This document shows, piece by piece, positions 1 to 64,000 of a stretch of DNA of 64,000 nucleotides. Origin of the DNA: Alphaproteobacteria bacterium. Lineage in GTDB: Bacteria > Pseudomonadota > Alphaproteobacteria > MPNO01. The stretch spans positions 1,416,820 to 1,480,819 of the forward strand of contig CBDFLJ010000001.1 of NCBI GenBank assembly GCA_965248835.1, read 5' to 3'. The position numbers and the translations under genes are program-made. The stretch's first letter is position 1, and every line of letters begins with the position of its first letter. Under the pieces are notes generated by a model. It saw nothing but the letters and a program-made list of their open reading frames with translations. It was not told where the DNA came from and did not search any database.

Positions 1-680
1 CGGCCATGGGTTGGCGGTCGATTCGGGTGGCGCTGGACCGGCCGCACATGATGCGCCAGCAGCTCCGCGCGCTGATCGGGGCCACCGGCGCCCGCGGGCT
101 GAACATCATGTTCCCGATGATCGCGGAGGTCGCCGAGCTGGAAGCCGCGCGCGCCATCCTGGATCTCGAACTGCGCCGGGCCGCGACGCGGGGCGAGCCG
201 ATGCCCGATCCCGTGCGCGTCGGGGTGATGGTCGAGGTGCCCAGCCTGATGTGGCAGCTCGAGGCGCTGCTGCCGCGGGTCGATTTCGTCTCGGTCGGCA
301 GCAACGACCTTTTCCAGTTTCTGTTCGCCTCGGACAGGGGAAACCCTCGGGTCAGCGAGCGTTACGACGTCCTGTCGCCCGGCCCGCTGTCGTTGCTGCG
401 CGGCCTGGTCGCGCGCTGCGATGCCCATGGTGTCCCGGTCTCGCTTTGCGGCGAGATGGCGGGCCGGCCGATCGAGGCGATGGCCGTGATCGGGGTCGGG
501 TTCCGCAGCATTTCCGCGCCCGCCGGCACGATCGGGCCGGTTAAGAAAATGATCCTGAGCCTCGATGCCGGCATGCTCGGCGACTTCCTGGCGACGCTTC
601 TGAACCTGCCCGACCGCAGCATCCGCGAACGGCTGCGAGGTTTCTCCCGCGACCGCGGCATAATACTGGAGGATGCTTGA
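1..680 (+). CDS. ptsP: PEP-protein phosphotransferase enzyme I (EI-Ntr, PtsP), C-terminal portion. The 5' end lies upstream of the window.
   Basis: ORF 6..680 has no real start inside the window. The translation has PEP-utilizing-enzyme TIM-barrel motifs (VGVMVEVPS, SVGSNDLFQF, SLCGEMAG). Confidence 0.8.
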   Translation, partial: AMGWRSIRVALDRPHMMRQQLRALIGATGARGLNIMFPMIAEVAELEAARAILDLELRRAATRGEPMPDPVRVGVMVEVPSLMWQLEALLPRVDFVSVGSNDLFQFLFASDRGNPRVSERYDVLSPGPLSLLRGLVARCDAHGVPVSLCGEMAGRPIEAMAVIGVGFRSISAPAGTIGPVKKMILSLDAGMLGDFLATLLNLPDRSIRERLRGFSRDRGIILEDA

Positions 681-924
681 CCGCAGGCCCGCGGCCTGGC
701 GGACTCCAGGGCATCGGTCATCACAAATGAATTGATCGATGTCACCCGAAGTTGCTACTAAAGCTGGACCTGTCCGTTGGACGGGTAAGGAGGCGAGCGG
801 TCAGGCGCGCGTTGCGCCGCGGAAAGGCTGCCCGGGCGCACGGTGTCGGCCCAAGGGGCCGGCCCAAGATGCCGGTGGCGCGCGCACGCCGCACACGCTA
901 TCGAACCGGGCGTGAGCGTTCGGT

Positions 925-2082
925 ATGGACAATGGCGCGGACAGACCGCAAGAGCCGGAGGAAGCGACGCCGGTGGCCGCCGCCCGGACATCATTCGACG
1001 CAGCCGAAGTCGGCGCCCGCCTGCGCGAAGCGCGGCTTGCCCTTGGGTACGACGTGGTCGACGTCGCGAGCGAGCTGCGCATCCGCCGCATCTATCTGCA
1101 AGCCATCGAGGAAGGCCGGCTGAGCGATCTGCCCGGGTCCGCCTATGTGACCGGTTTCCTGCGTGTCTATGGCGACTATCTGGGGCTCGACGGCCGCGAG
1201 ATCATCGAATCGTACAAGGCGGCGGGCCGGCCCAGCACCGGCGAGACGGATCTGTCCCTGCCCTCGCCGGTCGAGGAAGGCCGGCTCCCCACCCGTCCGA
1301 TCCTGCTGCTCGCCGCGTTGCTCGCCGTGGGGGCTTATGGCGTCTGGTACTACATGGCCAAAAGCGACCGCGACCCGGTCGAGAGTGTCGCGGCCCTGCC
1401 CGACCAGCTTATCGCACTGATCGAGGAGCCCACGGCCGCGGCGCCGCCGGAGACGGCCGAGGCGGACCGGGCCGCTCCAGAGCCGCCGGCCAACGACACG
1501 GCGACCGCGCCGACCAGTCAGCCGGTCGAAGATGTCCGGCCGCCGGCGCTCGAAGATCCTCCGGGCCAGGCCGAGGGCACTGTCACCGATCCCGTTGATG
1601 CCGACGCCGCCGCCGTTCCGGGGACGCCGACGCGCATGGAGACGGCCGCCGTTCAGCCGGAGACCGCCGCTGCGCCGCCGCCCATCCCTGTCGAGGCTGC
1701 CCCGGAGCCCGTCGAAACCGAAACGGCCGGCCGCTCGGCGACGGTCGCGCCCGAGGCCGACGGCGGGCTTTCGCCGCTCGGCGGCGGCGCCGCCGAGCAG
1801 GCCGAGACCCTGATCGCCGGCCGCATCGTTCTGCAGGCCAACACCGATATCTGGCTCGAAGTCGGGGCGGACGGTGCGGCGCCGGTCTATTCCGGCGTGC
1901 TGCGCCGGGGCGGCAGCTACCCTGTGCCCGCGCAGTCAGGGCTTACCCTGATGACCGGCGACGCCGGTGGCATCGACATCCTGGTCGACGGCCGGGCGAT
2001 CCCCAAGCTCGGGCCTCGGGGTGCGGTCAAGCGCGATGTGGTGCTCGATGCCGACCGCCTGCTGGGGCTGGCGAGTCAGTAA
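925..2082 (+). CDS. RodZ-like cytoskeleton protein (N-terminal XRE-type HTH, single TM, Pro/Ala-rich linker, C-terminal DUF4115-like domain)
   Basis: The HTH segment reads GARLREARLALGYDVVDVASELRIRRIYLQAIEEG. A TM helix (ILLLAALLAVGAYGVWYYM) is followed by a long acidic/Pro-rich spacer. The conserved C-terminal beta domain (IVLQANTDIWLEV...GDAGGIDILVDG) matches RodZ architecture. Confidence 0.7.
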   Translation: MDNGADRPQEPEEATPVAAARTSFDAAEVGARLREARLALGYDVVDVASELRIRRIYLQAIEEGRLSDLPGSAYVTGFLRVYGDYLGLDGREIIESYKAAGRPSTGETDLSLPSPVEEGRLPTRPILLLAALLAVGAYGVWYYMAKSDRDPVESVAALPDQLIALIEEPTAAAPPETAEADRAAPEPPANDTATAPTSQPVEDVRPPALEDPPGQAEGTVTDPVDADAAAVPGTPTRMETAAVQPETAAAPPPIPVEAAPEPVETETAGRSATVAPEADGGLSPLGGGAAEQAETLIAGRIVLQANTDIWLEVGADGAAPVYSGVLRRGGSYPVPAQSGLTLMTGDAGGIDILVDGRAIPKLGPRGAVKRDVVLDADRLLGLASQ

Positions 2083-2218
2083 AGCCTTCGCCCGAGCGCG
2101 TTTTTGCACGGCGGCGAATTGCGCTATAACCCGCCGATGGCGGCGAGAATCGGCTTATTGATCCACCGCGCCGGGTTGCGGTATCGCGCTGCCGAGCCCG
2201 GCCGGCGAGCACCCTGAC

Positions 2219-3463
2219 GTGGCGAAGCTCCAGCCCGTGCGGGGAACGCACGACCTGCTGCCCGATCAGGCGCGCGGGTTCCGCCGAATCGTCGAGGCCG
2301 CGCGGCAGGTCGCCGGACGCTACGGCTATCACGAGATCGCGACGCCGGTCTTCGAGTTCTCCGAGGTCTTCAAGCGCACCCTTGGCGAGACCTCCGACAT
2401 CGTTGCCAAGGAGATGTACACCTTCACCGACCGCGGCGGCGAGGAGCTCACCCTGCGCCCCGAGGCCACCGCCGGCATCGCCCGGGCGCTGATCTCCAAC
2501 GGCCTGTCGCAGCACCTGCCGCTCAAATACTTCTGTGCCGGGCCGATGTTCCGCTATGAGCGGCCGCAAAAGGGCAGGCTCCGCCAGTTCCACCAGATCG
2601 ATATCGAGCTGCTAGGCGTTGCCGAGCCGATCGCCGACATCGAGGTGATTGCGCTCGGCGCCGCGGTGCTCGATGCGCTCGGCGTCCGCGCCCGGACGAC
2701 GCTGGAGCTCAACACGCTGGGCAATGCCGCCAGCCGGGCCGCCTATCGCACGGTCCTGGTCGACTACCTCCAGGCCCATCGCGCCGCGCTGTCCGAGGAC
2801 AGCCTCGCGCGGCTCGACCGCAACCCCTTGCGGATCCTCGATTCCAAGGATGCCGGCGACCGCGAGGTCGTCGTCGGCGCGCCTTCGTTCGCCGACAGTC
2901 TGGATGGGGAATCGACGGATTTCTTCGCCACCGTGCGCGACGGGCTGGTCAGGCTCGGCATCGACCATGAGGTCAACCGTCGGCTGGTCCGCGGGCTCGA
3001 CTATTATTGCCATACCGCCTTCGAGTTCACCACCGAGGCGCTGGGCGCGCAGGGTGCCGTCATTGCCGGCGGACGCTATGACGGGCTGGTCGGAATGATG
3101 GGCGGACCACAGACTCCGGGTATCGGCTGGGCCGGCGGCATCGAGAGGCTTTCGATGCTGAGCGGCGAGCCGGAACCGCCGCCGCGGCCGATCGCGCTGG
3201 TCCCGGTCGGCGCCGCCGCCGAGGCCGCGACGCTGACGCTTGCCCAAAGCCTGCGCGGCGCCGGCTTTACCGTCGAGCTCGGCTATCGCGGCAACCTCAA
3301 GCGCCGCTTGGCGCGTGCCGACCGCCTCAACGCCCGGGCAGCGGTCATCCTGGGCGAGGACGAGCTCGCCGGCGGGACCGCCACGCTGCGCGATCTGGAT
3401 AGCGGCGAGCAGACCGCGGTGCCCCTGTCCGAGCTTGCCGCCCACCTGGCGCGGTTTGCATGA
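2219..3463 (+). CDS. hisS: histidine--tRNA ligase
   Basis: GTG start. Class II aaRS motifs are present (RYGYHEIATPVFE, LTLRPEATAG, FRYERPQKGRLRQFHQ), with a C-terminal anticodon-binding domain. The stop lies 7 nt before the hemA ATG. Confidence 0.9.
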   Translation: MAKLQPVRGTHDLLPDQARGFRRIVEAARQVAGRYGYHEIATPVFEFSEVFKRTLGETSDIVAKEMYTFTDRGGEELTLRPEATAGIARALISNGLSQHLPLKYFCAGPMFRYERPQKGRLRQFHQIDIELLGVAEPIADIEVIALGAAVLDALGVRARTTLELNTLGNAASRAAYRTVLVDYLQAHRAALSEDSLARLDRNPLRILDSKDAGDREVVVGAPSFADSLDGESTDFFATVRDGLVRLGIDHEVNRRLVRGLDYYCHTAFEFTTEALGAQGAVIAGGRYDGLVGMMGGPQTPGIGWAGGIERLSMLSGEPEPPPRPIALVPVGAAAEAATLTLAQSLRGAGFTVELGYRGNLKRRLARADRLNARAAVILGEDELAGGTATLRDLDSGEQTAVPLSELAAHLARFA

Positions 3464-3470
3464 CCGGGCG

Positions 3471-4757
3471 ATGGGCCGGCCCGGGCAAAAACCGAATTTC
3501 CTCGTCGTCGGCGCGAACCACCGTTCCAGCGCCGCGACGACCCGCGACCGGTTGCTGGTCGAGGACGAGGCCCAGCCCGCTTTCCTCGAACGGCTCCGCC
3601 GGGCCGGTGTGGACCAGGCGGTGCTGCTGTCGACATGTGCCCGCACGGAGGTGCAGGCGGTTCAATCCGATACGGCTGCCGCGGTCGCGGCGATCTCGAC
3701 CCTTTTCGCCGAACGGGCGGGTATGGAGGTCGAGGAGATCGCGGCCGAGCTTTACGTCAAGCGGGACGCCGAGGCGGTGCGCCATGTCTTCCGCGTTGCC
3801 GCGGCGCTGGACAGCCCGGTGATCGGCGAGCCCCAGGTTACCGGACAGGTCCGCGAAGGCCATCGCCGCGCGCGTGCGGCCGGGATGGTCGGAGCCGATC
3901 TCGAAGCACTGCTGAACGCGGCCTACGCTACGGCCAGACGGGTGCGGTCCGAGACGACGATCGGCCAGCGGCCGGTCTCGATGGCCGCCGCGGCGCGCCG
4001 CCTCGCCCGCGACGTCCACGGCGACCTGACCGGCTGCACCGCGCTCATGCTGATCGGCGGTGACATGGGCGAGTTCGTCGCCGAGCACATCCTGGCCTCG
4101 GGGTTGCGCGGAATCGTCATGGCCGCTCGGGTGGCCGCGCGCGCGGAGGCCGCCGCACGGCGGCACGGATGCCACCATGCGCCGATCGAGACACTCCAGG
4201 ATCTGCTGGCGGAGTCCGATATCGTGGTCAGCGCGCTCGGCACCGGACGACACGCGATCACCGCTTCGATGGTGCGCGCGGCCCTGCGCGCCCGCCGGCG
4301 CAAGCCGATCCTGCTGATCGATGCGGCCATCCCCGGCGACGTCGCCGCCGAGGTGGACGATCTCGACGATGCGTTCGTCTATGATTTGGCGGATCTGGAG
4401 CGCATCGCCGAACAGGGCGTGGCGGGCCGGGAGGAGGCCGCGCACCAGGCCGAGGCGGTCCTCGACGAGGAGGTGGGCCGTTACCTCCGCACCCTGGTGG
4501 TGCGCGATCCGGGCCCGGCGATCGCGGCGCTGCGGGCCCACTTCGAGGCGGTACGCGGTGATGTGCTGGCCGCGCACGGCGGGGAGGATGTGGCGCTGGT
4601 CACCCGGCGCCTGGTAAACCGCCTGCTCGATACACCCTCACGCGCGCTTGGCGCGCTCGCCGCCGAGGACGATCCGGCGCGGCCCGATCTCGAAGCTGCG
4701 CTCGCTGCGCTGTTCGCGATCGAGTCGACCGATCGCGGCCCGGATGAGGATCGGTAG
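3471..4757 (+). CDS. hemA: glutamyl-tRNA reductase
   Basis: An internal ATG (residue 78 of ORF 3240..4757) gives a 428-aa protein. It begins [20 protein letters not shown] with the conserved LSTCARTEV catalytic Cys region. The sequence upstream of this ATG overlaps the hisS 3' end in another frame. Confidence 0.85.
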
Positions 4758-4759
4758 GC

Positions 4760-5830
4760 ATGGACGAGAAGCTCGAACTTCTGCTCGCCCGCCATGAGGA
4801 GCTGGCGGCCACGCTCGCCGGCTCGGAGCTTCGCGACAGCCAGGAATTCGTTCGGGTATCGAAAGAATATGCCGAGCTCAACCCTGTGGTCGATGCCATC
4901 AAGGCGCTGCGGGCCGCCCGGCGGGAAGCGCACGGACTGGAAGAAATCATCGCCGAGGAGATCTCGGATTCCGACATGCGCGAGCTCGCGCAGGCAGAGC
5001 TGTCCGAGGTCAGACGCGCCATCGGCGAGCACGAGCAGGCCTTGAAGTGGCTGCTCCTGCCGAAGGACGCTGCCGATGACGGGAACGCTATCCTCGAGAT
5101 CCGGGCGGGCACCGGTGGCGAGGAGGCGGCGCTGTTCGCGGCCAATCTGTACCGCATGTATCAGCGTTACGCCGAACTGCACAACTGGCGCATGGAGCTG
5201 ATCCAGGCCACCGAGACCGGGATCGGCGGCTTCAAGGAGGCCATCGCGGAGATCTCGGGCAGCGGCGTGTTCGCGCGGCTGAAGTTTGAATCGGGTGTCC
5301 ATCGCGTCCAGCGGGTCCCGGAGACCGAGTCCAGCGGGCGGATTCACACCTCGGCGGCGACGGTCGCGGTCCTGCCGGAGCCGGAGGATGTCGACATCCA
5401 GATCGATGAGCGCGATCTGCGGATCGACGTTTTCCGCTCTTCCGGACCCGGCGGGCAGTCGGTCAACACCACCGACAGCGCGGTTCGGATCACCCATGTC
5501 CCGACCGGGATCGTGGTCTCGCAGCAGGACGAGAAATCCCAGCACAAGAACCGTGCGAAGGCGATGAAGGTGCTGCGCGCGCGGCTCTATCAGGCGGAGC
5601 GCGCCGCCCGCGATGCCGAACGCGCTGCGGCGAGGCGCTCCCAGGTCGGCTCCGGCGACCGGTCGGAGCGTATCCGCACCTACAACTATCCGCAGGGCCG
5701 GGTGACCGACCATCGGATCAACCTGACGCTGCACAAGCTCGACCGGGTCCTTGCCGGGGAGTCGCTGGACGAGATCATCGATGCGCTGAGCGCCGACGAC
5801 CAGGCGGCACGGCTGGCGGAAGTCTCTTGA
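4760..5830 (+). CDS. prfA: peptide chain release factor 1
   Basis: The GGQ motif ([20 protein letters not shown]) and RF-1 PxT-type domain are present. The gene starts 2 nt after the hemA stop. Confidence 0.95.
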
Positions 5831-6702
5831 TCGCGGCCTCGACCGCGATGAGCCAGGCGGCACGCCGCCTGCGGGCGGCCGGTGTCGAACGCGCCGAGGC
5901 CGATGCGCGGCTGCTGCTGTGCGCGAGCCTCGGCATTGGCCGTGCCGGGCTGATCGCCGCCCCCGAGCGCTGCCTCGATGACGACCAGGCGGCGGTCTAC
6001 CGCGCGCGAATCGATCGGCGTTGCGGGCGCGAGCCGGTGTCGCGCATCCTCGGCGCGCGCGAGTTCTGGAGCCTCGATTTCGCGCTCAACCCGGCGACGC
6101 TGGATCCGCGGCCCGACAGCGAGACGCTCATCGAGGCGGTGCTGGCCTGGCAGCCCGACCGGGCCGCCGCGTTGCGGATCCTCGATCTCGGGACCGGCTC
6201 GGGATGTCTGCTGTGCGCCCTGTTGAGTGAGTTTCCGGCCGCCGCCGGCGTCGGGACGGACCGCGCCGCCGGCGCGGTCGGGATGGCGCGCGTGAACGCG
6301 GCCGCGCTGGGGCTTGCGGACCGTGCGCGGTTCGTCTGCACCAATTGGGAGGACGCGGTCGCGGCGGGCCGGTTCGACCTGATCGTCGCCAACCCGCCCT
6401 ATATCCCGCGCGCCGCGATTGACGGGCTGGCCCCGGAAGTTGCATTGTTCGATCCGCGCGCGGCCCTGGACGGCGGCGTGGACGGGCTTGATGCCTACGG
6501 CGCCTTGGCGCCGCGGATGCATCGGAGGCTCGCGCGCGGAGGCGCGGCCTTCGTCGAGATCGCCCAGGGCCAGGCCGGTCCGGTGGGTGCGGTCATGGCC
6601 GCTTGCGGCCTGGAGCGATTCGTCGAAATGGCCGACCTGGGCGGTATAGTGCGCTGCCTGGGGCTGTGCAAAGCCGATGCGTCAACCCTCGGTAAAAAAT
6701 AA
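5827..6702 (+). CDS. prmC: release factor glutamine N5-methyltransferase (PrmC/HemK)
   Basis: The NPPY motif (IVANPPYIP) and SAM-binding motif (LDLGTGSGC) are present. The gene overlaps the prfA stop. The start is ambiguous: TTG at 5827 or ATG at 5848. Confidence 0.85.
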
Positions 6703-6896
6703 AGGTTGGAAAGCATCGGATGCGTGGTTAGGTTTGAAGCCGGCAAGGCAGCGGGCAGCGGGCCCAGGACTGCCGGCCCGTGAAGCACCCTTTTGAGATG
6801 CCAACCTACGGGTAGCGGCAAGCGCCCGGAGCCAGGACATTTTGGGGCACCGGCGGTGGGAAAGGGCTTCGTAACTTGAACAGAAAAGTGGAACCT

Positions 6897-7349
6897 ATGA
6901 GACAAGGATCCAACCCAAAGCGTCTTCGCGGGCGGACCGGCCGGAAGAATCCACATTCGAGGTCGCAGACCTTCGAGAGCAACGGCCCGGAGGTGAAGGT
7001 CCGGGGCAACGCCCAGCAGGTCGTCGAGAAGTACCTGGCCCTGGCACGCGACGCGACCTCGGCAGGCGATCGGATTACCGCGGAAAGCTATTTCCAGCAT
7101 GCCGAGCATTACTACCGGGTCATGACCGCCAACGGCGAGTTCGAGGATCGCAACGCCCAGAACGGCCGCCCGCAGGGAGATCTGGACATCCGCGCCGAAG
7201 GCGACGCCGACGAGGCGCCGACGATCGAGGTCATCACCAATGGCGGCGCGCATGCGGAGATCCCCGAGGCGAGCGGGAACGGCGCCAACGGCGCATCGGC
7301 GAGTCCGACGCAGGAAGAACCGGCCCAGGATCCGCAGCCGCAGGATTGA
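6897..7349 (+). CDS. DUF4167 domain protein
   Basis: Starting at the internal ATG gives MRQGSNPKRLRGR...SNGPEVKVRGNAQQVVEKYLALARDA...AESYFQHAEHYYR, a typical DUF4167 N-terminus. The C-terminus is acidic and low-complexity. Confidence 0.7.
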   Translation: MRQGSNPKRLRGRTGRKNPHSRSQTFESNGPEVKVRGNAQQVVEKYLALARDATSAGDRITAESYFQHAEHYYRVMTANGEFEDRNAQNGRPQGDLDIRAEGDADEAPTIEVITNGGAHAEIPEASGNGANGASASPTQEEPAQDPQPQD

Positions 7350-7403
7350 CCTGACCGGCGGCGGCCAGGACAGCCATACCCCAAAACTCCGAGATTATAT
7401 GGC

Positions 7404-7435
7404 CTTGCGGGTCTCCTGCTTGGCATCCATATAGG
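7404..7435 (+). promoter_or_regulatory. candidate sigma-32 (RpoH)-type heat-shock promoter upstream of clpB
   Basis: CTTGCG (7404-7409) and tCCATATAgg (7426-7435) resemble CTTGAA/CCCCATnT. The spacing is 17-19 nt, longer than the E. coli optimum. The site lies about 90 nt upstream of the clpB ATG. Confidence 0.25.
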
Positions 7436-7524
7436 ATTCGGACGCCTGATCCAGGGTCCGGATAGCACGCCCGCCTGTTGCAGGGGGCATCAAGTTGCAA
7501 TGTCTGTGAGCGGAGTTGCACGGC

Positions 7525-10119
7525 ATGGATTTCGACAGCTACACCGAGCGCGCCCGCGGCGTGGTCCAGTCGGCCCAGACCCAGGCGATGGGCCGCGGCC
7601 ATCAGCGCTTCACCCCTGAACACATCTTGAAGGTCCTGCTCGAGGACCGCGAGGGCCTTGCGTCCGGCCTCGTCCGCAACGCCGGCGGCGATCCCGCCGA
7701 GGTGCTGCGGCGCACCGAGGCTGTGCTCGACGGGCTGCCGCGGGTCGAAGGCGGCAATGGACAGCTCTACCTGGCGCCCGAGACCGCGCGGGTCTTCGAG
7801 GCCGCCCGGGACGCCGGCAGGAAGGCCGGCGACCGCTTCGTGACCGTCGAGCGGCTGCTGCTTGCGCTCGCGCTGTCGAGCGAGACGCAGGCCGGCCGGA
7901 TCCTCAAGGAATGCGGCCTCACGCCGCAGGCGCTGAATGGCGCGATCGAGGCCCTGCGCAAGGGCCGGACCGCCGACACCGCCGGCGCGGAGCAGGCCTA
8001 TGACGCGCTCAAGCGCTACGCGACCGACCTGACCGGGCAGGCCGAGACCGGCAAGCTCGATCCGGTGATCGGGCGCGACGAGGAGATCCGCCGCACCATC
8101 CAGGTGCTGGCCCGCCGGACCAAGAATAATCCCGTCCTGATCGGTGAGCCCGGCGTCGGCAAGACCGCCATCGTCGAGGGTCTGGCCCAGCGGATCGTCA
8201 AGGGCGACGTGCCCGAATCGCTGCGCAACAAGCGGCTGATGGCGCTCGACCTCGGTGCGGTCGTTGCCGGCGCCAAGTACCGCGGCGAGTTCGAAGAGCG
8301 GCTCAAGGCCGTGCTCGAGGAGATTCGCGCCGCTGAGGGCGAAGTGTTGGTTTTCATCGACGAGCTCCACACGCTGGTCGGCGCCGGCGCCGCCGAAGGG
8401 GCGATGGATGCATCCAACATGCTCAAGCCCATGCTGGCGCGTGGCGAGCTTCATTGCATCGGCGCAACGACGCTGGACGAATACCGCAAGCACATCGAGA
8501 AGGACGCCGCGCTCGCCCGGCGGTTCCAGCCGGTGTTCGTCGCCGAGCCGAACGTTGCCGATACGATCTCGATCCTGCGCGGGCTCAAGGAGAAGTACGA
8601 GCTGCACCACGGCATCCGGATCGCCGACGGGGCGATCGTTGCCGCGGCCACGCTGTCGAGCCGCTATATCGCCGACCGGTTTCTGCCTGACAAGGCGATC
8701 GACCTGGTCGATGAGGCGTCCTCACGGTTGAGGATGAGCATCGATTCCAAGCCGGAGGAGATCGACGAGCTCGACCGGCGGATCATCCAGCTCAAGATCG
8801 AGCGCGAGGCGCTTGGCAAGGAGAGCGATCCGGCCTCGCGCGAACGGCTCGAAAAGCTGGAGAGCGAGCTTGCCGATTTCGAGCAGAAATCGATCGAGTT
8901 GACCGCCGTCTGGCAGGCGGAGAAGGACAAGATCGCCGACAGTCACAAGGTCCAGGAGCGGCTCGACCAGGCACGTATCGAGCTCGAGCAGGCTCAGCGC
9001 TCCGGCGACCTTGCGCGCGCCGGCGAGCTGGCTTATGGCCTGATCCCCGAACTCGAGTGCAAGCTCGCCACCGACGGCAACGGCCAGGACGGCCGCCGGA
9101 TGCTCAACGAGCAGGTGAGCGAGGCCGACATCGCCGCCGTGGTCTCGCGTTGGACCGGCATCCCGACGGACAAGATGCTGGAGGGCGAGCGCGACCGGCT
9201 GCTCGGCATGGAGGGTGCGCTGTCGGCCCGTGTGGTCGGCCAGGACGAGGCGGTCGGCACCATCGCCAATGCGGTCCGGCGCGCCCGTGCCGGGCTCCAG
9301 GACCCCAACCGGCCGCTGGGATCGTTCATGTTCCTCGGGCCGACCGGCGTCGGCAAGACGGAGCTCACCAAGGCTCTTGCGGCTTTCCTGTTCGACGACG
9401 AGGCGGCGCTGATTCGCATCGACATGTCGGAGTACATGGAAAAGCATGCCGTCGCCCGGCTGATCGGCGCGCCGCCCGGCTATGTCGGCTATGAAGAGGG
9501 CGGCAGCCTGACCGAGGCGGTCCGTCGCCGGCCTTATCAGGTGATCCTGTTCGACGAGGTCGAGAAGGCCCACCCGGACGTTTTCAACATCCTGCTCCAG
9601 GTGCTCGACGACGGAAGGCTGACCGACGGCCACGGCCGCCATGTCGATTTCCGCAACACGCTGATCGTGCTGACCTCGAACCTCGGCAGCGAAGCCCTGG
9701 CCGCCCAGACCGAGGGCGAGGACGTCGAGGCGGCGCGCGCAGGCATCATGGACGCGGTGCGCGCCGCGTTCCGCCCGGAGTTCCTCAACCGGCTCGACGA
9801 GATCCTGCTGTTCCGCCGGCTCGACCGCGGGCACATGGAGGCGATCGTCGATATCCAGCTCGACCGCCTCGCTTGCTTGCTGGAGGACCGCTCGGTGAGG
9901 TTGGCCGTCGATGAGGCCGCCAAGGCCTGGCTCGCCGAGGAGGGGTACGATCCGGCCTATGGCGCCCGTCCGCTCAAGCGCGTCATCCAGCGGAGCCTGC
10001 AAAACCCGCTCGCGACCCTGATCCTCGAGGGCAGGATCCGCGACGGCGAGACGGTACGCATCGCCCGCGGTGCGGCGGGGCTGACCTTCAACGGCGAAGC
10101 GATCGCGCGCGCGGCCTGA
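7525..10119 (+). CDS. clpB: ATP-dependent chaperone ClpB (two AAA+ modules with coiled-coil M-domain)
   Basis: The translation starts [12 protein letters not shown]. Two Walker A boxes ([16 protein letters not shown]) and a long M-domain coiled coil are present. Length is ~865 aa. Confidence 0.95.
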
Positions 10120-10120
10120 A

Positions 10121-10137
10121 GACGGGCGCAGCCCGTC
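10121..10137 (+). terminator. GC-rich hairpin immediately after the clpB stop (GACGGGC-gca-GCCCGTC), no U-tract
   Basis: Perfect 7-bp inverted repeat with a 3-nt loop, 2 nt downstream of the TGA at 10117-10119. Confidence 0.3.
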
Positions 10138-10222
10138 GGCTTGACGCCGCCGGCCCCGCTTCCCGATACTCGGCCACCGGCGGGCCGCCGTCCGGCGGGC
10201 CAGGCAAAAGACCGGGGGATGT

Positions 10223-12295
10223 GTGTTTCGGTCCGTCGAAGGGCTGTTTCGCCCGCGATCGGTGGCGATCGTCGGGGCTTCGGAGTCCGGCGGCGGCGGA
10301 TGGGCTCGGGCGATTTACGAAAACGCCGCGCAGGCGGGGTTCCCGATCCCGGTCTATCTGATCAATCCGCGGCGCCAATCCTTGTGGTCGCAGCCGGTCT
10401 ACCCGTCGTTTGCGAGCCTTCCCGAACCGGTCGATCTCGCGCTCACGATCATCCCGGCCGAAGGCGTGGTCGACAGCCTGGCCGAGGGCTTGGCCAACGG
10501 GCTGAAGGCGGGGCTGGTCTATGCCGCACGGTTCGGCGAGGGCGGCGACGAGCCGGGCGCGGCGCGGGCGCGCGGCCTGCGCGCGCTGTGCGACCGGGGT
10601 CTGCGGGTCTGCGGCCCCAACTGCATGGGCTCGATCTCGCTGCCCGAGAACCTGCTGTTCTATCCGGCGAGCCGGGTCCGCGGCCTGCCGCGGGGCGGTG
10701 TCGGGGTGATCTTCCAGTCCGGCGGCACCTTCCAGTACTGGCTGCAGCAGGCTGCGGTGCGCGGGCTGGGCTTCTCCTATGCGATCTCCTCGGGCAACGA
10801 GCTCGATCTCGATGTCGCCGACTACCTGTCCTTCATGGTCGAGGATCCCGGGACACGGGTGATCGCCTGCATGCTCGAGGGAATCCGCCGGCCCGAGCCG
10901 TTCAAGGCCGCCGCTGCCAAGGCGCTTGCGGCGGGCAAGCCGGTCGTCGTGGTCAAGGCGGGTGCCAGCGCGGCCGGCCGCCGGGCGGGCGAGAGCCACA
11001 CCGGCGCGATCGCCGGCGACGACGAAATCTTCAACGCAGTCTGCGACCGTTACGGGATCGTTCGCTGCCACGGCCTCGACGACATGATCGAGGCCGCGCT
11101 GATCTTTTCGAAATGCGCGCTTCCCGCGGGCCGGCGCGTGGCGATGGCCGGCTTCTCGGGCGGTGCGAAGGGGCTGTTCCTCGACTACGCGGCGGCGGCC
11201 GGGCTCGCGCTCGCGGAATTCTCGCCAGCGACCAACGCCGCGCTGCAGCCGTTGCTCGATCCTGGGCTCAAGCCGACCAATCCGCTGGACACCGGCGCCG
11301 GGCTCGCCCGCCAGCCCGGGAAGTTCGCCGAGATCTGCCGGCTGATCGCGGCTGATCCCAACGTCGATGTTCTGTCGATGCAGGGGCAGCTCCCGGCCTC
11401 CGAGCATGACGACGCAAACCCGGAGACGTTCTCCCGCGTTGCCGCGGTAGGCACGCCGGTGATCGCCCATGTCCGGATGGGCCAGAATGTCGGCGCGGCC
11501 GGGCGGGCCTTCCAGGAGGAAGCGGGCATCCCGTTCATACAGGGCCTGCCCGAGACGGTGCGCGCGCTGAAGGCGCTGACCTTCTATGCGGCGCGGCGTC
11601 GGCAGGGGCTGCCCGAAGCGGCGGGGCTCGGCCCGATCGACGACGACATCGCCGCCGCGCTTGCGGCCGCCGGATTGCCCGCCCCCAAGGGCGCGCTGGC
11701 CGCCGATCCGGCCGAAGCCGCGCATCACGCGGCCGAGATCGGCTTTCCGGTCGCGCTCAAAATCGTCTCGCCCGCCGCCAGCCACAAGACGGAGATCGGC
11801 GGCGTTGCGCTCGGCCTCGCCGACGGCGAGGCGGTGGTCCGGGCCGCACGGAACATCGCCGCCCGGCTCGAGCAAGCCGCGCCGGGTGCGCCGCTGGACG
11901 GGTTCCTCGTCCAGCAGATGGTCGCCGGGCTGGAGATTCTGGTCGGGGTCCGCGAGGACCCGCAGTTCGGGCCGTTCATCGTTGCCGGGCTCGGCGGCGT
12001 TGCGGTCGAGGTGCTGGGTGATCTCGCCTTCCGGCTGCTGCCGATCGATGAACACGAGGCGCGCGCGATGCTGTCCTCGCTGCGCAGCGCGGCGCTGCTG
12101 GAGGCGTTCCGCGGCCGGCCGGCGCGCGACGTCGATGCCCTGGTCCGCGCGATGGTGGGATTGTCCGAGCTGTTCCTGGCCGCGGATCGGCGGTATTCGG
12201 ACCTCGAGATCAACCCGCTGATGGTGTTGGCGCGCGGCGAGGGCGTGCGCGCGGTCGATATCCGGGCGATCGAACGCGAGAAGCGGCAATCCTGA
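10223..12295 (+). CDS. ADP-forming acyl-CoA synthetase (CoA-binding/succinyl-CoA-synthetase-like N-domain plus ATP-grasp C-domain). FerA-type feruloyl-CoA synthetase candidate.
   Basis: The N-terminus has a CoA-binding Rossmann motif (RSVAIVGASESGG...PVYLINP). The middle has a ligase-CoA domain (CGPNCMG, GVIFQSGG). The C-terminus is an ATP-grasp (ALKIVSPAASHKTEIGGV). This architecture matches ADP-forming ACS/ACD enzymes and Sphingobium FerA (established knowledge). The start is GTG. Confidence 0.75.
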   Translation: MFRSVEGLFRPRSVAIVGASESGGGGWARAIYENAAQAGFPIPVYLINPRRQSLWSQPVYPSFASLPEPVDLALTIIPAEGVVDSLAEGLANGLKAGLVYAARFGEGGDEPGAARARGLRALCDRGLRVCGPNCMGSISLPENLLFYPASRVRGLPRGGVGVIFQSGGTFQYWLQQAAVRGLGFSYAISSGNELDLDVADYLSFMVEDPGTRVIACMLEGIRRPEPFKAAAAKALAAGKPVVVVKAGASAAGRRAGESHTGAIAGDDEIFNAVCDRYGIVRCHGLDDMIEAALIFSKCALPAGRRVAMAGFSGGAKGLFLDYAAAAGLALAEFSPATNAALQPLLDPGLKPTNPLDTGAGLARQPGKFAEICRLIAADPNVDVLSMQGQLPASEHDDANPETFSRVAAVGTPVIAHVRMGQNVGAAGRAFQEEAGIPFIQGLPETVRALKALTFYAARRRQGLPEAAGLGPIDDDIAAALAAAGLPAPKGALAADPAEAAHHAAEIGFPVALKIVSPAASHKTEIGGVALGLADGEAVVRAARNIAARLEQAAPGAPLDGFLVQQMVAGLEILVGVREDPQFGPFIVAGLGGVAVEVLGDLAFRLLPIDEHEARAMLSSLRSAALLEAFRGRPARDVDALVRAMVGLSELFLAADRRYSDLEINPLMVLARGEGVRAVDIRAIEREKRQS

Positions 12296-12307
12296 AGGAG
12301 GCGGTTC

Positions 12308-13501
12308 ATGGAAGGTGGGATCGACGGGTCTGGCATGGGCGCGATGAATTTCGATTTGCCCGATGAGCTGCGCATGCTCAAGGAGACGGTGCGCAAGTTC
12401 GTCGACCGCGAACTGATCCCGATCGAGCGCGAGACCTGCGTCGGCAACAAGGTCAAGCCGGAGATCCGCACCGCGCTGGAGCAAAAGGCGAAGGAACTGG
12501 GGCTGTGGCTCTATGACGTGCCCGAGGCGTATGGCGGGATCGGGCTCGGCCTGCTCGCCCGCGTTGTGGTGTGGTCCGAGCTCGGCCGGACCATCGCGCT
12601 GCCGACGCGCAATGCCAGCATCTTCGGGCCCAGCGTGAGCCCGATCCTCTATTTCCTCAACGACGAGCAGAAGGAACGCTACCTCAAGCCGGTGATCGCC
12701 GGCGAGCGCAAGGCCTGCTTCGCCCAGACCGAGCCCGATGCCGGCGGCGACCCCGGCGCCATGCGCTCGACCGCGGTCAGGGACGGCGACCACTACGTGA
12801 TCAACGGCATGAAGCGGTTCATCACCGGCGCGGACGAGGCCGACTTCGCCCAGGTGTTCGCCGCGACCGACCGGTCCAAGGGCTCGCGCGGCGGGATCTC
12901 GGGCTTCCTGGTCGACATGGACACCCCGGGGGTGAAGCTGCTGCGCCCCCAGGAGACGATGATGGACGACCGGCCGTGGGAGATTGCCTTCGAGGATGTC
13001 AGGGTGCCGGCGGAAAACCGCATCGGCGAGGAGGGCGAGGGCTTCAAGTTCGCCCAGAACTGGATCAGCGCCGGGCGTATCCGCCACGGCGCGCGCGGCA
13101 TCGGCGTGATGGAGCGCTGCCTGGAGCTCGGCGCGCGCTATGCCATGCAGCGGGTGACCTTCGGCCAGCCCCTGGCCGAGCGTCAGTCGGTCCAATGGAT
13201 GCTGGTCGACACCTATGCCGAGCTCCATCAGCTCCGCCTGATGGTGCACAATGCCGCCTGGAAGGCCGACCGCGACGAGGATGTCCGCTACGAGGCGTAT
13301 ATGTGCAAATATATCGGCGACACCAAGTCCTTCGAGGCGGCCGACCGCTGCATGCAGATCCACGGCGGCATCGGGCTGACCACCGATTTGCCGATCGAGC
13401 GGTTCTGGCGCGACCAGCGCAGCTTCGTTATCACCGAAGGGCCGACCGAGATCCTGAAAATGGCCCTGGCCCGCCGCGTCCTGCGGGAGTATGGCGGTTG
13501 A
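12308..13501 (+). CDS. acyl-CoA dehydrogenase
   Basis: ACAD N-terminal, middle and C-terminal domains are present (CFAQTEPDAGGDPG, catalytic region YIGDTKSFEAADRCMQIHGGIG...). The start could be ATG 12308, 12335 or 12344. Confidence 0.85.
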   Translation: MEGGIDGSGMGAMNFDLPDELRMLKETVRKFVDRELIPIERETCVGNKVKPEIRTALEQKAKELGLWLYDVPEAYGGIGLGLLARVVVWSELGRTIALPTRNASIFGPSVSPILYFLNDEQKERYLKPVIAGERKACFAQTEPDAGGDPGAMRSTAVRDGDHYVINGMKRFITGADEADFAQVFAATDRSKGSRGGISGFLVDMDTPGVKLLRPQETMMDDRPWEIAFEDVRVPAENRIGEEGEGFKFAQNWISAGRIRHGARGIGVMERCLELGARYAMQRVTFGQPLAERQSVQWMLVDTYAELHQLRLMVHNAAWKADRDEDVRYEAYMCKYIGDTKSFEAADRCMQIHGGIGLTTDLPIERFWRDQRSFVITEGPTEILKMALARRVLREYGG

Positions 13502-13567
13502 TCTGACCCGCCTTTGGGCTAAGCTTTCACCAGCGGCGGGTTTGCCGAAGAGCACACGGGGGGCCAG

Positions 13568-14413
13568 ATGTCCGACTACATCTACGAATGCGTGAAGGTC
13601 GAGATTCGCGACGGCATCGCCTGGGCGATCATGAACCGCCCGGAGAAACGCAACGCGATGAGCCCCCAGCTCCATTACGACATGGACGACGCGCTCGAGC
13701 GGCTGGAAGTCGATCCCGACGTAAAGGTCGTCATCGTCACCGGCGCCGGCGGCAATTTCAGCGCCGGACAGGACCTGAAGAAGTTCTTCCGCGAGCTGGA
13801 GAACGATCCCTACGAGCGCAAGAAGGCGCAAAGACACGCCAATAGCTGGCGCTGGCAGCGGCTGTACAACTACGACAAGCCGACGATCGCGATGATCCAC
13901 GGCTACTGCGTGGGCGGGGCGTTCATGCAGCTCCTTGGGACCGACTTCGCGATCGCGGCGAAGGAGGCGACGTTCTCGCTGTCGGAGGTCAACTGGGGCA
14001 TCCTGCCCGGCGCGCTGGTCTCCAAGGTCGTCTCCGATGCCGTCCTGCCGCGCCACGCGCTCTACTACTGCTGCCTCGGCGAGCCGTTCGACGGCGACGA
14101 GGCGGCCCGGATCGGCATGGTGAACTATGCCGTGCCGCTGGCCGATCTGGAGGCCGAGACGATCAAGCTTGCCGAAAAGCTGATGGCCAAGAGTCCGGCG
14201 GTGCTGCGCGCGACCAAGCAGGCGGTCCGCAAGGTCCGGACGATGGACTTCGATCAGGCCTACGACTACCTGGCCGAGAAGGGCAAGGCGATCAAGATCG
14301 GCGATGCCGAGGATTCCTACAACACCGGCATGCGCCAGTTCCTGGACGAGAAGAGCTACAAGCCGACCTTCGAACCGTTCAAGCTGGGCACGCTGCTCTC
14401 CGACCAGCGTTAG
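13568..14413 (+). CDS. crotonase-fold enoyl-CoA hydratase/lyase, HCHL-type (4-hydroxycinnamoyl/feruloyl-CoA hydratase-lyase-like)
   Basis: The sequence has unusually close motif-level similarity to Pseudomonas HCHL along its whole length (VKVEIRDGIAWAIMNRPEKRNAMSP...TGAGGNFSAGQDLKKFFRE...KPTIAMIHGYCVGGAF...FSLSEVNWGILPG...YYCCLGEPFDG). Confidence 0.8.
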   Translation: MSDYIYECVKVEIRDGIAWAIMNRPEKRNAMSPQLHYDMDDALERLEVDPDVKVVIVTGAGGNFSAGQDLKKFFRELENDPYERKKAQRHANSWRWQRLYNYDKPTIAMIHGYCVGGAFMQLLGTDFAIAAKEATFSLSEVNWGILPGALVSKVVSDAVLPRHALYYCCLGEPFDGDEAARIGMVNYAVPLADLEAETIKLAEKLMAKSPAVLRATKQAVRKVRTMDFDQAYDYLAEKGKAIKIGDAEDSYNTGMRQFLDEKSYKPTFEPFKLGTLLSDQR

Positions 14414-14468
14414 GCCGGGCCGGAGCGGCCAACCGAGGGTCATCGCCACCTATGACGGGAGGATCACC

Positions 14469-15530
14469 ATGAAGAAGCTGCTGTTTGCCGCATTTGCCGG
14501 CGTGCTCGCCACCGTCGGTGGGCAGGCCGACGCCCAGTTCTACAAGGGCAAGCGGATCACCGTTTTGATCAACTACTCCGCCGGCGGTCCGACCGACATC
14601 GAGGGACGACTGGTCGCCAAGCATTTTGGCAAGCACATTCCCGGCAACCCGCGGATCATCGTCAAGAACATCGCCGGCGCCGGCGGCATCATCGGCTCCA
14701 ACTTCATGGGCGAGGTTGCCAGGCCGGACGGGCGGACGGTCGCGATCTTTACCCCGCCGGTAATCTCTCAGCTGCTTGAAGATCCCGGCCTGCGGGTGGA
14801 TTTTTCCAACTTCATCTGGCTTGCCGGCATCGGCCATCCCCAGGTCTGCTACGTGCGCAAGGATGTCGGCACCGGCGTCTCCATGGTCGCTGACCTGCTG
14901 AACCAGAAGGGCTTCAAGGCTGCGGGCATGCGCACCACCTCCTCGCACGACATCCGGCTCAGGATGGCGCTCGACCTGCTTGGGGCGGACTACAGGTATG
15001 TCACCGGCTATCGCGGCCTCGCCAAGGTCGTCGCCTCGGTGATGCAGAACGAAACGCAGTTCTCCTGCGGCTCGGTGCCGGGCTTCCGCAAGAACGTCGA
15101 GCCCAACCTGATAAAGCCGGGCCTTGCGCTCGCGCTGTGGTACTACTCCGCGGTCGATGCCATGGGCAAACAGGTGCGCAACCCGCAACTGAAGGGCATC
15201 CCGACCTATATCGACGTCTACCGGCAACTCAAGGGCAAGGCCCCCTCGGGTACCAAGTACGAGGCCTTCCAGCTGATCAACAACCTCTCGGTCAGCATGC
15301 TGCGCGGCTCGTTCGTGCCGGCCGGCACGCCCGATGCGGCGGTCAAGGATCTGCGCGCGGCGTGGGAGGCGCTGGCCAACGACAAGGACTTTGCCGCCGA
15401 TTACATCAAGGTCATCAAGGCGCCGCCGAACCTGATCCAGGCCGCCGCCGCCCAGGCCCACATCAAAGCCGCCGGTCAGGTCGCGCCCGAGGTCGTCGCC
15501 TTTATCAAGGACTTCGTCGGCATCAAGTAG
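14469..15530 (+). CDS. tctC: tripartite tricarboxylate transporter (TTT) periplasmic substrate-binding protein, TctC/Bug family
   Basis: The internal ATG gives MKKLLFAAFAGVLATVGGQADA, a signal peptide, followed by a Bug-family fold. The sequence upstream of this ATG overlaps the ech 3' end out of frame. Confidence 0.85.
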   Translation: MKKLLFAAFAGVLATVGGQADAQFYKGKRITVLINYSAGGPTDIEGRLVAKHFGKHIPGNPRIIVKNIAGAGGIIGSNFMGEVARPDGRTVAIFTPPVISQLLEDPGLRVDFSNFIWLAGIGHPQVCYVRKDVGTGVSMVADLLNQKGFKAAGMRTTSSHDIRLRMALDLLGADYRYVTGYRGLAKVVASVMQNETQFSCGSVPGFRKNVEPNLIKPGLALALWYYSAVDAMGKQVRNPQLKGIPTYIDVYRQLKGKAPSGTKYEAFQLINNLSVSMLRGSFVPAGTPDAAVKDLRAAWEALANDKDFAADYIKVIKAPPNLIQAAAAQAHIKAAGQVAPEVVAFIKDFVGIK

Positions 15531-15607
15531 CCGCGCCGACAGCGTCCGACGGATAGGAGTGCCCGGGCGGCAGGCAGCCGCCCGGGCGTTTCGTCGGGGA
15601 TCCGGGG

Positions 15608-17563
15608 ATGTTCGATGCCGCGCTGGCCGGTCTGGTCTCGGTGCTCGCCTGGCCGGCGATCGGCTATCTGTTCCTCGGGGTCTTCATCGGGCTTTATTTC
15701 GGCGCCGTGCCCGGCCTGTCGGGGCTGGTCGGCATGGCGATCCTGCTGCCGTTCACCTTCTCGATGGACCCGGTGCCGGCGCTCGCCTTCCTGCTCGGAA
15801 TGTTCGCGGTCACCACGACCAGCGACACCATCGCCTCGGTTTTGCTCGGCATTCCCGGGACCGCGGCCTCCCAGGCCACCATCCTCGACGGCTATCCGAT
15901 GGCGATGAAGGGCGAAGCCTCGCGCGCCTTCGGGGCCGCCTTCACGGTCTCCGCCGTCGGCGGGCTCCTGGGCGCGCTTGTCCTCGGCGTTTCGATTCCG
16001 ATCGTCAAGCCGCTGATCCTGTCCTTCACCCAGGCGGAGTTCTTCATGCTGGGCCTGCTCGGGCTCGCCATGGTGGGCTCGCTCAGCGGCGATTCGATGC
16101 TGCGCGGGCTCACCGCGGCATTGATCGGGCTGTCGCTCAGCTTCATCGGCTATGCCGAGAACGGCGCGGTGCCGCGCTACTGGCTGGGCGCGACCTACCT
16201 GCTCGAGGGGTTGCCGCTGATCCCGGTCGTGCTCGGGCTGTTCGCGCTGCCCGAGGTGATCGACCTGGCCATCCGCGACACCTCGATCTCGCGGGTGCCG
16301 CAGGACAAGGTCGCCGGCGGCATGCTGACCGGCATCGGCGACGCCGCCCGCAACTGGTGGCTGGTGCTGCGCTCGACCGCGATCGGGGCCTATGTCGGGA
16401 TGCTGCCGGGCCTCGGCGGCTCGATCGTCGACTGGGTGGCCTACGGCCATGTGGTGCAGAGCAGCAAGGACAAGGACGGGTTCGGCAAGGGCGATGTGCG
16501 CGGGGTGATCGCGCCGGAGACCGCCAACAACGCCATGAAGGGCGGCGCGCTGATCCCGACCGTCGCCTTCGGCATCCCGGGCAGCGCCTCGATGGCGATC
16601 CTCCTGGGCGCGCTGCTGATCCAGGGCATGACCCCGGGTCCGGAGATGCTGACGGTCAAGCTCGACGTCACCTTCGCGATGATGTGGACGCTGGCGATCG
16701 CCAACGTCGCCGGCGCGATCCTGCTGATGCTGCTCGCCAAGCAGGTCGCCAAGGTGAGCTTCATCCGCGGCACTCTGATCGTGCCGGCGGTGACGGTCTT
16801 CGTCTTCATGGGCGCGTGGCTTGCCAACAGCAACCTGGGTGACTGGGTGACGCTGATGATCTTCGGCGTCTTCGGCTACCTGATGAAGCAGGGCGGCGTG
16901 CCGCGCCCGCCGATGGTGCTCGGCTTGGTGATCGGCCCGATCATGGAGAACGCGCTGTTCATCACCAATTCGGCCCATGACGGGCTCGACTGGCTGGGCC
17001 GGCCGATCTGCCTGGTGATCGCGGTGCTGATCGCGCTCACCATCGCCTTCGCCGTCCGCCGCACGGTGACCGCGCGCGCGGGCGGGACCAGGATTTCGGC
17101 CGACCTCGGCCGCGCCGACCCGGTGCTGGCGGTCGCAGCCATCGCGGTCTGCTTTGCCGTGTTCGCCTATGCTGTGGTCCCGACCTTCTCCTGGCCGGCG
17201 GACGTCGGCCGGATCCCGATGGTCACCGTAATTCCGGGCATCGCGCTGTCCGTTGCGGCACTGGTCGTTGCGGTGCGCGAGCTCGTCAGGGTTTGCGCCT
17301 CGGGCGGCGATGCCTTCCCGGTCCGGGGCGAGCTCGGCGCTGCCGGCCGCTTCTTCCTCTGGTGGATCGGCGTCTTCGCCGTCACGCTGCTGGCCGGCCA
17401 GCTCGTCGCCCTGCCGGCCTTCGTCTTCCTGTTCATGCTCTTCTGGGGCCGGTTTTCCTGGTGGAACGCCGGACTCTACGCCGCGGCGACCTGGCTGTTC
17501 CTCTATGTGATGTTCGACCAGGTCGTCGCGGTGCTCTGGTACCCCTCGGTGCTGTTCTACTGA
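15608..17563 (+). CDS. tctA: TctA-family permease with an extra C-terminal ~150-aa 4-5-TM module (TctB-like) fused
   Basis: The protein is 651 aa, whereas TctA is typically ~500 aa. The TctA core ends around residue 500. After it come additional hydrophobic helices (ICLVIAVLIALTIAF, VLAVAAIAVCFAVFAYAVV, FFLWWIGVFAVTLLAG, ATWLFLYVMF). Confidence 0.8.
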   Translation: MFDAALAGLVSVLAWPAIGYLFLGVFIGLYFGAVPGLSGLVGMAILLPFTFSMDPVPALAFLLGMFAVTTTSDTIASVLLGIPGTAASQATILDGYPMAMKGEASRAFGAAFTVSAVGGLLGALVLGVSIPIVKPLILSFTQAEFFMLGLLGLAMVGSLSGDSMLRGLTAALIGLSLSFIGYAENGAVPRYWLGATYLLEGLPLIPVVLGLFALPEVIDLAIRDTSISRVPQDKVAGGMLTGIGDAARNWWLVLRSTAIGAYVGMLPGLGGSIVDWVAYGHVVQSSKDKDGFGKGDVRGVIAPETANNAMKGGALIPTVAFGIPGSASMAILLGALLIQGMTPGPEMLTVKLDVTFAMMWTLAIANVAGAILLMLLAKQVAKVSFIRGTLIVPAVTVFVFMGAWLANSNLGDWVTLMIFGVFGYLMKQGGVPRPPMVLGLVIGPIMENALFITNSAHDGLDWLGRPICLVIAVLIALTIAFAVRRTVTARAGGTRISADLGRADPVLAVAAIAVCFAVFAYAVVPTFSWPADVGRIPMVTVIPGIALSVAALVVAVRELVRVCASGGDAFPVRGELGAAGRFFLWWIGVFAVTLLAGQLVALPAFVFLFMLFWGRFSWWNAGLYAAATWLFLYVMFDQVVAVLWYPSVLFY

Positions 17564-18645
17564 GACCGGCCGCGGGCGGCGATCTCCCAGATGTCCTCGA
17601 CCTCGTCGTCGCGGGTGATGATGAAGCGGTCGTGCAGGTTGACCGTGGTATCGCAGTGGCTCGGCATCAGCACCACCTTGTCGCCGACCGCCAGCGGCGA
17701 GTCGCCCGGAAAGCTCAGCTCGCCGTGCTCGTCGCCGGCGAACCGGAACACCGCCTCGGGATGATTGATCGCCATCGGCGGACCGCCGTCGCCGCTGATC
17801 GCCTTCCAGCCCGAATCCAGGATAACCCGGTTCGGGGCCGGCCGGCTGATGACCCCGGCATAGACGCTCAGTGAACTCTCGAACGGCGGGGCCGGCGCGT
17901 CCTGCCATTCGATCGCGCTGTAGTTCGTGTCCATGAAGATGTAGCTGCCAGGCTGGAGCTCGGTCAGCCCGCCGAGCGCGATGTCGATCACCGAGGTGCC
18001 GGTGCCGCCGCCGGTCAGGACCGCGATCTCGATTCCGGCCTTGCGCACCAGGTCCGCGCTCCGGTTCAGCAGGTCGAGCGCCTTCTCGACCGCGCTGCGC
18101 CGCTCGGCGAGGCTCGCCCGCATCTGGACCGCGCCCTGATAGCCCTGCAGGCCCTTGAAGGTGAGCCACGGATTTCCGTCGATCAGGACGGCGAGCTCGG
18201 CCGCGCGCGGGCCCGGCGGAACGCCGCAGCGGCCCTGGCCGACATCGACCTCGACCAGAACGTCGAGCCGGAGCCCCGCGGTCTGGGCGCCGGCGGCGAG
18301 ATCGGCGATGTTGTCCGCATCATCGACGACCACCGCGATACGGGACTTTTGCGCCGCGTTGACCAGCCGCATCACCTTGGACCGGCCGATGACCCCGGTG
18401 GTGATCAATATGTCCTCGATGCCGGCCTCGGCCATCACCTCGGCCTCGCCGAGCTTGGCGCAGCACACGCCGACGGCGCCGGCCTCGATCTGAAGCTTCG
18501 CGACATGCGGCGACTTGTGAGCCTTGGCGTGCGGCCGGTAGGCGATCCCGGCCTCGGCGGCGAGCGCGGACATGCGCGCGATATTGCGCTCGAACGACGC
18601 GGCGTCGACCATCAGGACGGGGGTGTCGAGCTCTTCGATCTTCAT
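17557..18645 (-). CDS. DSD1-family PLP-dependent enzyme (alanine-racemase-like N-domain; D-serine deaminase / D-threo-3-hydroxyaspartate dehydratase / D-threonine aldolase family)
   Basis: Starting at the internal ATG gives MKIEELDTPVLMVD...RPHAKAHKSPHVAKLQ, with the PLP-Lys in the AKAHK motif. The C-terminal domain carries His/Cys metal ligands (MPSHCDTTVN). The start overlaps the upstream gene's stop by 4 nt. Confidence 0.7.
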   Translation of the reverse strand: MKIEELDTPVLMVDAASFERNIARMSALAAEAGIAYRPHAKAHKSPHVAKLQIEAGAVGVCCAKLGEAEVMAEAGIEDILITTGVIGRSKVMRLVNAAQKSRIAVVVDDADNIADLAAGAQTAGLRLDVLVEVDVGQGRCGVPPGPRAAELAVLIDGNPWLTFKGLQGYQGAVQMRASLAERRSAVEKALDLLNRSADLVRKAGIEIAVLTGGGTGTSVIDIALGGLTELQPGSYIFMDTNYSAIEWQDAPAPPFESSLSVYAGVISRPAPNRVILDSGWKAISGDGGPPMAINHPEAVFRFAGDEHGELSFPGDSPLAVGDKVVLMPSHCDTTVNLHDRFIITRDDEVEDIWEIAARGRSQ

Positions 18646-20321
18646 GGCCTGCGTTCGTAGACCACCTTTCCGCCGACGATCGTGGTTTCGGCCAGCGTGT
18701 CTTTGATGTCCCCTTCGGGACAGCTCAGCGGGTCGCGGTCGAGCACGACCATGTCGGCGAGCTTGCCGACCTCGAGCGAGCCCTTGACGTCTTCCTCGAA
18801 GCTCAGCCACGCGCCTTCGATCGTCGCGCAGCGCAGCGCGTCCTCCCGGCTCAGCGCCTGGCCGGCCCCGATCCGCGTGCCGGTATGCAGGTTCTCGCGC
18901 GCGATCGACTGCCAGACCGGGTAGAATAGGCTGGTCGGCACGTTGTCGGTGGCCAGCGAGACGTGCACGCCGTGCTCACGCAGCCGCTTGAGGGGCACGA
19001 TGTCCTCCTCCCGCGCCGGGCCGAGCTCTTCGAGCATGATATGGGACTGCTTGTGGATGTAGCGGTTGGTGTGGGTGGTCAGCACCAGGCCCAGATCGGC
19101 GATGCGGCGGACCTCGTCCTGGCTGAACGCGCGGATGTGGCCAAGGATCCAGCGCTGATCGGCGATCGGCACCACCCGGTTCGCCGCCTCGAACAGGTCC
19201 AGGAACTCGCCCCACAGCGCCGCCACCCGGATGCCGTTGCGCGCGGCCTCGACCAGGAAGCCGACCATCCGATCCTCGGGCACGCCGCAATCGTAGTTGA
19301 ATCCCGACCACCCGGTATAGGGCGAGGCGCGCGCGCGCAGCAGGCTGTCCTGGTTGAAGCCGAACTCGGTATACATGCCACCGACCGCGAGCCACGGATC
19401 GCCCAGCCCGCGCCCACCGAGCCAGCCCGACCACGACCTGAGCGCGTGGGTGTAGTCGATATCCCGCTCCGGCCCCCAGGACGGGCTGAAGACGAGGTTC
19501 GCCCGCACCGTTGCCTCACCCGCGGCATGGACCGCCTGATAGGCCTGGATCAGCTCCTGCGCGGCGCCATGCTCCTCGAAGACGCTGGTCGTGCCGGTGG
19601 CGTTGTAGACCCGCATCGCCACCTTGAGCCCGCGGACCCGGTCCTCGGCCGTGAACCGCGGCGCCATCTGGAAATGGCTGAGCTCGACCACCGGCATGAA
19701 GGTGTTCTCGTGGATGACGCCGGTGGGTTCACCGGTCTGCGCATCACGCTCGAAGGTGATGGTATCCGACGGATCGGCCGTCTCCCTGCCGATCCCGCCA
19801 AGCGCCAGCGCGGCCGAGTTGGCGACCGAGGTCAGCGGCAGGATGTGGCGCCAGAACCCCCAGATCGGGCGGATATAGACCGGATTGTCCGGCGCGACCC
19901 GGTCGAGCTCCCAGCGCGTCGGGAAGCGTTTCTCGGCGAGGTTGTCGGGGACGTCCCAGTAATAGGGCGGATCGCCGATCGGCATGGTGAGGATCCACTG
20001 GCCCGGCGTGGATTCGGCAACCAGCGCTTCGATGCGCTGCAAGACATCGTCGATCGAACGGCAGCCCGCGAGCGAGGGGAAGACCGGCTTCAGCCCTTCG
20101 CGGTCGAGATGGGCGTGGCCGTCGATCAGCCCGGGCACGACCGCCCGTCCGCCGGCATCGATCAGCCTGGTTTCGGGTCCGGCCAGCGCTTCGATCTCGG
20201 CCGCTCCGCCGATGGCCACAATCCGCTCGCCGCGCACTGCCACGGCTTCGGCGAGCCCGAAGGCGGGATCGACGGTGATGACCTTCCCGCGGCTGAGGAT
20301 CAGATCGACCGGGCCTGCCAT
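18642..20321 (-). CDS. amidohydrolase family 3 (metal-dependent TIM-barrel hydrolase, YtcJ-like)
   Basis: Starting at the internal ATG gives a 559-aa protein. The HxH-type metal motif (VPGLIDGHAHLD) and C-terminal ATDNVP/HxxD region are typical of Amidohydro_3. The first 291 codons of ORF 18642..21194 are an out-of-frame overlap with ggt. Confidence 0.75.
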   Translation of the reverse strand: MAGPVDLILSRGKVITVDPAFGLAEAVAVRGERIVAIGGAAEIEALAGPETRLIDAGGRAVVPGLIDGHAHLDREGLKPVFPSLAGCRSIDDVLQRIEALVAESTPGQWILTMPIGDPPYYWDVPDNLAEKRFPTRWELDRVAPDNPVYIRPIWGFWRHILPLTSVANSAALALGGIGRETADPSDTITFERDAQTGEPTGVIHENTFMPVVELSHFQMAPRFTAEDRVRGLKVAMRVYNATGTTSVFEEHGAAQELIQAYQAVHAAGEATVRANLVFSPSWGPERDIDYTHALRSWSGWLGGRGLGDPWLAVGGMYTEFGFNQDSLLRARASPYTGWSGFNYDCGVPEDRMVGFLVEAARNGIRVAALWGEFLDLFEAANRVVPIADQRWILGHIRAFSQDEVRRIADLGLVLTTHTNRYIHKQSHIMLEELGPAREEDIVPLKRLREHGVHVSLATDNVPTSLFYPVWQSIARENLHTGTRIGAGQALSREDALRCATIEGAWLSFEEDVKGSLEVGKLADMVVLDRDPLSCPEGDIKDTLAETTIVGGKVVYERRP

Positions 20322-21907
20322 CAGGCGCCGACCGCGTAGGCCTCGCGCCGGGTATCGGCCGCGCCCAGCAGCACGCCGTCGGCCCGTCGTTCGATCACCT
20401 TGGCCGATCCGAAATATGACGCGCCCGCCGCGCGCTTGACCGGGAAGCCCTGGGCGGCCAAGCGCCGGGCGACATCGTCGGGGTAGGCCTCGTCCAGCAG
20501 CGTCTCGCCGTTGAGGTTGATGCTCCAGCGCGGCGCCTCGATGGCGGCCGTCAGCTCGATGCCGCGGTCGACCAGGTTCGACAGGATCTGGACGTGCGAC
20601 AGCGTCTGGCTCGGCCCGCCCGGCGTGGCCATCAGGTAGCGCAGCGCGCCGCCGTCGAGGACCACCACCGGATTCAGCGTGTGGGCCGGCCGCTTGCCGG
20701 GCGCAAGCACGCCGGCATGGTCCGGGTCGGTGCTGAACCCGGTCATCCGGTTGTTCATGTGGAAGCCGGTGCCGGGATCGAGGAAAGCGCCGCCGAAGAC
20801 ATGGAACACCGACTGCACGACCGAGATGCCGTTGCCTTCGCCGTCGGCCAGCGTGATGCAGGACGTCCCGCCCGCCGGATGGGCCGCCGCCGCGGCCGTC
20901 GCCGTCTCGCCCCGCGCCGCTTCCCGCAGCCGAGCGGTGGTCGCGGCACCCAGCATGTCGTCCACCGGGACCGGGTTGGTCCTGGGATCGGCGATCAGGT
21001 CCCGGCCCTCGGCGAAGACCGCGCGTTGGGCGCGCATGAAACAGGCAAGCCGAGCCGCATCGTCCGCGGTGAGGTCCTCGGGTGCGATGCCGTCCAGCGC
21101 GTTGAGCTGCATCAGCATCAGCACGCCGTATGAGTTGGGCGGCATCACTCGGACGGTCAGCCCGCGATAGGTCCCGGTCAGCGGCTCGACCCATTCGGGC
21201 TCGTAGCCGGCGAAGTCCTCGGCCGTCATCACGCCGCCGCAGGCCTGGCTGTAGGCGCCGATCGAGGCGCCGATCTCGCCCTCATAGACGACCTTGCTGC
21301 CCTCATCGGCGATCAGCCGCAGGCTGCGGGCAAGCGCCGGCTGGCGGACGATCGCTCCGGCGGGCAGGGGCTCGCCGTCGGGGTAGTAGATCTCTCGCAG
21401 CCCCGGATCGCCCTCGACATCCTCGCGGAACAGGTGCAGCGCGGCGGCGAGCACGCGCGAAACCGGATGGGCTTCGGCGAGCCGGACCGCGTCTTCCATC
21501 AGATCGGCCCAGGCGAGCTTGCCGTAGTGTTGGTGCATGCGCTCCCAGCCGCGGACCATGCCTGGCACGCTGGCGGCCAGCGGCCCGCGCAGCGGGATGC
21601 CGTCCCGGTAGGCCGCCAGCGTCGCCCCGGCCGGCGCGTGGCCCGAGGCGTTCATGCCGTGGGTGCGGCCCTGCCTGGCGTCGTGGAAGAGGATGAACGC
21701 ATCGCCGCCGAGCGAGGTCGCGTGCGGCAGGACCACCGACAGCGTAGCCGAGGTGGCGATCATCGCGTCGACCAGCGAGCCGCCGCGCTCCAACACCCGC
21801 AGCCCGGAGATCGAGGCCTGGGAGTGGCCGGAGACCACCATCGCGTTCATGCCGTAGACCGGTGAGCGGGGGATCTTGACCCCGGCGAAACTGTCTTGCT
21901 TGGCCAT
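20321..21907 (-). CDS. ggt: gamma-glutamyltransferase family protein (Ntn hydrolase)
   Basis: The autoprocessing/nucleophile region (GGTSCITLADGEGNGISVVQSVFHVFG) and the small-subunit GGT motifs are present. The stop overlaps the downstream gene's start (ATGA). Confidence 0.8.
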   Translation of the reverse strand: MAKQDSFAGVKIPRSPVYGMNAMVVSGHSQASISGLRVLERGGSLVDAMIATSATLSVVLPHATSLGGDAFILFHDARQGRTHGMNASGHAPAGATLAAYRDGIPLRGPLAASVPGMVRGWERMHQHYGKLAWADLMEDAVRLAEAHPVSRVLAAALHLFREDVEGDPGLREIYYPDGEPLPAGAIVRQPALARSLRLIADEGSKVVYEGEIGASIGAYSQACGGVMTAEDFAGYEPEWVEPLTGTYRGLTVRVMPPNSYGVLMLMQLNALDGIAPEDLTADDAARLACFMRAQRAVFAEGRDLIADPRTNPVPVDDMLGAATTARLREAARGETATAAAAAHPAGGTSCITLADGEGNGISVVQSVFHVFGGAFLDPGTGFHMNNRMTGFSTDPDHAGVLAPGKRPAHTLNPVVVLDGGALRYLMATPGGPSQTLSHVQILSNLVDRGIELTAAIEAPRWSINLNGETLLDEAYPDDVARRLAAQGFPVKRAAGASYFGSAKVIERRADGVLLGAADTRREAYAVGA

Positions 21908-21933
21908 CGATTCCGCTCTCGTCCCGGTCGCGC

Positions 21934-23106
21934 TCAGCCCGGCGCCAGACAGGTCTCCACCAGCCGGGCCCAGTAGCTCGCGCCGATCGGCAGGATCTCG
22001 TCGTTGAAGTCGTAATTGGGATTGTGCAGCAGGCAGCCGCCGTCGCCCGGCCCGTTGCCCAGCCAGACATAGGTGCCGGGCTTCTCGTTGAGCATGAAGG
22101 CGAAGTCCTCCGAGGCGAGCTTGGGGTTGAGGTCGGCGTGCACATTGCCCGCGCCGACGACCTCGGCCGCGGCGGTTGCTGCGATCTCGGATTCCTTCAC
22201 CGCGTTGACCGTCGGCGGGTAGCGCTTCTCGTAACGGACGGCGGCGTCCAGCCCGTGGGTCGCGGCCACCCCGGCGACGATGCGCCGCAGCGCGGCCTCG
22301 GCCCGGTCCTGGACCTCGGGGCGGAACGAACGGATCGTGCCGCGCAGCGTCACGTCCTCGGGGATCACGTTCCAGGTGTCGCCGCCGTGGATCTGGGTGA
22401 TGGTCAGGATCACCGCTTCCTGTGCATCGATGTTGCGGCTGGCCACGGTCTGAAGCGCGGTGACCATCTCGGCCGCGGCGACGATCGCATCGGTTCCCTG
22501 GTGCGGCGCCGCCGCGTGGGTCCCGTGCCCGGTGACCGCGATCTCGAAGATGTCGAAGGCCGCCATCATCGGCCCCGGCCGCACCGCCATCTCGCCGACG
22601 CCGAGCCAGGGCATGTTGTGCATGCCGAAGACCTGCTGCATCGGGAAGGTCTCGAACAGGCCGTCCTCGATCATCACCCGCGCGCCGCCCTCGTTCTCCT
22701 CGGCGGGCTGGAAGATGAAATGCACCGTGCCCGCGAAGTTGCGCGTCTCGGCGAGGTACCGCGCCGCCCCCAGCAGCATCGTCGTGTGCCCGTCATGGCC
22801 GCAGGCATGCATCTTGCCCTGGTTCCGCGAGCGGTGCGCGAAGTCGTTCTTCTCCTCGATATGCAACGCATCCAGATCGGCGCGCAGCCCGATTGTCTTG
22901 CCCGCGCCGCGGCTGCCCTCCAGCGTGCCCACCACGCCGGTCCCGGCAAGCCCGCGATGGGTTGCGATCCCGAGCTCGGCCAGCCGGTCGGCGACGAACT
23001 GCGCGGTCTCGTGCTCTTCGAAGGCGGTCTCCGGGTGCGTGTGCAGGTGCCGCCGCCAAGCGGTCATTTCGTCGTGGAACTCCGCGATTCGATTGATGAC
23101 CGGCAT
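21934..23106 (-). CDS. M20 family amidohydrolase (hippurate hydrolase / N-acyl- or N-carbamoyl-L-amino-acid amidohydrolase type)
   Basis: The translation starts MPVINRIAEFHDEMTAWRRHLHTHPE. Metal ligands (HACGHDGH) and a dimerisation domain are present. Confidence 0.8.
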   Translation of the reverse strand: MPVINRIAEFHDEMTAWRRHLHTHPETAFEEHETAQFVADRLAELGIATHRGLAGTGVVGTLEGSRGAGKTIGLRADLDALHIEEKNDFAHRSRNQGKMHACGHDGHTTMLLGAARYLAETRNFAGTVHFIFQPAEENEGGARVMIEDGLFETFPMQQVFGMHNMPWLGVGEMAVRPGPMMAAFDIFEIAVTGHGTHAAAPHQGTDAIVAAAEMVTALQTVASRNIDAQEAVILTITQIHGGDTWNVIPEDVTLRGTIRSFRPEVQDRAEAALRRIVAGVAATHGLDAAVRYEKRYPPTVNAVKESEIAATAAAEVVGAGNVHADLNPKLASEDFAFMLNEKPGTYVWLGNGPGDGGCLLHNPNYDFNDEILPIGASYWARLVETCLAPG

Positions 23107-23267
23107 GCAGGGGGCCTCCGTGGTCCGGCCGGGATGGTCACCGGCCGACCAGGCGGTGTCAAGGCCGGGCGATGTCTGATATCCGTCCGAGCCAGGTCGG
23201 CGACGGCGGTTGATCGCCGAGGCTGTGGGCGCTATCACCGGGGCTAGACCGAACGGGAGGCGAGACG

Positions 23268-24314
23268 ATGAACCAGGGACCGCGCGGGCCGGCGGCCCGG
23301 TCTTCCGGCGCCGGCCGGCCGCCGATCGGGCCGCGCTATCAGCCGCGCCCGCTGCTTAAGCCCTCCGACGGGTTCGGCCGCGGCGCGGCCGCGATCACCG
23401 GCGGACGCAAGGACATCCTGTGCGCCATCGGCATCGATGTCGATGCGGTGGCCGGCTGGCTCGGCTCCTATGGCGGGGAGAACTCGCCGTGCGACATCTC
23501 GCGCGGGATGTTCTCCGGCGAGGTCGGCACGCCGCGCCTGGTCAGGCTGTTCGACCGGCTTGGCCTGCGCACCACCTGGTTCATCCCCGGCCATTCGATC
23601 GAGACCTTCCCCGTGCAATGCCGCATGGTGGTCGATGCCGGCCATGAGATCGGCATGCACGGCTACAGCCACGAGAACCCGATCGCCATGACGCCGGAGC
23701 AGGAAGAGGCGGTCATGGACAAGTGCATCGCGCTGATCGAGCGGCTGTGCGGGCGCCGGCCGACCGGCTATGTCGCGCCGTGGTGGGAGTTCAGCCCGGT
23801 CACCAACGAGCTCCTGCTCAAGAAAGGCATCAAGTACGACCACAGCCTGATGAACGACGACTTCCACCCGTTCTACGTCCGGGTCGGCGATAGCTGGACG
23901 CTCATCGACTACGCGCAGCACCCCGATGCGTGGATGAAGCCGTTGGTACGCGGCGAAGAGACCGACCTGATCGACATCCCCGGCAACTGGTACCTCGACG
24001 ACCTGCCGCCGATGATGTTCATCAAGTCGGCACCCAATAGCTTCGGTTTCATCAACCCGCGCGACATCGAGGAGCTCTGGCGCGACCAGTTCGACTGGGT
24101 CTACCGCGAGTACGACTACGCGGTGTTCACGATCACCATACACCCCGACGTCTCGGGCCGGCCGCAGGTGCTCGCCATGCTGGAGCGGGTCTATGAGCAC
24201 ATCGCGGGGCACACCGGCGTGCGGTTCTGCACCTTCGATGAGATCGCCGAGGATTTCCGCGTACGCTACCCGCGCGACCAGGCCGCCCGGCCGCATTCCG
24301 AGACCGCCGCATAG
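23268..24314 (+). CDS. polysaccharide deacetylase (NodB-fold) family protein, PuuE-allantoinase-like
   Basis: The NodB-homology region includes [14 protein letters not shown]. Confidence 0.7.
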
Positions 24315-24328
24315 CGGCGGCAGCGGCG

Positions 24329-24661
24329 ATGTGCAGCCTCTGCGGGGTCCTCGGCGGGCGGATCCATTGGAGCGAGGCCGCCAGCGCGCCCGAGGCCTTC
24401 GTCAGCCGGAAGGACCCGGTGACCCGACGGCGCGAGCGCCAGAACCGGACCCGTATCGCCAACGCGGTCCTCGAAGAGTACGGCCTGGTGCTGTCCGAAT
24501 GGGCGGGACCGTCCTACGTGCTTGCCAGCCGCACCGGCAGGACCACGCTGGTCGACAATTTGACCGAGCTGTGGGCCGCGGCGGAAAAGCTCGCCCGCCG
24601 GCCGTGCGATCCGCTCGATGATCGCCTGATTGCCGCTCTGGAGCGCCGCGGCGGTGGCTGA
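24329..24661 (+). CDS. hypothetical small protein (110 aa) with N-terminal MCSLCG Cys pair
   Basis: The ORF has strong GC3 codon bias. It starts 14 nt after the deacetylase stop, and its stop overlaps the GTG start of the COG0523 gene by 8 nt. I recognise no family. Confidence 0.5.
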   Translation: MCSLCGVLGGRIHWSEAASAPEAFVSRKDPVTRRRERQNRTRIANAVLEEYGLVLSEWAGPSYVLASRTGRTTLVDNLTELWAAAEKLARRPCDPLDDRLIAALERRGGG

Positions 24662-25667
24662 GCCGGCGGTGCCGATCCCGGTCAACGTGCTGACCGGCTT
24701 CCTCGGCAGCGGCAAGACGACGCTGCTGCGGCGCATGCTGGCCGCTCCGGGCATGGGCGAGACCGCGGTGCTAATCAACGAGTTCGGCGAGGTCGGTCTC
24801 GACCATCACCTGATCGAGCACGCGACCGAGAGCACGCTGGTGCTGGAGAACGGCTGCGTGTGCTGCGCCATGCGCGGTGATCTGCAGGCCGCCCTGCGCG
24901 ACCTGCTGTCGCGCCGCGACCGCGGCCAGGTGCCGTATTTCCGGAAGGTCGTCATCGAGACCTCGGGCCTCGCCGATCCGGTGCCGATCATCTACACCGT
25001 GACCGCCGAGCCGGTCATCCGGCACCATTTCCGTATCGGCTCGGTTCTGACGGTCGTCGATGCGGTGAACGGGGCGGCACAGCTCGACCGGTTCCCGGAA
25101 TCGGTCAAGCAAGTCGCGGTCGCCGACCGCATCCTTGTCACCAAAACCGACCTTGCGGGCCAAGAGCGGGGGCCGTCCTTGCGGGCGGTGCTGGGCCGGA
25201 TCAATTCGGCCTGCGAGATCATCGATTGCACCGAGGTGTTGCCGGCAATCGAGGATCTGCTGGCCGATGGGGCGGCGGTGCGAGAGTGGGTGAACGGGGC
25301 GGCGGCGGCCGATCACGCCCATGCAAGCGGGGTCAGCTCATTCACGATGTGGTTCGACGGCGCGCTCGATTGGACGGCCTTCGGCATCTGGCTCACCATG
25401 CTGCTCAACCGCCACGGCGAGGCGGTGCTCCGCGTCAAGGGCATGCTCAACGTGGCGGGGGTGGCCGATCCCGTGCTGATCAACGGCGTCCAGCACCTTG
25501 TGCACCCGCCGGCCCACCTTGCAAGCTGGCCGGACGAAGACCGGCGCTCGCGGATCGTCTTCATCGTCCGCGATATCGACGAGGCGCGGATCAGACGATC
25601 GCTGGAAGCGTTCAACGCGCTGGCCGCCCGGCGGCCGGGCGATCGGGCTGCTATGCCGGAGGGTTAG
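24654..25667 (+). CDS. COG0523-family GTPase (CobW/ZigA/YeiR-like putative metallochaperone)
   Basis: The P-loop (GFLGSGKTTLL), the CxCC metal motif (GCVCCAMRGD) and a His/Asp-rich segment before the C-terminal domain are present. The likely start is GTG 24654. Confidence 0.8.
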   Translation: MAEPAVPIPVNVLTGFLGSGKTTLLRRMLAAPGMGETAVLINEFGEVGLDHHLIEHATESTLVLENGCVCCAMRGDLQAALRDLLSRRDRGQVPYFRKVVIETSGLADPVPIIYTVTAEPVIRHHFRIGSVLTVVDAVNGAAQLDRFPESVKQVAVADRILVTKTDLAGQERGPSLRAVLGRINSACEIIDCTEVLPAIEDLLADGAAVREWVNGAAAADHAHASGVSSFTMWFDGALDWTAFGIWLTMLLNRHGEAVLRVKGMLNVAGVADPVLINGVQHLVHPPAHLASWPDEDRRSRIVFIVRDIDEARIRRSLEAFNALAARRPGDRAAMPEG

Positions 25668-26184
25668 CCCGCCCGCCGTTGTCCCGCAGGCGGCCGTGGC
25701 TCGGGCGCCAGCCGGTGCGGAAGGCGCCTACCAATCGATGCAGCAAATAGAACGCGATCGCCAGTAGAATCAGGACGATGATCTTCAGGACCAGCCCGCC
25801 GAAGATCGGGTCCAGCGTGGCGCCCCGGCTGATCAGGTGCTCGATCAGCATCACCAGCGCCTGCAGGGTCGCGCCGGCGCAGACGATCACCGCGATCAGG
25901 ATGGCGATCTGCAGCGTATCGAAGACCAGGCCCTCGGCCCCGAGATCGCCGGTCGCGCGGACGATGTTGTGGCGAAGCGACTGCCAGTGGGCGATCACAT
26001 AGCCGATCAGCCCGACCACGGCAGCGAACCAGAACACGATGTTGGAGGCCCGGACGTCGTCGACGCCGCCGGCGATGAAGGCCTCAAACGGCTGGTAGAA
26101 ATAGAGGAACACCAGCACCACCACCAGCCCGGCGGGGACGATCCACAAAAACGGTCTTCTGGGTGAATCGGTGTCGGTGCTCAT
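25651..26184 (-). CDS. hypothetical 4-TM membrane protein (paralog of 39148..39609)
   Basis: The translation from the internal ATG starts MSTDTDSPRRPFLWIVPAG. It has four hydrophobic helices and motifs shared with the second copy (FLYFYQPFEAF, IVFWFAAVVGLIGY..HWQSLRHNIVR, ILIAVIVCAGATLQAL). Confidence 0.55.
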   Translation of the reverse strand: MSTDTDSPRRPFLWIVPAGLVVVLVFLYFYQPFEAFIAGGVDDVRASNIVFWFAAVVGLIGYVIAHWQSLRHNIVRATGDLGAEGLVFDTLQIAILIAVIVCAGATLQALVMLIEHLISRGATLDPIFGGLVLKIIVLILLAIAFYLLHRLVGAFRTGWRPSHGRLRDNGGRANPPA

Positions 26185-26344
26185 TGCCCGGCCGGGTCGT
26201 CGCCTCGATGACGTCAGCCTATACCAACGCACCCCGCCGCGTCGACCGGCGGACTCCGTTGACCACCTGTGACAGGTGGTAGATCATTGAAAGCGAGGCG
26301 AAGAACCGGTGATCGGGCCGAAAACGGCGTCTTTGGAACGGGTC

Positions 26345-28402
26345 ATGACAGCGCGTCTTGGTATCGATGTCGGCGGCACTTTCACCGATCTGTTGCTGTT
26401 CGACGACGATTCGGGCGCGATGCACTTCCTCAAGACGCCGTCCACGCCGCACGATCAGTCGATCGGCATCCTGACCGGAATCGAGAAGATCCTCGCGGAG
26501 TCCGGCATGGCGCCGGCGGACATCCGCGGGCTGCTCCACGGCACCACGGTCTCGACCAATATCGTCCTGGAAGAAAAGGGCGCGAAGGTCGGCCTGCTGG
26601 TGACCGAGAACTTCGAACAGGTCCTCCACCTCGCCCGGTCGCAGACGCCGGGACCGCTTGCGGGCTGGATCACCATGATCAAGCCCGAGCCGCTGGCCGA
26701 TCTGGCGCTGACCCGCGGCATCGCCGAGCGGATCAACGCCCGCGGCCAGGTTCTCAAGCCGCTGGAGGAGGAAAGCGCCCGCGCGGCGGTCCGCGAATTG
26801 ATCGATCAGGGCGTGGAATCGATCACCATCTCGCTGTTGCACTCCTACGCCAATCCGAGCCACGAGCAGCGCCTGAAAGCGATTGCGGAGAGCTTCGACG
26901 CGGGACTCCCGCTGTCGCTGTCCTCGGAGATCCTGCCCGAGTTCCGCGAGTACGAGCGCACATTGGTCACGGTCATGAACGCCTATGTCGGACCCAGCAT
27001 GCGGAACTATCTGCGGCAGTTCGAAGACAAGCTGCGCGGCATCGCGTTCTCGCCCAAGGTCAACATCGTGCGCTCCGACGGCGGGCTGATGAGCGTTGCC
27101 CGCGCCTCGGAATCGCCGGTGCACACGATGCTGTCCGGGCCGGCGGGCGGAGTCTCCGGAGCTGCGTTCGTCTCGACGATCGCCGGCCAGACCGATGCGC
27201 TGGGCTTCGACATGGGCGGCACGTCGACCGACGTCTCGCTGATCCAGAACGGCCGGCCGACGATCTCGCGCCAGACCACGCTCGGCTACTATCCGGTCAA
27301 GGTGCCCTCGGTCGAGGTCCACAGCGTCGGCGCCGGCGGCGGCTCGATCGCCCATGTGCCGATGACCGGCGCGCTGCGCGTCGGGCCGGAGAGCGCCGGC
27401 GCGGTGCCGGGTCCGGCCTGCTATGGGCGCGGCGGCACCGAGCCCACGGTGACCGATGCCAACGTCGTCCTCGGACGGCTGCCGCCGATGCTGCTGGGCG
27501 GGGAGATGAGACTCGACGTCAACGCCGCCGAGGAGGCGGTCACCAAGGTCGCCCGCGCTCTCGGGCTCGATCCGCTGCAGGCGGCCCAGGGCATCCTCGA
27601 CATCGTCAACGAGAACATGTTCGGCGCCCTTCGCCTGGTCACCGTGCAGAAGGGTTTCGACCCGCGCGATTTTGCGCTGGTCGCCTTCGGCGGGGCGGGT
27701 CCGCTGCACGGCAACGCGATCGCCATGCTGGCCGGGTGCTATCCGGTCATTGTGCCGGCCACGCCCGGCGTGCTGTCCGCGTTGGGCTTTCTGTATTCCG
27801 ACGTGAAGAACGAGTTCGCCCAGACCTTCATCCGCAACATCGTCGATGCGCAACCCGGCGAGGTCGCCGAGGTGCTCGGCCGTCTCGGCGGCGAGGCGCG
27901 CGGATGGCTGGCCGAGGAGGGTGTGCCGCCGGACGGCCAGGACGTCCATTTCGAGGTCGACGTCCGGTATTTCCGCCAGGGCTACGAGGTCTCGCTCGAG
28001 GTCGCGCCCGACGGGCTCGGCGCCGAGGCGCTGGCCGACATCGGCCGCCGGTTCGGCGCCGTGCACGAGCGGCTCTACGGGTTCAAGCTGGAGACGCTGG
28101 TCGAGCTGGTCAATCTGCGCGCGGTCGGCGTCGGCCGCGTGCCGAAGGTCGATATCCCGCGCTTCGAACACGAGGGCGAGGACGCATCGGCCGCCGTCGT
28201 CGACCAGCACCGGGTCTATATCGACAACGGCTTCGTCGCGTCGAAGATCTACGACCGCATCCTGCTCCGAGCGGGCAACGTCATCGCCGGCCCGGCCGTG
28301 GTCCAGCAGAAGGATTCAACGACGTTGATCCACCCCGGCCATGTCGGCGTAGTCGATGCGTTTCTGAACATCGTCATTCGTCCCGAGGCGATGAATGCGT
28401 AG
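26345..28402 (+). CDS. hyuA: hydantoinase A / N-methylhydantoinase A / acetone-carboxylase-beta family (HyuA, ATP-hydrolysing subunit)
   Basis: The N-terminus has the actin-fold motif (MTARLGIDVGGTFTDLLLFDDDSGAMHFLKTPST). The Hydant_A middle domain (DMGGTSTDVSLI) is present. Confidence 0.85.
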   Translation: MTARLGIDVGGTFTDLLLFDDDSGAMHFLKTPSTPHDQSIGILTGIEKILAESGMAPADIRGLLHGTTVSTNIVLEEKGAKVGLLVTENFEQVLHLARSQTPGPLAGWITMIKPEPLADLALTRGIAERINARGQVLKPLEEESARAAVRELIDQGVESITISLLHSYANPSHEQRLKAIAESFDAGLPLSLSSEILPEFREYERTLVTVMNAYVGPSMRNYLRQFEDKLRGIAFSPKVNIVRSDGGLMSVARASESPVHTMLSGPAGGVSGAAFVSTIAGQTDALGFDMGGTSTDVSLIQNGRPTISRQTTLGYYPVKVPSVEVHSVGAGGGSIAHVPMTGALRVGPESAGAVPGPACYGRGGTEPTVTDANVVLGRLPPMLLGGEMRLDVNAAEEAVTKVARALGLDPLQAAQGILDIVNENMFGALRLVTVQKGFDPRDFALVAFGGAGPLHGNAIAMLAGCYPVIVPATPGVLSALGFLYSDVKNEFAQTFIRNIVDAQPGEVAEVLGRLGGEARGWLAEEGVPPDGQDVHFEVDVRYFRQGYEVSLEVAPDGLGAEALADIGRRFGAVHERLYGFKLETLVELVNLRAVGVGRVPKVDIPRFEHEGEDASAAVVDQHRVYIDNGFVASKIYDRILLRAGNVIAGPAVVQQKDSTTLIHPGHVGVVDAFLNIVIRPEAMNA

Positions 28403-28422
28403 ATCAAGGAGATCCTTCCGCG

Positions 28423-30723
28423 ATGACTGAGACATGGCGCACCGCCGGGTCGGTTTCGTTCGACGAGCTGTTGAAGGCCAACAAGAAACAGTTCGATGAG
28501 GTCTTCTCGGTCCAGATGAAGGCGTTCGGGCTGCGCGAAGCTTCCGGCCTGCCGCCGACCGCGGACGCCCTCGGCTCGGCGAGCCTGGAGGCGAGCAACG
28601 GCGCGCCGAACGGCGAGGCGACGGCCAGGCTCAATGCCCGTTTCGGGACGGGCTGGTCGAGCGAGATCGTCGAACACAGCATCGACCAGGGCAAGGTCAG
28701 CGTGTTGTGCAAGCTCGTGGTCGAGGGTACGACCAGGATGCAGTTCGGCTCGGCCCGGGTGAACGGCGATGCGGGCGCTGCGCTGCAGCGCGCGACCGAA
28801 GAAGCCCTCGAAAAATGCGCCGCTCAGTTCGACGCCGTCCTATCGGCTCTCGAAGGCGAAGACCGCGCGCCGGTGCCGGCCGAGCCCGCCGAGCCCGCCG
28901 CGGCCGCCTCACCGGCGCCGGCGGCAGCGCGGCGCGGCACGGGATCGCGGCTGGATACGATCACGCTGGATCTGATCGAGAACGCGCTGCGCAACGCGCG
29001 CCACGAGATGGATGCGGTGCTGTTCCGCTCCGCCATGTCGCCGGTCATCCGCGAGCAGCATGACGAGTTCCCGATGCTGACCGACGCCAAGGGGCGGATG
29101 ATCGTCGGCCAGTTCGGCTCCTACGTCCCGGAGATGCTGAAGGAACAGAGCTTCGACCTCTTTCCGGGCGACGTGATCCTGCAAAGCGATCCGTACAAAT
29201 GCGGCGGCGCGATCAGCCACATCAACGACTGGATGGTCCTGGTCCCGATCTTCTTCGACGGTGATCTGGTCGGATTCAGCTCCATGTTCGGCCACATGAT
29301 GGATGTCGGCGGCCCGGTGCCGGGCAGCATGCCGACCGCCGCGACCTCGATCTTCGGCGAGGGGCTCAGGATTCCGCCGATCAAGATCTACGAGCGCGGC
29401 GAGGTGAACAAATCCGCGATCGATCTGATCATGAACAACACCCGCACGCCGGAGATGAACTACTCCGACCTGATGGCGATCGTCGCCGGCTGCCGTGCCG
29501 GCGAGCGCCGGGTGGTCGAGATGTGCGAACGCTTCGGCCAGGAGGTCTACAAGCAGGCCTGCGAGGCGTTGCTCGAGCGCACCAACCGGGCGATGCGCCA
29601 ACTCATCGTCCGCAACCTGCCCGAGGAGCCTCAGTCGTTCGAGGACTATGTCGACGACGATGGGCTCGGCAACGGGCCCTTCAGGATGAAGCTCACCGTC
29701 TGGCGTGAAGGGGAGCATGCCTATTTCGACTGGACCGGCACCTCGGCGCAGGCGCCGGGCCCGATCAACTTCTACCTCCATGACGGCATGTTCAAGATGT
29801 TCATCGGCGTCTACATGATCATGGTCTTCGACCCCCAGATCCTGTTCAACGACGGGTTCTATGACCTGATCCACGTCACGATTCCGGACGGCTCGCTGCT
29901 GCATCCGAAGTTCCCGGCGGCGCTGGGCTGCCGCACCCACGCTCTGTCGCGCCAGTTCGACGTCCTGGGCGGGGCGCTTTCGAAGAACGCGCCGGAGATG
30001 GCGACCGCGGCCGGCTACGGCTCCAGCCCGCATTTCCTCTATTCCGGGCGCGACGCCAAGGGACGGGACTTCCAGCTCATGGAGATCCTCTATGGCGGCA
30101 TCCCGGGGCGCCCGATCGGCGACGGTATGGACGGCCATTCGTGGTGGCCGCTGTTCGAGAACATCCCCAGCGAGTATCTCGAGAGCTACTACCCGATGGT
30201 GATCGAATCCTATGCCAGCGTTCCCGACTCGGGCGGGGCCGGGCTGCACCGCGGCGGCAATGGCATCGAGAAGGTCTATCTGCTTCTGGAAGGCGGCGAG
30301 ATTTCCATCCACGACGACCGCCATTTGACCCAGCCGTGGGGGATCCTGGGCGGCAAGCCGGGCGCGTGCTCGCAGAAATGGCTGGTCCGGGCCGACGGCA
30401 CGCGCGAGCCGCTGCCATCGAAGATCGACAACGTGCGGGTGCAGGGCGGCGACCGCATCGTGTTCCGCACCGCCGGCGGCGGAGGTTGGGGCGACCCGCT
30501 GGACCGCGCGCCCGAGAAGATCGCTACCGACGTGCGGCGCAAGCTGCTTACGCGCGAGGCGGCGCGCGAGCGCTACGGCGTGGTCCTGGGCGAGCGGGGC
30601 ACGTCCGATATCAAGGCGACCGAGGCGTTGCGCGCAAGCCTGCGCTCCAGCCGCCGGCCGCCGGAGACGTTCGACTTCGGCGACCGCCCCGAAGGAATCG
30701 CGAACGGGGTGATCACCGTTTGA
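28423..30723 (+). CDS. hyuB: hydantoinase B / oxoprolinase family protein (HyuB) with a ~185-aa N-terminal extension and Ala/Pro linker
   Basis: An AAGGAG RBS lies 13 nt upstream of the ATG at 28423. The protein is 766 aa. The HyuB domain starts around DTITLDLIENALRNARHEMDAVLFRSAMSPVIREQHDEF and ends in GGGGWGDP. The preceding 185 aa are a separate module ending in the linker PVPAEPAEPAAAASPAPAAA. The 5' part of ORF 26269..30723 overlapping hyuA is an alternate-frame artefact. Confidence 0.8.
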   Translation: MTETWRTAGSVSFDELLKANKKQFDEVFSVQMKAFGLREASGLPPTADALGSASLEASNGAPNGEATARLNARFGTGWSSEIVEHSIDQGKVSVLCKLVVEGTTRMQFGSARVNGDAGAALQRATEEALEKCAAQFDAVLSALEGEDRAPVPAEPAEPAAAASPAPAAARRGTGSRLDTITLDLIENALRNARHEMDAVLFRSAMSPVIREQHDEFPMLTDAKGRMIVGQFGSYVPEMLKEQSFDLFPGDVILQSDPYKCGGAISHINDWMVLVPIFFDGDLVGFSSMFGHMMDVGGPVPGSMPTAATSIFGEGLRIPPIKIYERGEVNKSAIDLIMNNTRTPEMNYSDLMAIVAGCRAGERRVVEMCERFGQEVYKQACEALLERTNRAMRQLIVRNLPEEPQSFEDYVDDDGLGNGPFRMKLTVWREGEHAYFDWTGTSAQAPGPINFYLHDGMFKMFIGVYMIMVFDPQILFNDGFYDLIHVTIPDGSLLHPKFPAALGCRTHALSRQFDVLGGALSKNAPEMATAAGYGSSPHFLYSGRDAKGRDFQLMEILYGGIPGRPIGDGMDGHSWWPLFENIPSEYLESYYPMVIESYASVPDSGGAGLHRGGNGIEKVYLLLEGGEISIHDDRHLTQPWGILGGKPGACSQKWLVRADGTREPLPSKIDNVRVQGGDRIVFRTAGGGGWGDPLDRAPEKIATDVRRKLLTREAARERYGVVLGERGTSDIKATEALRASLRSSRRPPETFDFGDRPEGIANGVITV

Positions 30724-30754
30724 GGGCGCGCCTGAGCAGGGAGCTGGGAAGACC

Positions 30755-33247
30755 ATGCTGGAGTCCGTAATCATCGCACTCGTCGTCGCGGTCGTCGTCA
30801 TCGCGATCGTCTATATCCTGTCGGTGTGGATCTACAAGCGCGCGCCGGCGAACATGGGCTTCGTGCGCACCGGGATGCTCGGCACCAAGGTGTGCCTGGG
30901 CCGCGGTGCGATCGTCCTGCCGGTCTTTCACGAGGTCACGTGGGTCTCGCTGGAGACGATCAAGCTGATCGTCAGCCGCGCGCGCGAGCAGGCCGTTCTG
31001 ACCTCCGACAAGATCCGGATCGACGTCGTGGCCGAGCTCTACGCCCATGTCGGCCGGACTCCCGAGGATCTGCTGACCGCGAGCCGGAGCCTGGGGGAAA
31101 AGACATTCGATCCCGACAAGGTCCGCAACCTCCTGGAGGCCAAGGTCGTCAGCGTGTTGAGGAGCTATGCCGCCACCAAGACGCTCAGCGAGCTGCACGA
31201 GAACCGCGAGGCCATCTCGCGCGAGATGAAGGCCGCGGTCATGGAGAGCTTCCAGGCCAACGGGCTGACGCTCGAGGAAGTCACGATCGCGGCCCTGGAA
31301 CAGACCGCGAAGGAGCATTTCAAGCCCGACAACGTCTTCGATGCCGAGGGCCTGAAAATCATCACCGACATCACCTCGGATGCCCGCCGCAAGGTCCACG
31401 AGACCGAAAAGCGGACCGCGGTCGCGATCCGCCAGCGCGACCTCGACACCCAGCTCGATCTCCTGGAGATCGAAAAGAACGAAGCGCTCGCCAAGGCGGG
31501 TCAGGACAAGACGATCTCCAACGAACAGGCCCAGCAGCTTCGCGAGAAGCAGATCTTCATCCTCGACCAACGCAAGGCGGTTGAGGAGCGCGAGATCGAG
31601 AACGACGTTACCCTGGAGCGCATGCGGACCGACCGCGAGGTCGCGATCACCGAGGAGGCGCAAAAGCGCGAGGTGACCGAGATCCAAAAGGAGCTTGCGC
31701 TGGAGCAGGAACGCAAGGACCGCGAGATCCAGCTCATCAACAAGGAACGCGAGCGCGAGGCGGCCGAGATCCAGCAGCGCACCGCCGTGCTGGCCGAACA
31801 GGAGGTCGCCCGCGTGCTGCGCCACCAGGCGAGCGAGGACGCCACCGTCGCCACCCGCAAGCAGAGCGTCGAGGCGCGGCTGACCGTCCTCGATCTCGAA
31901 AAGCAGGAGGAGCTCGCCGCGGCCGGGCAGGAGCGCGACGTCGCCAACGAGAAGGCCCGCGCGCTCAGCGAGCGCCAGCGCTACATCCTGGAACAGCGCT
32001 GGGAGGTCCAGCAGGACGAGATCGACAAGGCCCTGGCACTCGACCGCGCGCAGATCCAGAAAGACGCGGCGGTGGCCGAAGAGAGCAAGATCCTGGAGGC
32101 CGCCGAGGTCCGCCGCGCGCTCGCGCTCGAGCTTGAGGAACGCGACCGCGAGATCGCCCTGATCAGGAAGGAGCAGGAACGCGAGAAGATCGACATCCAG
32201 CGGTTCCTGGGACGCGAGAGGGAGGAGCGCGACCGCGAGATCGCCCTTGTCCGCAAGACCGGAGAGCTCGAGGCGGTCGAGGTCGAGCGGCTGAAAACGA
32301 CCGCAGAGAAGGAAAACGCCGAGCACGGCGTGGAGTCGGTGCGCATCCTCGCCGATGCCGAGCGGGACAAGGCGATCGAGCGCATCGAGGCCGAGAAGCT
32401 TGCCGAGGTCCGTCGGATCGACGAGGAGAACAAGGCGCAGATCTCGCGTATGCACATGATCACCCAGGCCGAGGCCCGGCAGACCTCGGCCGAGCGCGAG
32501 GCCGAGGCCACGCTGATCAAGGCGCGCGCCAACAGCGATGCGCAGAAGGTCGCGGCCGAGGGCATCGAGAAGGAGGCCGCGGCCCCGGGCCGCGCCGAGA
32601 TGGCGGTCGAATCGCTGCGGGTGGAGAACACCCAGCGCATGCTCGAAGCCGAAGCGACCGGCATCGAGGCCAAGGCCGATGCGCTCAAGAAGTACAACGA
32701 GGCTGCGACCTTCCTGGAGCTGGCCAAGATGTATATCGAGGCCGAGCGCGATGTTCATATCGACCAGGCCAAGGCGATGGGCACCGCGCTCGGTGGCGCG
32801 CAGATCCGCATGTACGGCGGCGGCGACGGCACGGTGGAGACGATCCGCGGCATGTTCACCTCCGGCTTCGGCCTGGGCGAGGCGCTTGAGGGGCTTGGCC
32901 AGTCGATGCCCGAGGGGCTGCGCGAGCGGCTGTCCGCGCAGGGCCTCCGCGGCCTCCTCGGCCTGGCGCCGGGCGAGGCAAAGCCCGATGTCGAACGGAC
33001 GCTGCAAAAGACCGTCCAACGGCTCGATGCACTGGCCGCCAAGTCGCTGCGCGGCCAGAAGGCGCGCGCGATGCCGCTGTCCGAAGCGCTCGCCAAGCTC
33101 GAACAGCAGGCCAGCGGCGACGACGAAGCGATTCGGGCCGTCAACACGCTCAAGGGCATGAACCCCGAAGGCGCCTTCGATGACCTGCCTTTCGACAAGG
33201 TGTGGGCGCTGCTTCAGAGCGTGGCGCAGGCGCCCAGCCAGGCTTGA
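30755..33247 (+). CDS. flotillin/SPFH (band-7) domain protein, YqiK-like, with an extended E/A/R-rich coiled coil (830 aa)
   Basis: The N-terminal TM (MLESVIIALVVAVVVIAIVYIL) is followed by an SPFH domain and ~500 aa of heptad-rich charged repeats. These include an internal duplication (ERDREIALIRKEQ / ERDREIALVRKTG). Confidence 0.8.
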   Translation: MLESVIIALVVAVVVIAIVYILSVWIYKRAPANMGFVRTGMLGTKVCLGRGAIVLPVFHEVTWVSLETIKLIVSRAREQAVLTSDKIRIDVVAELYAHVGRTPEDLLTASRSLGEKTFDPDKVRNLLEAKVVSVLRSYAATKTLSELHENREAISREMKAAVMESFQANGLTLEEVTIAALEQTAKEHFKPDNVFDAEGLKIITDITSDARRKVHETEKRTAVAIRQRDLDTQLDLLEIEKNEALAKAGQDKTISNEQAQQLREKQIFILDQRKAVEEREIENDVTLERMRTDREVAITEEAQKREVTEIQKELALEQERKDREIQLINKEREREAAEIQQRTAVLAEQEVARVLRHQASEDATVATRKQSVEARLTVLDLEKQEELAAAGQERDVANEKARALSERQRYILEQRWEVQQDEIDKALALDRAQIQKDAAVAEESKILEAAEVRRALALELEERDREIALIRKEQEREKIDIQRFLGREREERDREIALVRKTGELEAVEVERLKTTAEKENAEHGVESVRILADAERDKAIERIEAEKLAEVRRIDEENKAQISRMHMITQAEARQTSAEREAEATLIKARANSDAQKVAAEGIEKEAAAPGRAEMAVESLRVENTQRMLEAEATGIEAKADALKKYNEAATFLELAKMYIEAERDVHIDQAKAMGTALGGAQIRMYGGGDGTVETIRGMFTSGFGLGEALEGLGQSMPEGLRERLSAQGLRGLLGLAPGEAKPDVERTLQKTVQRLDALAAKSLRGQKARAMPLSEALAKLEQQASGDDEAIRAVNTLKGMNPEGAFDDLPFDKVWALLQSVAQAPSQA

Positions 33248-33259
33248 GGCGGGGCTGCG

Positions 33260-34345
33260 GTGGCCGAGAACGACGTCGTCCTGGTCGGGGTGAACAAGAC
33301 CTTCGAGGGCAATGTCCGCGCGGTGATCGATTTCAACGCCGAGATCGAGCACGGCGAGTTCGTTGCCTTGCTGGGTCCTAGCGGTTGCGGCAAGACGACC
33401 ACGCTCAGAATGATCGGCGGGCTGGAGGAGATCACTTCGGGCAAGATCTACCTCTCCGGCAGGGACGTCACCGATCTGCCCCCGTCCGAGCGCGACACCG
33501 CGATGATGTTCCAGAGCTTTGCCCTGTTCCCGCATCGCACCGTCTTCCAGAACGTCGAGTTCAGCCTGAAGATGCAGGGCCGCGCGCGCGCTGATCGGGC
33601 CAAGCCGGTCTGGGACATGTTGGAGATGGTGGGTCTCGCCGATCTCGCCGGCCGCAAGCCGTCCGACCTCAGCGGCGGGCAGCAGCAGCGCGTGGCGCTG
33701 GCCCGGGCGCTGATCAGCCGGCCGACGGTGCTGCTGCTCGACGAGCCGCTGGGCGCGCTCGACTACAACTTGCGCCAGACGATGATCGTCGAGCTGAAGA
33801 AGATCCAGCGCGAGCTCGGCATGACCTTCATCATGGTCACCCATTCCCAGGAAGAAGCCATGGGCATGGCCGACAAGGTGATCGTGATGAGTGACGCGGT
33901 GATCCAGCAGACCGGCACCTCGCGCCAGATCTACGAGAACCCGCGCACCCGCTTCGTTGCCGAGTTCATCGGCAACAACAACCTGTTCGCCGGCAAGGTC
34001 GCCTCGCGCAGCGGCTCGGTCGTCTTCGTCGAGGCCGAGGACAAGCTGTTCTACGTCAGGGTGCCCGAGCACATCCGCCAGGTCCCGGTCGGGGCCACGG
34101 CCAGTTTTGCGGTGCGCGCGGATCTGATGCATGCCGGCGATCACCCCGGGATGGCAAACCGGGTCGAGGGCCGCTACATCACCACCGAGTTCCGGGGCTC
34201 GCTGGAGACCGACGTCTTCGAAGTCGGCTCGGGGCTGTTCGTCCACGTCGAGCAGCACCGCAACATCTCCGACCGGATCTACGCGATGGGCGACCGCGAG
34301 ACGATCTGCTGGCCGGCGGACGGCGGCGTTCTGCTGGAGGCCTGA
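33260..34345 (+). CDS. ABC transporter ATP-binding protein (PotA/spermidine-putrescine-like, with C-terminal TOBE domain)
   Basis: Walker A (GPSGCGKTT), signature (LSGGQQQRVALARAL) and Walker B (LLLDEPLGALD) are present. The gene starts 12 nt after the flotillin stop. Confidence 0.85.
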   Translation: MAENDVVLVGVNKTFEGNVRAVIDFNAEIEHGEFVALLGPSGCGKTTTLRMIGGLEEITSGKIYLSGRDVTDLPPSERDTAMMFQSFALFPHRTVFQNVEFSLKMQGRARADRAKPVWDMLEMVGLADLAGRKPSDLSGGQQQRVALARALISRPTVLLLDEPLGALDYNLRQTMIVELKKIQRELGMTFIMVTHSQEEAMGMADKVIVMSDAVIQQTGTSRQIYENPRTRFVAEFIGNNNLFAGKVASRSGSVVFVEAEDKLFYVRVPEHIRQVPVGATASFAVRADLMHAGDHPGMANRVEGRYITTEFRGSLETDVFEVGSGLFVHVEQHRNISDRIYAMGDRETICWPADGGVLLEA

Positions 34346-34407
34346 GGCTTCGGTGCGGCCCGGCTTGCCGGGGACATGCGCCAGACCCCGCACGGTCCGA
34401 AATCCGT

Positions 34408-35235
34408 CTATCGCGCCCGCCGGTAGAGGACCGAATAGACCGTGACGAACAAGCCGATCATCAGCAGCGAGAAGATGGTCGACGCCGTGCCCAGCGCGAA
34501 CAGGGTCGGTCGGATGCGCTGGGTCATCGAGGCGTTGATGTCCAGCGGCAGCGTGTTGAACTCGCCCGACAACAGCGTGGTGCGCGCGAACTCGTCATAG
34601 GACAGGGTGAACCCGAACAGCCCGGCCGCGACCACCCCCGGCAGGATCAGCGGCAGCGTGATCTCCTTGAAGACGGTCCATTCGCTCGCCCCCATGTCCC
34701 GGGCAGCCTCCTCCAGGCTTGAATCGAACCGGTTGAAGACCGCCATCATCACCAGGAATCCGAAGGGCAGCGTCCACACGACATGGACCCCGAGGGCGGT
34801 CGACCACCAGGCCGGCGGGATGCCGGCCTCCCTCAAGAGCGTCGCGAGCCCGAGGCTGAGCAGCACGCCGGGCACCATGAGGCCGGACATGACCGTATAG
34901 AACAGGATCGACGAGCCGAGGAACGGCTTGCGGAACGCCATCGCCAACATGGTCGCGAACAGCGCGGTGACCACCATCACCACCAGCGCCAGGATCAGCG
35001 AGCGGCCGAGCGCGCCCTGCAGGTCGCCCACCGTCGAGGGCTCGAGGAGCTTGTTCCACCAATAGAAGCTGAAGCCCCGCATCGGGAAGCTGGTCCCGCC
35101 GCGCCGCGCTTGGAAGGACAGCACGAACATCGCGATCATCGGACCGTAGACGAAGACCAGGAACAGCGCGTAGTAGACGCTGAAACCGCCTTTGATCAGC
35201 GATTTGCGCCGCCGGTCCGGGGTCCAGCGCGCCAC
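34408..35235 (-). CDS. ABC transporter permease (PotC-like)
   Basis: Six TM segments and the EAA loop-like motif (EEAARDMGASEWTVFKEITLPLILPG) are present. Confidence 0.8.
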   Translation of the reverse strand: MARWTPDRRRKSLIKGGFSVYYALFLVFVYGPMIAMFVLSFQARRGGTSFPMRGFSFYWWNKLLEPSTVGDLQGALGRSLILALVVMVVTALFATMLAMAFRKPFLGSSILFYTVMSGLMVPGVLLSLGLATLLREAGIPPAWWSTALGVHVVWTLPFGFLVMMAVFNRFDSSLEEAARDMGASEWTVFKEITLPLILPGVVAAGLFGFTLSYDEFARTTLLSGEFNTLPLDINASMTQRIRPTLFALGTASTIFSLLMIGLFVTVYSVLYRRAR

Positions 35236-35236
35236 C

Positions 35237-36217
35237 TCAGAGCTCCTTGCGGATGTTGACCACGCGCAGGATCATCACCACGCCGATCATCATCGCCAGC
35301 ATCAGCATGATCGCGTTGACCGCGGCGAAGGGATAGTTGGCGATGGCATAGTAGTTGAGGATCACGGTGCCGGTGGTCGATGTCTTGCCGCCATAGACCA
35401 CCACGGCGGTTGCGAACTCGCCCATGATCATCACGAAGATGAAGATCAGCCCGATGGCGACGCCCGGCAGGGACAGGGGGCCGATGATCTCGCGAAAGAT
35501 CTGGAACGAGCTCGCGCCCATGTCGCGCGCGGCATCGATGATCGACCTGTCGATCTTGGCCAGCGAGAAGAAGATCGGCCCGACGATCAGGACGACATAG
35601 AGTTGGACCAGGGCCATGGTGTAGCCGAATTCCGAATAGAGCAGGAAGCCGACCGGTTTGTCGACGATGTCGAGATTGACCAGCAGCTTGTTGAGCAGCC
35701 CGCGTCGGCCCAGCATCGGCAGCCAGGCCACCGCGCGGATCAGGTAGCTGGTCCAGAACGGCACCATCGAGATCAGGAACAGCGCGAGCTGCCACTTGAA
35801 CGACTCGACCTGGAAGGCGAGGAAATAGGCGATCGGGAAACCGACGATCAGGCAGAAGAACATCACCACCAGCGCGAAGCGCAGCGTCGTTCCGAGCGTC
35901 TGGATATAGATCGAAAGGGACAGGAACCGGTCCGAGGATGGATCGAAGAAACCCTCGGTCCGGAAGAAGTCGTCGTAGTGCTGGAGCGTCAGGTCGGGCG
36001 CCATGCCATAGCCGGTCGCCTTCCAGAAACTGAACACCACGATTCCGACCAGCGGCAGGACCAGAAAGAGGATCAGCCACGCCGCGGCCGGGCTGATCAG
36101 CCAATAGACCGGAAACCCCTGCGCGCGGCGCGGCTTGTCCGACCCGGCACGCTGGGCGGCCGGTGCCGCGCGGCCGCCGATCAGGCCCGGGCGCGCCGTC
36201 TGTCCGAGCTGGCTCAC
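35237..36217 (-). CDS. ABC transporter permease (PotB-like)
   Basis: The EAA motif (IDAARDMGASSFQIFREIIGPLSLPG) is present. The stop lies 1 nt from the next permease start. Confidence 0.8.
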   Translation of the reverse strand: MSQLGQTARPGLIGGRAAPAAQRAGSDKPRRAQGFPVYWLISPAAAWLILFLVLPLVGIVVFSFWKATGYGMAPDLTLQHYDDFFRTEGFFDPSSDRFLSLSIYIQTLGTTLRFALVVMFFCLIVGFPIAYFLAFQVESFKWQLALFLISMVPFWTSYLIRAVAWLPMLGRRGLLNKLLVNLDIVDKPVGFLLYSEFGYTMALVQLYVVLIVGPIFFSLAKIDRSIIDAARDMGASSFQIFREIIGPLSLPGVAIGLIFIFVMIMGEFATAVVVYGGKTSTTGTVILNYYAIANYPFAAVNAIMLMLAMMIGVVMILRVVNIRKEL

Positions 36218-36285
36218 GGTGTTGGCGGCCGGTCAGGAATGCGGGCGGGCCCGCGACGATCCCGCCCGCGCGCACCGGTCTGCCG

Positions 36286-37566
36286 TCAAGCGCTGAGGAA
36301 CTCCGTCCAGCGCTTGACCAAGTAGTCGTTCTCCTTCATCAGCGAGTTCCAGACCGCGATGTTCTTGAAGCGGTTCCAATAGGAGCCGCCGTCGCGGACC
36401 TCGCCCTTCTCGACGATCGGCGTGCCGAAGGGGTCGTTGAGCTCTCCTGCCGCCGGTTTGCCCATGTACCAGAAGTCCCATTCCTCCGGCGTGAGGTGCT
36501 GCTTGACGTTTTCCGGCACCGACATGTAGTAGCCCTGACGGGCGACGAACGCGCCGGGCCAGCCGCTCATCCACCAGTTGATATAGTCATAGGCCGCATC
36601 GAGCTTCTTGCCGGTCACCTTGGCCGAGATCGCAAGCCCGCCGTGCCAGCCGCGCATGCCTTCCTTGGGGAAGGCGTAGACGCAGGGCACGCCCTCGGCC
36701 TTGACTGCGGTGACCGCCGGCGACCACATCGACTGGACCGCGACCTCGCCGGAGACCATCAGGTTGACCGACTGGCCGAAGGTCTCCCAGAAGGCGCGGA
36801 AATGGCCCTCTTTCTTGCGCTTGATCAGGAAATCGATCAGGAAGTCGATTTCCTCGCGGGTCATGTCGCCCTTGTCCTTGAATTTGAGCAGCCCCATCGC
36901 CTCGATGGCGAGCGCTGCATCCATGGTGCCGATCTGCGGCACGTTGAGCAGCGCGACCTTGCCCTTGAAGTCCGCGGAGAACAGCTCGGCCCAGCTTTCG
37001 ATCTTGCGGCCGGTCTCGTCCGGGTTGTAGCCGATCGAATCGGCGTTGTGCCAGCCGGGTACCATCGAGATGTAGCGCGACGGCCCGTTGACCCGGTTGC
37101 CGTCCTTGTCGAGCCAGAGATGGCGGAACGGCGCATCGCCCTGGCCGGGATTGGACTCCGGCGTCAGCCGGCCGGTCTTTGTAAGGTCGGTGACCTTGTC
37201 CCAGTCCTTGATGCGCTGCGTGTCGATCGGCTGCCACACCTTGGCAGGGATGAACACGTCGCAGTCGTTGTAATAACCTTCGGCGATCTCGTACTGATCG
37301 TTCTGGTTGAGCATCTTGCCGAACATCGCGCCATAGCCCAGCGCCTGGCCGCGCACCTGCATGCCGAGATCCTTGCCGGCGCGGCCCTGAATCTCGTTGA
37401 TGATGCTCACGCCGAGGCCGATCGTCCGGATGGACTCGGCGCCAAACGCAATGCTGGGAAAGCCGCCTGCCGCGCCCGCGGCGAGCGCCGCGGCGGACGT
37501 GCCGACGAATGTGCGGCGCCTCACGCGCCGGGGTTTGCTGATGTCCGTCTTGAGCTTGTCCGACAT
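36286..37566 (-). CDS. ABC transporter periplasmic substrate-binding protein (family-1 SBP) with twin-arginine signal peptide
   Basis: The internal ATG is preceded by GGAGG. The signal region reads MSDKLKTDISKPRRVRRRTFVGTSAAALAAGAAGG, which has an RRxF Tat motif. Confidence 0.8.
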   Translation of the reverse strand: MSDKLKTDISKPRRVRRRTFVGTSAAALAAGAAGGFPSIAFGAESIRTIGLGVSIINEIQGRAGKDLGMQVRGQALGYGAMFGKMLNQNDQYEIAEGYYNDCDVFIPAKVWQPIDTQRIKDWDKVTDLTKTGRLTPESNPGQGDAPFRHLWLDKDGNRVNGPSRYISMVPGWHNADSIGYNPDETGRKIESWAELFSADFKGKVALLNVPQIGTMDAALAIEAMGLLKFKDKGDMTREEIDFLIDFLIKRKKEGHFRAFWETFGQSVNLMVSGEVAVQSMWSPAVTAVKAEGVPCVYAFPKEGMRGWHGGLAISAKVTGKKLDAAYDYINWWMSGWPGAFVARQGYYMSVPENVKQHLTPEEWDFWYMGKPAAGELNDPFGTPIVEKGEVRDGGSYWNRFKNIAVWNSLMKENDYLVKRWTEFLSA

Positions 37567-37667
37567 TTGAGCCTCCATCTTATCCGAGACGATTAGGACA
37601 TTTTCTGAACCCTCTGACAATATGGGCCGGCAAAAAGGATTTTGGGAAAGCGGCCTGGGAGGTGCGG

Positions 37668-39101
37668 GTGAGCGTATTGATCAAGGGCGGCAGGATCGTC
37701 ACCGCAGCCGATGACTACCATGCCGACATCTTCGCGGCCGACGCCACGGTGAGCCTGATCGGCACCGACCTGACGATTGAGGCCGATGAGGTGATCGATG
37801 CGGCGGGGAAGCTGGTCATCCCGGGCGGCGTCGATCCGCACACCCATCTCGAGCTTCCCTTCGGCGGCACGACGACCTCGGACACCTTCGAGTCCGGCAC
37901 CCGGGCGGCGGCGTTCGGCGGCACGACCTGCATCGTCGACTTCGCCGTCCAGTCGCGCGGTATTTCAATGCTGGAATCGCTCGATAGCTGGCATGCCAAG
38001 GCCGCCGGCAAGACCGCGATCGACTACGGCTTCCACATGATCGTTACCGACCTGCCCGAGGAGCGGGTGCCGGAGATGCGCCGCCTGTCGGACGAGGGGA
38101 TCACCAGCTACAAGCTGTTCATGGCCTATCCCGGGGCGCTGCTGTCCGATGACGGGACGATCTTCCGGGCGATGCGCAAGGCCGGCCAGGACGGCACCCT
38201 GGTCTGCATGCACGCCGAGAACGGCATCGTGATCGACGAGCTGATCAGGATCGCGCTGGCCGAGGGCCATATCGAGCCCAAATACCACGCGGTCACGCGT
38301 CCGACCCGGCTGGAGGCCGAAGGCACTCACCGCGCGCTCGCGATCGCCGAGGTCGCACGCGCGCCGGTCTATATCGTCCACCTCAGCGCCTTTGACGCGC
38401 TCAAGGAACTGCGCGATGCCCAGGCACGCGGCGTGATGGCCCACGCCGAGACCTGCCCGCAATACCTGCTGCTGGACGTCGGCGCCTATGACGAGCCCGG
38501 CTTCGACGGCGCGAAATACGTGCTGACCCCGCCGCTGCGCGAGAAATGGAACCAGGACGAGCTGTGGCGCGGACTGCGGAGCGGCGATCTGCACGTGATC
38601 TCGACCGACCATTGCCCGTTCTGCCTCAAGGAGCAGAAGGAGCTGGGCCTGGACGATTTCTCCAAGATCCCCAACGGCGGGCCGGGCATCGAGAACCGGA
38701 TGAGCCTGATCTATCACAACGGCGTCGGCGAGGGCCGGATCACCCTCAACAAGTTTGTCGAGCTGACCTCGACCGCGCCGGCCAGGATCTTCGGACTGTT
38801 CCCGCGCAAGGGCACCATCGCGGTGGGCTCGGACGCCGATATCGTCATCTTCGATCCCGACCGGTCGGAGACCATCAGCGTCCACAACCCGCGGACCCAC
38901 CACATGAACATCGACTACAGCGCCTACGAAGGCTTCACGGTCAAGGGCTATACCGAGACCGTGATCTCACGCGGCAAGATCATCGTCGACAAGGGCGCGT
39001 ATGTCGGCCGGCCGGGCGATGGGATGTTCATCAAGCGCGGCCCCTATGGCGGGCTCTACGCCGCGCAGACCTCGCGCGCCGCGCGCGAGCGCTCCGCCTG
39101 A
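37668..39101 (+). CDS. hydA: dihydropyrimidinase / D-hydantoinase (cyclic amidohydrolase)
   Basis: The metal site (GGVDPHTHLELPF) and the carboxylated-Lys region (TSYKLFMAY) are present. Length is ~477 aa. The likely start is GTG 37668, which is 7 nt after GGGAGG, though GTG 37662 is also possible. Confidence 0.85.
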   Translation: MSVLIKGGRIVTAADDYHADIFAADATVSLIGTDLTIEADEVIDAAGKLVIPGGVDPHTHLELPFGGTTTSDTFESGTRAAAFGGTTCIVDFAVQSRGISMLESLDSWHAKAAGKTAIDYGFHMIVTDLPEERVPEMRRLSDEGITSYKLFMAYPGALLSDDGTIFRAMRKAGQDGTLVCMHAENGIVIDELIRIALAEGHIEPKYHAVTRPTRLEAEGTHRALAIAEVARAPVYIVHLSAFDALKELRDAQARGVMAHAETCPQYLLLDVGAYDEPGFDGAKYVLTPPLREKWNQDELWRGLRSGDLHVISTDHCPFCLKEQKELGLDDFSKIPNGGPGIENRMSLIYHNGVGEGRITLNKFVELTSTAPARIFGLFPRKGTIAVGSDADIVIFDPDRSETISVHNPRTHHMNIDYSAYEGFTVKGYTETVISRGKIIVDKGAYVGRPGDGMFIKRGPYGGLYAAQTSRAARERSA

Positions 39102-39147
39102 AGGTCGCTGGCGCCGGCATCGATATCCGGCGCAACCCGGCCGGCGC

Positions 39148-39609
39148 TCAGGCGGAGGCCAGGCGGACCAGCTTCAGGAGCCAGAAGATAACGCAGAAGA
39201 TCCCGGTCAGGACCACCAGCAGAACCACCGCGCCGAGGCGGTCGCCGAACCCCGCGCTGAGCACCGCGCCGTCGCGCAGCAGATAGACGCACAGGATCTG
39301 CACCGCCTGCAAGGCGGCGCCCGCGCTCAGCAGGATCGCCACGAACACCGAGCCTTGCAGCGAGCTCAGCACCATCGCCTCGATCGACCGCTGCCGGGTG
39401 ATGTGCAGCCGGTAGGCCCGCCAGTGATAGCCGCAGAACCCGATCACCGCGATGACCAGCGCCGCCCAGAAGATGTCGTTGCCGTAGTCGATGCCGTTGA
39501 AGACCAGGCTGAACAGGTCCGCGAACGGTTTGTAAAAGAACAGAAAGATCAGGACGATGATGAAGACCAGGAACCCGACCAGCGTCCAGAACCATTGCCA
39601 CCCTGTCAT
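39148..39609 (-). CDS. hypothetical 4-TM membrane protein (paralog of 25651..26184)
   Basis: The 153-aa protein shares motifs with the first copy (FLFFYKPFADLF, DIFWAALVIAVIGFCGYHWRAYRLHITR, VAILLSAGAALQAV). Confidence 0.55.
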   Translation of the reverse strand: MTGWQWFWTLVGFLVFIIVLIFLFFYKPFADLFSLVFNGIDYGNDIFWAALVIAVIGFCGYHWRAYRLHITRQRSIEAMVLSSLQGSVFVAILLSAGAALQAVQILCVYLLRDGAVLSAGFGDRLGAVVLLVVLTGIFCVIFWLLKLVRLASA

Positions 39610-39669
39610 GTCGTCACCGCTGCGGGACCGCTTGTTGGGGCACCGTTTTACCCGATCGGCCGCACGCCG

Positions 39670-40716
39670 TCATTCGCCGGTTGCCGGCAGCGCGACCAGA
39701 AGAAGAACGCCGTAGAGCAGGAAGAATACGGCATCCTTGACCGCCGGCATCCCGTGGCGCGCCTGCGCGCGCGCGCTCAAGAGGACGGCAAGCTCCAGGA
39801 TGAAGAACCCCAGCGACAGATAGAAGATCGGCCACAGGGTCTGCCACCACGAGATGCCGTCGGGCGTGGCCACGCCCTGGCTCGCGCGCCAGATTACCAG
39901 AAGGACCGGTGCGAGCGTGACATAGGCATAGCCCAGCAGGAACCGCATCCGCCCGGCGGTTCGATCGATGATCCAGAAGACGACAAGCACGGCGAGGATC
40001 TGGACGGTGTCCCAGAACAGCGCGACGTATTTCCCGTCCGCGCCGGACTCCGCGAGGTTGACGAAGCCCAACACCAGCAGGAACGCCAGCCCGTCGCAGA
40101 ACAACCATTCCCGGAACGATTCGGCGCTCTGCTTCCCTGCCTCGGCGCGCGAAGCCTTGTCGAGGATGAGCACGAGGATGACCGCGAACGCACCCGGATA
40201 GGCGAGCGATAGCATCAGCCGGTATCGCTGGGCGCCGGCGACATAGGTCCAGTTCAGCAGCAGCAGGGCCGCGATCAGGATCGCGATCCCGACCACGGGG
40301 ACGAACAGCGAGGACCCGGTGCGCTCGGCCGCTTCCTGCGCCGGCGCGGCGACGGCGCCGGTGCGTGCGCGCATCCAGACGACGACCAGGAATCCGAGGA
40401 CCGCAAGCCCGGCGGCGATCAGCATGACGACGAAGAACGACGATGCGCCGGTCTGGGTACGCCAGGGGCCGCTTTTGCCCTCCCCGAGGGAGAGGGGATC
40501 GAGCTGCCAGACCAGCACCGCGCAGGCCACGACCAGCAGCGTAGCGGCCAGGATCATCGGGTAATGTGCCCCGACCGGATGCCGCGCCGGAACGTCCGGC
40601 GCAGCGCCGTCGGCCGCGCGGCCCCACCTGGCGACCGCCGCAATCACGAAGCAGACCAGCGCCAGGACGGCGATGCCGCCCATTACCTCCAGGAAGGCGA
40701 TCGAGCGGCTATCCAT
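39670..40716 (-). CDS. hypothetical polytopic membrane protein (~8 TM)
   Basis: The 348-aa protein is hydrophobic throughout. I recognise no family. It lies between the beta-ureidopropionase-like gene and the small membrane protein on the same strand. Confidence 0.55.
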   Translation of the reverse strand: MDSRSIAFLEVMGGIAVLALVCFVIAAVARWGRAADGAAPDVPARHPVGAHYPMILAATLLVVACAVLVWQLDPLSLGEGKSGPWRTQTGASSFFVVMLIAAGLAVLGFLVVVWMRARTGAVAAPAQEAAERTGSSLFVPVVGIAILIAALLLLNWTYVAGAQRYRLMLSLAYPGAFAVILVLILDKASRAEAGKQSAESFREWLFCDGLAFLLVLGFVNLAESGADGKYVALFWDTVQILAVLVVFWIIDRTAGRMRFLLGYAYVTLAPVLLVIWRASQGVATPDGISWWQTLWPIFYLSLGFFILELAVLLSARAQARHGMPAVKDAVFFLLYGVLLLVALPATGE

Positions 40717-40748
40717 CGCCGGACCGTGCTGAGGCCGGGTGTGCCGTC

Positions 40749-41612
40749 TCAGATTCGGACCAGAGGCTCATAGGTCTCCGGCCGCCGGTCACGATAGAAC
40801 TGCCAGAGGTTGCGCACCTCGCGCACGACCTCGAGATCCATCTCGCAGGTGAGGACCTCGTCCCGGTCCTCGCTCGCCTGGGCGAGGATCCTGCCGCGCG
40901 GGTCGGCGAAGTAGCTGGCGCCGTAGAACCGGCCGATCTCCCACGGCGTCTCGGTGCCGATGCGGTTGACCGCGCCGACGAAATAGCCGTTGGCGACGGC
41001 GGCGGCGGGCTGTTCGAGCTCCCATAGATGGCGGCTCAGCCCGGCCACGGTGGCCGATGGGTTGACGACGTACTCCGCGCCCGCCAGGCCCAGCGCCCGC
41101 CAGCCTTCCGGGAAATGCCGGTCGTAGCAGATGTAGACCGCGAGCCGGCAAAAGGCGGTCTCGAACACCGGATAACCCGCGTTGCCGGGCTTGAAGAAGA
41201 ATTTTTCGTAAAATCCCGCAACCTGCGGGATGTGGTGCTTGCGGTACTTGCCGAGGTATCGGCCGTCGGCGTCGATCACCGCGGCGGTGTTGTAATAGAC
41301 CCCGGTGGTCTCCTCCTCGTAGATCGGCACGACGATGACCATGCCATGCGCCCTGGCCTGTTCCTGCATCAGCCGGACGGTCGGGCCGTCGGGGACGGGC
41401 TCGGCCGCGCCGTACCATCTGGTGTCCTGGCTGGGACAGAAATAGGGCTGGTTGAAGACCTCCTGCAGGCACAGCACCTGGACGCCGCGGGCTGCGGCTT
41501 CGGCGATCAGCGGCAGGTGCGCCTCGTTCATGATGTCGCGGATCCGCTCCGGCGGCTCCTCGGTGCCGGCCTTGAGAGCCATCTGGATCAGCCCGCCCTT
41601 GAGCATGCTCAT
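40749..41612 (-). CDS. carbon-nitrogen hydrolase (nitrilase superfamily): beta-ureidopropionase / N-carbamoyl-amino-acid amidohydrolase-like
   Basis: A GGAGG RBS precedes the internal ATG (MSMLKGGLIQMAL). The catalytic Glu/Lys/Cys triad context is present (catalytic Cys in RLAVYICYDRHFPE). Confidence 0.8.
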   Translation of the reverse strand: MSMLKGGLIQMALKAGTEEPPERIRDIMNEAHLPLIAEAAARGVQVLCLQEVFNQPYFCPSQDTRWYGAAEPVPDGPTVRLMQEQARAHGMVIVVPIYEEETTGVYYNTAAVIDADGRYLGKYRKHHIPQVAGFYEKFFFKPGNAGYPVFETAFCRLAVYICYDRHFPEGWRALGLAGAEYVVNPSATVAGLSRHLWELEQPAAAVANGYFVGAVNRIGTETPWEIGRFYGASYFADPRGRILAQASEDRDEVLTCEMDLEVVREVRNLWQFYRDRRPETYEPLVRI

Positions 41613-41732
41613 GCCCGCCTCCCCCAATGCGCCGGCATCGCCTTGCGAGCGGTGTCATACCATCTGGCGGCGCCCGGCGACAGGCGCGCAAGCCGCCCGC
41701 GATACCATGTCTCCCGCGTCACGCGATCCTGC

Positions 41733-42806
41733 TCATCCGCCGCGCGGATAGAGCCGGGTGATATGGCCCATCTTGCGGCCCGGCCGCGCGTCCGCCTTGC
41801 CGTAGAGATGCAGCCGCGCGCCGGGGTCGGACAACGGGGCGAGCCAGTCCTCGATCTCCTCGCCCAGGATGTTGGTCATCACCGCATCGCTGTGGCGCTC
41901 GGTCCCCGACAGCGGCAGGCCGCAGATCGCGCGGACCAGGAGCTCGAACTGGCTGGTCGGGCAGGCATCGATGGTCCAATGCCCGGAGTTGTGCGGGCGC
42001 GGGGCGATTTCGTTGACCAGCAACCGGCCGCCCGCGCAGGCAAACATCTCCACCGCCATCACGCCGACCAGATCGAGCGCCCCGGCAATCTTCTCGGCGA
42101 TCGCGCGCGCCTGTCCGGCCATTGCCGGATCGATCCGGGCCGGTGCGCGGGTGGTTCTCAGGATCCCGTTCTCGTGGCGGTTCTCCACCGCATCGAAGGC
42201 GGCGATCACCCCGTCTTCCCCACGGCCCAGCACCACCGAGAGCTCGCAGGTGAAATCCACCCAGGCCTCGAGCACGCCGCGCGGTGCGGCAAGCGCGGAC
42301 CACGCCGGACCCGGGTCGGTATCGTCTGCGATCCGGATCTGACCCTTGCCGTCATAGCCGAGCCGGGCGGTCTTGAGGATGCCGGGCCTGCCGAGGGCGG
42401 CGCGCGCATCGGCCAGCGCTTCGGCCGAGGCGACAGCCCGGTAGGCGGTGGTCGCAACGCCGATCCGGTTGAGGAAATCCTTCTCCTCGAGGCGGTCCTG
42501 AGCGATCTCCAGGGCCTGTTTTCCGGGGCGCACCGGGATCCGTGCGGCCAGATGCGCGACCGCGCTTATCGGGATGTTCTCGAACTCGTAGGTGACAACA
42601 TCGACCGCTGCGGCGAACCCATCGAGCGCGGCGCAATCGTCATAATCCGCCACCGTCGCCGCGCAGGCCACCTCGGCCGCCGGAGAGTCCGCGTCGGGGC
42701 ACAGGACATGGCACCGATAGCCCATCGCCGCCGCGGCAAGCGCGGTCATCCGGCCGAGCTGCCCGCCGCCCAGGATGCCGATCGTCGAGCCGGGCGGCAG
42801 CCTCAT
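41733..42806 (-). CDS. purK: N5-carboxyaminoimidazole ribonucleotide synthase
   Basis: The ATP-grasp region reads IGILGGGQLGRM...EFENI...KTARLGYDGKGQ. Confidence 0.9.
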   Translation of the reverse strand: MRLPPGSTIGILGGGQLGRMTALAAAAMGYRCHVLCPDADSPAAEVACAATVADYDDCAALDGFAAAVDVVTYEFENIPISAVAHLAARIPVRPGKQALEIAQDRLEEKDFLNRIGVATTAYRAVASAEALADARAALGRPGILKTARLGYDGKGQIRIADDTDPGPAWSALAAPRGVLEAWVDFTCELSVVLGRGEDGVIAAFDAVENRHENGILRTTRAPARIDPAMAGQARAIAEKIAGALDLVGVMAVEMFACAGGRLLVNEIAPRPHNSGHWTIDACPTSQFELLVRAICGLPLSGTERHSDAVMTNILGEEIEDWLAPLSDPGARLHLYGKADARPGRKMGHITRLYPRGG

Positions 42807-42812
42807 CGATGG

Positions 42813-43310
42813 TCAATCGGCCGGCGTATCGGGCACCTCGGCCGTCTGGCGCGCACGCCAGGCGTCCAGCGCCCGGGCCACGGCCGGATCGCCGAGCGCG
42901 AGCACCGCGGCGGCAAGCAGCGCGGCATTGATCGCGCCGGGTCTGCCGACCGCCGTCGTTCCCACCGGCACGCCGCCCGGCATCTGGACGATCGACAGCA
43001 GGCTGTCCAGGCCCGACAGCCCGGTCGAGCCGACCGGCACGCCGAAGACGGGCAATGGGGTCATCGCGGCCGTCATGCCCGGCAGGTGGGCGGCCCCGCC
43101 GGCACCGGCGATGATCACCTTGAGCCCGCGCTCGCGCGCGCCGGCGGCATAGGCGTACAGCCTGTCGGGTGTGCGGTGGGCCGAGACCACCCGGGTCTCG
43201 AAGGGAATATCGAGCGCATCGAGCGTATCGGCGGCATGGCTCATCGTCGCCCAGTCCGACCGGCTGCCCATGATGATGCCGACGAGCGGCGCTGCGGCAT
43301 CGGGCGGCAT
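42813..43310 (-). CDS. purE: N5-carboxyaminoimidazole ribonucleotide mutase
   Basis: [13 protein letters not shown] and SAHRTPD motifs are present. The gene lies 6 nt upstream of purK. Confidence 0.9.
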
Positions 43311-43451
43311 GGGCGGGCGTCTCCGTCTCCCTCGGGCGCCGCATTATAGGATCGCCGACCCCTGCCGGGCCAGCCGGTGCGAGACGTCGTCAACCGCTCC
43401 GATGCCGGAGCCTGTCCCGACAAGTCGGATCGGCCGACGGTTGCGCCGGCC

Positions 43452-43655
43452 TCAGGCGATGATGTCGGGCAGCAGAATGGCCCGGAGCCGGGTGATTGCG
43501 TCCTTGAGCATCAGCTTGCGCTTCTTCAGGCGCTGGACCTGAAGCTGGTCGAACGGCGCGTTGTCGGAAATTCGCGCAATCACGTCGTCCAGATCGCGAT
43601 GCTGGGTCTCCAAATCCGCAAGCTGCCGGCGCAGAACGTCGTACTCTTCCATCAC
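43452..43655 (-). CDS. DUF465 (YdcH-like) small protein
   Basis: A 67-aa helical protein with the typical segment LKKRKLMLKDAITRLR. Confidence 0.65.
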   Translation of the reverse strand: MMEEYDVLRRQLADLETQHRDLDDVIARISDNAPFDQLQVQRLKKRKLMLKDAITRLRAILLPDIIA

Positions 43656-43783
43656 CTCAATTGGCCGGTGGGAGTGGTCGGCGCAGTATAGCAGCGTCTG
43701 GACGAAACCGTTATCACTGGATTGGTTCCGTGCGGTGCCTAGTCCACCGCGGCGAATGGGGGCGGCCGGAATTGAGCGGGCAA

Positions 43784-44878
43784 ATGCGGATCGGCATCTT
43801 GACCAGCGGCGGCGACTGCGCGGGGCTCAACGCCGCGATCAGGGCCGTCGCCTATCGGGCGATCGGCGGCCACGGCTGGAAGGTCTTCGGCATCCACCAA
43901 GGGACCGTGGGCCTGATGCGCCGGCCGGTCGATCACCGCGAGCTCACCCTGGACATGTTCGACGGCAACCTGTTGCGTCAGGGCGGCACGATCCTCGGGA
44001 CGACGAACCGCGGCGATCCGTTCGCCTGGCCGATGCCCGACGGGACACTCAAGGACCGCTCGGAAGAGATCATCGAAGGCTACCGGCTGCTCGGGCTGGA
44101 GGCGCTGATCGTGATCGGCGGCGACGGCAGCCTTGGGATCGCGCGCCGGATCGCCCAGCAGGGCGGCCTCAACCTGATCGGCATCCCCAAGACCATCGAC
44201 AACGATGTCGGCGCCACCGAGAACGCGATCGGCTTCGGCACCGCGGTCGATGTCGCGACCGAGGCGCTGGACAGGCTCCAGCCGACCGCGGCGAGCCACA
44301 GCCGGGTGCTGGTGCTCGAGGTTATGGGCCGCGATGCCGGGCACATTGCTCTGAACGCGGGGATTGCCGGCGGGGCGGACGTGATCCTGATCCCCGAGAT
44401 CCCCTATACGCTGAACGGCATCGCCGGAAAGATCGAACGGGTCAGGAGGCAGGGCCGCAACTTCGCCCTGGTCGTGGTCGCCGAAGCGGTCAAGACCGAG
44501 GACGGCACGCGGGTGATGGTCACCGATTCGACCGGCAAAAAGCGCCTGGGCGGTATCGGTTATCACCTGGGCTCACGCATCGCCGACACGACCGCAGCGG
44601 AGACCCGGGTGACCGTGCTCGGCCATGTCCAGCGCGGCGGCACGCCGTCGCCGCGTGACCGGCTGTTCGCGGCCTCGTTCGGCGTCCACGCGGTCGAGCT
44701 GATCGCCCAGCGCCGGTTCGACCGCATGGTCGGCTGGTCCAACCGGCAATGCATCGATGTGCCGCTTGCCGATGCGATCGCCCACTACCAGGCCGTCGAA
44801 CCCGGCGGAGCGCTGGTGCGCACCGCGCGCGGGCTCGGGATCTATATCGGCAGCGAGGCAGAGGCCAATGACCATTGA
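43784..44878 (+). CDS. pfk: 6-phosphofructokinase (group III; the Lys in the PKTIDND motif hints at PPi-dependence)
   Basis: The internal ATG gives MRIGILTSGGDCAGLNAAIRAV, plus GGDGS and IPKTIDNDV motifs. The upstream ORF extension has no protein-like features. Confidence 0.85.
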   Translation: MRIGILTSGGDCAGLNAAIRAVAYRAIGGHGWKVFGIHQGTVGLMRRPVDHRELTLDMFDGNLLRQGGTILGTTNRGDPFAWPMPDGTLKDRSEEIIEGYRLLGLEALIVIGGDGSLGIARRIAQQGGLNLIGIPKTIDNDVGATENAIGFGTAVDVATEALDRLQPTAASHSRVLVLEVMGRDAGHIALNAGIAGGADVILIPEIPYTLNGIAGKIERVRRQGRNFALVVVAEAVKTEDGTRVMVTDSTGKKRLGGIGYHLGSRIADTTAAETRVTVLGHVQRGGTPSPRDRLFAASFGVHAVELIAQRRFDRMVGWSNRQCIDVPLADAIAHYQAVEPGGALVRTARGLGIYIGSEAEANDH

Positions 44879-45437
44879 TTTCCCCGCACACCCGTTCTGG
44901 GACTTCTCGCTGGAAGTCTATGGCAGCACGGGCATCCCGGAGGCCTGCCTGGAGCTTCAGGAGGCCCACGGCGTCGATGTCAACGTGATCCTGTTCTGCT
45001 GCTGGCTGGGCCGCACCGGCCGCGGCCGGCTGGAGCGGGCCGAGACCGAGGCGATGTGCGGCGCGGTCGCGCAGTGGCACGAGGTCGCGGTGTGCGGCGT
45101 GCGTGCCGTCCGCCAGCGGTTGAAGGGCGGCATGCCGCCGGCCCCGATCGCGCTTTCCGAGCCGTTGCGTCGCCGCCTGGCCGCGATCGAAGTCCAGCTT
45201 GAGCATATCGAGCAGCTCATGTTGACGGAATCGGTCGATCGGGACGCCGACGCGGCCCGCACCGAAGCCGACCGTTTGGCCGATGCGGTTGCCAACACGC
45301 GGGACTATTTCGATGCGTTCGGCGCCGCGGCGACACCGGCCGATGCCGAAAGCTTCGCGGTCATCCTGGGTTCGGTCTTCCCCGAGGCGCCGGCCGCGCG
45401 GGTCCGCAGGGCCGCAGCACGGCTCGCCTCGGGCTGA
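44868..45437 (+). CDS. TIGR02444/DUF2390 family protein
   Basis: MTIDFPAHPFWDFSLEVYG...ILFCCWLG is characteristic of the family. The start overlaps the pfk stop by 11 nt. Confidence 0.6.
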   Translation: MTIDFPAHPFWDFSLEVYGSTGIPEACLELQEAHGVDVNVILFCCWLGRTGRGRLERAETEAMCGAVAQWHEVAVCGVRAVRQRLKGGMPPAPIALSEPLRRRLAAIEVQLEHIEQLMLTESVDRDADAARTEADRLADAVANTRDYFDAFGAAATPADAESFAVILGSVFPEAPAARVRRAAARLASG

Positions 45438-45524
45438 TTTCCCTCATGGATGATTTGCAACATCGCCGCGTCGGGTTATCCTTGGGCGGTTGCGAAGCGA
45501 ACCCGGAATAGGGAGGACGGATAC

Positions 45525-45698
45525 ATGGGCGTCGGTGATCAGGTCGAATCCCTCAAGGCACGCCATGCCGAGCTCGACATGGCGCTTTCCAAGGAGAATT
45601 CCAGACCGATGCCCGATCCGGTGATCATCGCCGACCTCAAGAAAAGAAAGCTTCGCATAAAGGACGAGCTGGCCAGGCTCCAGGACGCTTCCGTCTGA
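45525..45698 (+). CDS. DUF465 (YdcH-like) small protein, second copy
   Basis: GGGAGG lies 9 nt upstream of the internal ATG. The protein reads MGVGDQVESLKARHAELD...ADLKKRKLRIKDELARLQ. Confidence 0.6.
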   Translation: MGVGDQVESLKARHAELDMALSKENSRPMPDPVIIADLKKRKLRIKDELARLQDASV

Positions 45699-45742
45699 CG
45701 GTCACACGACATGCCGCACCCGCCGGGCGCGAGGGAGGCACC

Positions 45743-47647
45743 GTGAGCGAGCTGCTGATCGACCGACTCTGCCGCCAGGCCATCGACGATCCCGAGACGT
45801 TCTGGGCAGACGCTGCCGAGGACATCTCCTGGGACCGCCGCTGGGACAAGGTGCTCGATGACGGCGCCGCGCCGCACCACCGGTGGTTCACCGGTGCGCG
45901 GCTGAATAGCTGCTACAACGCGCTCGACCGCCATATCGAGGCCGGCAACGGCCAGCGTCCGGCGCTGATCTACGACAGCCCGATCACCGGCGCCAAGGAG
46001 ACCTTCAGCTATCGCGGCCTGCGAGACCGCGTCGCGCGCCTGGCCGGCGCCCTGGCTGCGCGCGGGGTGGTGCGCGGCGACCGGGTGGTGATCTATATGC
46101 CGATGGTGCCCGAGGCCGCGATCGCGATGCTCGCCTGCGCCAGGATCGGGGCAATCCATTCGGTCGTGTTCGGCGGGTTCGCGGCCAACGAGCTGGCCAT
46201 GCGGATCGACGATTCGACGCCCAAGGCGATCATCGCCGGCTCGTGCGGGATCGAGCCCGGACGGATCCTCGCCTACAAGCCGCTGCTCGATGCCGCGATC
46301 GAGACGGCGCGCCATAAGCCGGATTTCTGCATCATCCTCCAGCGTGAGGCGCTGCGGGCCGACATGGTGCCGGGCCGCGATGTCGACTGGCACGAGGCCG
46401 AGGACGCAGCCAGCCCCCACGAATGCGTGTCGGTCGCAGCCACCGATCCGCTCTACATCCTCTACACCTCCGGCACCACCGGGCAGCCCAAGGGCATCGT
46501 CCGCGACAATGGCGGCCACGCGGTCGCGCTGCGCTGGTCGATGCCCAACATTTACGGTATTGCCGAGGACGAGGTGTTCTGGGCCGCCTCCGATGTCGGC
46601 TGGGTGGTCGGCCATTCCTATATCGTCTACGCGCCGCTGTTCAACGGCTCGACCAGCCTCCTTTTCGAGGGCAAGCCCGTCGGCACGCCCGACGCCGGCG
46701 TCTACTGGCGCATCATCGCCGAGCACGGCGTCAAGGCGCTGTTCACCGCACCGACCGCGTTCCGGGCGATCAAGAAGGAGGATCCTGACTGCCGGTTGCT
46801 CGCGGCCCACGACCTCGGCCGGTTCGAGACTCTGTTCCTGGCCGGCGAACGGGCCGATCCGGACACCGTCCGCTGGGCGGAGGCCAAGCTCGGCGTGCCG
46901 GTTGTCGATCACTGGTGGCAGACCGAGACCGGCTGGCCGATGGCCGCCAATTGCGTCGGGCTGGGCCGGCTTCCGGTCAAGTACGGCTCGCCGACCCGTC
47001 CGGTGCCGGGCTGGGATCTCAAGGTGCTGGACGAGACCGGAACCGAGCGGCGGCCGGGCGAGATCGGCGCGCTGGTCGCGCGCCTGCCGATGCCGCCCGG
47101 CTGCGCGCCGACCCTATGGAATGCCGAGGATCGGTTCCGGCAGGCCTATCTGGCCGAGTTTCCCGGCTATTACGCCACCGCCGACGCCGGTTATATCGAC
47201 GAGGACGGCTATATATTCGTGATGGCGCGGACCGACGACATCATCAACGTCGCCGGTCATCGACTGTCGACGGGCGCGATGGAGGAGGTCCTGGCGGAGC
47301 ATCCCGACGTTGCCGAATGCGCGGTCATCGGCGTCGGCGATGCGATCAAGGGCCAGGTGCCGTTCGGCTTGCTGGTGCTCAAGGACGGCGTCGCCCGCCC
47401 GCCCGAATCGATCATCGGCGAGGTCGTCGACATGGTGCGCAGCCGCATCGGCCCGGTCGCCGCGTTCAAGACGGCCACCGTGGTCGCCCGGCTGCCCAAG
47501 ACCCGGTCGGGCAAGATCCTGCGCGGCACTATGCGCAGCATCGCCGATGGCGAGGAATGGCGCATGCCGGCGACCATCGACGACCCGGTGATCCTTGAGG
47601 AGATCACCGAATCGCTGAAATCGGCAGGCTACGCCGGCAACCGCTGA
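45743..47647 (+). CDS. acyl-CoA synthetase, acetyl/propionyl-CoA synthetase family (PrpE-like)
   Basis: The AMP-binding signature is YTSGTTGQPKG, and the C-terminal motif is TRSGKILRG. The 634-aa length and N-terminal region resemble propionate--CoA ligase. The start is GTG. Confidence 0.8.
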   Translation: MSELLIDRLCRQAIDDPETFWADAAEDISWDRRWDKVLDDGAAPHHRWFTGARLNSCYNALDRHIEAGNGQRPALIYDSPITGAKETFSYRGLRDRVARLAGALAARGVVRGDRVVIYMPMVPEAAIAMLACARIGAIHSVVFGGFAANELAMRIDDSTPKAIIAGSCGIEPGRILAYKPLLDAAIETARHKPDFCIILQREALRADMVPGRDVDWHEAEDAASPHECVSVAATDPLYILYTSGTTGQPKGIVRDNGGHAVALRWSMPNIYGIAEDEVFWAASDVGWVVGHSYIVYAPLFNGSTSLLFEGKPVGTPDAGVYWRIIAEHGVKALFTAPTAFRAIKKEDPDCRLLAAHDLGRFETLFLAGERADPDTVRWAEAKLGVPVVDHWWQTETGWPMAANCVGLGRLPVKYGSPTRPVPGWDLKVLDETGTERRPGEIGALVARLPMPPGCAPTLWNAEDRFRQAYLAEFPGYYATADAGYIDEDGYIFVMARTDDIINVAGHRLSTGAMEEVLAEHPDVAECAVIGVGDAIKGQVPFGLLVLKDGVARPPESIIGEVVDMVRSRIGPVAAFKTATVVARLPKTRSGKILRGTMRSIADGEEWRMPATIDDPVILEEITESLKSAGYAGNR

Positions 47648-47653
47648 CCGGCT

Positions 47654-48220
47654 CTACAGCTCCGGCGAAGCGGTCCGGTCTTCGTCCGGCACGGGCGCCT
47701 CGATGTAGCCCGCCTTGTCGAGCGCATTCTGCAGGTCGTGGCGGGTGCACAGGCCAAGCGTGACCGGCTCGCGAGGCTTGATGTTGGCCATGTTCCAATG
47801 GGTGCGGTCGCGGATCGCCAGAATGGTCGGCTTGGTCGTGCCGATCAGCCGTGAGATCTGTCCGTCGCTCAGCCGCGGATAGTTGCGCACCAGCCAGGCG
47901 ATCGCGTCCGGCTTGTCCTGGCGCCGGGCGACCGGCGTGTAGCGCGGCCCCTTGGTGCGCGGCGCGGGCGGCGGGATGTTCTGCACCGCCATGTTCAGCC
48001 GCCCCGCTGGGTCGGCCGCACACCGGTCGATCTCCTCGCGGGTAAGCTGGCCGTTGGCGATCGGGTCGAACCCGACGATCCCGATCGCGACCTCCTCATC
48101 GGCGATGCTCTGGACCTCGAGCTCGTGGAGGTCGCAGAAGTCCGCGATCTGCTCGAAGGTCAAGACGGTATTTTCGATCAGCCACACCGCGGTGGCTTTG
48201 GGCATCAGTGGTCTGGCCAT
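47654..48220 (-). CDS. DUF1013 family protein (alphaproteobacterial conserved)
   Basis: The internal ATG gives MARPLMPKATAVWLIENTVLTFEQIADFCDLHELEVQ, the canonical DUF1013 N-terminus. Confidence 0.7.
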   Translation of the reverse strand: MARPLMPKATAVWLIENTVLTFEQIADFCDLHELEVQSIADEEVAIGIVGFDPIANGQLTREEIDRCAADPAGRLNMAVQNIPPPAPRTKGPRYTPVARRQDKPDAIAWLVRNYPRLSDGQISRLIGTTKPTILAIRDRTHWNMANIKPREPVTLGLCTRHDLQNALDKAGYIEAPVPDEDRTASPEL

Positions 48221-48251
48221 CAACTCTCCCCCAACCACGCCAGGCCGGCGT

Positions 48252-49229
48252 TCAGTTGGTCAATACGATTTTACCGATATGCTCGCTCGATTCCATCAAC
48301 GTGTGCGCCGATGCGGCCGCGTCAAGGGCGAAAGTCGTATGGATCAGCGGGCCGATCCGGCCCGATTCGATCACGGGCCAAACATGCTCGCGCACCGCAT
48401 CGGCAATGGCGCCCTTTTGCGCGACGGTCCGCGGCCGCAGCGTCGATCCGGTCACGATCAGGCGCTTGCGCATGACGGTGTCCAGCCGCAGCACCGCCTC
48501 CGCGCCCTGCATGACCGCAATCTGGACCAGGCGTCCTTCGGGCCTGAGCGCGGCGATGTTCCGGGCCAGGTAATCGCCGCCCACGATGTCGAGAATCACA
48601 TCGGCACCCGCGCCACCGGTCATCTCCTTGACCACTGCGACGAAGTCCTCGTCGCGGTAGTTGATCGCCCGCACCGCGCCCAAGGTCTCGCAAAGGCGGC
48701 ACTTCTCGGCGGTACGCGCGGTCGTCAGCACCCGGCCGCCGAACGCGGTGGCGAGCTGGATGCCCGCCGTGCCGATGCCGCCCGACCCGCCATGGATCAG
48801 GACCCACTCGCCGGCTTTCATCGCCCCGCCGTCGAACAGGTTGGTCCACATTGTGAAGAAGGTCTCGGGGATCGCCGCGGCCTCGACCATGGAGCGGCCG
48901 GCCGGCAGCGGCAGGCATTGCTGCTGCGGTGCCACGCAGAATTCGGCGTAGCCGCCGCCGGACACCAGGGCGCAGACCTCATCGCCCTGGGCAAGACCGT
49001 TCACGCCCGGACCCAGCCCCACGACGGTGCCGGCGATCTCGAGCCCGGGAATGTCGCTGGCGCCGGGCGGTGGTGGATAGAGGCCGTGCCGCTGCACGAC
49101 ATCGGGGTAGTTGACGCCGGCGGCAGCGACCCTGATCAGCACCTCGCCGTCTTCGGGCGCGGGCACGGCGCGCGCAGCAGGGCGCAGCACTTCCGGGCCA
49201 CCGAATTCGGTGATTTCGATCGCCGTCAT
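48252..49229 (-). CDS. qor: NAD(P)H:quinone oxidoreductase, zeta-crystallin/MDR family
   Basis: MTAIEITEFGGPEVL plus an NADPH-binding GxGxxG region (HGGSGGIGTAGIQLA). No Zn-ligand Cys pattern is present. Confidence 0.8.
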   Translation of the reverse strand: MTAIEITEFGGPEVLRPAARAVPAPEDGEVLIRVAAAGVNYPDVVQRHGLYPPPPGASDIPGLEIAGTVVGLGPGVNGLAQGDEVCALVSGGGYAEFCVAPQQQCLPLPAGRSMVEAAAIPETFFTMWTNLFDGGAMKAGEWVLIHGGSGGIGTAGIQLATAFGGRVLTTARTAEKCRLCETLGAVRAINYRDEDFVAVVKEMTGGAGADVILDIVGGDYLARNIAALRPEGRLVQIAVMQGAEAVLRLDTVMRKRLIVTGSTLRPRTVAQKGAIADAVREHVWPVIESGRIGPLIHTTFALDAAASAHTLMESSEHIGKIVLTN

Positions 49230-49354
49230 CGACGCGGGAACGGTTTCGCCCATCGCCTTCGGTGTTCGCCAATGGTTGGAGCAGGTTGCCTGTCTAAAGG
49301 CTGAGCGTCAGACTGGCAAGGTGGAATTCGGCCGACGAGCGGGAGATCCCGGCC

Positions 49355-49543
49355 ATGGAGGAAGATGATCTGCGGCCCCAGAAGGCCCCCGCCAAGCTGC
49401 GCAATCTCGACGATCTGTCGATCGAGGACCTCGAGGAATACATCGCCGAACTCGAAGCGGAGATTTCACGCGTCAGGCAGGACATCGCCAAGAAGAATCG
49501 GCACCGCGAAGGCGTCGAGGGGCTGTTCAAAGGCGATCGATGA
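49355..49543 (+). CDS. DUF1192 family small protein
   Basis: The segment LSIEDLEEYIAELEAEISRVRQDIAKK is typical of DUF1192 proteins. Confidence 0.65.
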   Translation: MEEDDLRPQKAPAKLRNLDDLSIEDLEEYIAELEAEISRVRQDIAKKNRHREGVEGLFKGDR

Positions 49544-49609
49544 ACCGGCTTCGCCCTCGGCGCATGTTCCAATCGGATCGAGTCGGTGCGGTTTGCACCC
49601 CTACCCGGC

Positions 49610-49834
49610 TCAGCCGATGCCGAGATTCTTGAAGCGCTTGTTGAACTTCGCGACCTGTCCGGCGCTGTCGACCAGACGCTGATGGCCCCCGGTCCAGGCC
49701 GGATGGGTCCGCGGGTCGATGTCGAGCTTCAGCGTGTCGCCGGGCTGTCCCCAGGTCGATCGGGTCGTATAGGTCGTCCCGTCCGTCATGACCACGGTGA
49801 TCTCGTGGTAGTCGGGGTGAGTGTCCTTTTTCAT
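49610..49834 (-). CDS. rpmE: 50S ribosomal protein L31 (non-zinc-ribbon type)
   Basis: The 74-aa translation from the internal ATG starts [27 protein letters not shown] and lacks a CxxC pair. The upstream ORF extension is Arg-rich noise. Confidence 0.9.
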
Positions 49835-49950
49835 CGACCCGTCTCCGCTGCGGCCGGGCGTATATAGGCGACCGGCACGGCGCTGGCAAGCCTGGGCGAT
49901 ACACCTCGCGCGCCCGATGCTGTATGGATTGCACCGATCTGGGAGGTGCG

Positions 49951-51765
49951 ATGGGCCGGAGCCATCGAATCGATTGGGCGGATAGGCCGCGCGGCGCGAC
50001 CGGCGCGTTGCGCGGGATTCTGCCCTATTTGGCAGCCTACAGGCTGCGCATCGCGGGCGCGGCCTGCGCGCTGACCGTCGCCGCGGCAACGGTGCTGGTG
50101 CTGGGCCAGGGGTTGCGGGCGCTTGTCGATGACGGTTTCGGCGGCGGTGACGCCGCCCTGCTCGACCGAGCCCTGGTCGGGCTGTTCGCGATCATTGCGC
50201 TGCTGGCGGGTGCGACCTATGGGCGGTTCTACCTGGTCTCCTGGGTCGGCGAGAAGGTGGTCGCCGACATCCGGCGCGACGTCTACCGCCGCGTGCTCGC
50301 GCTCAGCCCCGCGTTCTTCGAGGTCACCAAGGTGGGCGAGATCCTGTCCCGGCTGACCACCGATACCGCCACTGTGCAGGTCGTCGTCGGCTCTTCGATC
50401 TCGATCGCACTGCGCAACGTGCTGCTGTTCGCCGGCGGCACCGTGATGCTGGTCGTCACCAGCCCGCGGCTGGCCGGGCTGGTGGTGCTGATCGTCCCCG
50501 TGGTGGTGGTCCCGATCGTCTTTTTCGGGCGCCGCGTGCGCCGGCTGTCACGGACGAGCCAGGACCGCATCGCCGACCTCTCGGCCCATGGCGAGGAGAC
50601 GTTGAACGCCATCCGCACCGTCCAGGCCTTCGGCCACGAGCCGGTCGACCGGCGCCGCTTCCAGGATCGGGTCGACGCGGCGCTTGCCGCGGCGCTTCGC
50701 CGCATCGCGGTGCGCGGCGCCCTGACCGCGTTCGTCGTGCTGACAGTGTTCAGCGCGATCGGGGTGATTCTGTGGATCGGCGGGCATGACGTGATGGCGG
50801 GCCGGCTGTCGGCCGGTGAGCTGTCGGCCTTCGTGTTCTATTCCGTCGTCGTCGCCGGGTCGGTCGGCGCGGTCAGCGAGGTTATCGGCGACATCCAGCG
50901 CGCGGCCGGCGCGACGGAGCGGCTGCTGGAACTGATCCGCGTCGAACCCGAGATTTCCGCCAAGCCCGACCCCGTAGCGCTGCCCGAGCCCGCCTCGGGG
51001 ACCATTGCGTTCGAGGCGGTGAGATTCAGCTATCCGGCGCGCCTCGACCTGCCGGCGCTCGCCGACATCGATCTTTCGGTCGCCGCGGGCGAACGGGTTG
51101 CCCTGGTCGGGCCGTCGGGCGCCGGCAAGTCGACCGTCTTTCAGCTCTTGCTTCGGTTCTACGACCCGCAGTCGGGATCGATCCGGATCGACGGGGTGGA
51201 CTTGCGTGATGCCGATCCGGGTCAAATCCGCGAGCGCATCGGTCTGGTCCCGCAGGACCCGTTCATCTTCTCCGCCGATGCCTGGGAGAATATCGGCTAC
51301 GGCCGGCCCGGGGCGAGCAAGGCGGATGTCCGCGCGGCCGCCGAGGCTGCGGCCGCGGCGGAGTTCCTCGATGCCCTGCCCGACGGGTTCGCGACGTTTC
51401 TGGGCGAGAAGGGCGTCCGGCTGTCCGGCGGGCAGCGCCAGCGCATCGCGATCGCGCGCGCGGTGCTGCGCGATCCCGCGATCCTGCTGCTGGATGAGGC
51501 GACCAGCGCGCTGGACTCCGAAAGCGAGCGGCTGGTCCAGCAAGCGCTGCGCCGGCTGATGGCCGGTCGCACCTCGGTGGTGATCGCCCACCGGCTGTCG
51601 ACCGTACAGGAGGCCGACCGGATCATCGTGCTCGACGGCGGGCGCATCCTGGCGACCGGCAGCCACGCAACCCTGATCGCGGAGGGCGGCCTCTATGCCC
51701 GGCTCGCCGCATTGCAGTTCGGCGGCCTCGGGGCGCCCGAGCCGTCCCGGCTCAGCGCTGTGTGA
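49951..51765 (+). CDS. ABC exporter, fused permease/ATPase (MsbA/ATM1-like)
   Basis: Six N-terminal TM helices are followed by Walker A (GPSGAGKST), signature ([14 protein letters not shown]) and Walker B ([12 protein letters not shown]). Translation is from the internal ATG. Confidence 0.85.
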
Positions 51766-53197
51766 GCTTGAACTCGATTCGGCGGTTGAGCCGGAAGGCC
51801 CGGACGGTGTTGCTCCGGTCCAACGGCTGAAACTCGCCGAACCCGGTCGCGGCCAGCCGGTTGGGCGGCAGGCCGAGTTCGATGAGCAACTTCACGACCG
51901 AGACCGCGCGCGCGGTCGACAGCTCCCAGTTCGATGGAAAGCTCGGAGTCGAGATCGGCAACCGGTCGGTATGCCCGTCCACGCGCAGCACCCAGTTGAG
52001 GTCTTTGGGGATGCGCCCGGACAGTTCGATCAGCGTCCGGGCGAGCTGGCTGATCTGGCTGCGCCCCGATTGCTGCAGCGTCGCGGTTCCCGAGGGGAAC
52101 AGGACCTCGGACTGGAAGACGAACCGGTCGCCCACGATGGTGATGTCCCGGCGGTTGCCGAGCGTCTGGCGCAGCCGGCCGAAGAACTCCGAGCGGAAGC
52201 TGGCGAGCTCCTGGACCTTTCTGGCCAACGCCGCGTTGAGGCGCTTCGACAGATTGACGATCTGAACGTTCTGCTGCTTCGACTCGGCCTCGGAGGCTTC
52301 GAGTGCCGCGGCGATAAGGGTGAGTTGCTGGCGCAGGGCCGCGATCTGGAGATTGAGCAGACGCACCTCGTCGCGCGCCTTCTCGGACAGGGCCTGTTCT
52401 TCGACCAGCGCGGTTTCGGTCTCGCCGGCGCGCCCGAGCAGCGCCGCCAGCCGGATGTCCTTCTCTTCGATGGTCTTCTGGGCGAGCAAGGTGCGTTCGC
52501 GTTCGGAGGCGAGCTCGGCAGCGAGCGCCTTCGATCGGTCGCGCAGCGCGCCCACCTCCTCGGCTCGGTCCTGAAGGCTTGCCGCCTGCGCGGCGACCTT
52601 CTGCTCCAGCGCCTTGCGCACCGCGCTCAGCGCCTCGATGTCGCGCTCCAGGCTGGCGATCCGGCGAAGCTGGAGCTCGATCCTGTCCTTGTCCGCGGCG
52701 ATCGTCTTGTAGGCGTCCTCGAGCTCCCTGGCGGTGGCGGCCGACGTCCTGCTGGCCTCTTCGACGGCCAGCTTGAGCGCGTCGCGCTCGGCCTCGCGCT
52801 TGGCCAGAAGGCTGGAGAACGTCTCCACCTCCTTGGCCCGCTCGCTCAGCATCGCCTGCAGCATGTCCCGTTCGGGCATCAGCTCGGCGAGCTGGCTCGA
52901 CAGCCGGTCGCGCTCGGCGGTCGTGGTCTCGAGCCGGATCGAAACCTGGGACAGCTTGTCCCTCAGATCGGTGTTTGTGGTCTGCTCGATCGACAGCATC
53001 TCGGCGAGCTGGTTGACTTGGCGGTTGAGCCGTTCGAGCGCCGCATCCCGCCCGCTCAGGATCTCGTTCAGCAAAAACTGTGCGATCGTGAAGACCATCA
53101 GGAGGAAGATGACGATGATCAGCAGCGCCGAGAGCGCGTCCACGAAGCCCGGCCAGATATCCGAACCGGCGCGTTGTCTTCGGCTGGCGGCAGGCAT
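51752..53197 (-). CDS. MotB/TolR-like stator-unit protein: N-terminal TM with conserved Asp, ~330-aa coiled coil, C-terminal OmpA/MotB peptidoglycan-binding domain
   Basis: The TM region is DIWPGFVDALSALLIIVIFLLMVF. A long heptad-rich E/A/R/L-rich region follows. The C-terminus is OmpA-like ([29 protein letters not shown]). Confidence 0.75.
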   Translation of the reverse strand: MPAASRRQRAGSDIWPGFVDALSALLIIVIFLLMVFTIAQFLLNEILSGRDAALERLNRQVNQLAEMLSIEQTTNTDLRDKLSQVSIRLETTTAERDRLSSQLAELMPERDMLQAMLSERAKEVETFSSLLAKREAERDALKLAVEEASRTSAATARELEDAYKTIAADKDRIELQLRRIASLERDIEALSAVRKALEQKVAAQAASLQDRAEEVGALRDRSKALAAELASERERTLLAQKTIEEKDIRLAALLGRAGETETALVEEQALSEKARDEVRLLNLQIAALRQQLTLIAAALEASEAESKQQNVQIVNLSKRLNAALARKVQELASFRSEFFGRLRQTLGNRRDITIVGDRFVFQSEVLFPSGTATLQQSGRSQISQLARTLIELSGRIPKDLNWVLRVDGHTDRLPISTPSFPSNWELSTARAVSVVKLLIELGLPPNRLAATGFGEFQPLDRSNTVRAFRLNRRIEFKLTQR

Positions 53198-53213
53198 CCG
53201 GGCTCGCCCCGAC

Positions 53214-54353
53214 CTAGCGGACCGATTTCTCGGCGATCGCGGCCAGGGTTCGCGACAGCACCCGGATCTCCGTGCGCAGCTCCTGGACCATCTCGGTCCG
53301 GCCGGTCGCGAGCTCTTCGTGCAGCCGGGTCATGTGCACGTCGATGTTGCGCACATGGGCGCGCAGGTTGTCGTCGTTCAGCCCGCCGCCCAGGACGCTA
53401 TCGGCAAGGCGCGACAGGACCGGCTTGAGCTCGACCTGGCTCTCGACGAGCTTCCTCATCAGCCCCTGCTCGGCGCGCATCTGGTCGGTCAGCGTCGACA
53501 GATTTTCCGACAACACGGTGATGCTGTTGTTAGCCGAGATCCGGCTTTCCTCGCCGCGGTCGAGCGTCCGCTGGAGATGCTCGAGGCTGTCGGCGGTCTG
53601 TTCGAGCAGCGCCTGGACATAGGCTGGCACGGACTGGTCGCCGTCGCTGGCCAGCGCACTGCTGGCGAGCTTGGTCTGGCCGGCCAGCCAATCCTCCAGA
53701 TCGTTGTAGAACCGGTTCTGCGCCTGGCCGGCCTGGAGCTCCAGGAAGCCCAGCACCAGAGAACCGGCGAGGCCGAACAGCGAGGAGCTGAAGGCGGTGC
53801 CCATGCCGACCAGCGGCTCGCGCAGGCCCCGCTTGAGATCGGTGAGCACCGAGCTCAGCTCGCCGCCGCCGACGGTGAGCCCCGAGATCACCGAGCCGAC
53901 CGACGTGATGGTCTGCAAAAGCCCCCAGAAGGTCCCCAGGAGGCCGAGGAATATCAGCAGCCCGATCATGTAGCGCAAGATGTCGCGCTGCTCGTCGAGG
54001 CGGGCCGAGATGCCGTCCAGCAGCGAGCGCAAGGCAAGCGCGGACAGGCTGAAGCGATGGTTTCGCTCGCCCAGCATCGTCGCCATCGGCGCCAGCAGGC
54101 GCGGGGCTGCCTGGACCGAGATCCCCGGCCGCCCGGTGCGGAAGTTCTCGATCCAGTTGACCTCGCGGCCCAGCATGAGGACCTGGCGGAACCCGTAGGC
54201 GATCCCCAACACCAGCACGCCGATGATCAGGCCGTTGAGCGCCGGGTTGGCGAAGAAAGCCCGCGCGAGGTCGTCGAACAGGACGGCAACGATCACCGCG
54301 ACCGCGATGACGAACAGCAGCATGCGGGTCAGGTAGTGTCTGGGGCTGGTCAT
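53214..54353 (-). CDS. MotA/TolQ/ExbB-family proton-channel protein with ~170-aa C-terminal soluble extension
   Basis: The internal ATG gives MTSPRHYLTRMLLFVIAVAVIV. There are four TM helices. TM3-TM4 carry channel-family motifs (LLIFLGLLGTFWGLL and PLVGMGTAFSSSLFGLAGSLVLGFL). The stop lies 16 nt before the MotB-like start. Confidence 0.7.
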   Translation of the reverse strand: MTSPRHYLTRMLLFVIAVAVIVAVLFDDLARAFFANPALNGLIIGVLVLGIAYGFRQVLMLGREVNWIENFRTGRPGISVQAAPRLLAPMATMLGERNHRFSLSALALRSLLDGISARLDEQRDILRYMIGLLIFLGLLGTFWGLLQTITSVGSVISGLTVGGGELSSVLTDLKRGLREPLVGMGTAFSSSLFGLAGSLVLGFLELQAGQAQNRFYNDLEDWLAGQTKLASSALASDGDQSVPAYVQALLEQTADSLEHLQRTLDRGEESRISANNSITVLSENLSTLTDQMRAEQGLMRKLVESQVELKPVLSRLADSVLGGGLNDDNLRAHVRNIDVHMTRLHEELATGRTEMVQELRTEIRVLSRTLAAIAEKSVR

Positions 54354-54438
54354 CGCGTCGTCGTCATTCCGGGGGCAGCCAAGTCTTGGTGGCGCAAGCT
54401 CCGCGCGGCCTTGCGCGCGCAGCAACGGGGTCGGTCGC

Positions 54439-55281
54439 TCAGCGTCTGGTCACTACAACGTCCACGCGGTCCGGCGGCCCGTCCTGGTAGCGACTGCCCA
54501 GGGCCCGGATATCGATCCGCGTGCTCCGCACACCCTTGTCGATCAGATAGGAGCGGACCGACAGCGCCCGCGTGAGGGACAGGCGACGCGATTCGCGGGC
54601 AGTGCTATCGCGCCCGCCGGCATAGGCCAGGAGCTGCAGCCGGAGGCGCCCGTCGGACTTGAGGCCGTCGACGACGCGGTCGAGAGTCCGGCCCGCCCGC
54701 GTGTCGAGCTTGGAGGTGTCCGAGGCGAACCCCAGCCGGTAATGGCTGCCCGCCCCGAAGATCCTGGAGTCTTCATGGCCGCGCTTTGGCGCCGGCGGCA
54801 CGGCGGCGGTGCGCATTGGCGCGGCCCTCGGCGCGCGCGCGTCCTGTTCGGGAGCCTCCCTTTTCCGGGCCGTGGCAGTCCCGAGGTCCGGGGGGGCGAC
54901 CGCCGTTCGGAGCGGGGGCGCCGCCGATGCGATTGCCGCCCGCGGCGGCGGCTCCAACGGTGGCGGTGATCCGTAGATGGTCGGTTTGGGCTTGGGTTGC
55001 GGCACGGCCGCGGCGCGGTCCGCGGGCGGCGCGGGCTTGCGCTTCGGCACCGGCGGCCCGGCCCGAGGCATGCTGCCGATAGGCGGCTTGACGCGCGGCG
55101 GCCGGATGGACGACGACCGGGTCGGGGCGTGCGGCGCCTGAGGGCGGACAGTGGTGCGGACATCGACCGGCGGCGCCGCGGCGACAGCCAGTGCCGCCCA
55201 CCACACCGTACCAGCCAACAGCCCGGCAGTTGCGGCCGACCGCATACCCAGGCTCCTACCCAGGCTCAAACGCAATGCCAT
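54439..55281 (-). CDS. secreted/anchored protein with ~150-aa Pro/Ala/Lys-rich spacer and degenerate C-terminal OmpA/Pal-like domain
   Basis: A signal/anchor (MALRLSLGRSLGMRSAATAGLLAGTVWWAALAVAAA) is followed by TonB/TolA-like PxP repeats (KPAPP, PQPKPKPT, PPPLEPPP). The C-terminus (LDTRAGRTLDRVVDGLKSDGRLRLQLLAYAGG...LSLTRALSVRSYLIDKGV..RIDIRALG) matches the OmpA_C pattern but lacks GHTD. Confidence 0.6.
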   Translation of the reverse strand: MALRLSLGRSLGMRSAATAGLLAGTVWWAALAVAAAPPVDVRTTVRPQAPHAPTRSSSIRPPRVKPPIGSMPRAGPPVPKRKPAPPADRAAAVPQPKPKPTIYGSPPPLEPPPRAAIASAAPPLRTAVAPPDLGTATARKREAPEQDARAPRAAPMRTAAVPPAPKRGHEDSRIFGAGSHYRLGFASDTSKLDTRAGRTLDRVVDGLKSDGRLRLQLLAYAGGRDSTARESRRLSLTRALSVRSYLIDKGVRSTRIDIRALGSRYQDGPPDRVDVVVTRR

Positions 55282-55416
55282 GGCGTTCCCTCTGGTCCCG
55301 CCGGGCAAGGCTCTGGCGGGCGATCGGCAGAAATCGGACAATACCGCAGGCCGTATCCCGTCACAATAATTTAGGACGCTGCGGGGCCTGCTTCCAGTCC
55401 TTGAAGCTCAAGACTT

Positions 55417-56232
55417 TCAGGCGGTTGGCGCGACTTCCGCGGACGCCAGCCCGGCGCGCAGCATCCGCAGGACCGGGGCGTGCAAGGGCTCGTTCGCGGC
55501 GACGATAGAGCCGCCATAGACCATTTTGTCCGCGCCGTCGATGTCGGTCGCAAACCCGCCCGCCTCGCGCACCAGGACGATTCCGGCGGCGACGTCCCAC
55601 GGCGACAGCCCGAACTCCCAGAACCCGTCATACCGGCCGGCGGCGACATAGGCGAGGTCGAGCGCCGCCGCGCCGAAGCGGCGGACCCCGGCAGTGCGCC
55701 CGAGCGTGATGTCGACGGTCGCAAGGAACGCATCCTTGCCCGGGGGGGCGCGGGAGGAAATGCCGGTGGCCAGCACCGCGTCCGCCAGATCGCGCCGGGA
55801 GGAGACGCGCAGACGGCGGCGGTTGAGATAGCAGCCCACCCCCTTTTCCGCCCAGAACATCTCGTCGCGCAACGGCTCGTAGACCACCCCGGCGGTCATT
55901 TCGCCGGCCTCCTCCAAAGCGATCGAGATCGCGAAGTGGGGGATCCCGTGCAGGAAGTTGGTCGTCCCGTCCAGCGGGTCGACGATCCAGCGCCGGTCCG
56001 GATCCTCACCCACGCGCGCGCCGGTCTCTTCCATCAGAAAGCCGAAGCCTGGCCGCGCCTTGTGCAGCTCGGCGTGCAGCATGCGCTCGGCCCGCCGGTC
56101 GGCTTCGGAGACGTAATCGGCCGGGCCCTTGCGCGAGACCTGCAGGTTCTCGACCTCACCGAAGTCGCGGATCAAACCCCGCGCGGCCTTGCGCGCGGCG
56201 GCCTCCATGACGTTGATTGTCGCAGACGGCAT
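55417..56232 (-). CDS. suhB: inositol monophosphatase family protein (SuhB-like)
   Basis: The Mg-site motifs FLMEETG, WIVDPLDGTTNF and a WDVAAG-type region are present. Confidence 0.8.
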   Translation of the reverse strand: MPSATINVMEAAARKAARGLIRDFGEVENLQVSRKGPADYVSEADRRAERMLHAELHKARPGFGFLMEETGARVGEDPDRRWIVDPLDGTTNFLHGIPHFAISIALEEAGEMTAGVVYEPLRDEMFWAEKGVGCYLNRRRLRVSSRRDLADAVLATGISSRAPPGKDAFLATVDITLGRTAGVRRFGAAALDLAYVAAGRYDGFWEFGLSPWDVAAGIVLVREAGGFATDIDGADKMVYGGSIVAANEPLHAPVLRMLRAGLASAEVAPTA

Positions 56233-56273
56233 TCAGAGAAGTCCGAAACGCCGGGCGCGCACCGCCCGGCGGC

Positions 56274-56840
56274 TCAATCCTTGGCGCGCTCGACGTAGGT
56301 GCCTTCGCCGGTATTGACCACAATCCGCGTGCCGGTCTCGATATGGGGCGGCACCATCACCCGCTCGCCGTTCTCCAGGATCGCGGGCTTGTAGGACGAG
56401 GACGCGGTCTGACCCTTGACCACGGGCTCGGCCTCGACAACCTCCATCACCACTTGGGCCGGAAGCCGGACGCTCACCGGGCTGCCCTCGATCAGATCGA
56501 TGGTCAGCGCCATACCGTCCTGAAGATAGGGTGCCGCGCTGCCCAGCATGTCGGCCGCGACGTCGAGCTGGTCATAGGTGTCAGCGTCCATCAAGGTCAC
56601 GGTATCCCCGTCGCGGTAGAGATAGGTGCAGGTCTTCTCGTCGACCATCAGCTTCTCGACCGATTCCTGGGTCCGGAACCGCTCGTTCGACTTGATGCCG
56701 GTCTTGACGTCGCGCATCTCGACCTGGACGAAGGCGCTGCCCTTGCCCGGCTGCAGGATCTGGATCTTGAGCACGCTCCACTGCTTACCGTCATGTTCGA
56801 TCACATGACCCGGACGGATCGTGTTCGCGTTTACCTTCAT
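56274..56840 (-). CDS. efp: elongation factor P
   Basis: The 188-aa C-terminal part of ORF 56274..58736 starts MKVNANTIRPGHVIEHDGKQW and contains the conserved KPGKGSAF loop with the modifiable Lys. The remainder of that ORF is antisense to the Rieske gene. Confidence 0.95.
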   Translation of the reverse strand: MKVNANTIRPGHVIEHDGKQWSVLKIQILQPGKGSAFVQVEMRDVKTGIKSNERFRTQESVEKLMVDEKTCTYLYRDGDTVTLMDADTYDQLDVAADMLGSAAPYLQDGMALTIDLIEGSPVSVRLPAQVVMEVVEAEPVVKGQTASSSYKPAILENGERVMVPPHIETGTRIVVNTGEGTYVERAKD

Positions 56841-56936
56841 TGCTGGTGCCGTGGTGCTCAGGATGGGCGGTCTCGCGGAACCTAGCGATTTTGCGACCGC
56901 TGCGCAACGCGACGAGCCGGCCCCGGATCCGTTAAG

Positions 56937-58019
56937 ATGACCGCCTGTTCCTCGTCGGGATGGAGACCGGTGCCGGGCAATTTCATCAGGAACGACTGGT
57001 ACGTCGCGGCCTTGTCCGCGGAGGTCGGCGACCGGCCGATCGGGTTCACCGTGCTGGGCGAGCCGATCGTGCTGTTTCGCGACAGCGCCGGTGCCGTCGT
57101 CGCGCTCGAGGACCGCTGCGTGCACCGCCAGGCGCCCCTGTCGCTGGGCAGCGTGGTCGGCGACCGGCTGCAATGCGGCTATCACGGCTTCACCTACGAC
57201 CGCACCGGATCGTGCGTGCTGGTCCCGAGCCAGGACCGCGTCCCGCCGGGTGCGGCGGTGCGCGCCTATCCGGTCCGCGAGCGTCAGGGCATGATCTTCG
57301 TGTGGACCGGCGACCCGGCGTTGAGCGCGCAGCGTGCGCCCTATGACTTCCCCTATGCCGAGGGCGCGGGCTGGTCGCTCCATTTCGAACGGCTCTACGG
57401 CCGGTTCGACTACCGGCTGCTGATCGACAACCTCCTGGACCTGACCCATCTCAGCTTCGCGCACAAGACCACCATCGGCTCGGCGGGGCTTGCCCGAGAC
57501 GACGACACCAGGACCGAGCGGGACGGCGACAAGGTCCGCGTGAGCCGATGGATGCCCGATATCGAGCAGGCGCCGGCGCATGTCGAGATCACCGGCCATC
57601 CCGGCCGGATCGACCGCTGGCAGGTCATCGAGTTCACGCCGCCCTGCTATATCTGGCTGCAGGTCGGCACCGCCAAGGCCGGGCGCGGCGGGCGCGGGGC
57701 GGCGCCCGAGGATACGCTGCTCGACCGCCATGCGCTGCACGTCATGACCCCGGAGACCGAGGCCAGCACCCACTACCTCTGGGTGATGGCCAACAAGGCT
57801 GGAACATTGTCGGCCGATCAGGAGCGCATTCTGCACGACCGCTCGATCCAGGCCTTCAACGAGGACATTGCGATCCTCGAGGGCCAGCAGAGCCGGCTCG
57901 ACCCTGAGCGGGTCACCGTCGATGTCGGCGCCGATGCCGGCCAGATCGCCGGCCGCCGGCTGCTCGAAAAGCTGATCGCCGAGGACGCCGGCCGATCCGG
58001 CCTGGCTGGAACAGGCTAG
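56937..58019 (+). CDS. Rieske [2Fe-2S] non-heme-iron oxygenase alpha subunit, VanA/phthalate-family (demethylase/monooxygenase type)
   Basis: The Rieske motif is CVHRQAPLSLGSV...CGYHGF. The mononuclear Fe region (HLSFAHK) and ~360-aa length match VanA-like single-component oxygenases. The start is uncertain (ATG 56937 or a downstream GTG). Confidence 0.75.
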   Translation: MTACSSSGWRPVPGNFIRNDWYVAALSAEVGDRPIGFTVLGEPIVLFRDSAGAVVALEDRCVHRQAPLSLGSVVGDRLQCGYHGFTYDRTGSCVLVPSQDRVPPGAAVRAYPVRERQGMIFVWTGDPALSAQRAPYDFPYAEGAGWSLHFERLYGRFDYRLLIDNLLDLTHLSFAHKTTIGSAGLARDDDTRTERDGDKVRVSRWMPDIEQAPAHVEITGHPGRIDRWQVIEFTPPCYIWLQVGTAKAGRGGRGAAPEDTLLDRHALHVMTPETEASTHYLWVMANKAGTLSADQERILHDRSIQAFNEDIAILEGQQSRLDPERVTVDVGADAGQIAGRRLLEKLIAEDAGRSGLAGTG

Positions 58020-59032
58020 GCGTGCGGATCGGGGTGGCGGGCGCCGCGCCAATCGGTGATCTCGCTTCCTTGGCGGTAGACCGGGCCGACCGGGACCTTG
58101 CCGTGACCGCCGGGGATGTCGAGCACGTAGGTCGGCATGCACAGCCCGGACAGCCTGCCCCGCAGCGCCCGCATGATCGCCTGGCCTGTCTCGACCGGGA
58201 CCCTGAAGCGGGCGGTCCCGGGCGCAAGATCGGGATGGTGCAGGTAATAGGGCCTCACCCTGTGGCGCACCAGCTTGCGGAACAGCGCCTCCAGGACCGC
58301 CGCGTCGTCGTTGACGCCACGCAGCAGGACGGTCTGGGACAGGAGCGGTAACCCGGCGTCGTGCAGCCGGGCGATCGCCGCGCAGGCCGTCGGATCGAGC
58401 TCCTCGGCGTGGTTGCAGTGAATCGCCATATAGACCGGCTTGCCGCACGCCAACGCCGCGATGCGCGCCGTCGAGATCAGCCGCGGCTCGGCCACCGGCA
58501 CCCGGGTGTGGATGCGCACCACCTCGACATGGCCGATCGCATCGATCCGGTCGAGGACGGCGCGCAGCCGCCGCGGCGCGAGCGCCAGGGGATCGCCGCC
58601 GCTCAGGATCACCTCGCGGATCGTCGGGTGTGCGGCGATGTAACCGACCGCCGCATCGAGCGCCGCCGGACCCAGCACGCCGCCGCCTGGTCCGACCACC
58701 TCGCGCCGGAAGCAGAACCGGCAATAGACCGGACACACGGTGGAGGGCATCAGCAGCACCCGGTCGGGATAGCGGTGGACGATGCCCGGCAGCGGGGAAT
58801 GGGCCGAATCGCCGATGGGGTCTTCGCGCTCCGCCGGATCGCGCACCAGCTCGGCCGGGTCGGGCAGATATTGCAGCGCGATCGGGTCGTCCTTGCGCCC
58901 GGGCGCGATCAGCCCCGCCACATGGGGTGTGACCGCCAGCGCGTACCGGGCCGCGACCGCCTCGGCATCGGCGACTGCTTCGGCCGGGATCAGCCCCGCC
59001 TCGTGCAGCGCGCGGCCGGTCGTCAGTGCCAT
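58016..59032 (-). CDS. epmB: EF-P beta-lysylation protein EpmB (lysine 2,3-aminomutase-like radical SAM)
   Basis: The CxxxCxxC radical-SAM motif (CPVYCRFCFRRE) and a KamA-family C-terminal region are present. Confidence 0.8.
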   Translation of the reverse strand: MALTTGRALHEAGLIPAEAVADAEAVAARYALAVTPHVAGLIAPGRKDDPIALQYLPDPAELVRDPAEREDPIGDSAHSPLPGIVHRYPDRVLLMPSTVCPVYCRFCFRREVVGPGGGVLGPAALDAAVGYIAAHPTIREVILSGGDPLALAPRRLRAVLDRIDAIGHVEVVRIHTRVPVAEPRLISTARIAALACGKPVYMAIHCNHAEELDPTACAAIARLHDAGLPLLSQTVLLRGVNDDAAVLEALFRKLVRHRVRPYYLHHPDLAPGTARFRVPVETGQAIMRALRGRLSGLCMPTYVLDIPGGHGKVPVGPVYRQGSEITDWRGARHPDPHA

Positions 59033-59091
59033 CCTACCCCTCCGTGTGCGGATCGGGCATTATCGCGCCATGCTCGGCCGGGGGAAGAGTC

Positions 59092-60126
59092 ATGGTTGAG
59101 CCGCGCTGGTGGGACAAGGCCCGATACGCCGCCAGGCGGCCCAACCTGATCGTGCGCGCCCGCGTGATCGCCGCGGTCCGCCGCTTCTTCGCAGAGGCCG
59201 GGTTCGTCGAGGTCGAGACCCCGGCGCTCCAGGTCTCGCCGGGGCTGGAACCGCATCTGGACGCTTTCGAAACCGTGCTGCGCGAGCCGTTCCACGACGG
59301 CAGGGAGCGGCTGCTCCATCTGCACACCTCGCCCGAGTTCGCGATGAAGAAGCTGTTGGCCGCGGGCGAGCAGCGCCTGTTCCAGATCGCGCGGTGCTAC
59401 CGCAACCAGGAGCGCTCGGCGACGCACCACCCCGAATTCACCATGCTGGAATGGTACCGCGCCGGTGCCAGCTACCGCCACCTGATGACCGACTGCGAAC
59501 GGCTGCTGGCGGCCTGCACCACCGGACTGCGAAGCGGCGACCGGACGGCGAACCCGGCCGCCCCGTGGACCCGTATCACCGTCACCGAGGCGTTCGAACG
59601 CCATGCCGGGATCGACCCGATGGCGCTGATGGACGACGATGTCGAGCCCACCCCCGGTCCGCTGATCGAGGCGGCGCGGGCCATCGGGGTCTGGGCCAAC
59701 GACCGCGACCGCTGGGAGGATGCGTTCTTCCGCATCTTCCTCGCCGTCGTCGAGCCCGCGCTCGGCATCGGCGCACCGGCAATCCTCTATGACTGGCCGG
59801 CGCCGATGGCCGCGTTGTCACGGCTCCATGCGGGCGGCAGGCTGGCCGAGCGGTTCGAGGTCTTCGCCTGCGGTCTGGAGCTCGCCAACGGATACACCGA
59901 GCTGACCGATCCGGTCGAGCAGCGCGCCCGGTTCGAGCGTGACCGAGTCAAGCGCGCGGCGCATTTCGGCGCTGCCTACCCGATCGACGAGGACTTCATG
60001 GCAGCGCTCGAATCGGGTCTTCCCGATTGCGCCGGCATTGCGCTGGGCATCGACCGCCTGGTGATGCTGGCGACCGGAGCGGGCCACATCGAGGATGTGC
60101 TCTGGGCGCCGGTCACGCCGGGCTAA
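59092..60126 (+). CDS. epmA: EF-P-lysine lysyltransferase EpmA (GenX/PoxA, truncated LysRS paralog)
   Basis: The internal ATG gives MVEPRWWDKARYAARRPNLIVRARVIAAVRRFF. Class II aaRS motifs (FQIARCYRNQE, GIALGIDRLVML) are present. Confidence 0.8.
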   Translation: MVEPRWWDKARYAARRPNLIVRARVIAAVRRFFAEAGFVEVETPALQVSPGLEPHLDAFETVLREPFHDGRERLLHLHTSPEFAMKKLLAAGEQRLFQIARCYRNQERSATHHPEFTMLEWYRAGASYRHLMTDCERLLAACTTGLRSGDRTANPAAPWTRITVTEAFERHAGIDPMALMDDDVEPTPGPLIEAARAIGVWANDRDRWEDAFFRIFLAVVEPALGIGAPAILYDWPAPMAALSRLHAGGRLAERFEVFACGLELANGYTELTDPVEQRARFERDRVKRAAHFGAAYPIDEDFMAALESGLPDCAGIALGIDRLVMLATGAGHIEDVLWAPVTPG

Positions 60127-60172
60127 CGCCCGGATCCCGCCCCCAAACAACCCGGCCCCCGGCGAATCGTGA

Positions 60173-60523
60173 TTACGACGCGGGAGACAGCGGATCGGCG
60201 AGCCAATCGCCGAGCCCGGTGTCGTAGGCGATGCCCTGGGCGGTGATGGTCGGCCCGCCGGGCCGGTCGATGCGCGCCAGTCCCTTGCGCAGCAGAACAC
60301 GCCACACGGCCGGGTTGGAAAGCCCGCTCGCATCCCTGGCCGAAACCAGGAAACGGCCGATATGGACGTGGTCGCCATGGGGGCGCGGGATTTCCAGCAG
60401 GTGGACATCGCCGCTCGCCTCGTCCTTGCGGGCGATGTCGTCCTCGCGCGCCAGCGCCTGGGCCAGGGCCAGGGTTCGGAGCTGCAGCTTGTTCAGCTTG
60501 AGCGGATTCTTCTTCGGCGGCAT
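60173..60523 (-). CDS. hypothetical protein (116 aa)
   Basis: The translation from the second internal ATG starts MPPKKNPLKLNKLQLRTLAL. That ATG is 9 nt after GAGAGG. GC3 bias is strong. I recognise no family. Confidence 0.45.
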   Translation of the reverse strand: MPPKKNPLKLNKLQLRTLALAQALAREDDIARKDEASGDVHLLEIPRPHGDHVHIGRFLVSARDASGLSNPAVWRVLLRKGLARIDRPGGPTITAQGIAYDTGLGDWLADPLSPAS

Positions 60524-60536
60524 GCAGGCCATCCTC

Positions 60537-62888
60537 TCAGGGGGATCGCATCGGGATTCGCTTCGCGTCGGGGCCGGGCGCTGCGGCGATCGCCCGCAGC
60601 ACGCGAGCAGGCGTGATCGGGAGCTCGGTGATCTCAACGCCCAAAGGCCGCAGCGCATCGTTGACCGCATTGCCGATCGCGGCCAGCGGGCCGATCGCGC
60701 CGCCCTCGCCGACTCCCTTGATGCCGAAAACCGTATAGGGCGAGGGGGTCTCCATGTGGTGGACGCGGATGTCGGGCACCTCGGTCGGGCCGGGCAGCAC
60801 GTAGTCGGCGAATGTCGGCGCAAGCGGGATCCCGGTCGCGCTGAACGGCATCTCCTCATAGAGCGCGGTGCCGATGCCCTGGGCGGTGCCGCCATGGACC
60901 TGACCCTCGACGATCATCGGGTTGACCATAACGCCCGGATCCTCGACGACCACGTAGTCGAGGATCTCCACCGCGCCGGTCTGCCGATCGAGCGCGACCA
61001 CCGCGGCGTGGGTCGCAGCGGTATAGGCGCCGGTGCGGCGGCTCGGCGAATAGCCCTCGGTCGCCTCCAGCCCGCCGGGGTCGAGGTCGTCGGGCAGGTC
61101 CTGCGGGCGCAGGTACCAGGCGCGCGCGATCTCGCGCAGCGTCACACTGCCCGAGGGGCCGAACACCGCGCCGTCTCTGACCTCGACGCTGGCCGCGTCG
61201 GCCTGCAGCAAGGCGCCGCCGATCGCCGCCGCCCGGCCGGCAATGCGCCGGCAGGACTCGGTCACCGCGCCGCCGGCCCAGACGATGCAGCGCGATCCCC
61301 AGGTGCCCGACGAATAGGGGCTGAGCTCGGTGTCGCCGTGTACCACCCGGACATCGGCCGGATCGATGCCGAGGACCTCGTTGGCGAGCTGGGCGAGGGT
61401 GGTCTCCAGCCCCTGGCCATGGCTGTGCACGCCGACCCGAAGGTCGAGCCGGCCGTCGGGCGTCAGCCGCGCCGTGGCCTGCTCGAAGAGCTGCATCTTC
61501 TTGCCGTCGGAGGTGACCCCGGTGGCCGACTGCTCGCCGAAGATGCCGAACCCGACGCCGAGCAGGCGCCCATCCGGCATGCCCTCTGCCTGGCGGCGGC
61601 GCACGCCGGCAAGGTCGATCGCAGCGACCGCGTCCTCCAGGCATTTCGGGTAGTCGCCGCTGTCGAAATGCTTGCCGGTGACGTTGTCGTAGGGCATCGC
61701 CGCCGGCGGGATCAGGTTGAGCAGGCGGACCTCGGTGGGGTCCTTGCCGACCGCGCGGGCCAGCGCATCGATCATCATCTCCATGACGTAGCAGACGCCG
61801 GGCCGCGCGACCCCGCGATAGGGCAGAATCGGTGTCTTGTTGGTCGCAACCGCGGCGGCGGTGCAGCGATAGGAAGGGATGACGTAGGGGCCGGGCAGCA
61901 CGCCGACGACCTGCGAGACCTCGACCGCGGCGGTGAACGGCGTTGCCGAATAGGCCCCGGCATCGACGACGGCCTCGGCATCGACCGCCAACAGCCGGCC
62001 GTCGCGATCGGCATGAACGGTGATGCGGTAGTGATGCTCACGGCAATTGGCCGAGGCGCTGAGATGCTCATGGCGGTCCTCGAGCCAGCGCACGGCCCGT
62101 CCGGTCTTGAGCGCGAGCCAGCAGACCGCGACCTCTTCGGGCGCCAGGACCGCCTTGTAGCCGAAGCCGCCGCCGATATCGGGCGAGATCACCCGGATGC
62201 GCTGGTCGGCAATCTGCAAGCATTCGGCGAGCCCGGTGCGCAAGACATGCGGGAACTGCGAGGTGGCGTGGACGATGAGTTGATCGGTCCGGCTGTCGAA
62301 TTCGGCGACCAGGCCGCGGCCTTCGAGCGGCGCCATGCATTGCCGCGCGGTGCGGAATTCGCGGGCGAGCGTGATCGGAGCGCCGGCGGCCGCCGCGGCG
62401 ATGTTGCCGTCGTGGCCGACCTGAAGAAAGACATTCTCCGTCCAGCCGTCGTGGAGCAGCGGGGCGTCCGGGCTGCGCGCCGCGAGCATGTCGGAGACGG
62501 CGGCGATCGCCTCTGTCTGGAGTGCGATGCGCTGGGCGATGTCCTCGGCCTCCGCCCTGGTGTCGGCGAGGCACATCGCGACCGGCTCGCCGGCATAGCG
62601 CAGCCTGTGGCCGGCCAGCACCGGCTGATCGGACGGCCTGAACCCGGCAATGCCGACCACCGCGCGGAGCGGCCGGACACCGGCGAGATCGGAAGCGGTG
62701 AAAACCGCATCGCGCACGTCGTCGGGGATCGTGATGCCGTGGAGATGGGCGTGTGCCAGGGGGCTCCTGACGAAGGCAACGTCCTGCATGCGCTCGGGCT
62801 TGAGGTCGCCGACGAACCGGCCGCGCCCGCGCAGAAACCGCGCATCCTCCTTGCGGGCCAGTCTTGCGCGCAATCCCTTGGAAGCCAC
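60537..62888 (-). CDS. xanthine dehydrogenase / aldehyde oxidase / CO dehydrogenase family molybdopterin-binding large subunit
   Basis: The 783-aa protein has an Ald_Xan_dh_C N-domain and Mo-co binding domains (GGGFGYK, VHGGTAQGIG, catalytic Glu near the C-terminal GEGG region). Confidence 0.85.
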   Translation of the reverse strand: MASKGLRARLARKEDARFLRGRGRFVGDLKPERMQDVAFVRSPLAHAHLHGITIPDDVRDAVFTASDLAGVRPLRAVVGIAGFRPSDQPVLAGHRLRYAGEPVAMCLADTRAEAEDIAQRIALQTEAIAAVSDMLAARSPDAPLLHDGWTENVFLQVGHDGNIAAAAAGAPITLAREFRTARQCMAPLEGRGLVAEFDSRTDQLIVHATSQFPHVLRTGLAECLQIADQRIRVISPDIGGGFGYKAVLAPEEVAVCWLALKTGRAVRWLEDRHEHLSASANCREHHYRITVHADRDGRLLAVDAEAVVDAGAYSATPFTAAVEVSQVVGVLPGPYVIPSYRCTAAAVATNKTPILPYRGVARPGVCYVMEMMIDALARAVGKDPTEVRLLNLIPPAAMPYDNVTGKHFDSGDYPKCLEDAVAAIDLAGVRRRQAEGMPDGRLLGVGFGIFGEQSATGVTSDGKKMQLFEQATARLTPDGRLDLRVGVHSHGQGLETTLAQLANEVLGIDPADVRVVHGDTELSPYSSGTWGSRCIVWAGGAVTESCRRIAGRAAAIGGALLQADAASVEVRDGAVFGPSGSVTLREIARAWYLRPQDLPDDLDPGGLEATEGYSPSRRTGAYTAATHAAVVALDRQTGAVEILDYVVVEDPGVMVNPMIVEGQVHGGTAQGIGTALYEEMPFSATGIPLAPTFADYVLPGPTEVPDIRVHHMETPSPYTVFGIKGVGEGGAIGPLAAIGNAVNDALRPLGVEITELPITPARVLRAIAAAPGPDAKRIPMRSP

Positions 62889-62997
62889 TGTCGCCCCTCC
62901 ATCCCGATGGCCCGAACATGGGCCGGGTCTATTTTGCCCTCGCCGGCCAATCGATGCATCCTGGATGGCCGCAGATCGAGGGAGGCTTAGAAAGACG

Positions 62998-64000
62998 ATG
63001 CCGGACGACGCCCCGGCGCGCGGTCGCTACGACCCGCGCGCGCAAACGATGATGACCTTCCACGACCTTGTTCCCGCTTTCCGCGAGGGCACCGCCAGCC
63101 CGCGTGCGCTGCTGGAGCGCTGCCTGGAGGCGATCGCCGCGCGCGAGGACGAGATCATGGCCTGGGCGGTGATCGATGAGGCTGCCGCACGGTCCGCCGC
63201 CGATGAGTCCGCCGCGCGCTATGCGGCCGGCCGGCCGCTCTCGCCGGTCGACGGGCTGCCGATCGGGATCAAGGACCTGATCGAGACCGCGGACATGCCG
63301 ACGGAATTCGGCAGCGTGCTCTATGGCGGTCATCGGCCGCTCCAGGACGCGGCCTGCGTGCATGCCCTGCGCGCCGGCGGGGCGGTGGTCATCGGCAAGA
63401 CGGTGACGGTGACCTTCGGCGGCGGCGATCCGGCGCGCACACGCAACCCGCACGATCCGCGCCGGACGCCGGGCGGCTCGTCCAGCGGCTCGGCCGCAGC
63501 GGTGGGCGCGGCCACGGTGCCGGCGGCGGTCGGCACCCACGCGCGCGGCTCGACCATTCGCCCGGCGAGCTTCTGCGGCACCTACGCCCTCAAGCCGACT
63601 TTCGGGGCGATCAACCGTCAGGGCGTGTTCTCCGCCGCCCACAGCATGGACCATCTCGGCACCTTCGCCGGGTCGTTGTCCGATGTCTGGATCATCGCCC
63701 GGCACATGGCGCGGCTGGGCGGTGGGGATCCCGGCTATCCCGGGCTCTATGGCGGTGCCGCGCCGCCCGCGCCGCGCAAGCCGTTGCGGCTCGTGCGGCT
63801 CGAAACCGCCGGATGGCCGCAGACCGACGACGCTACCAAGGCGGCGTTCGAGGCCGTGGCCGCGGGCTTGGCCGCTTCCGGCATCGCGGTCTTCAGCCGC
63901 GCCGACGACCCCGCCATCGAGTCCTACGAGCGCGCGCTCGCCGAGGTCCCCGACCTGTGGCGCAACCTCTACCGGTTCGAGATGCGCTGGCCGATGCTGC
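62998..64000 (+). CDS. amidase signature (AS) family amidase, partial (runs off the window end)
   Basis: This frame is not in the ORF track because no stop falls inside the window. The translation contains GLPIGIKDLIETADMPT and GGSSSGSAAAVGAATVPAAVGTHARGSTIRPASFCG, the Ser-cisSer-Lys signature. GGAGG lies ~13 nt upstream of the ATG at 62998. An alternative start is the MMTF ATG ~45 nt downstream. Confidence 0.7.
   Translation, partial: MPDDAPARGRYDPRAQTMMTFHDLVPAFREGTASPRALLERCLEAIAAREDEIMAWAVIDEAAARSAADESAARYAAGRPLSPVDGLPIGIKDLIETADMPTEFGSVLYGGHRPLQDAACVHALRAGGAVVIGKTVTVTFGGGDPARTRNPHDPRRTPGGSSSGSAAAVGAATVPAAVGTHARGSTIRPASFCGTYALKPTFGAINRQGVFSAAHSMDHLGTFAGSLSDVWIIARHMARLGGGDPGYPGLYGGAAPPAPRKPLRLVRLETAGWPQTDDATKAAFEAVAAGLAASGIAVFSRADDPAIESYERALAEVPDLWRNLYRFEMRWPML

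What the first reader, a model, noticed from the sequence alone, without database searches (positions are those of the whole stretch)
28423..28980. HyuB-family protein carries a ~185-aa N-terminal module that by eye resembles a Rad52/Sak-type fold
The hyuB-like CDS (766 aa; AAGGAG RBS) is ~185 aa longer than typical N-methylhydantoinase B/OplB. The extra N-terminal module ends in an Ala/Pro-rich linker (PVPAEPAEPAAAASPAPAAA) before the HyuB domain begins (TLDLIENALRN...). Within the extension, the segment LNARFGTGWSSEIVEHSIDQGKVSVLCKLVVEGTTRMQFGSARVNGDAGAALQRATEEALEKCAAQF matches, position by position, the conserved core pattern of the Rad52/22 annealing-protein family (..FG.nGW...I......GK..V.V...V...G..R...G.......ka.s.EkA.KeA.tdalKra...FG). 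No stop or frameshift separates it from the hydantoinase domain. Either this is a previously unnoticed fusion, perhaps a recruited oligomerisation ring scaffold, or a Rad52-fold domain is co-opted by a hydantoinase/carboxylase complex. Alternatively it is a novel domain. Acetone-carboxylase-type alpha subunits are also ~770 aa, so an unrelated extension domain is the alternative.
Basis: partly seen in the sequence, partly recalled or inferred. Interest (0 to 1): 0.65.

Follow-up and report, generated by a model that had tools for sequence, protein, structure and literature searches.

The report
Stripped-down Rad52 domain fused to hydantoinase
A metabolic enzyme subunit (HyuB, part of an ATP-dependent hydantoinase/lactamase) carries at its front end a small, conserved domain that is a true relative of the DNA-repair protein Rad52 but has lost Rad52's DNA-clamping parts, so a DNA-annealing fold seems to have been re-used, probably as an assembly module for enzymes.

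Summary

- **The gene is real.** Window 28423-30723 (+) is one 766-aa CDS. The same in-frame fusion occurs in 54 complete loci from 68 MAG species and in at least 118 protein clusters of 740-792 aa.
- **It is only part of Rad52.** It has the stem (helix plus beta-beta-beta-alpha). The DNA-gating beta-hairpin and the C-terminal cap are absent. The K152/R153/R156 equivalents are E/K/A in the window.
- **It is selected.** dN/dS is 0.15 for the core, 0.11 for HyuB and 0.66 for the tether.
- **The core recurs in two other forms elsewhere.** It is a standalone about 165-aa protein always directly after an isochorismatase-family gene. It is also a C-terminal appendage on a second HyuB family (120 of 120 tested).

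My best reading is a non-DNA self-association or adaptor module that clusters pathway enzymes. That function is inferred, not shown. I found no literature on it.

The parts
26309..28402 (+). hyuA-type partner subunit (697 aa) directly upstream in the same operon
   Evidence: Pfam Hydant_A_N, Hydantoinase_A and Hydant_A_C. NCBIfam best match is caprolactamase alpha at 518 bits, below the 1000-bit equivalog cut-off. Present in 53 of 53 full-length related loci.
28406..28411 (+). AAGGAG ribosome-binding site, 11 nt before the ATG
   Evidence: Read directly from the sequence.
28423..30723 (+). Whole fusion CDS, 766 aa plus stop: N-helix, linker, Rad52-like core, tether, HyuB
   Evidence: The identical protein is in the public collection as P0024.
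28450..28533 (+). Conserved N-terminal amphipathic helix (residues 10-37, SFDELLKANKKQFDEVFSVQMKAFGL). It is specific to this clade and absent from canonical Rad52-type annealing proteins
   Evidence: Nearly invariant D14, L16, L17, A19, N20, F24, D25, F28, Q31, G36. Predicted helix 13-34 with pLDDT 68-74 in the full-length model. dN/dS 0.18. Also present in the standalone paralogues.
28534..28611 (+). Linker 1 (residues 38-63), predicted disordered. It occupies the place where Rad52 has its beta-hairpin
   Evidence: pLDDT below 50 and no strands predicted. dN/dS 0.29. Pfam profile positions 1-34 are unmatched.
28612..28830 (+). Rad52/22-family core (residues 64-136): helix 65-74, strands 78-88, 91-100 and 103-112, then a helix starting at 117. 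This equals the Rad52 'stem' plus the helix before it
28831..28950 (+). Helix end plus Ala/Pro/Arg-rich flexible tether (residues 137-176)
   Evidence: pLDDT below 50 from residue 144. In 95 homologues the linker is 32-47 aa long, with A 23 %, P 14 %, R 13 %, G 10 %. dN/dS 0.66, so the sequence is nearly free while length and composition are kept.
28951..30720 (+). HyuB (hydantoinase B/oxoprolinase) catalytic-type domain, residues 177-766
   Evidence: PF02538 E 8.8e-150, profile 1-519 of 519. Closest solved relatives are N-methylhydantoinase 7hk5 (E 2e-73) and caprolactamase 6yra_B (E 2e-65). dN/dS 0.11.

Best explanation
**What it is.** The N-terminal module of this HyuB subunit is an exapted, minimal Rad52/22-family domain, most similar to phage and bacterial single-strand-annealing proteins. 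It keeps the ring-forming 'stem' (helix plus beta-beta-beta-alpha). It has lost the beta-hairpin and the C-terminal cap that form Rad52's ssDNA groove, and it has gained a clade-specific N-terminal amphipathic helix.

**How it is attached.** A disordered tether of about 40 aa, rich in Ala, Pro and Arg, joins it to the HyuB subunit of an uncharacterised ATP-dependent HyuA/HyuB cyclic-amide hydrolase.

**Proposed mechanism.** The domain no longer anneals DNA. It acts as a self-associating adaptor that gathers HyuAB complexes into a higher-order assembly. In genomes that also have the paralogous copies, it would bring in a second HyuAB pair and an isochorismatase-type amidase that probably acts in the same pathway.

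**Shown.**
- The fusion is real and recurrent.
- The core is homologous to Rad52 and adopts its fold.
- The cap elements are absent.
- The domain is under purifying selection.
- Three architectures recur with the same enzyme types.

**Inferred.**
- Loss of DNA binding.
- Oligomerisation.
- Scaffolding or recruitment.
For: **The fusion is real.**
- Searches show the in-frame fusion in 54 complete loci out of 68.
- The best-matching protein clusters are 118 fusions of 740-792 aa.

**The core is homologous to Rad52.**
- PF04098 is matched above its cut-off.
- The family profile finds 436 proteins at E<=1e-3.
- All 10 tested hits of 175-251 aa (E 1e-11 to 3e-9) are PF04098 members at 31-65 bits. 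One of them sits in a phage-like locus.
- hhalign gives 99.8 %, E 9e-28, 40 % identity over 75 columns.

**The fold agrees.**
- Foldseek against PDB puts RAD52 first, and Foldseek against BFVD puts phage Rad52/59/22, Sak3 and Erf first.

**The DNA apparatus is reduced.**
- Only Pfam profile positions 35-130 of 153 are matched.
- No strands are predicted before residue 78, and the chain is disordered from residue 144.
- The position equivalent to K152 is K/R in 33 of 34 annealing-protein relatives and in 90 of 119 fusions.
- The position equivalent to R153 is K/R in 33 of 34 relatives but only 35 of 119 fusions.
- The window has E130, K131 and A134.
- The roles of K152/R153/R156 and of the hairpin R55/V63 come from PMC6137706. 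The stem/cap definition, and the contacts between stems of adjacent protomers, come from PMC11306251.

**It is a selected, tethered module.**
- dN/dS is 0.15 for the core and 0.18 for the N-helix, against 0.66 for the tether.

**It travels with these enzymes.**
- A standalone paralogue lies 8-18 nt after an orthologous isochorismatase-family gene in every context examined: L001, L005, L021, L034, L053, L055, L070-L076.
- A second HyuB family has the core at its C-terminus in 120 of 120 homologues.
- All three forms lie in one cluster in L076.

**The context is metabolic.**
- Synteny is conserved in 53 of 53 loci, with no recombination genes.
Against: - No oligomer was modelled or measured; only monomer predictions were possible.
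- Several basic residues stay conserved in the core: R73, R89, K97, K105, R112, R123, and R at position 130 in 79 of 119 fusions. Net charge does not differ from the annealing-protein relatives. Nucleic-acid binding is therefore not excluded.
- The window itself has neither the standalone paralogue, nor the isochorismatase gene, nor HyuB2 within 64 kb. Any heteromeric scaffold cannot be obligatory.
- Only 2 of 16 family members reach PF04098 on their own.
- The alignment used for hhalign (A5) was chosen from hits of the same profile, so that number is not independent.
Confidence: 0.5

Rival explanations
1. The domain still binds nucleic acid (ssDNA, or RNA as a dsRBD-like alpha-beta3-alpha fold). 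It would give the enzyme a second role, for example binding its own mRNA for autoregulation or anchoring to the nucleoid.
For: It is a true Rad52-family homologue. Conserved basic residues persist: K97, K105, R112, R123, and R130 in most members. dsRBDs are the next-best structural matches.
Against: The hairpin (R55/V63 equivalents) and the C-terminal cap that build the ssDNA groove are absent (PMC6137706, PMC11306251). The dibasic motif is relaxed, with K/R at the second position in 35 of 119 fusions against 33 of 34 relatives, and E130 in the window. The same core is attached to three different metabolic partners and never lies next to recombination genes.
Confidence: 0.17
2. The module is an intramolecular accessory of catalysis. 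It would act as a tethered lid, regulatory or ligand-binding domain, or as a third-subunit equivalent like the small subunits of acetone or acetophenone carboxylases. It would dock on HyuA/HyuB rather than self-associate.
For: It is fused to HyuB at either terminus in two paralogous families. The N-helix gains moderate confidence (pLDDT 68-74) in the full-length model, against about 53 when modelled alone. Other members of this enzyme superfamily use extra small subunits; this last point is my own knowledge of acetone and acetophenone carboxylases, entries 5m45 and 5l9w.
Against: The standalone form is coupled to an isochorismatase-family gene even where no HyuA/HyuB lies within 8 kb (L072/L073, L071, L075). 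There is no sequence match to any known small subunit or to the acetone-carboxylase alpha N-region. Long disordered tethers on both sides fit a mobile module better than a fixed lid.
Confidence: 0.2
3. The module is a targeting device that brings the enzyme to the membrane-associated SPFH/flotillin-like protein encoded directly downstream, or to the conserved membrane protein upstream.
For: The Band_7 gene (30755-33247) and the 193-aa membrane protein gene (25651-26232, minus strand) accompany the fusion in 53 of 53 loci. Band_7 starts 31 nt after the fusion's stop.
Against: Standalone and C-terminal forms occur in contexts without a Band_7 gene (L072/L073). There is no direct evidence of any interaction.
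Confidence: 0.08
4. It is an artefact: a mis-assembly, a frameshift that joins a small gene to hyuB, or a decaying prophage remnant.
For: Some database entries show the module as a separate protein of 160-190 aa.
Against: Those entries are frameshifted or truncated. In L001 the conserved HyuB N-terminus (RRLDTVSLDLIENALRN) has no start codon of its own and continues in another frame from inside the 'small gene'. 54 complete in-frame loci exist, and dN/dS is 0.15.
Confidence: 0.01

Closest known systems
Bacterial and phage Rad52/22-family single-strand annealing proteins (Pfam PF04098; e.g. P0216, P0223, P0225 found here; Sak-type proteins)
   Same: Same core sequence motifs (RLN.aFg..WSfE.VeH ... 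V.VLgkL.v.G..KMQFGs ... A..dAL.kCA..f), with 27-34 % identity to the window and hhalign 99.8 %. Same helix plus beta-beta-beta-alpha fold.
   Different: The fusion module lacks their N-terminal 'G.kL.YV' hairpin segment, their C-terminal 'G(I/V)GL.LY' segment and their tail. Their invariant dibasic 'KK' is relaxed. It has an unrelated N-terminal helix. It sits on a metabolic enzyme rather than in a phage recombination module.
Human RAD52 N-terminal domain, yeast Rad52 and Mgm101 (5jrb, 8tkq, 8g3g, 9yi6)
   Different: No domed cap, that is no beta-hairpin 52-66 and no residues 157-208. The K152/R153/R156 equivalents are E130/K131/A134. Ring formation and DNA annealing are untested.
Caprolactamase CapAB, N-methylhydantoinase and HyuA/HyuB ATP-dependent cyclic-amide hydrolases (6yra, 7hk5)
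   Same: Complete Hydantoinase_B domain with an adjacent Hydantoinase_A subunit. These are the closest solved relatives.
   Different: Those enzymes have no N-terminal module; 6yra_B aligns from its residue 5. NCBIfam equivalog cut-offs are not reached (254 vs 1000 bits), so the substrate is unknown.
Acetone carboxylase alpha subunit (about 776 aa; 5m45, 5svb)
   Same: Similar total length and a HyuB-type core.
   Different: Its extra N-terminal region (residues 1-111) has no detectable similarity to this module. The HyuB match is weak (E 5e-23).
dsRBD-like alpha-beta-beta-beta-alpha domains (dsRBD, ribosomal uS5 N-domain, HPF)
   Different: No sequence-level relationship was found, whereas Rad52-family homology is significant at sequence level.

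Membership tests
Rad52/Rad22 family (Pfam PF04098; Rad52-type SSAP superfamily) | Sequence match to the family model above the curated threshold | tested here: met
   24.4 bits against a 20.3 cut-off, E 3e-5, residues 64-140 to profile 35-130 of 153. Only 2 of 16 close homologues reach E<=0.1 on their own, and one public homologue (P0106) already carries PF04098.
Rad52/Rad22 family (Pfam PF04098; Rad52-type SSAP superfamily) | Reciprocal profile homology to accepted members | tested here: met
   The A2 profile finds proteins of 175-251 aa at E 1e-11 to 3e-9 in 1.84e9 sequences. 10 of 10 tested are PF04098 members at 31-65 bits. hhalign 99.8 %.
Rad52/Rad22 family (Pfam PF04098; Rad52-type SSAP superfamily) | beta-beta-beta-alpha stem fold | tested here: met
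Rad52/Rad22 family (Pfam PF04098; Rad52-type SSAP superfamily) | N-terminal beta-hairpin of the domed cap (R55/V63 in human RAD52) that gates ssDNA | tested here: not met
   Profile positions 1-34 are unmatched. Residues 38-63 are predicted disordered, with no strands. In the alignment, the SSAP hairpin segment has no counterpart.
Rad52/Rad22 family (Pfam PF04098; Rad52-type SSAP superfamily) | C-terminal cap segment closing the DNA groove (human residues 157-208; bacterial 'GIGLYLW') | tested here: not met
   The domain ends at F136 to about residue 144 and runs into a disordered Ala/Pro linker.
Rad52/Rad22 family (Pfam PF04098; Rad52-type SSAP superfamily) | Basic residues contacting the ssDNA backbone (K152, R153, R156) | tested here: not met
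   The window has E130, K131 and A134. Among fusions, K/R occurs in 90 of 119, 35 of 119 and 6 of 119 at these positions. SSAP relatives have K/R in 33 of 34 at each of the first two positions.
Rad52/Rad22 family (Pfam PF04098; Rad52-type SSAP superfamily) | Homo-oligomeric ring | not testable with these tools
   Only single-chain predictions were available.
Rad52/Rad22 family (Pfam PF04098; Rad52-type SSAP superfamily) | ssDNA binding or annealing activity, and a recombination-gene neighbourhood | tested here: not met
   Activity is not testable here. The neighbourhood is metabolic in 53 of 53 loci (HyuA, deacetylase-like, CobW, Band_7, ABC ATPase), with no exonuclease or SSB.
Hydantoinase B / oxoprolinase (PF02538) subunit of HyuA/HyuB enzymes | Full-length match to the family model | tested here: met
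   E 8.8e-150, profile 1-519 of 519, residues 178-692.
Hydantoinase B / oxoprolinase (PF02538) subunit of HyuA/HyuB enzymes | Adjacent Hydantoinase_A partner gene | tested here: met
   hyuA lies at 26309-28402, 20 nt upstream, and is present in 53 of 53 loci.
Caprolactamase / acetophenone carboxylase / acetone carboxylase (specific enzymes) | Equivalog-level score to the specific enzyme model | tested here: not met
   CapB 254 bits vs 1000, ApcD 127 vs 1500, CapA 518 vs 1000. Acetone carboxylase alpha gives only E 5e-23 over the core.

The most novel reading that the evidence does not exclude
A Rad52-type ring-forming core, taken from a phage-like annealing protein, has been domesticated as a protein-only scaffold. 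Three paralogous copies would co-assemble into one ring and tether two ATP-dependent hydantoinase-type enzymes and an isochorismatase-type amidase into a multi-enzyme body for N-heterocycle or cyclic-amide breakdown. The copies are N-terminal on HyuB1, C-terminal on HyuB2, and standalone next to the amidase gene. This would be the first non-nucleic-acid function of the Rad52 fold, and it would be widespread in uncultured soil and marine Alphaproteobacteria.
Probability: 0.3. Interest if true: 0.8.

Novelty: new variant of a known kind. Interest (0 to 1): 0.66.

Why it matters
Rad52-family proteins are known only as DNA and RNA annealing or recombination-mediator proteins. Here a bona fide family member is stripped to its oligomerising stem and permanently attached to a metabolic enzyme.

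- It occurs in hundreds of protein clusters under purifying selection.
- It has two further architectures on related enzymes.

If it works as an assembly module, it shows how a ring-forming DNA-repair fold can be re-used to organise metabolism. It would also give a naturally minimal Rad52 stem for studying ring assembly apart from DNA binding.

There is a practical point too. The domain is invisible to routine annotation. Nearly all members are labelled only 'N-methylhydantoinase B', and the C-terminal version is missed by Pfam in 10 of 10 tested. Frameshifted long-read MAGs turn it into spurious 'hypothetical' small genes.

Tried and rejected
- **PDB sequence searches with the module.** Neither the single sequence nor the profile found a Rad52 hit; only noise at E above 0.1. 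The relationship is too distant for those sequence searches against PDB chains.
- **hhalign of the family against one human RAD52 sequence.** It found nothing. Its numbering was later checked against residues quoted in PMC11306251.
- **PHROGs and NCBIfam.** They gave weak 'Rz-like spanin / Rz1' hits on residues 105-147. I judge these compositional and reject them.
- **AFDB Foldseek.** The library was unavailable.
- **Exact look-up of the window protein's contig.** It failed, and cluster look-up gave no names, so the source organism remains unidentified. GC is 68 %.
- **Acetone-carboxylase-type N-extension.** Rejected.
- **Separate small gene, or programmed frameshift.** Rejected. 'Standalone' hits P0002-P0013 are truncated or frameshifted fusions.
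- **Net charge of the core.** It does not separate fusions from annealing proteins, so it is uninformative.
- **Search of the window for a second copy, an isochorismatase gene or HyuB2.** None found.
Full report
**1. What is in the window.**
A single ORF runs from ATG 28423 to the stop at 30721-30723 (766 aa). AAGGAG lies at 28406-28411, and the upstream hyuA (26309-28402) ends 20 nt before the ATG. Pfam places a complete Hydantoinase_B domain at residues 178-692 (E 8.8e-150). On the first 185 residues it gives Rad52_Rad22 (PF04098) at residues 64-140 with 24.4 bits, above the curated cut-off of 20.3 (E 3e-5).

**2. The fusion is real, old and common.**
A scan of one genome per species (185,579 species) with two peptide patterns from the module found 68 loci. 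All are metagenome-assembled genomes: mostly Alphaproteobacteria (Xanthobacteraceae, Rhodospirillaceae, Hyphomicrobiales), plus one SAR324 bin and one Acidiferrobacteraceae bin.
- In 54 loci the module and HyuB form one complete ORF of about 740-800 aa.
- In 6 more they are in frame until the contig ends, and 2 contigs stop before HyuB.
- Six loci are broken by frameshifts, all from one long-contig MAG series (MFD...).
- In the frameshifted example L001 (same contig as L044), the conserved HyuB N-terminus (RRLDTVSLDLIENALRN) has no start codon and continues in another frame from inside the 'small gene'. The separate 160-190-aa proteins returned by the first protein search are therefore calling artefacts.
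- A full-length search returned 118 fusion clusters of 740-792 aa at 71-78 % identity, named only 'N-methylhydantoinase B' or 'hydantoinase B/oxoprolinase family protein'. Just one carries a precomputed PF04098 label.
- Six much more divergent fusions (42-56 % identity, 733-779 aa) also exist.

**3. The core is a Rad52-family homologue.**
Four lines of evidence agree.
- (a) The Pfam hit is above threshold, although only 2 of 16 relatives reach it individually.
- (b) A profile of the module (alignment A2) searched against 1.84 billion representative proteins found 436 hits at E<=1e-3. Beyond the family itself there is a block of 175-250-aa proteins matched over profile positions 62-136 at E 1e-11 to 1e-7. 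All 10 that I tested are PF04098 members at 31-65 bits. One lies among small overlapping ORFs next to an Amidase_2 gene, which is a phage-like context.
- (c) Profile-profile comparison of A2 with 29 of those proteins gives 99.8 % probability, E 9e-28, and 40 % identity over 75 columns. These sequences were picked by the same profile, so this is not independent of (b).
- (d) AlphaFold2 predicts helix 65-74, strands 78-88, 91-100 and 103-112, and a helix from 117. pLDDT is 85-90 with 16 sequences and 90-95 with 125.
  - In Foldseek against PDB, the only six hits at E<=1e-3 are RAD52.
  - In Foldseek against viral models, phage 'Rad52/59/22' proteins (29-30 % identity) come first, then Sak3 and Erf.

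**4. What it lacks.**
The match covers Pfam positions 35-130 of 153. [quoted passage not shown] The stems of adjacent protomers contact each other in the ring (PMC11306251).

The domed cap is missing on both sides.
- Residues 38-63 are predicted disordered where Rad52 has the beta-hairpin 52-66, whose R55 and V63 sandwich the bases.
- The chain becomes a disordered Ala/Pro/Arg-rich linker from about residue 144, where Rad52 and the bacterial relatives continue with the groove-closing segment (PMC6137706).

The phosphate-contacting K152/R153/R156 correspond to E130/K131/A134 in the window.
- Across 119 fusions, K/R frequencies at these positions are 90, 35 and 6.
- In 34 annealing-protein relatives, the first two positions are K/R in 33 of 34 each.

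Other basic residues (K97, K105, R112, R123) remain conserved, and net charge is not different. Loss of nucleic-acid binding is therefore likely but not proven.

**5. Anatomy and selection.**
The module has four parts:
- a clade-specific, strongly conserved amphipathic helix (residues 10-37);
- a disordered linker;
- the Rad52-like core;
- a tether of 32-47 aa (mean 41; A 23 %, P 14 %, R 13 %, G 10 %).

Pairwise Nei-Gojobori estimates over 841 locus pairs:

| Segment | dN/dS |
|---|---|
| N-helix | 0.18 |
| Linker 1 | 0.29 |
| Core | 0.15 |
| Tether | 0.66 |
| HyuB | 0.11 |

The helix and core are constrained almost as strongly as the enzyme, while the tether keeps only its length and composition. 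This excludes a decaying remnant.

**6. The same core on other partners.**
This was the most informative lead outside the given coordinates.
- **Standalone paralogues of 150-180 aa.** They have the same N-helix, a core with a Gly-rich insertion, and end at '...ALAKCAxML'. Each lies 8-18 nt downstream of an orthologous isochorismatase-family gene (55-66 % identical between contexts) in every context I could read. The next genes differ: a second HyuA/HyuB pair (L001, L076), QueF with Fer2 and a molybdopterin enzyme (L072/L073), AhpC (L075), or a 4HBT thioesterase and OsmC (L071).
- **A second HyuB family, HyuB2.** One example is L076 11142-13337 (731 aa). It carries the core at its C-terminus behind a low-complexity linker of roughly 50-70 aa. 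It is 34 % identical to the window core by tblastn (E 9e-7). All 120 of its 120 best homologues (667-779 aa) contain the core a median of 7 residues from the C-terminus. Pfam does not see it in any of 10 tested.
- **All three forms occur in one cluster in L076**.
- **In 42 of 53 full loci** the isochorismatase gene lies just upstream of the fusion operon.
- **The window has only the N-terminal fusion.** It has no standalone copy, no isochorismatase gene and no HyuB2 in 64 kb.

Attachment of one small domain to either end of paralogous enzymes through long flexible linkers, plus a free copy coupled to a further hydrolase, is the pattern expected of an interaction or assembly module.

**7. Enzyme context.**
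The order is deacetylase-like (PF01522; best NCBIfam match PuuE allantoinase, far below cut-off), a 110-aa protein, a CobW-type GTPase, a 193-aa membrane protein on the opposite strand, HyuA, the fusion, a Band_7/SPFH protein of 830 aa, and an ABC ATPase. The last five are conserved in 53 of 53 loci. No equivalog threshold is reached for caprolactamase or acetophenone carboxylase. The closest solved relatives are an N-methylhydantoinase and caprolactamase, which have no N-terminal module. From established knowledge, HyuAB plus an isochorismatase-family amidase recalls the N-methylhydantoinase / N-carbamoylsarcosine amidase pair of creatinine degradation. That is a lead only, and the substrate is unknown.

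**8. Mechanism and rivals.**
My best explanation has a composite confidence of 0.5. About 0.9 applies to 'real, selected, Rad52-homologous, cap-less domain on HyuB'. About 0.4 applies to the function. On this reading the stem keeps the self-association property of Rad52 rings and serves as a tethered adaptor. It clusters HyuAB complexes and, where paralogues exist, joins HyuA2B2 and the amidase.

The rivals are:
- retained nucleic-acid binging (0.17);
- an intramolecular lid, regulatory domain or third-subunit role (0.20);
- targeting to the SPFH or membrane proteins (0.08);
- artefact (0.01).

None of the functional readings could be tested directly, because only monomer predictions were available.

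**9. Novelty.**
Full-text searches found no paper containing both 'Rad52' and 'hydantoinase'. The nine papers citing PF04098, judged from their titles and abstracts, concern recombination or surveys, not this architecture. The fold and family are known. The new parts are the architecture, the loss of the cap, the metabolic setting and the three-form distribution. I rate it a new variant of a known kind with interest 0.66: surprising to a Rad52 or SSAP specialist and readily testable, but function is still inferred.

Noticed in passing
L001 1221-1709 (-); L076 8001-8510; L072/L073 8001-8507; L005, L021, L034, L053, L055, L070, L071, L074, L075: Standalone 150-180-aa paralogues of the module (same N-helix, core with a Gly-rich insertion). 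Each lies 8-18 nt downstream of an orthologous isochorismatase-family gene, in several otherwise different neighbourhoods. None is present in the window.
   Followed up: yes
L076 11142-13337 (HyuB2, 731 aa) and P0291-P0410: A second HyuB family carries the same Rad52-like core at its C-terminus behind a long Ala/Pro/Arg linker (120 of 120 homologues). Pfam does not detect it in any of 10 tested.
   Followed up: partly
window 30755-33247 (+): An 830-aa Band_7/SPFH (flotillin-like) protein with a long charged coiled-coil-like region starts 31 nt after the fusion gene. It is syntenic in 53 of 53 related loci. Its link to a cytosolic-type hydantoinase is unexplained.
   Followed up: no
window 24329-24661 (+): A 110-aa protein with no family match begins MCSLCG (a CxxC motif). 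Its end overlaps the start of the CobW-type GTPase gene by 32 nt. It is conserved between the deacetylase-like gene and cobW in 44 of 53 loci, so it may be a metallochaperone partner.
   Followed up: no
window 25651-26232 (-): A 193-aa predicted membrane protein with no family match is divergently placed before hyuA and conserved in 53 of 53 loci.
   Followed up: no
L001 8440-8560 (= L044), L012, L023, L056, L065, L067: Frameshifts in or near the GC-rich linker in one long-contig MAG series split the fusion. They generate spurious 'hypothetical' proteins of 160-190 aa with Arg-rich out-of-frame tails in public databases (e.g. P0004, P0005).
   Followed up: yes
P0184 (2925 aa): A very long protein matches profile positions 92-123 of the module in 12 separate stretches (E 1.7e-15). 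It may be a repeat protein or a compositional match.
   Followed up: no
P0019 (266 aa): The module (residues 1-128) is followed by an unrelated C-terminal sequence instead of HyuB. It may be another architecture or a chimeric or frameshifted contig.
   Followed up: no
window 26269-30723 (+): The hyuB reading frame stays open for 2.1 kb upstream, through hyuA, giving a mechanical ORF of 1484 aa. Long antisense ORFs also cover the region. This is expected at 68 % GC and is not a gene signal.
   Followed up: partly
window 17557-23238 (-): By eye only, without a family search, the genes upstream look like a run of amide and peptide hydrolases: an M20-type amidohydrolase, a gamma-glutamyltranspeptidase-like protein, an Amidohydro-type protein and an alanine-racemase-fold protein. 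In the window they take the place that the isochorismatase gene holds in most related loci.
   Followed up: no

Follow-up and report, generated by a model that had tools for sequence, protein, structure and literature searches.

Genes at the locus

The window (that is, the whole 64,000-nucleotide stretch of alphaproteobacterial DNA analysed here) carries three co-directional ORFs on the minus strand, found where an earlier sequence-only reading had placed them and separated by the gaps which that reading gave: 85 nt between the gene for a proline-rich OmpA-like protein (OmpA-Pro) and that for the A subunit, and 16 nt between the genes for the A and B subunits. The A and B genes have a third-position GC content of 0.90–0.91, as coding sequence here typically does. 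For A, the start codon was set at the ATG that yields 379 aa, chosen to agree with 379-aa database proteins; for B, the database holds a 481-aa protein that is 100% identical. The genes and their parts are as follows.

51752..53197, minus strand: B subunit (MotB/ZorB-like), 481 aa: transmembrane (TM) helix with Asp20, then a long coiled coil in the periplasm and a peptidoglycan-binding domain of OmpA-like type (ORF, NF006543, ZorB3)
51755..52159, minus strand: B residues 347–481, OmpA/MotB-type peptidoglycan-binding domain with DGHTD and NWELS motifs (PF00691)
52160..52291, minus strand: B residues 303–346, conserved helical segment before the OmpA fold (aligns with N-terminal periplasmic helices of MotB/MotD-type proteins)
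52292..53068, minus strand: B residues 44–302, single-register coiled coil (register scan and shuffle control)
53069..53161, minus strand: B residues 13–43, TM helix with I-W-P-G-F-V-D20-A (hydropathy peak 3.0; I14–A21 invariant in 23 homologues)
53214..54353, minus strand: A subunit, 379 aa, MotA/ExbB/TolQ/ZorA fold (four TM helices) followed by a helical C-terminal tail in the cytoplasm
53217..53717, minus strand: A residues 213–379, cytoplasmic tail, helices 244–322 and 328–378 (AlphaFold2 model, heptad signal)
53718..53981, minus strand: A residues 125–212, channel-forming helices TM3 (FLGLLGT141FWGL) and TM4 (P180-L-x-G-M-G-T-A-F-S-S-S191-L-F-G-L) (conservation, 31 sequences)
54439..55281, minus strand: OmpA-Pro accessory protein with signal peptide, Pro/Ala/Arg-rich spacer and degenerate OmpA-like domain (PF00691, composition)
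54442..54729, minus strand: degenerate OmpA-like domain of OmpA-Pro, residues ~185–280 (PF00691, E 1e-11)

The cluster is flanked by suhB, efp, an ABC exporter gene and rpmE, and the annotated neighbours are metabolic or translational. No flagellar, tol, pal, tonB or exbD domain was detected in the 40 other coding-like ORFs scanned in the window, in agreement with the earlier statement that it holds no flagellar, tolB/pal, tonB or exbD gene. No partner for the A-subunit tail is encoded near the pair.

OmpA-Pro had been described as having a signal or anchor, a Pro/Ala/Lys-rich spacer and a degenerate OmpA-like domain. The hydrophobic N-terminal segment, the Pro/Ala-rich spacer and the degenerate domain are all present; the spacer, however, is rich in arginine rather than lysine (23% Pro, 18% Ala, 12% Arg and only ~5% Lys). 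The domain reads AYAGG...RRLSLTRA in place of the usual GHTD...N..LS..RA, and the pattern ARRLSLSRALAVRSYLIxxGxRSTRIDVRALG..DRVDV is kept upstream of the A gene in ~60 of 80 loci. OmpA-Pro is missing at ~15 of the 80 related loci; these include the Defluviicoccus-like ones, where A-subunit identity is the highest of all 80. It is also absent from the Sinorhizobium meliloti locus. It is a frequent but optional accessory, and the conserved unit is the A–B pair rather than the trio.

Architecture of the A–B pair

B has the N-terminal TM helix with an aspartate and the C-terminal OmpA-like domain of MotB/ZorB-type subunits, as had been read from its motifs. Asp20 lies within IWPGFVDA and is invariant across the alignment of 23 homologues. 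PF00691 matches at 56 bits (cut-off 27.2; E 5.5e-15), GHTD, NWELSTARA and NRRIEF are present with all peptidoglycan-binding motif residues, and DGHTD, NWELS and R430-A431 are invariant in the B alignment; the closest solved structures are the periplasmic domains of MotS, MotB and PomB. The segment that precedes this domain (residues 303–346) also aligns with MotB/MotD-type proteins, the NCBIfam MotD match beginning at residue 304. AlphaFold2 predicts a helix at 316–346, and RSEFFG.LR is invariant.

Between the TM helix and this segment, a single heptad register runs over residues 44–302 (259 residues, period 3.50), with core residues at 61% of a/d positions compared with 11% elsewhere (z = 11.9 against shuffled sequences). 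The register and the shuffle control thus identify a strong coiled coil, although the continuous helix of ~330 residues that had been proposed is somewhat overstated: ~260 residues are in register and ~300 are helical, and the AlphaFold2 model places helices at 16–205, 219–309 and 316–346 with low-confidence breaks between them. The helix is unbroken from the TM segment into the coil in this model (residues 16–205). Indels concentrate near residues 115–155 and 205–212, and the length of B equals 5 modulo 7 in 100 of the 120 best homologues (range 439–586 aa), which points to a coil that changes length by whole heptads.

The A subunit was likewise correctly read as a four-TM MotA/TolQ/ExbB-family channel with a tail of ~170 residues: it has four hydrophobic helices, the motifs GLLGTFWGL and PLVGMGTAFSSSLFGL, the MotA/ExbB/TolQ/ZorA helical fold and a helical tail in the AlphaFold2 model. 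Across 31 A sequences down to 35% identity, G137, L138, G140–L145, T148, P180, G183, M184, F188, S191, G194 and L195 are invariant and Thr186 in TM4 varies. The tail (~168 aa; heptad signal z = 5.6–5.9) is nearly constant in length, and A itself has 378–384 aa in most of the 80 loci. The Pfam model PF01618 (MotA_ExbB) scores A of the window at 21.3 bits, just under its gathering score of 22.9, and matches 27 of 31 relatives at E <= 0.01 (best 1e-8). Sequence profiles found no solved motor structure for A.

A family with few experiments

Across Alphaproteobacteria, Sinorhizobium among them, the A–B pair is kept in the arrangement efp-suhB-(OmpA-Pro)-A-B-<ABC-rpmE; the locus contains efp in 67 of 90 cases and rpmE in 55 of 90. 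S. meliloti keeps suhB-A-B-<ABC-rpmE, with the pair between suhB and the ABC exporter gene. The A–B gap is 2–24 nt in most loci. Window B passes the NCBIfam model NF006543 (PRK09039.1-2, "peptidoglycan-binding protein") with 440 bits (cut-off 305); B proteins paired with A subunits that are 37–50% identical to that of the window still pass (346–427 bits), and six B partners from distant loci score 346–461 bits. As no MotB-like neighbour lies beside three distant A homologues, the pairing is not universal.

A-subunit identity correlates with that of SuhB (r = 0.73) and the ABC protein (r = 0.87), with a mean of ~64% for each. Judged from these sequence comparisons, the pair diverges at the rate of its housekeeping neighbours and looks vertically inherited. 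Relatives of the pair were absent from the phage collection, and a plasmid search returned only five matches, all on chromosome-sized replicons; the context is that of the core genome rather than of a defence island.

The trio had been put forward as possibly uncharacterised. With respect to databases and literature this does not hold, given that NF006543 covers B and that papers on Komagataeibacter "MotAB" concern the same family. Translation of the K. hansenii "motA/motB" primers gives the family termini (VTRPTTY; EFRLTDR*), and internal peptides match too; on these short primer-derived peptides and the NF006543 match of window B, the window pair, the K. hansenii "MotA/MotB" of Jacek et al. 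(2019, PMC6570709) and PRK09039 are, as far as the sequences tell, the same protein family. With 348 and 321 aa, the K. hansenii proteins are smaller, implying a coil of ~100 residues. K. hansenii has no flagellum. According to the Komagataeibacter "MotAB" papers, overexpression made cells elongated or chained and increased colony spreading threefold, and GFP fusions were polar; disruption mutants are viable, and their cellulose is denser. Most of these data were obtained with plasmid overexpression and C-terminal GFP fusions, and our literature search found experiments on the family for K. hansenii "MotAB" only. In the papers the genes figure as motility genes, and no mechanism, structure or partner is offered; it is in mechanism and output that the system is indeed uncharacterised.

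A candidate envelope motor and its alternatives

We consider it reasonably probable that A and B form a 5:2 motor of the stator type, driven by ions (probably protons) and belonging to a ZorAB-like branch; it would be a vertically inherited housekeeping system in Alphaproteobacteria. From the observed architecture and conservation we infer an A5B2 complex in which five A subunits would surround the TM helices of a B dimer, and ions would pass between Asp20 of B and Thr141 (TM3) and Ser191 (TM4) of A, turning A5 relative to B2. Beyond the membrane, with no flexible linker after the TM helix, the B dimer would form a rigid coiled coil of two parallel strands and would be pinned to peptidoglycan by its OmpA/MotB domains, making B2 the stator. 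The moving part would then be the A5 ring with its five tails of ~170 residues (possibly a short ZorA-like bundle), acting on a cytoplasmic or membrane partner. The coil would have to keep heptad phase from the TM helix to the wall anchor while its length is free to vary (~100 to 365 residues). Because most versions far exceed the gap between inner membrane and wall, the coil probably lies oblique or parallel to the wall and may serve as a leash or torsion element rather than a perpendicular ruler. The secreted OmpA-Pro would be an optional periplasmic accessory.

Points against such a motor are that a long compliant coil is odd for a stator, that Thr186 of A varies, that window A stays under the Pfam gathering score and brings up no solved motor, that three distant A homologues stand without a MotB-like neighbour and that no tail partner is encoded close by. 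A long coil of free length resembles a tether more than a drive shaft, and the pair might instead be a static inner membrane–peptidoglycan tether or periplasmic scaffold (for example, at the poles, where the K. hansenii fusions localize), with the channel parts as a degenerate, non-conducting anchor and the coil and OmpA domain as structural elements. The two OmpA-like domains in the cluster and the sub-threshold Pfam channel score would be compatible with this. However, the invariance of the B aspartate and the A TM3/TM4 residues at 35–40% identity is hard to explain without ion coupling, and a pure anchor would not need a tail of near-constant length; we regard a static role as unlikely.

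Less likely still is a Tol/Ton-like force transducer, in which the motor would energize OmpA-Pro or an outer-membrane partner in the manner of ExbBD-TonB or TolQR-TolA. The earlier comparison of OmpA-Pro with TonB/TolA linkers fails on its homologues, which have cleavable AxA|Q signal peptides and neither a conserved membrane anchor nor an SHLS-type motif; compared with Tol and Ton systems, the cluster thus has no membrane-anchored transducer, and the secreted protein is optional, being absent at the loci noted above. B is of the MotB/OmpA type and not of the TolR/ExbD fold. Nor do tolA, tolB, pal or tonB lie near the pair: the S. meliloti locus has no tolA, tolB or pal nearby, and that organism has a separate, studied TolQRA-Pal system (PMC7327166). 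Its pair is therefore not the sole tolQ/tolR, and the original assignment outside TolQR and ExbBD stands.

That this is a ZorAB pair acting as an anti-phage sensor of the Zorya type, its effectors being encoded elsewhere, seems to us highly improbable, yet the relation to Zorya is closer than the sequence-only reading allowed. The best profile matches overall are ZorA1/ZorA3 for A and ZorB3/ZorB1 for B. All 31 diverse A subunits match ZorA profiles (best E down to 1e-15), more strongly than Pfam MotA_ExbB; ZorA1 matches window A at E 3e-15, over only profile positions 105–298 of 683 but extending into the tail, and PADLOC ZorB3 matches window B at E 3e-19 over its OmpA part. OmpA-Pro matched no PADLOC profile. 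ZorAB, the motor core of the Zorya anti-phage systems (E. coli, PDB 8QYD; Shewanella type I, 8VVN), also combines a cytoplasmic coiled tail on A with a peptidoglycan-binding domain on B (bioRxiv 10.1101/2023.12.18.572097); the A subunit here has a tail too, if a short one. What does hold is that this is not a complete Zorya system. No effector genes (ZorC, ZorD or accessory genes of other types) adjoin the pair; the A tail has ~168 aa, whereas that of E. coli ZorA spans residues 223–729 (~500 aa; bioRxiv 10.1101/2023.12.18.572097); and the NCBIfam antiphage model ZorA_4 gives 13 bits against a cut-off of 500. In contrast to ZorAB, A is predicted to have four TM helices and B has a long periplasmic coiled coil that ZorB lacks. 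Zorya is found in patchy defence islands, whereas the present genes occupy a syntenic housekeeping site, with divergence that looks vertical and with matches neither in phages nor on true mobile plasmids.

Automatic annotation makes the pair a flagellar stator paralogue of the MotAB/MotCD kind ("flagellar motor protein MotA", "chemotaxis protein MotB"). MotAB, PomAB and MotPS share with the pair the four TM helices of A and, in B, the N-terminal TM helix with its aspartate and the C-terminal OmpA-like domain; the helices that lead into the OmpA fold align as well. By contrast, the flexible plug and linker of those stators are replaced in B by a rigid coil of 100–365 residues, and A, whose cytoplasmic loop has ~65 residues, carries an additional C-terminal tail. 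Although the pair adjoins fliK-flgD-flgE in one lineage and K. hansenii overexpressers spread faster on soft agar, a flagellar role is highly improbable and its earlier rejection was sound: that lineage accounts for both of the 2 in 90 loci with adjacent flagellar genes, B falls well below the equivalog cut-offs (MotD, 109 against 283; MotS, 85 against 264; MotB, 69 against 301), no MotA equivalog model matched A, MotA ranks under ExbB, TolQ and ZorA in fold comparison, and the non-flagellate Komagataeibacter has the pair.

We thus return to the ion-driven A–B motor. Going by the Komagataeibacter phenotypes, its output most likely concerns the envelope or cell shape and division; flagellar rotation, Tol-Pal function, TonB-dependent uptake and phage defence are most likely not what it serves. 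The suggestion of a proton-motive-force-driven envelope machine survives in so far as the pair is of stator type and is neither MotAB, TolQR, ExbBD nor a full Zorya system; the machine would be the pair, and not the trio. Set amid housekeeping genes and broadly conserved, the mechanistically unstudied pair would be related to the flagellar, Tol, Ton and Zorya motors.

The gene pair and the coil of its B subunit

Three co-directional ORFs span 51752-55281, as the sequence-only reading had described, with gaps of 16 nt between the A and B genes and 85 nt between the gene for the Pro-rich OmpA-like protein (OmpA-Pro) and A. The interpretation of a distinct, mechanistically uncharacterised stator-type system stands, whereas the trio as a unit and the TonB/TolA analogies drawn for its first protein do not.

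Genes of the cluster and their neighbours in the window
51752-53197, minus strand: B subunit (MotB-like), ORF of 481 aa
53214-54353, minus strand: A subunit (MotA-like), ORF of 379 aa from ATG, with a 100% identical 379-aa protein in the database
54439-55281, minus strand: OmpA-Pro protein, ORF of 280 aa
Neighbours on one side: zinc-type dehydrogenase gene, rpmE, convergent MsbA-type ABC exporter gene
Neighbours on the other side: suhB (inositol monophosphatase), efp, Rieske oxygenase gene, epmB-like and epmA-like genes

The A and B genes have coding-type codon statistics (GC3 of 0.90-0.91), and a promoter and terminator scan gave no signal exceeding the shuffled background. The stop end of the B gene shares 14 nt (51752-51765) with the 3' end of an ABC-exporter gene that runs convergently (49924-51765); the convergent exporter gene is found again in Sinorhizobium meliloti and at least 33 of the 80 related loci.

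We propose that A and B probably form an ion-driven, wall-anchored 5:2 motor with a housekeeping role that is non-flagellar, non-Tol, non-Ton and non-defence. The observed basis for this comprises the A fold, invariant channel residues, a transmembrane (TM) Asp, a canonical wall-binding domain and the tight pairing of the two genes, as well as a phase-locked coil, a constant-length cytoplasmic tail and a housekeeping pattern of inheritance.

By hydropathy and an AlphaFold2 model (pLDDT 83.7), A has helices at residues 5-33, 37-73, 105-158, 166-234, 244-322 and 328-378, laid out as four TM segments, a ~65-residue cytoplasmic loop and a ~168-residue C-terminal helical tail with heptad character (z = 5.6-5.9); its length is near-constant, at 378-384 aa in most loci. 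Across an alignment of 31 members with identity down to 35%, the TM3 motif GLLGT141FWGL and the TM4 motif P180-x-x-G-M-G-x-A-F-S-S-S191-L-F-G-L are invariant or nearly so. Superfamily membership is barely visible to sequence methods and requires comparison of folds: Pfam MotA_ExbB scores 21.3 bits on the window's A against a cut-off of 22.9, and neither single-sequence nor profile searches with A retrieved a solved motor, the matches being coiled-coil noise on the tail. Clustered at 50% identity, the family comprises 2954 clusters at E <= 1e-3 and 611 at E <= 1e-30, with more than 8000 close relatives.

The N-terminal TM helix of B carries the motif I-W-P-G-F-V-D20-A, invariant in all 23 aligned homologues, and B ends in a canonical OmpA/MotB peptidoglycan-binding domain (PF00691, 56 bits, cut-off 27.2) in which DGHTD, NWELSxxRA and NRRIEFKLT are invariant in the homologue alignment. 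The solved structures closest to this domain by sequence are the MotS, MotB and PomB periplasmic domains. In a register scan, the heptad frame of the coil is unchanged from about residue 36 to 300; with the register fixed over residues 44-302, Leu, Ile, Val, Met and Phe occupy 61% of a/d positions and 11% of the others (z = 11.9 over 2000 shuffles), and the sole strong periodicity is 3.50. The AlphaFold2 model (pLDDT 73) predicts an unbroken helix at 16-205, from the TM segment into the periplasm, then a low-confidence break (206-218), helices at 219-309 and 316-346, and the OmpA fold. The continuous ~330-residue helix of the earlier reading is therefore roughly right but overstated, as ~260 residues lie in one register, with two possible hinges.

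Among the 120 best homologues, B measures 439-586 aa, and 100 of these lengths equal 5 modulo 7 (439, 446, 453, 460, 467, 474, 481, 488 ... 530, 537, 586), with a second series at 4 modulo 7 accounting for 15. Indels in the alignment concentrate at two sites made of ERD-rich heptads, near residues 115-155 and 205-212 of the window's B, and residues 1-110 and 212-481 are conserved; a tandem-repeat search of the window's B gene found no DNA repeats that explain the 7-residue steps. Short coils of ~100-120 residues occur in B of S. meliloti (342 aa) and Komagataeibacter hansenii (321 aa). Coil length is free, spanning ~15 nm to ~54 nm at full extension with 0.15 nm per residue, and what is preserved is the heptad phase from the TM helix to the wall anchor.

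The inner membrane and the wall lie on the order of 10 nm apart. As most B coils are much longer than this, they would not act as a simple perpendicular ruler, and would instead be placed obliquely, parallel to the wall or folded. Given that the TM helix runs straight into the coil without a flexible linker and that the coil grows or shrinks by whole heptads only, the angle of the channel relative to the wall anchor seems to be important. For the same reasons, a torque-bearing or register-signalling element fits the coil better than a passive rope. As an account of the A-B pair, a static tether is unlikely. The heptad-quantised coil represents a clean natural experiment on the transfer of torque or register along a periplasmic coiled coil.

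The Pro-rich OmpA-like protein

OmpA-Pro has a hydrophobic N-terminus, a spacer rich in Pro (23%), Ala (18%) and Arg (12%), and an OmpA-like domain (E 1e-11) in which, on our reading of the sequence, GHTD has lost its Asp and NxxLSxxRA its Asn (AYAGG ... RRLSLTRA). In ~60 of the 80 related loci, the variant stretch ARRLSLSRALAVRSYLIxxGxRSTRIDVRALG..DRVDV directly precedes the A gene and is highly conserved. With ARRLSLSRA where YNxxLSxxRA is usual, this degenerate domain may fail to bind peptidoglycan. The N-termini of the homologues are typical cleavable signal peptides with an AxA|Q end (two are lipoprotein-like), and 30 of 44 bear, shortly after the signal-peptidase site, the motif V-x-V-D-L-S-V-L-D/E-x-L-G-x-P-P-N-V-P (for example, those in loci L012, L017, L027, L029 and L031-L041). 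This mature N-terminal motif could be a docking peptide; the window's protein has only a degenerate form of it, PPVDVRTTV.

On the basis of the signal-peptidase sites in homologues, we reject TonB/TolA-like membrane anchoring of OmpA-Pro. A Tol/Ton-like transducer using the Pro-rich protein is thus improbable, as cleavable signal peptides run contrary to such an anchor. Furthermore, the OmpA-Pro gene is missing at the position upstream of A in ~15 of 80 loci (including the Defluviicoccus-like L001-L004, L006-L008, L011 and L013) and in S. meliloti, so that the A-B pair is the conserved unit and the first gene an accessory. As S. meliloti possesses a separate, essential TolQRA-Pal system (PMC7327166), the A-B pair is not its Tol motor. 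The Rgs proteins of this species, polar-growth factors found with TolQR (PMC7327166 and supplements), were considered as candidates and rejected, none being MotA- or OmpA-like.

Genomic neighbourhood and inheritance

The 30 further coding-like ORFs scanned in the window are housekeeping or metabolic (RodZ, HemA, RF1, PrmC, ClpB, PurK, PFK, Acs, TrcR and others), and the scan found no flagellar, Tol, Pal, TonB or ExbD domains in them. An EF-P modification cluster lies beside the trio at 55417-60126 (suhB, efp, an epmB-like gene for a lysine 2,3-aminomutase and an epmA-like gene for a class II aaRS paralogue), in which a Rieske/VanA-type oxygenase gene separates efp from epmB. Two products of the scanned ORFs, a RodZ-like protein (925-2082, plus strand; HTH_25 and RodZ_C) and a TrcR-family cell-cycle regulator (47654-48238, minus strand), are markers of alphaproteobacterial morphogenesis and cell-cycle control. 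An 830-aa protein (30755-33247, plus strand) with a hydrophobic N-terminal segment has SPFH/Band 7 at residues 38-181 as its sole Pfam match, with none over the other ~650 residues, and sits in a 30-36 kb stretch of unusually high AT skew (~0.19).

A scan of species-representative genomes returned 546 relatives, the best 80 of which belong to Rhodospirillales-type alphaproteobacteria (Defluviicoccus, Azospirillum, Caenispirillum, Roseomonas, Telmatospirillum and many MAGs) and recurrently show the order suhB-(OmpA-Pro)-A-B-<ABC. Across 90 loci, efp is part of the locus in 67 and rpmE in 55, and the neighbourhood persists at 37-50% A identity (L084/85, L087, L090); S. meliloti retains suhB-A-B-<ABC-rpmE, and its pair is 48% and 51% identical to the window's. 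Given that A identity correlates with that of SuhB (r = 0.73) and the ABC protein (r = 0.87) around a shared mean of ~64%, A behaves as a vertically inherited core gene. The family is as conserved as the neighbouring translation and metabolic genes.

The S. meliloti record (L091, CP090106.1; PLSDB title 'pSymB', 3.72 Mb) carries rpmE, an rpmJ-like ykgO, purE, purK, suhB and other core genes, and looks like the chromosome mislabelled as pSymB. One family member is assigned to the gammaproteobacterium Nitrococcus. Three AT-rich metagenomic contigs (L081 6333-7460, L086 780-1913, L089 6052-7158) encode a full-length A including the tail, 36-38% identical to the window's, with no MotB-like gene adjoining; in L081 the gene after A encodes a soluble MCP-signal-domain protein.

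The distance from Zorya supposed earlier needs qualification, as the nearest relatives by profile are ZorAB: all 31 A members match PADLOC ZorA1 and ZorA3 (best E 1e-15 to 5e-14), the ZorA1 match extending from TM3 into the tail. However, the A tail is a third of the length of that of ZorA. Phage records contain no relatives, and the only five 'plasmid' matches are all on replicons of 3.5-4.6 Mb. We regard Zorya-type defence as very improbable. A role as flagellar stator, which the pipeline labels ('flagellar motor protein MotA' for A, 'chemotaxis protein MotB' for B) misleadingly suggest for this family, is just as hard to credit: B misses the cut-offs for flagellar MotB, MotS and MotD by a wide margin, and the sole flagellar adjacency among 90 loci is in one lineage (L082/L083 3303-10171), where the A-B pair (B of 342 aa) lies ~900 nt from a divergent fliK-flgD-flgE hook cluster, with a DUF456 gene in between.

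The Komagataeibacter link and a proposed mechanism

The family is not uncharacterised in the sense first supposed, as it has been catalogued and, under the name MotAB, experimentally touched. Curated NCBI PRK09039 models name B without giving a function, and whole B passes one of them (NF006543, PRK09039.1-2, 'peptidoglycan-binding protein'; 440 bits, cut-off 305). In a full-text search of the literature, the sole experimental work was that on Komagataeibacter; the family is unmentioned in papers on 5:2-motor phylogeny and force transducers (PMC12505986, PMC12204202), a Brucella envelope review and a paper on alphaproteobacterial signature proteins. In K. hansenii, 'motA' (348 aa) and 'motB' (321 aa) are described as the sole motility-like genes in this flagellum-free genus (PMC6570709). 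Published primers translate to peptides that match the family: from the cloning primers, VTRPTTY at the A start (MTRPTTYL in a family member, MTSPRHYL in the window), EFRLTDR* at the B end (IEFKLTQR* in the window), and AITVVK and QPLDNG from RT-PCR primers (AVSVVK and QPLDRSN in the window). We thus take K. hansenii MotA/MotB to belong to the A-B family on the basis of these short peptides rather than full sequences. On overexpression, cells are reported to be elongated or chained, with colony spreading raised threefold and the cellulose looser, and C-terminal GFP fusions localize to one or both poles (PMC6570709); mutants with disrupted genes survive, and their cellulose is denser (PMC7347698).

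On the model of the solved MotAB and ZorAB complexes (bioRxiv 10.1101/2023.12.18.572097), five A subunits would enclose the two B TM helices, and ion flow along the path of Asp20 in B and Thr141 and Ser191 in A would turn A5 relative to B2. As the OmpA dimer would fix B2 to peptidoglycan, the A ring and its five tails would be the moving part, and the tail may pass rotation or tension to a partner encoded outside the cluster. As to the output of such a motor, the Komagataeibacter findings suggest an influence on cell length, division, polarity and surface behaviour.

More tentatively, the family may constitute a fourth, vertically inherited housekeeping class of alphaproteobacterial 5:2 ion-driven rotary motors in addition to Mot, Tol and Ton, sister or ancestor-like to Zorya ZorAB, in which the wall-anchored B dimer would form a phase-locked periplasmic coil of variable length and the rotating A ring would signal or work in the cytoplasm via a short pentameric tail, with an envelope, polar or division role outside characterised systems. 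The window's copy is an ordinary family member; what is new here is the family-level picture, the heptad-quantised coil, the Komagataeibacter link and the deep synteny with efp, suhB and rpmE. Known 5:2 motors power flagella, gliding, type 9 secretion, constriction of the envelope by Tol-Pal, uptake through TonB and phage defence by Zorya. The family is present in both the model organism S. meliloti and the industrial cellulose producer Komagataeibacter. Its function, once worked out, would give alphaproteobacterial cell biology a further core envelope machine and supply evolutionary context for the origin of Zorya's sensor.
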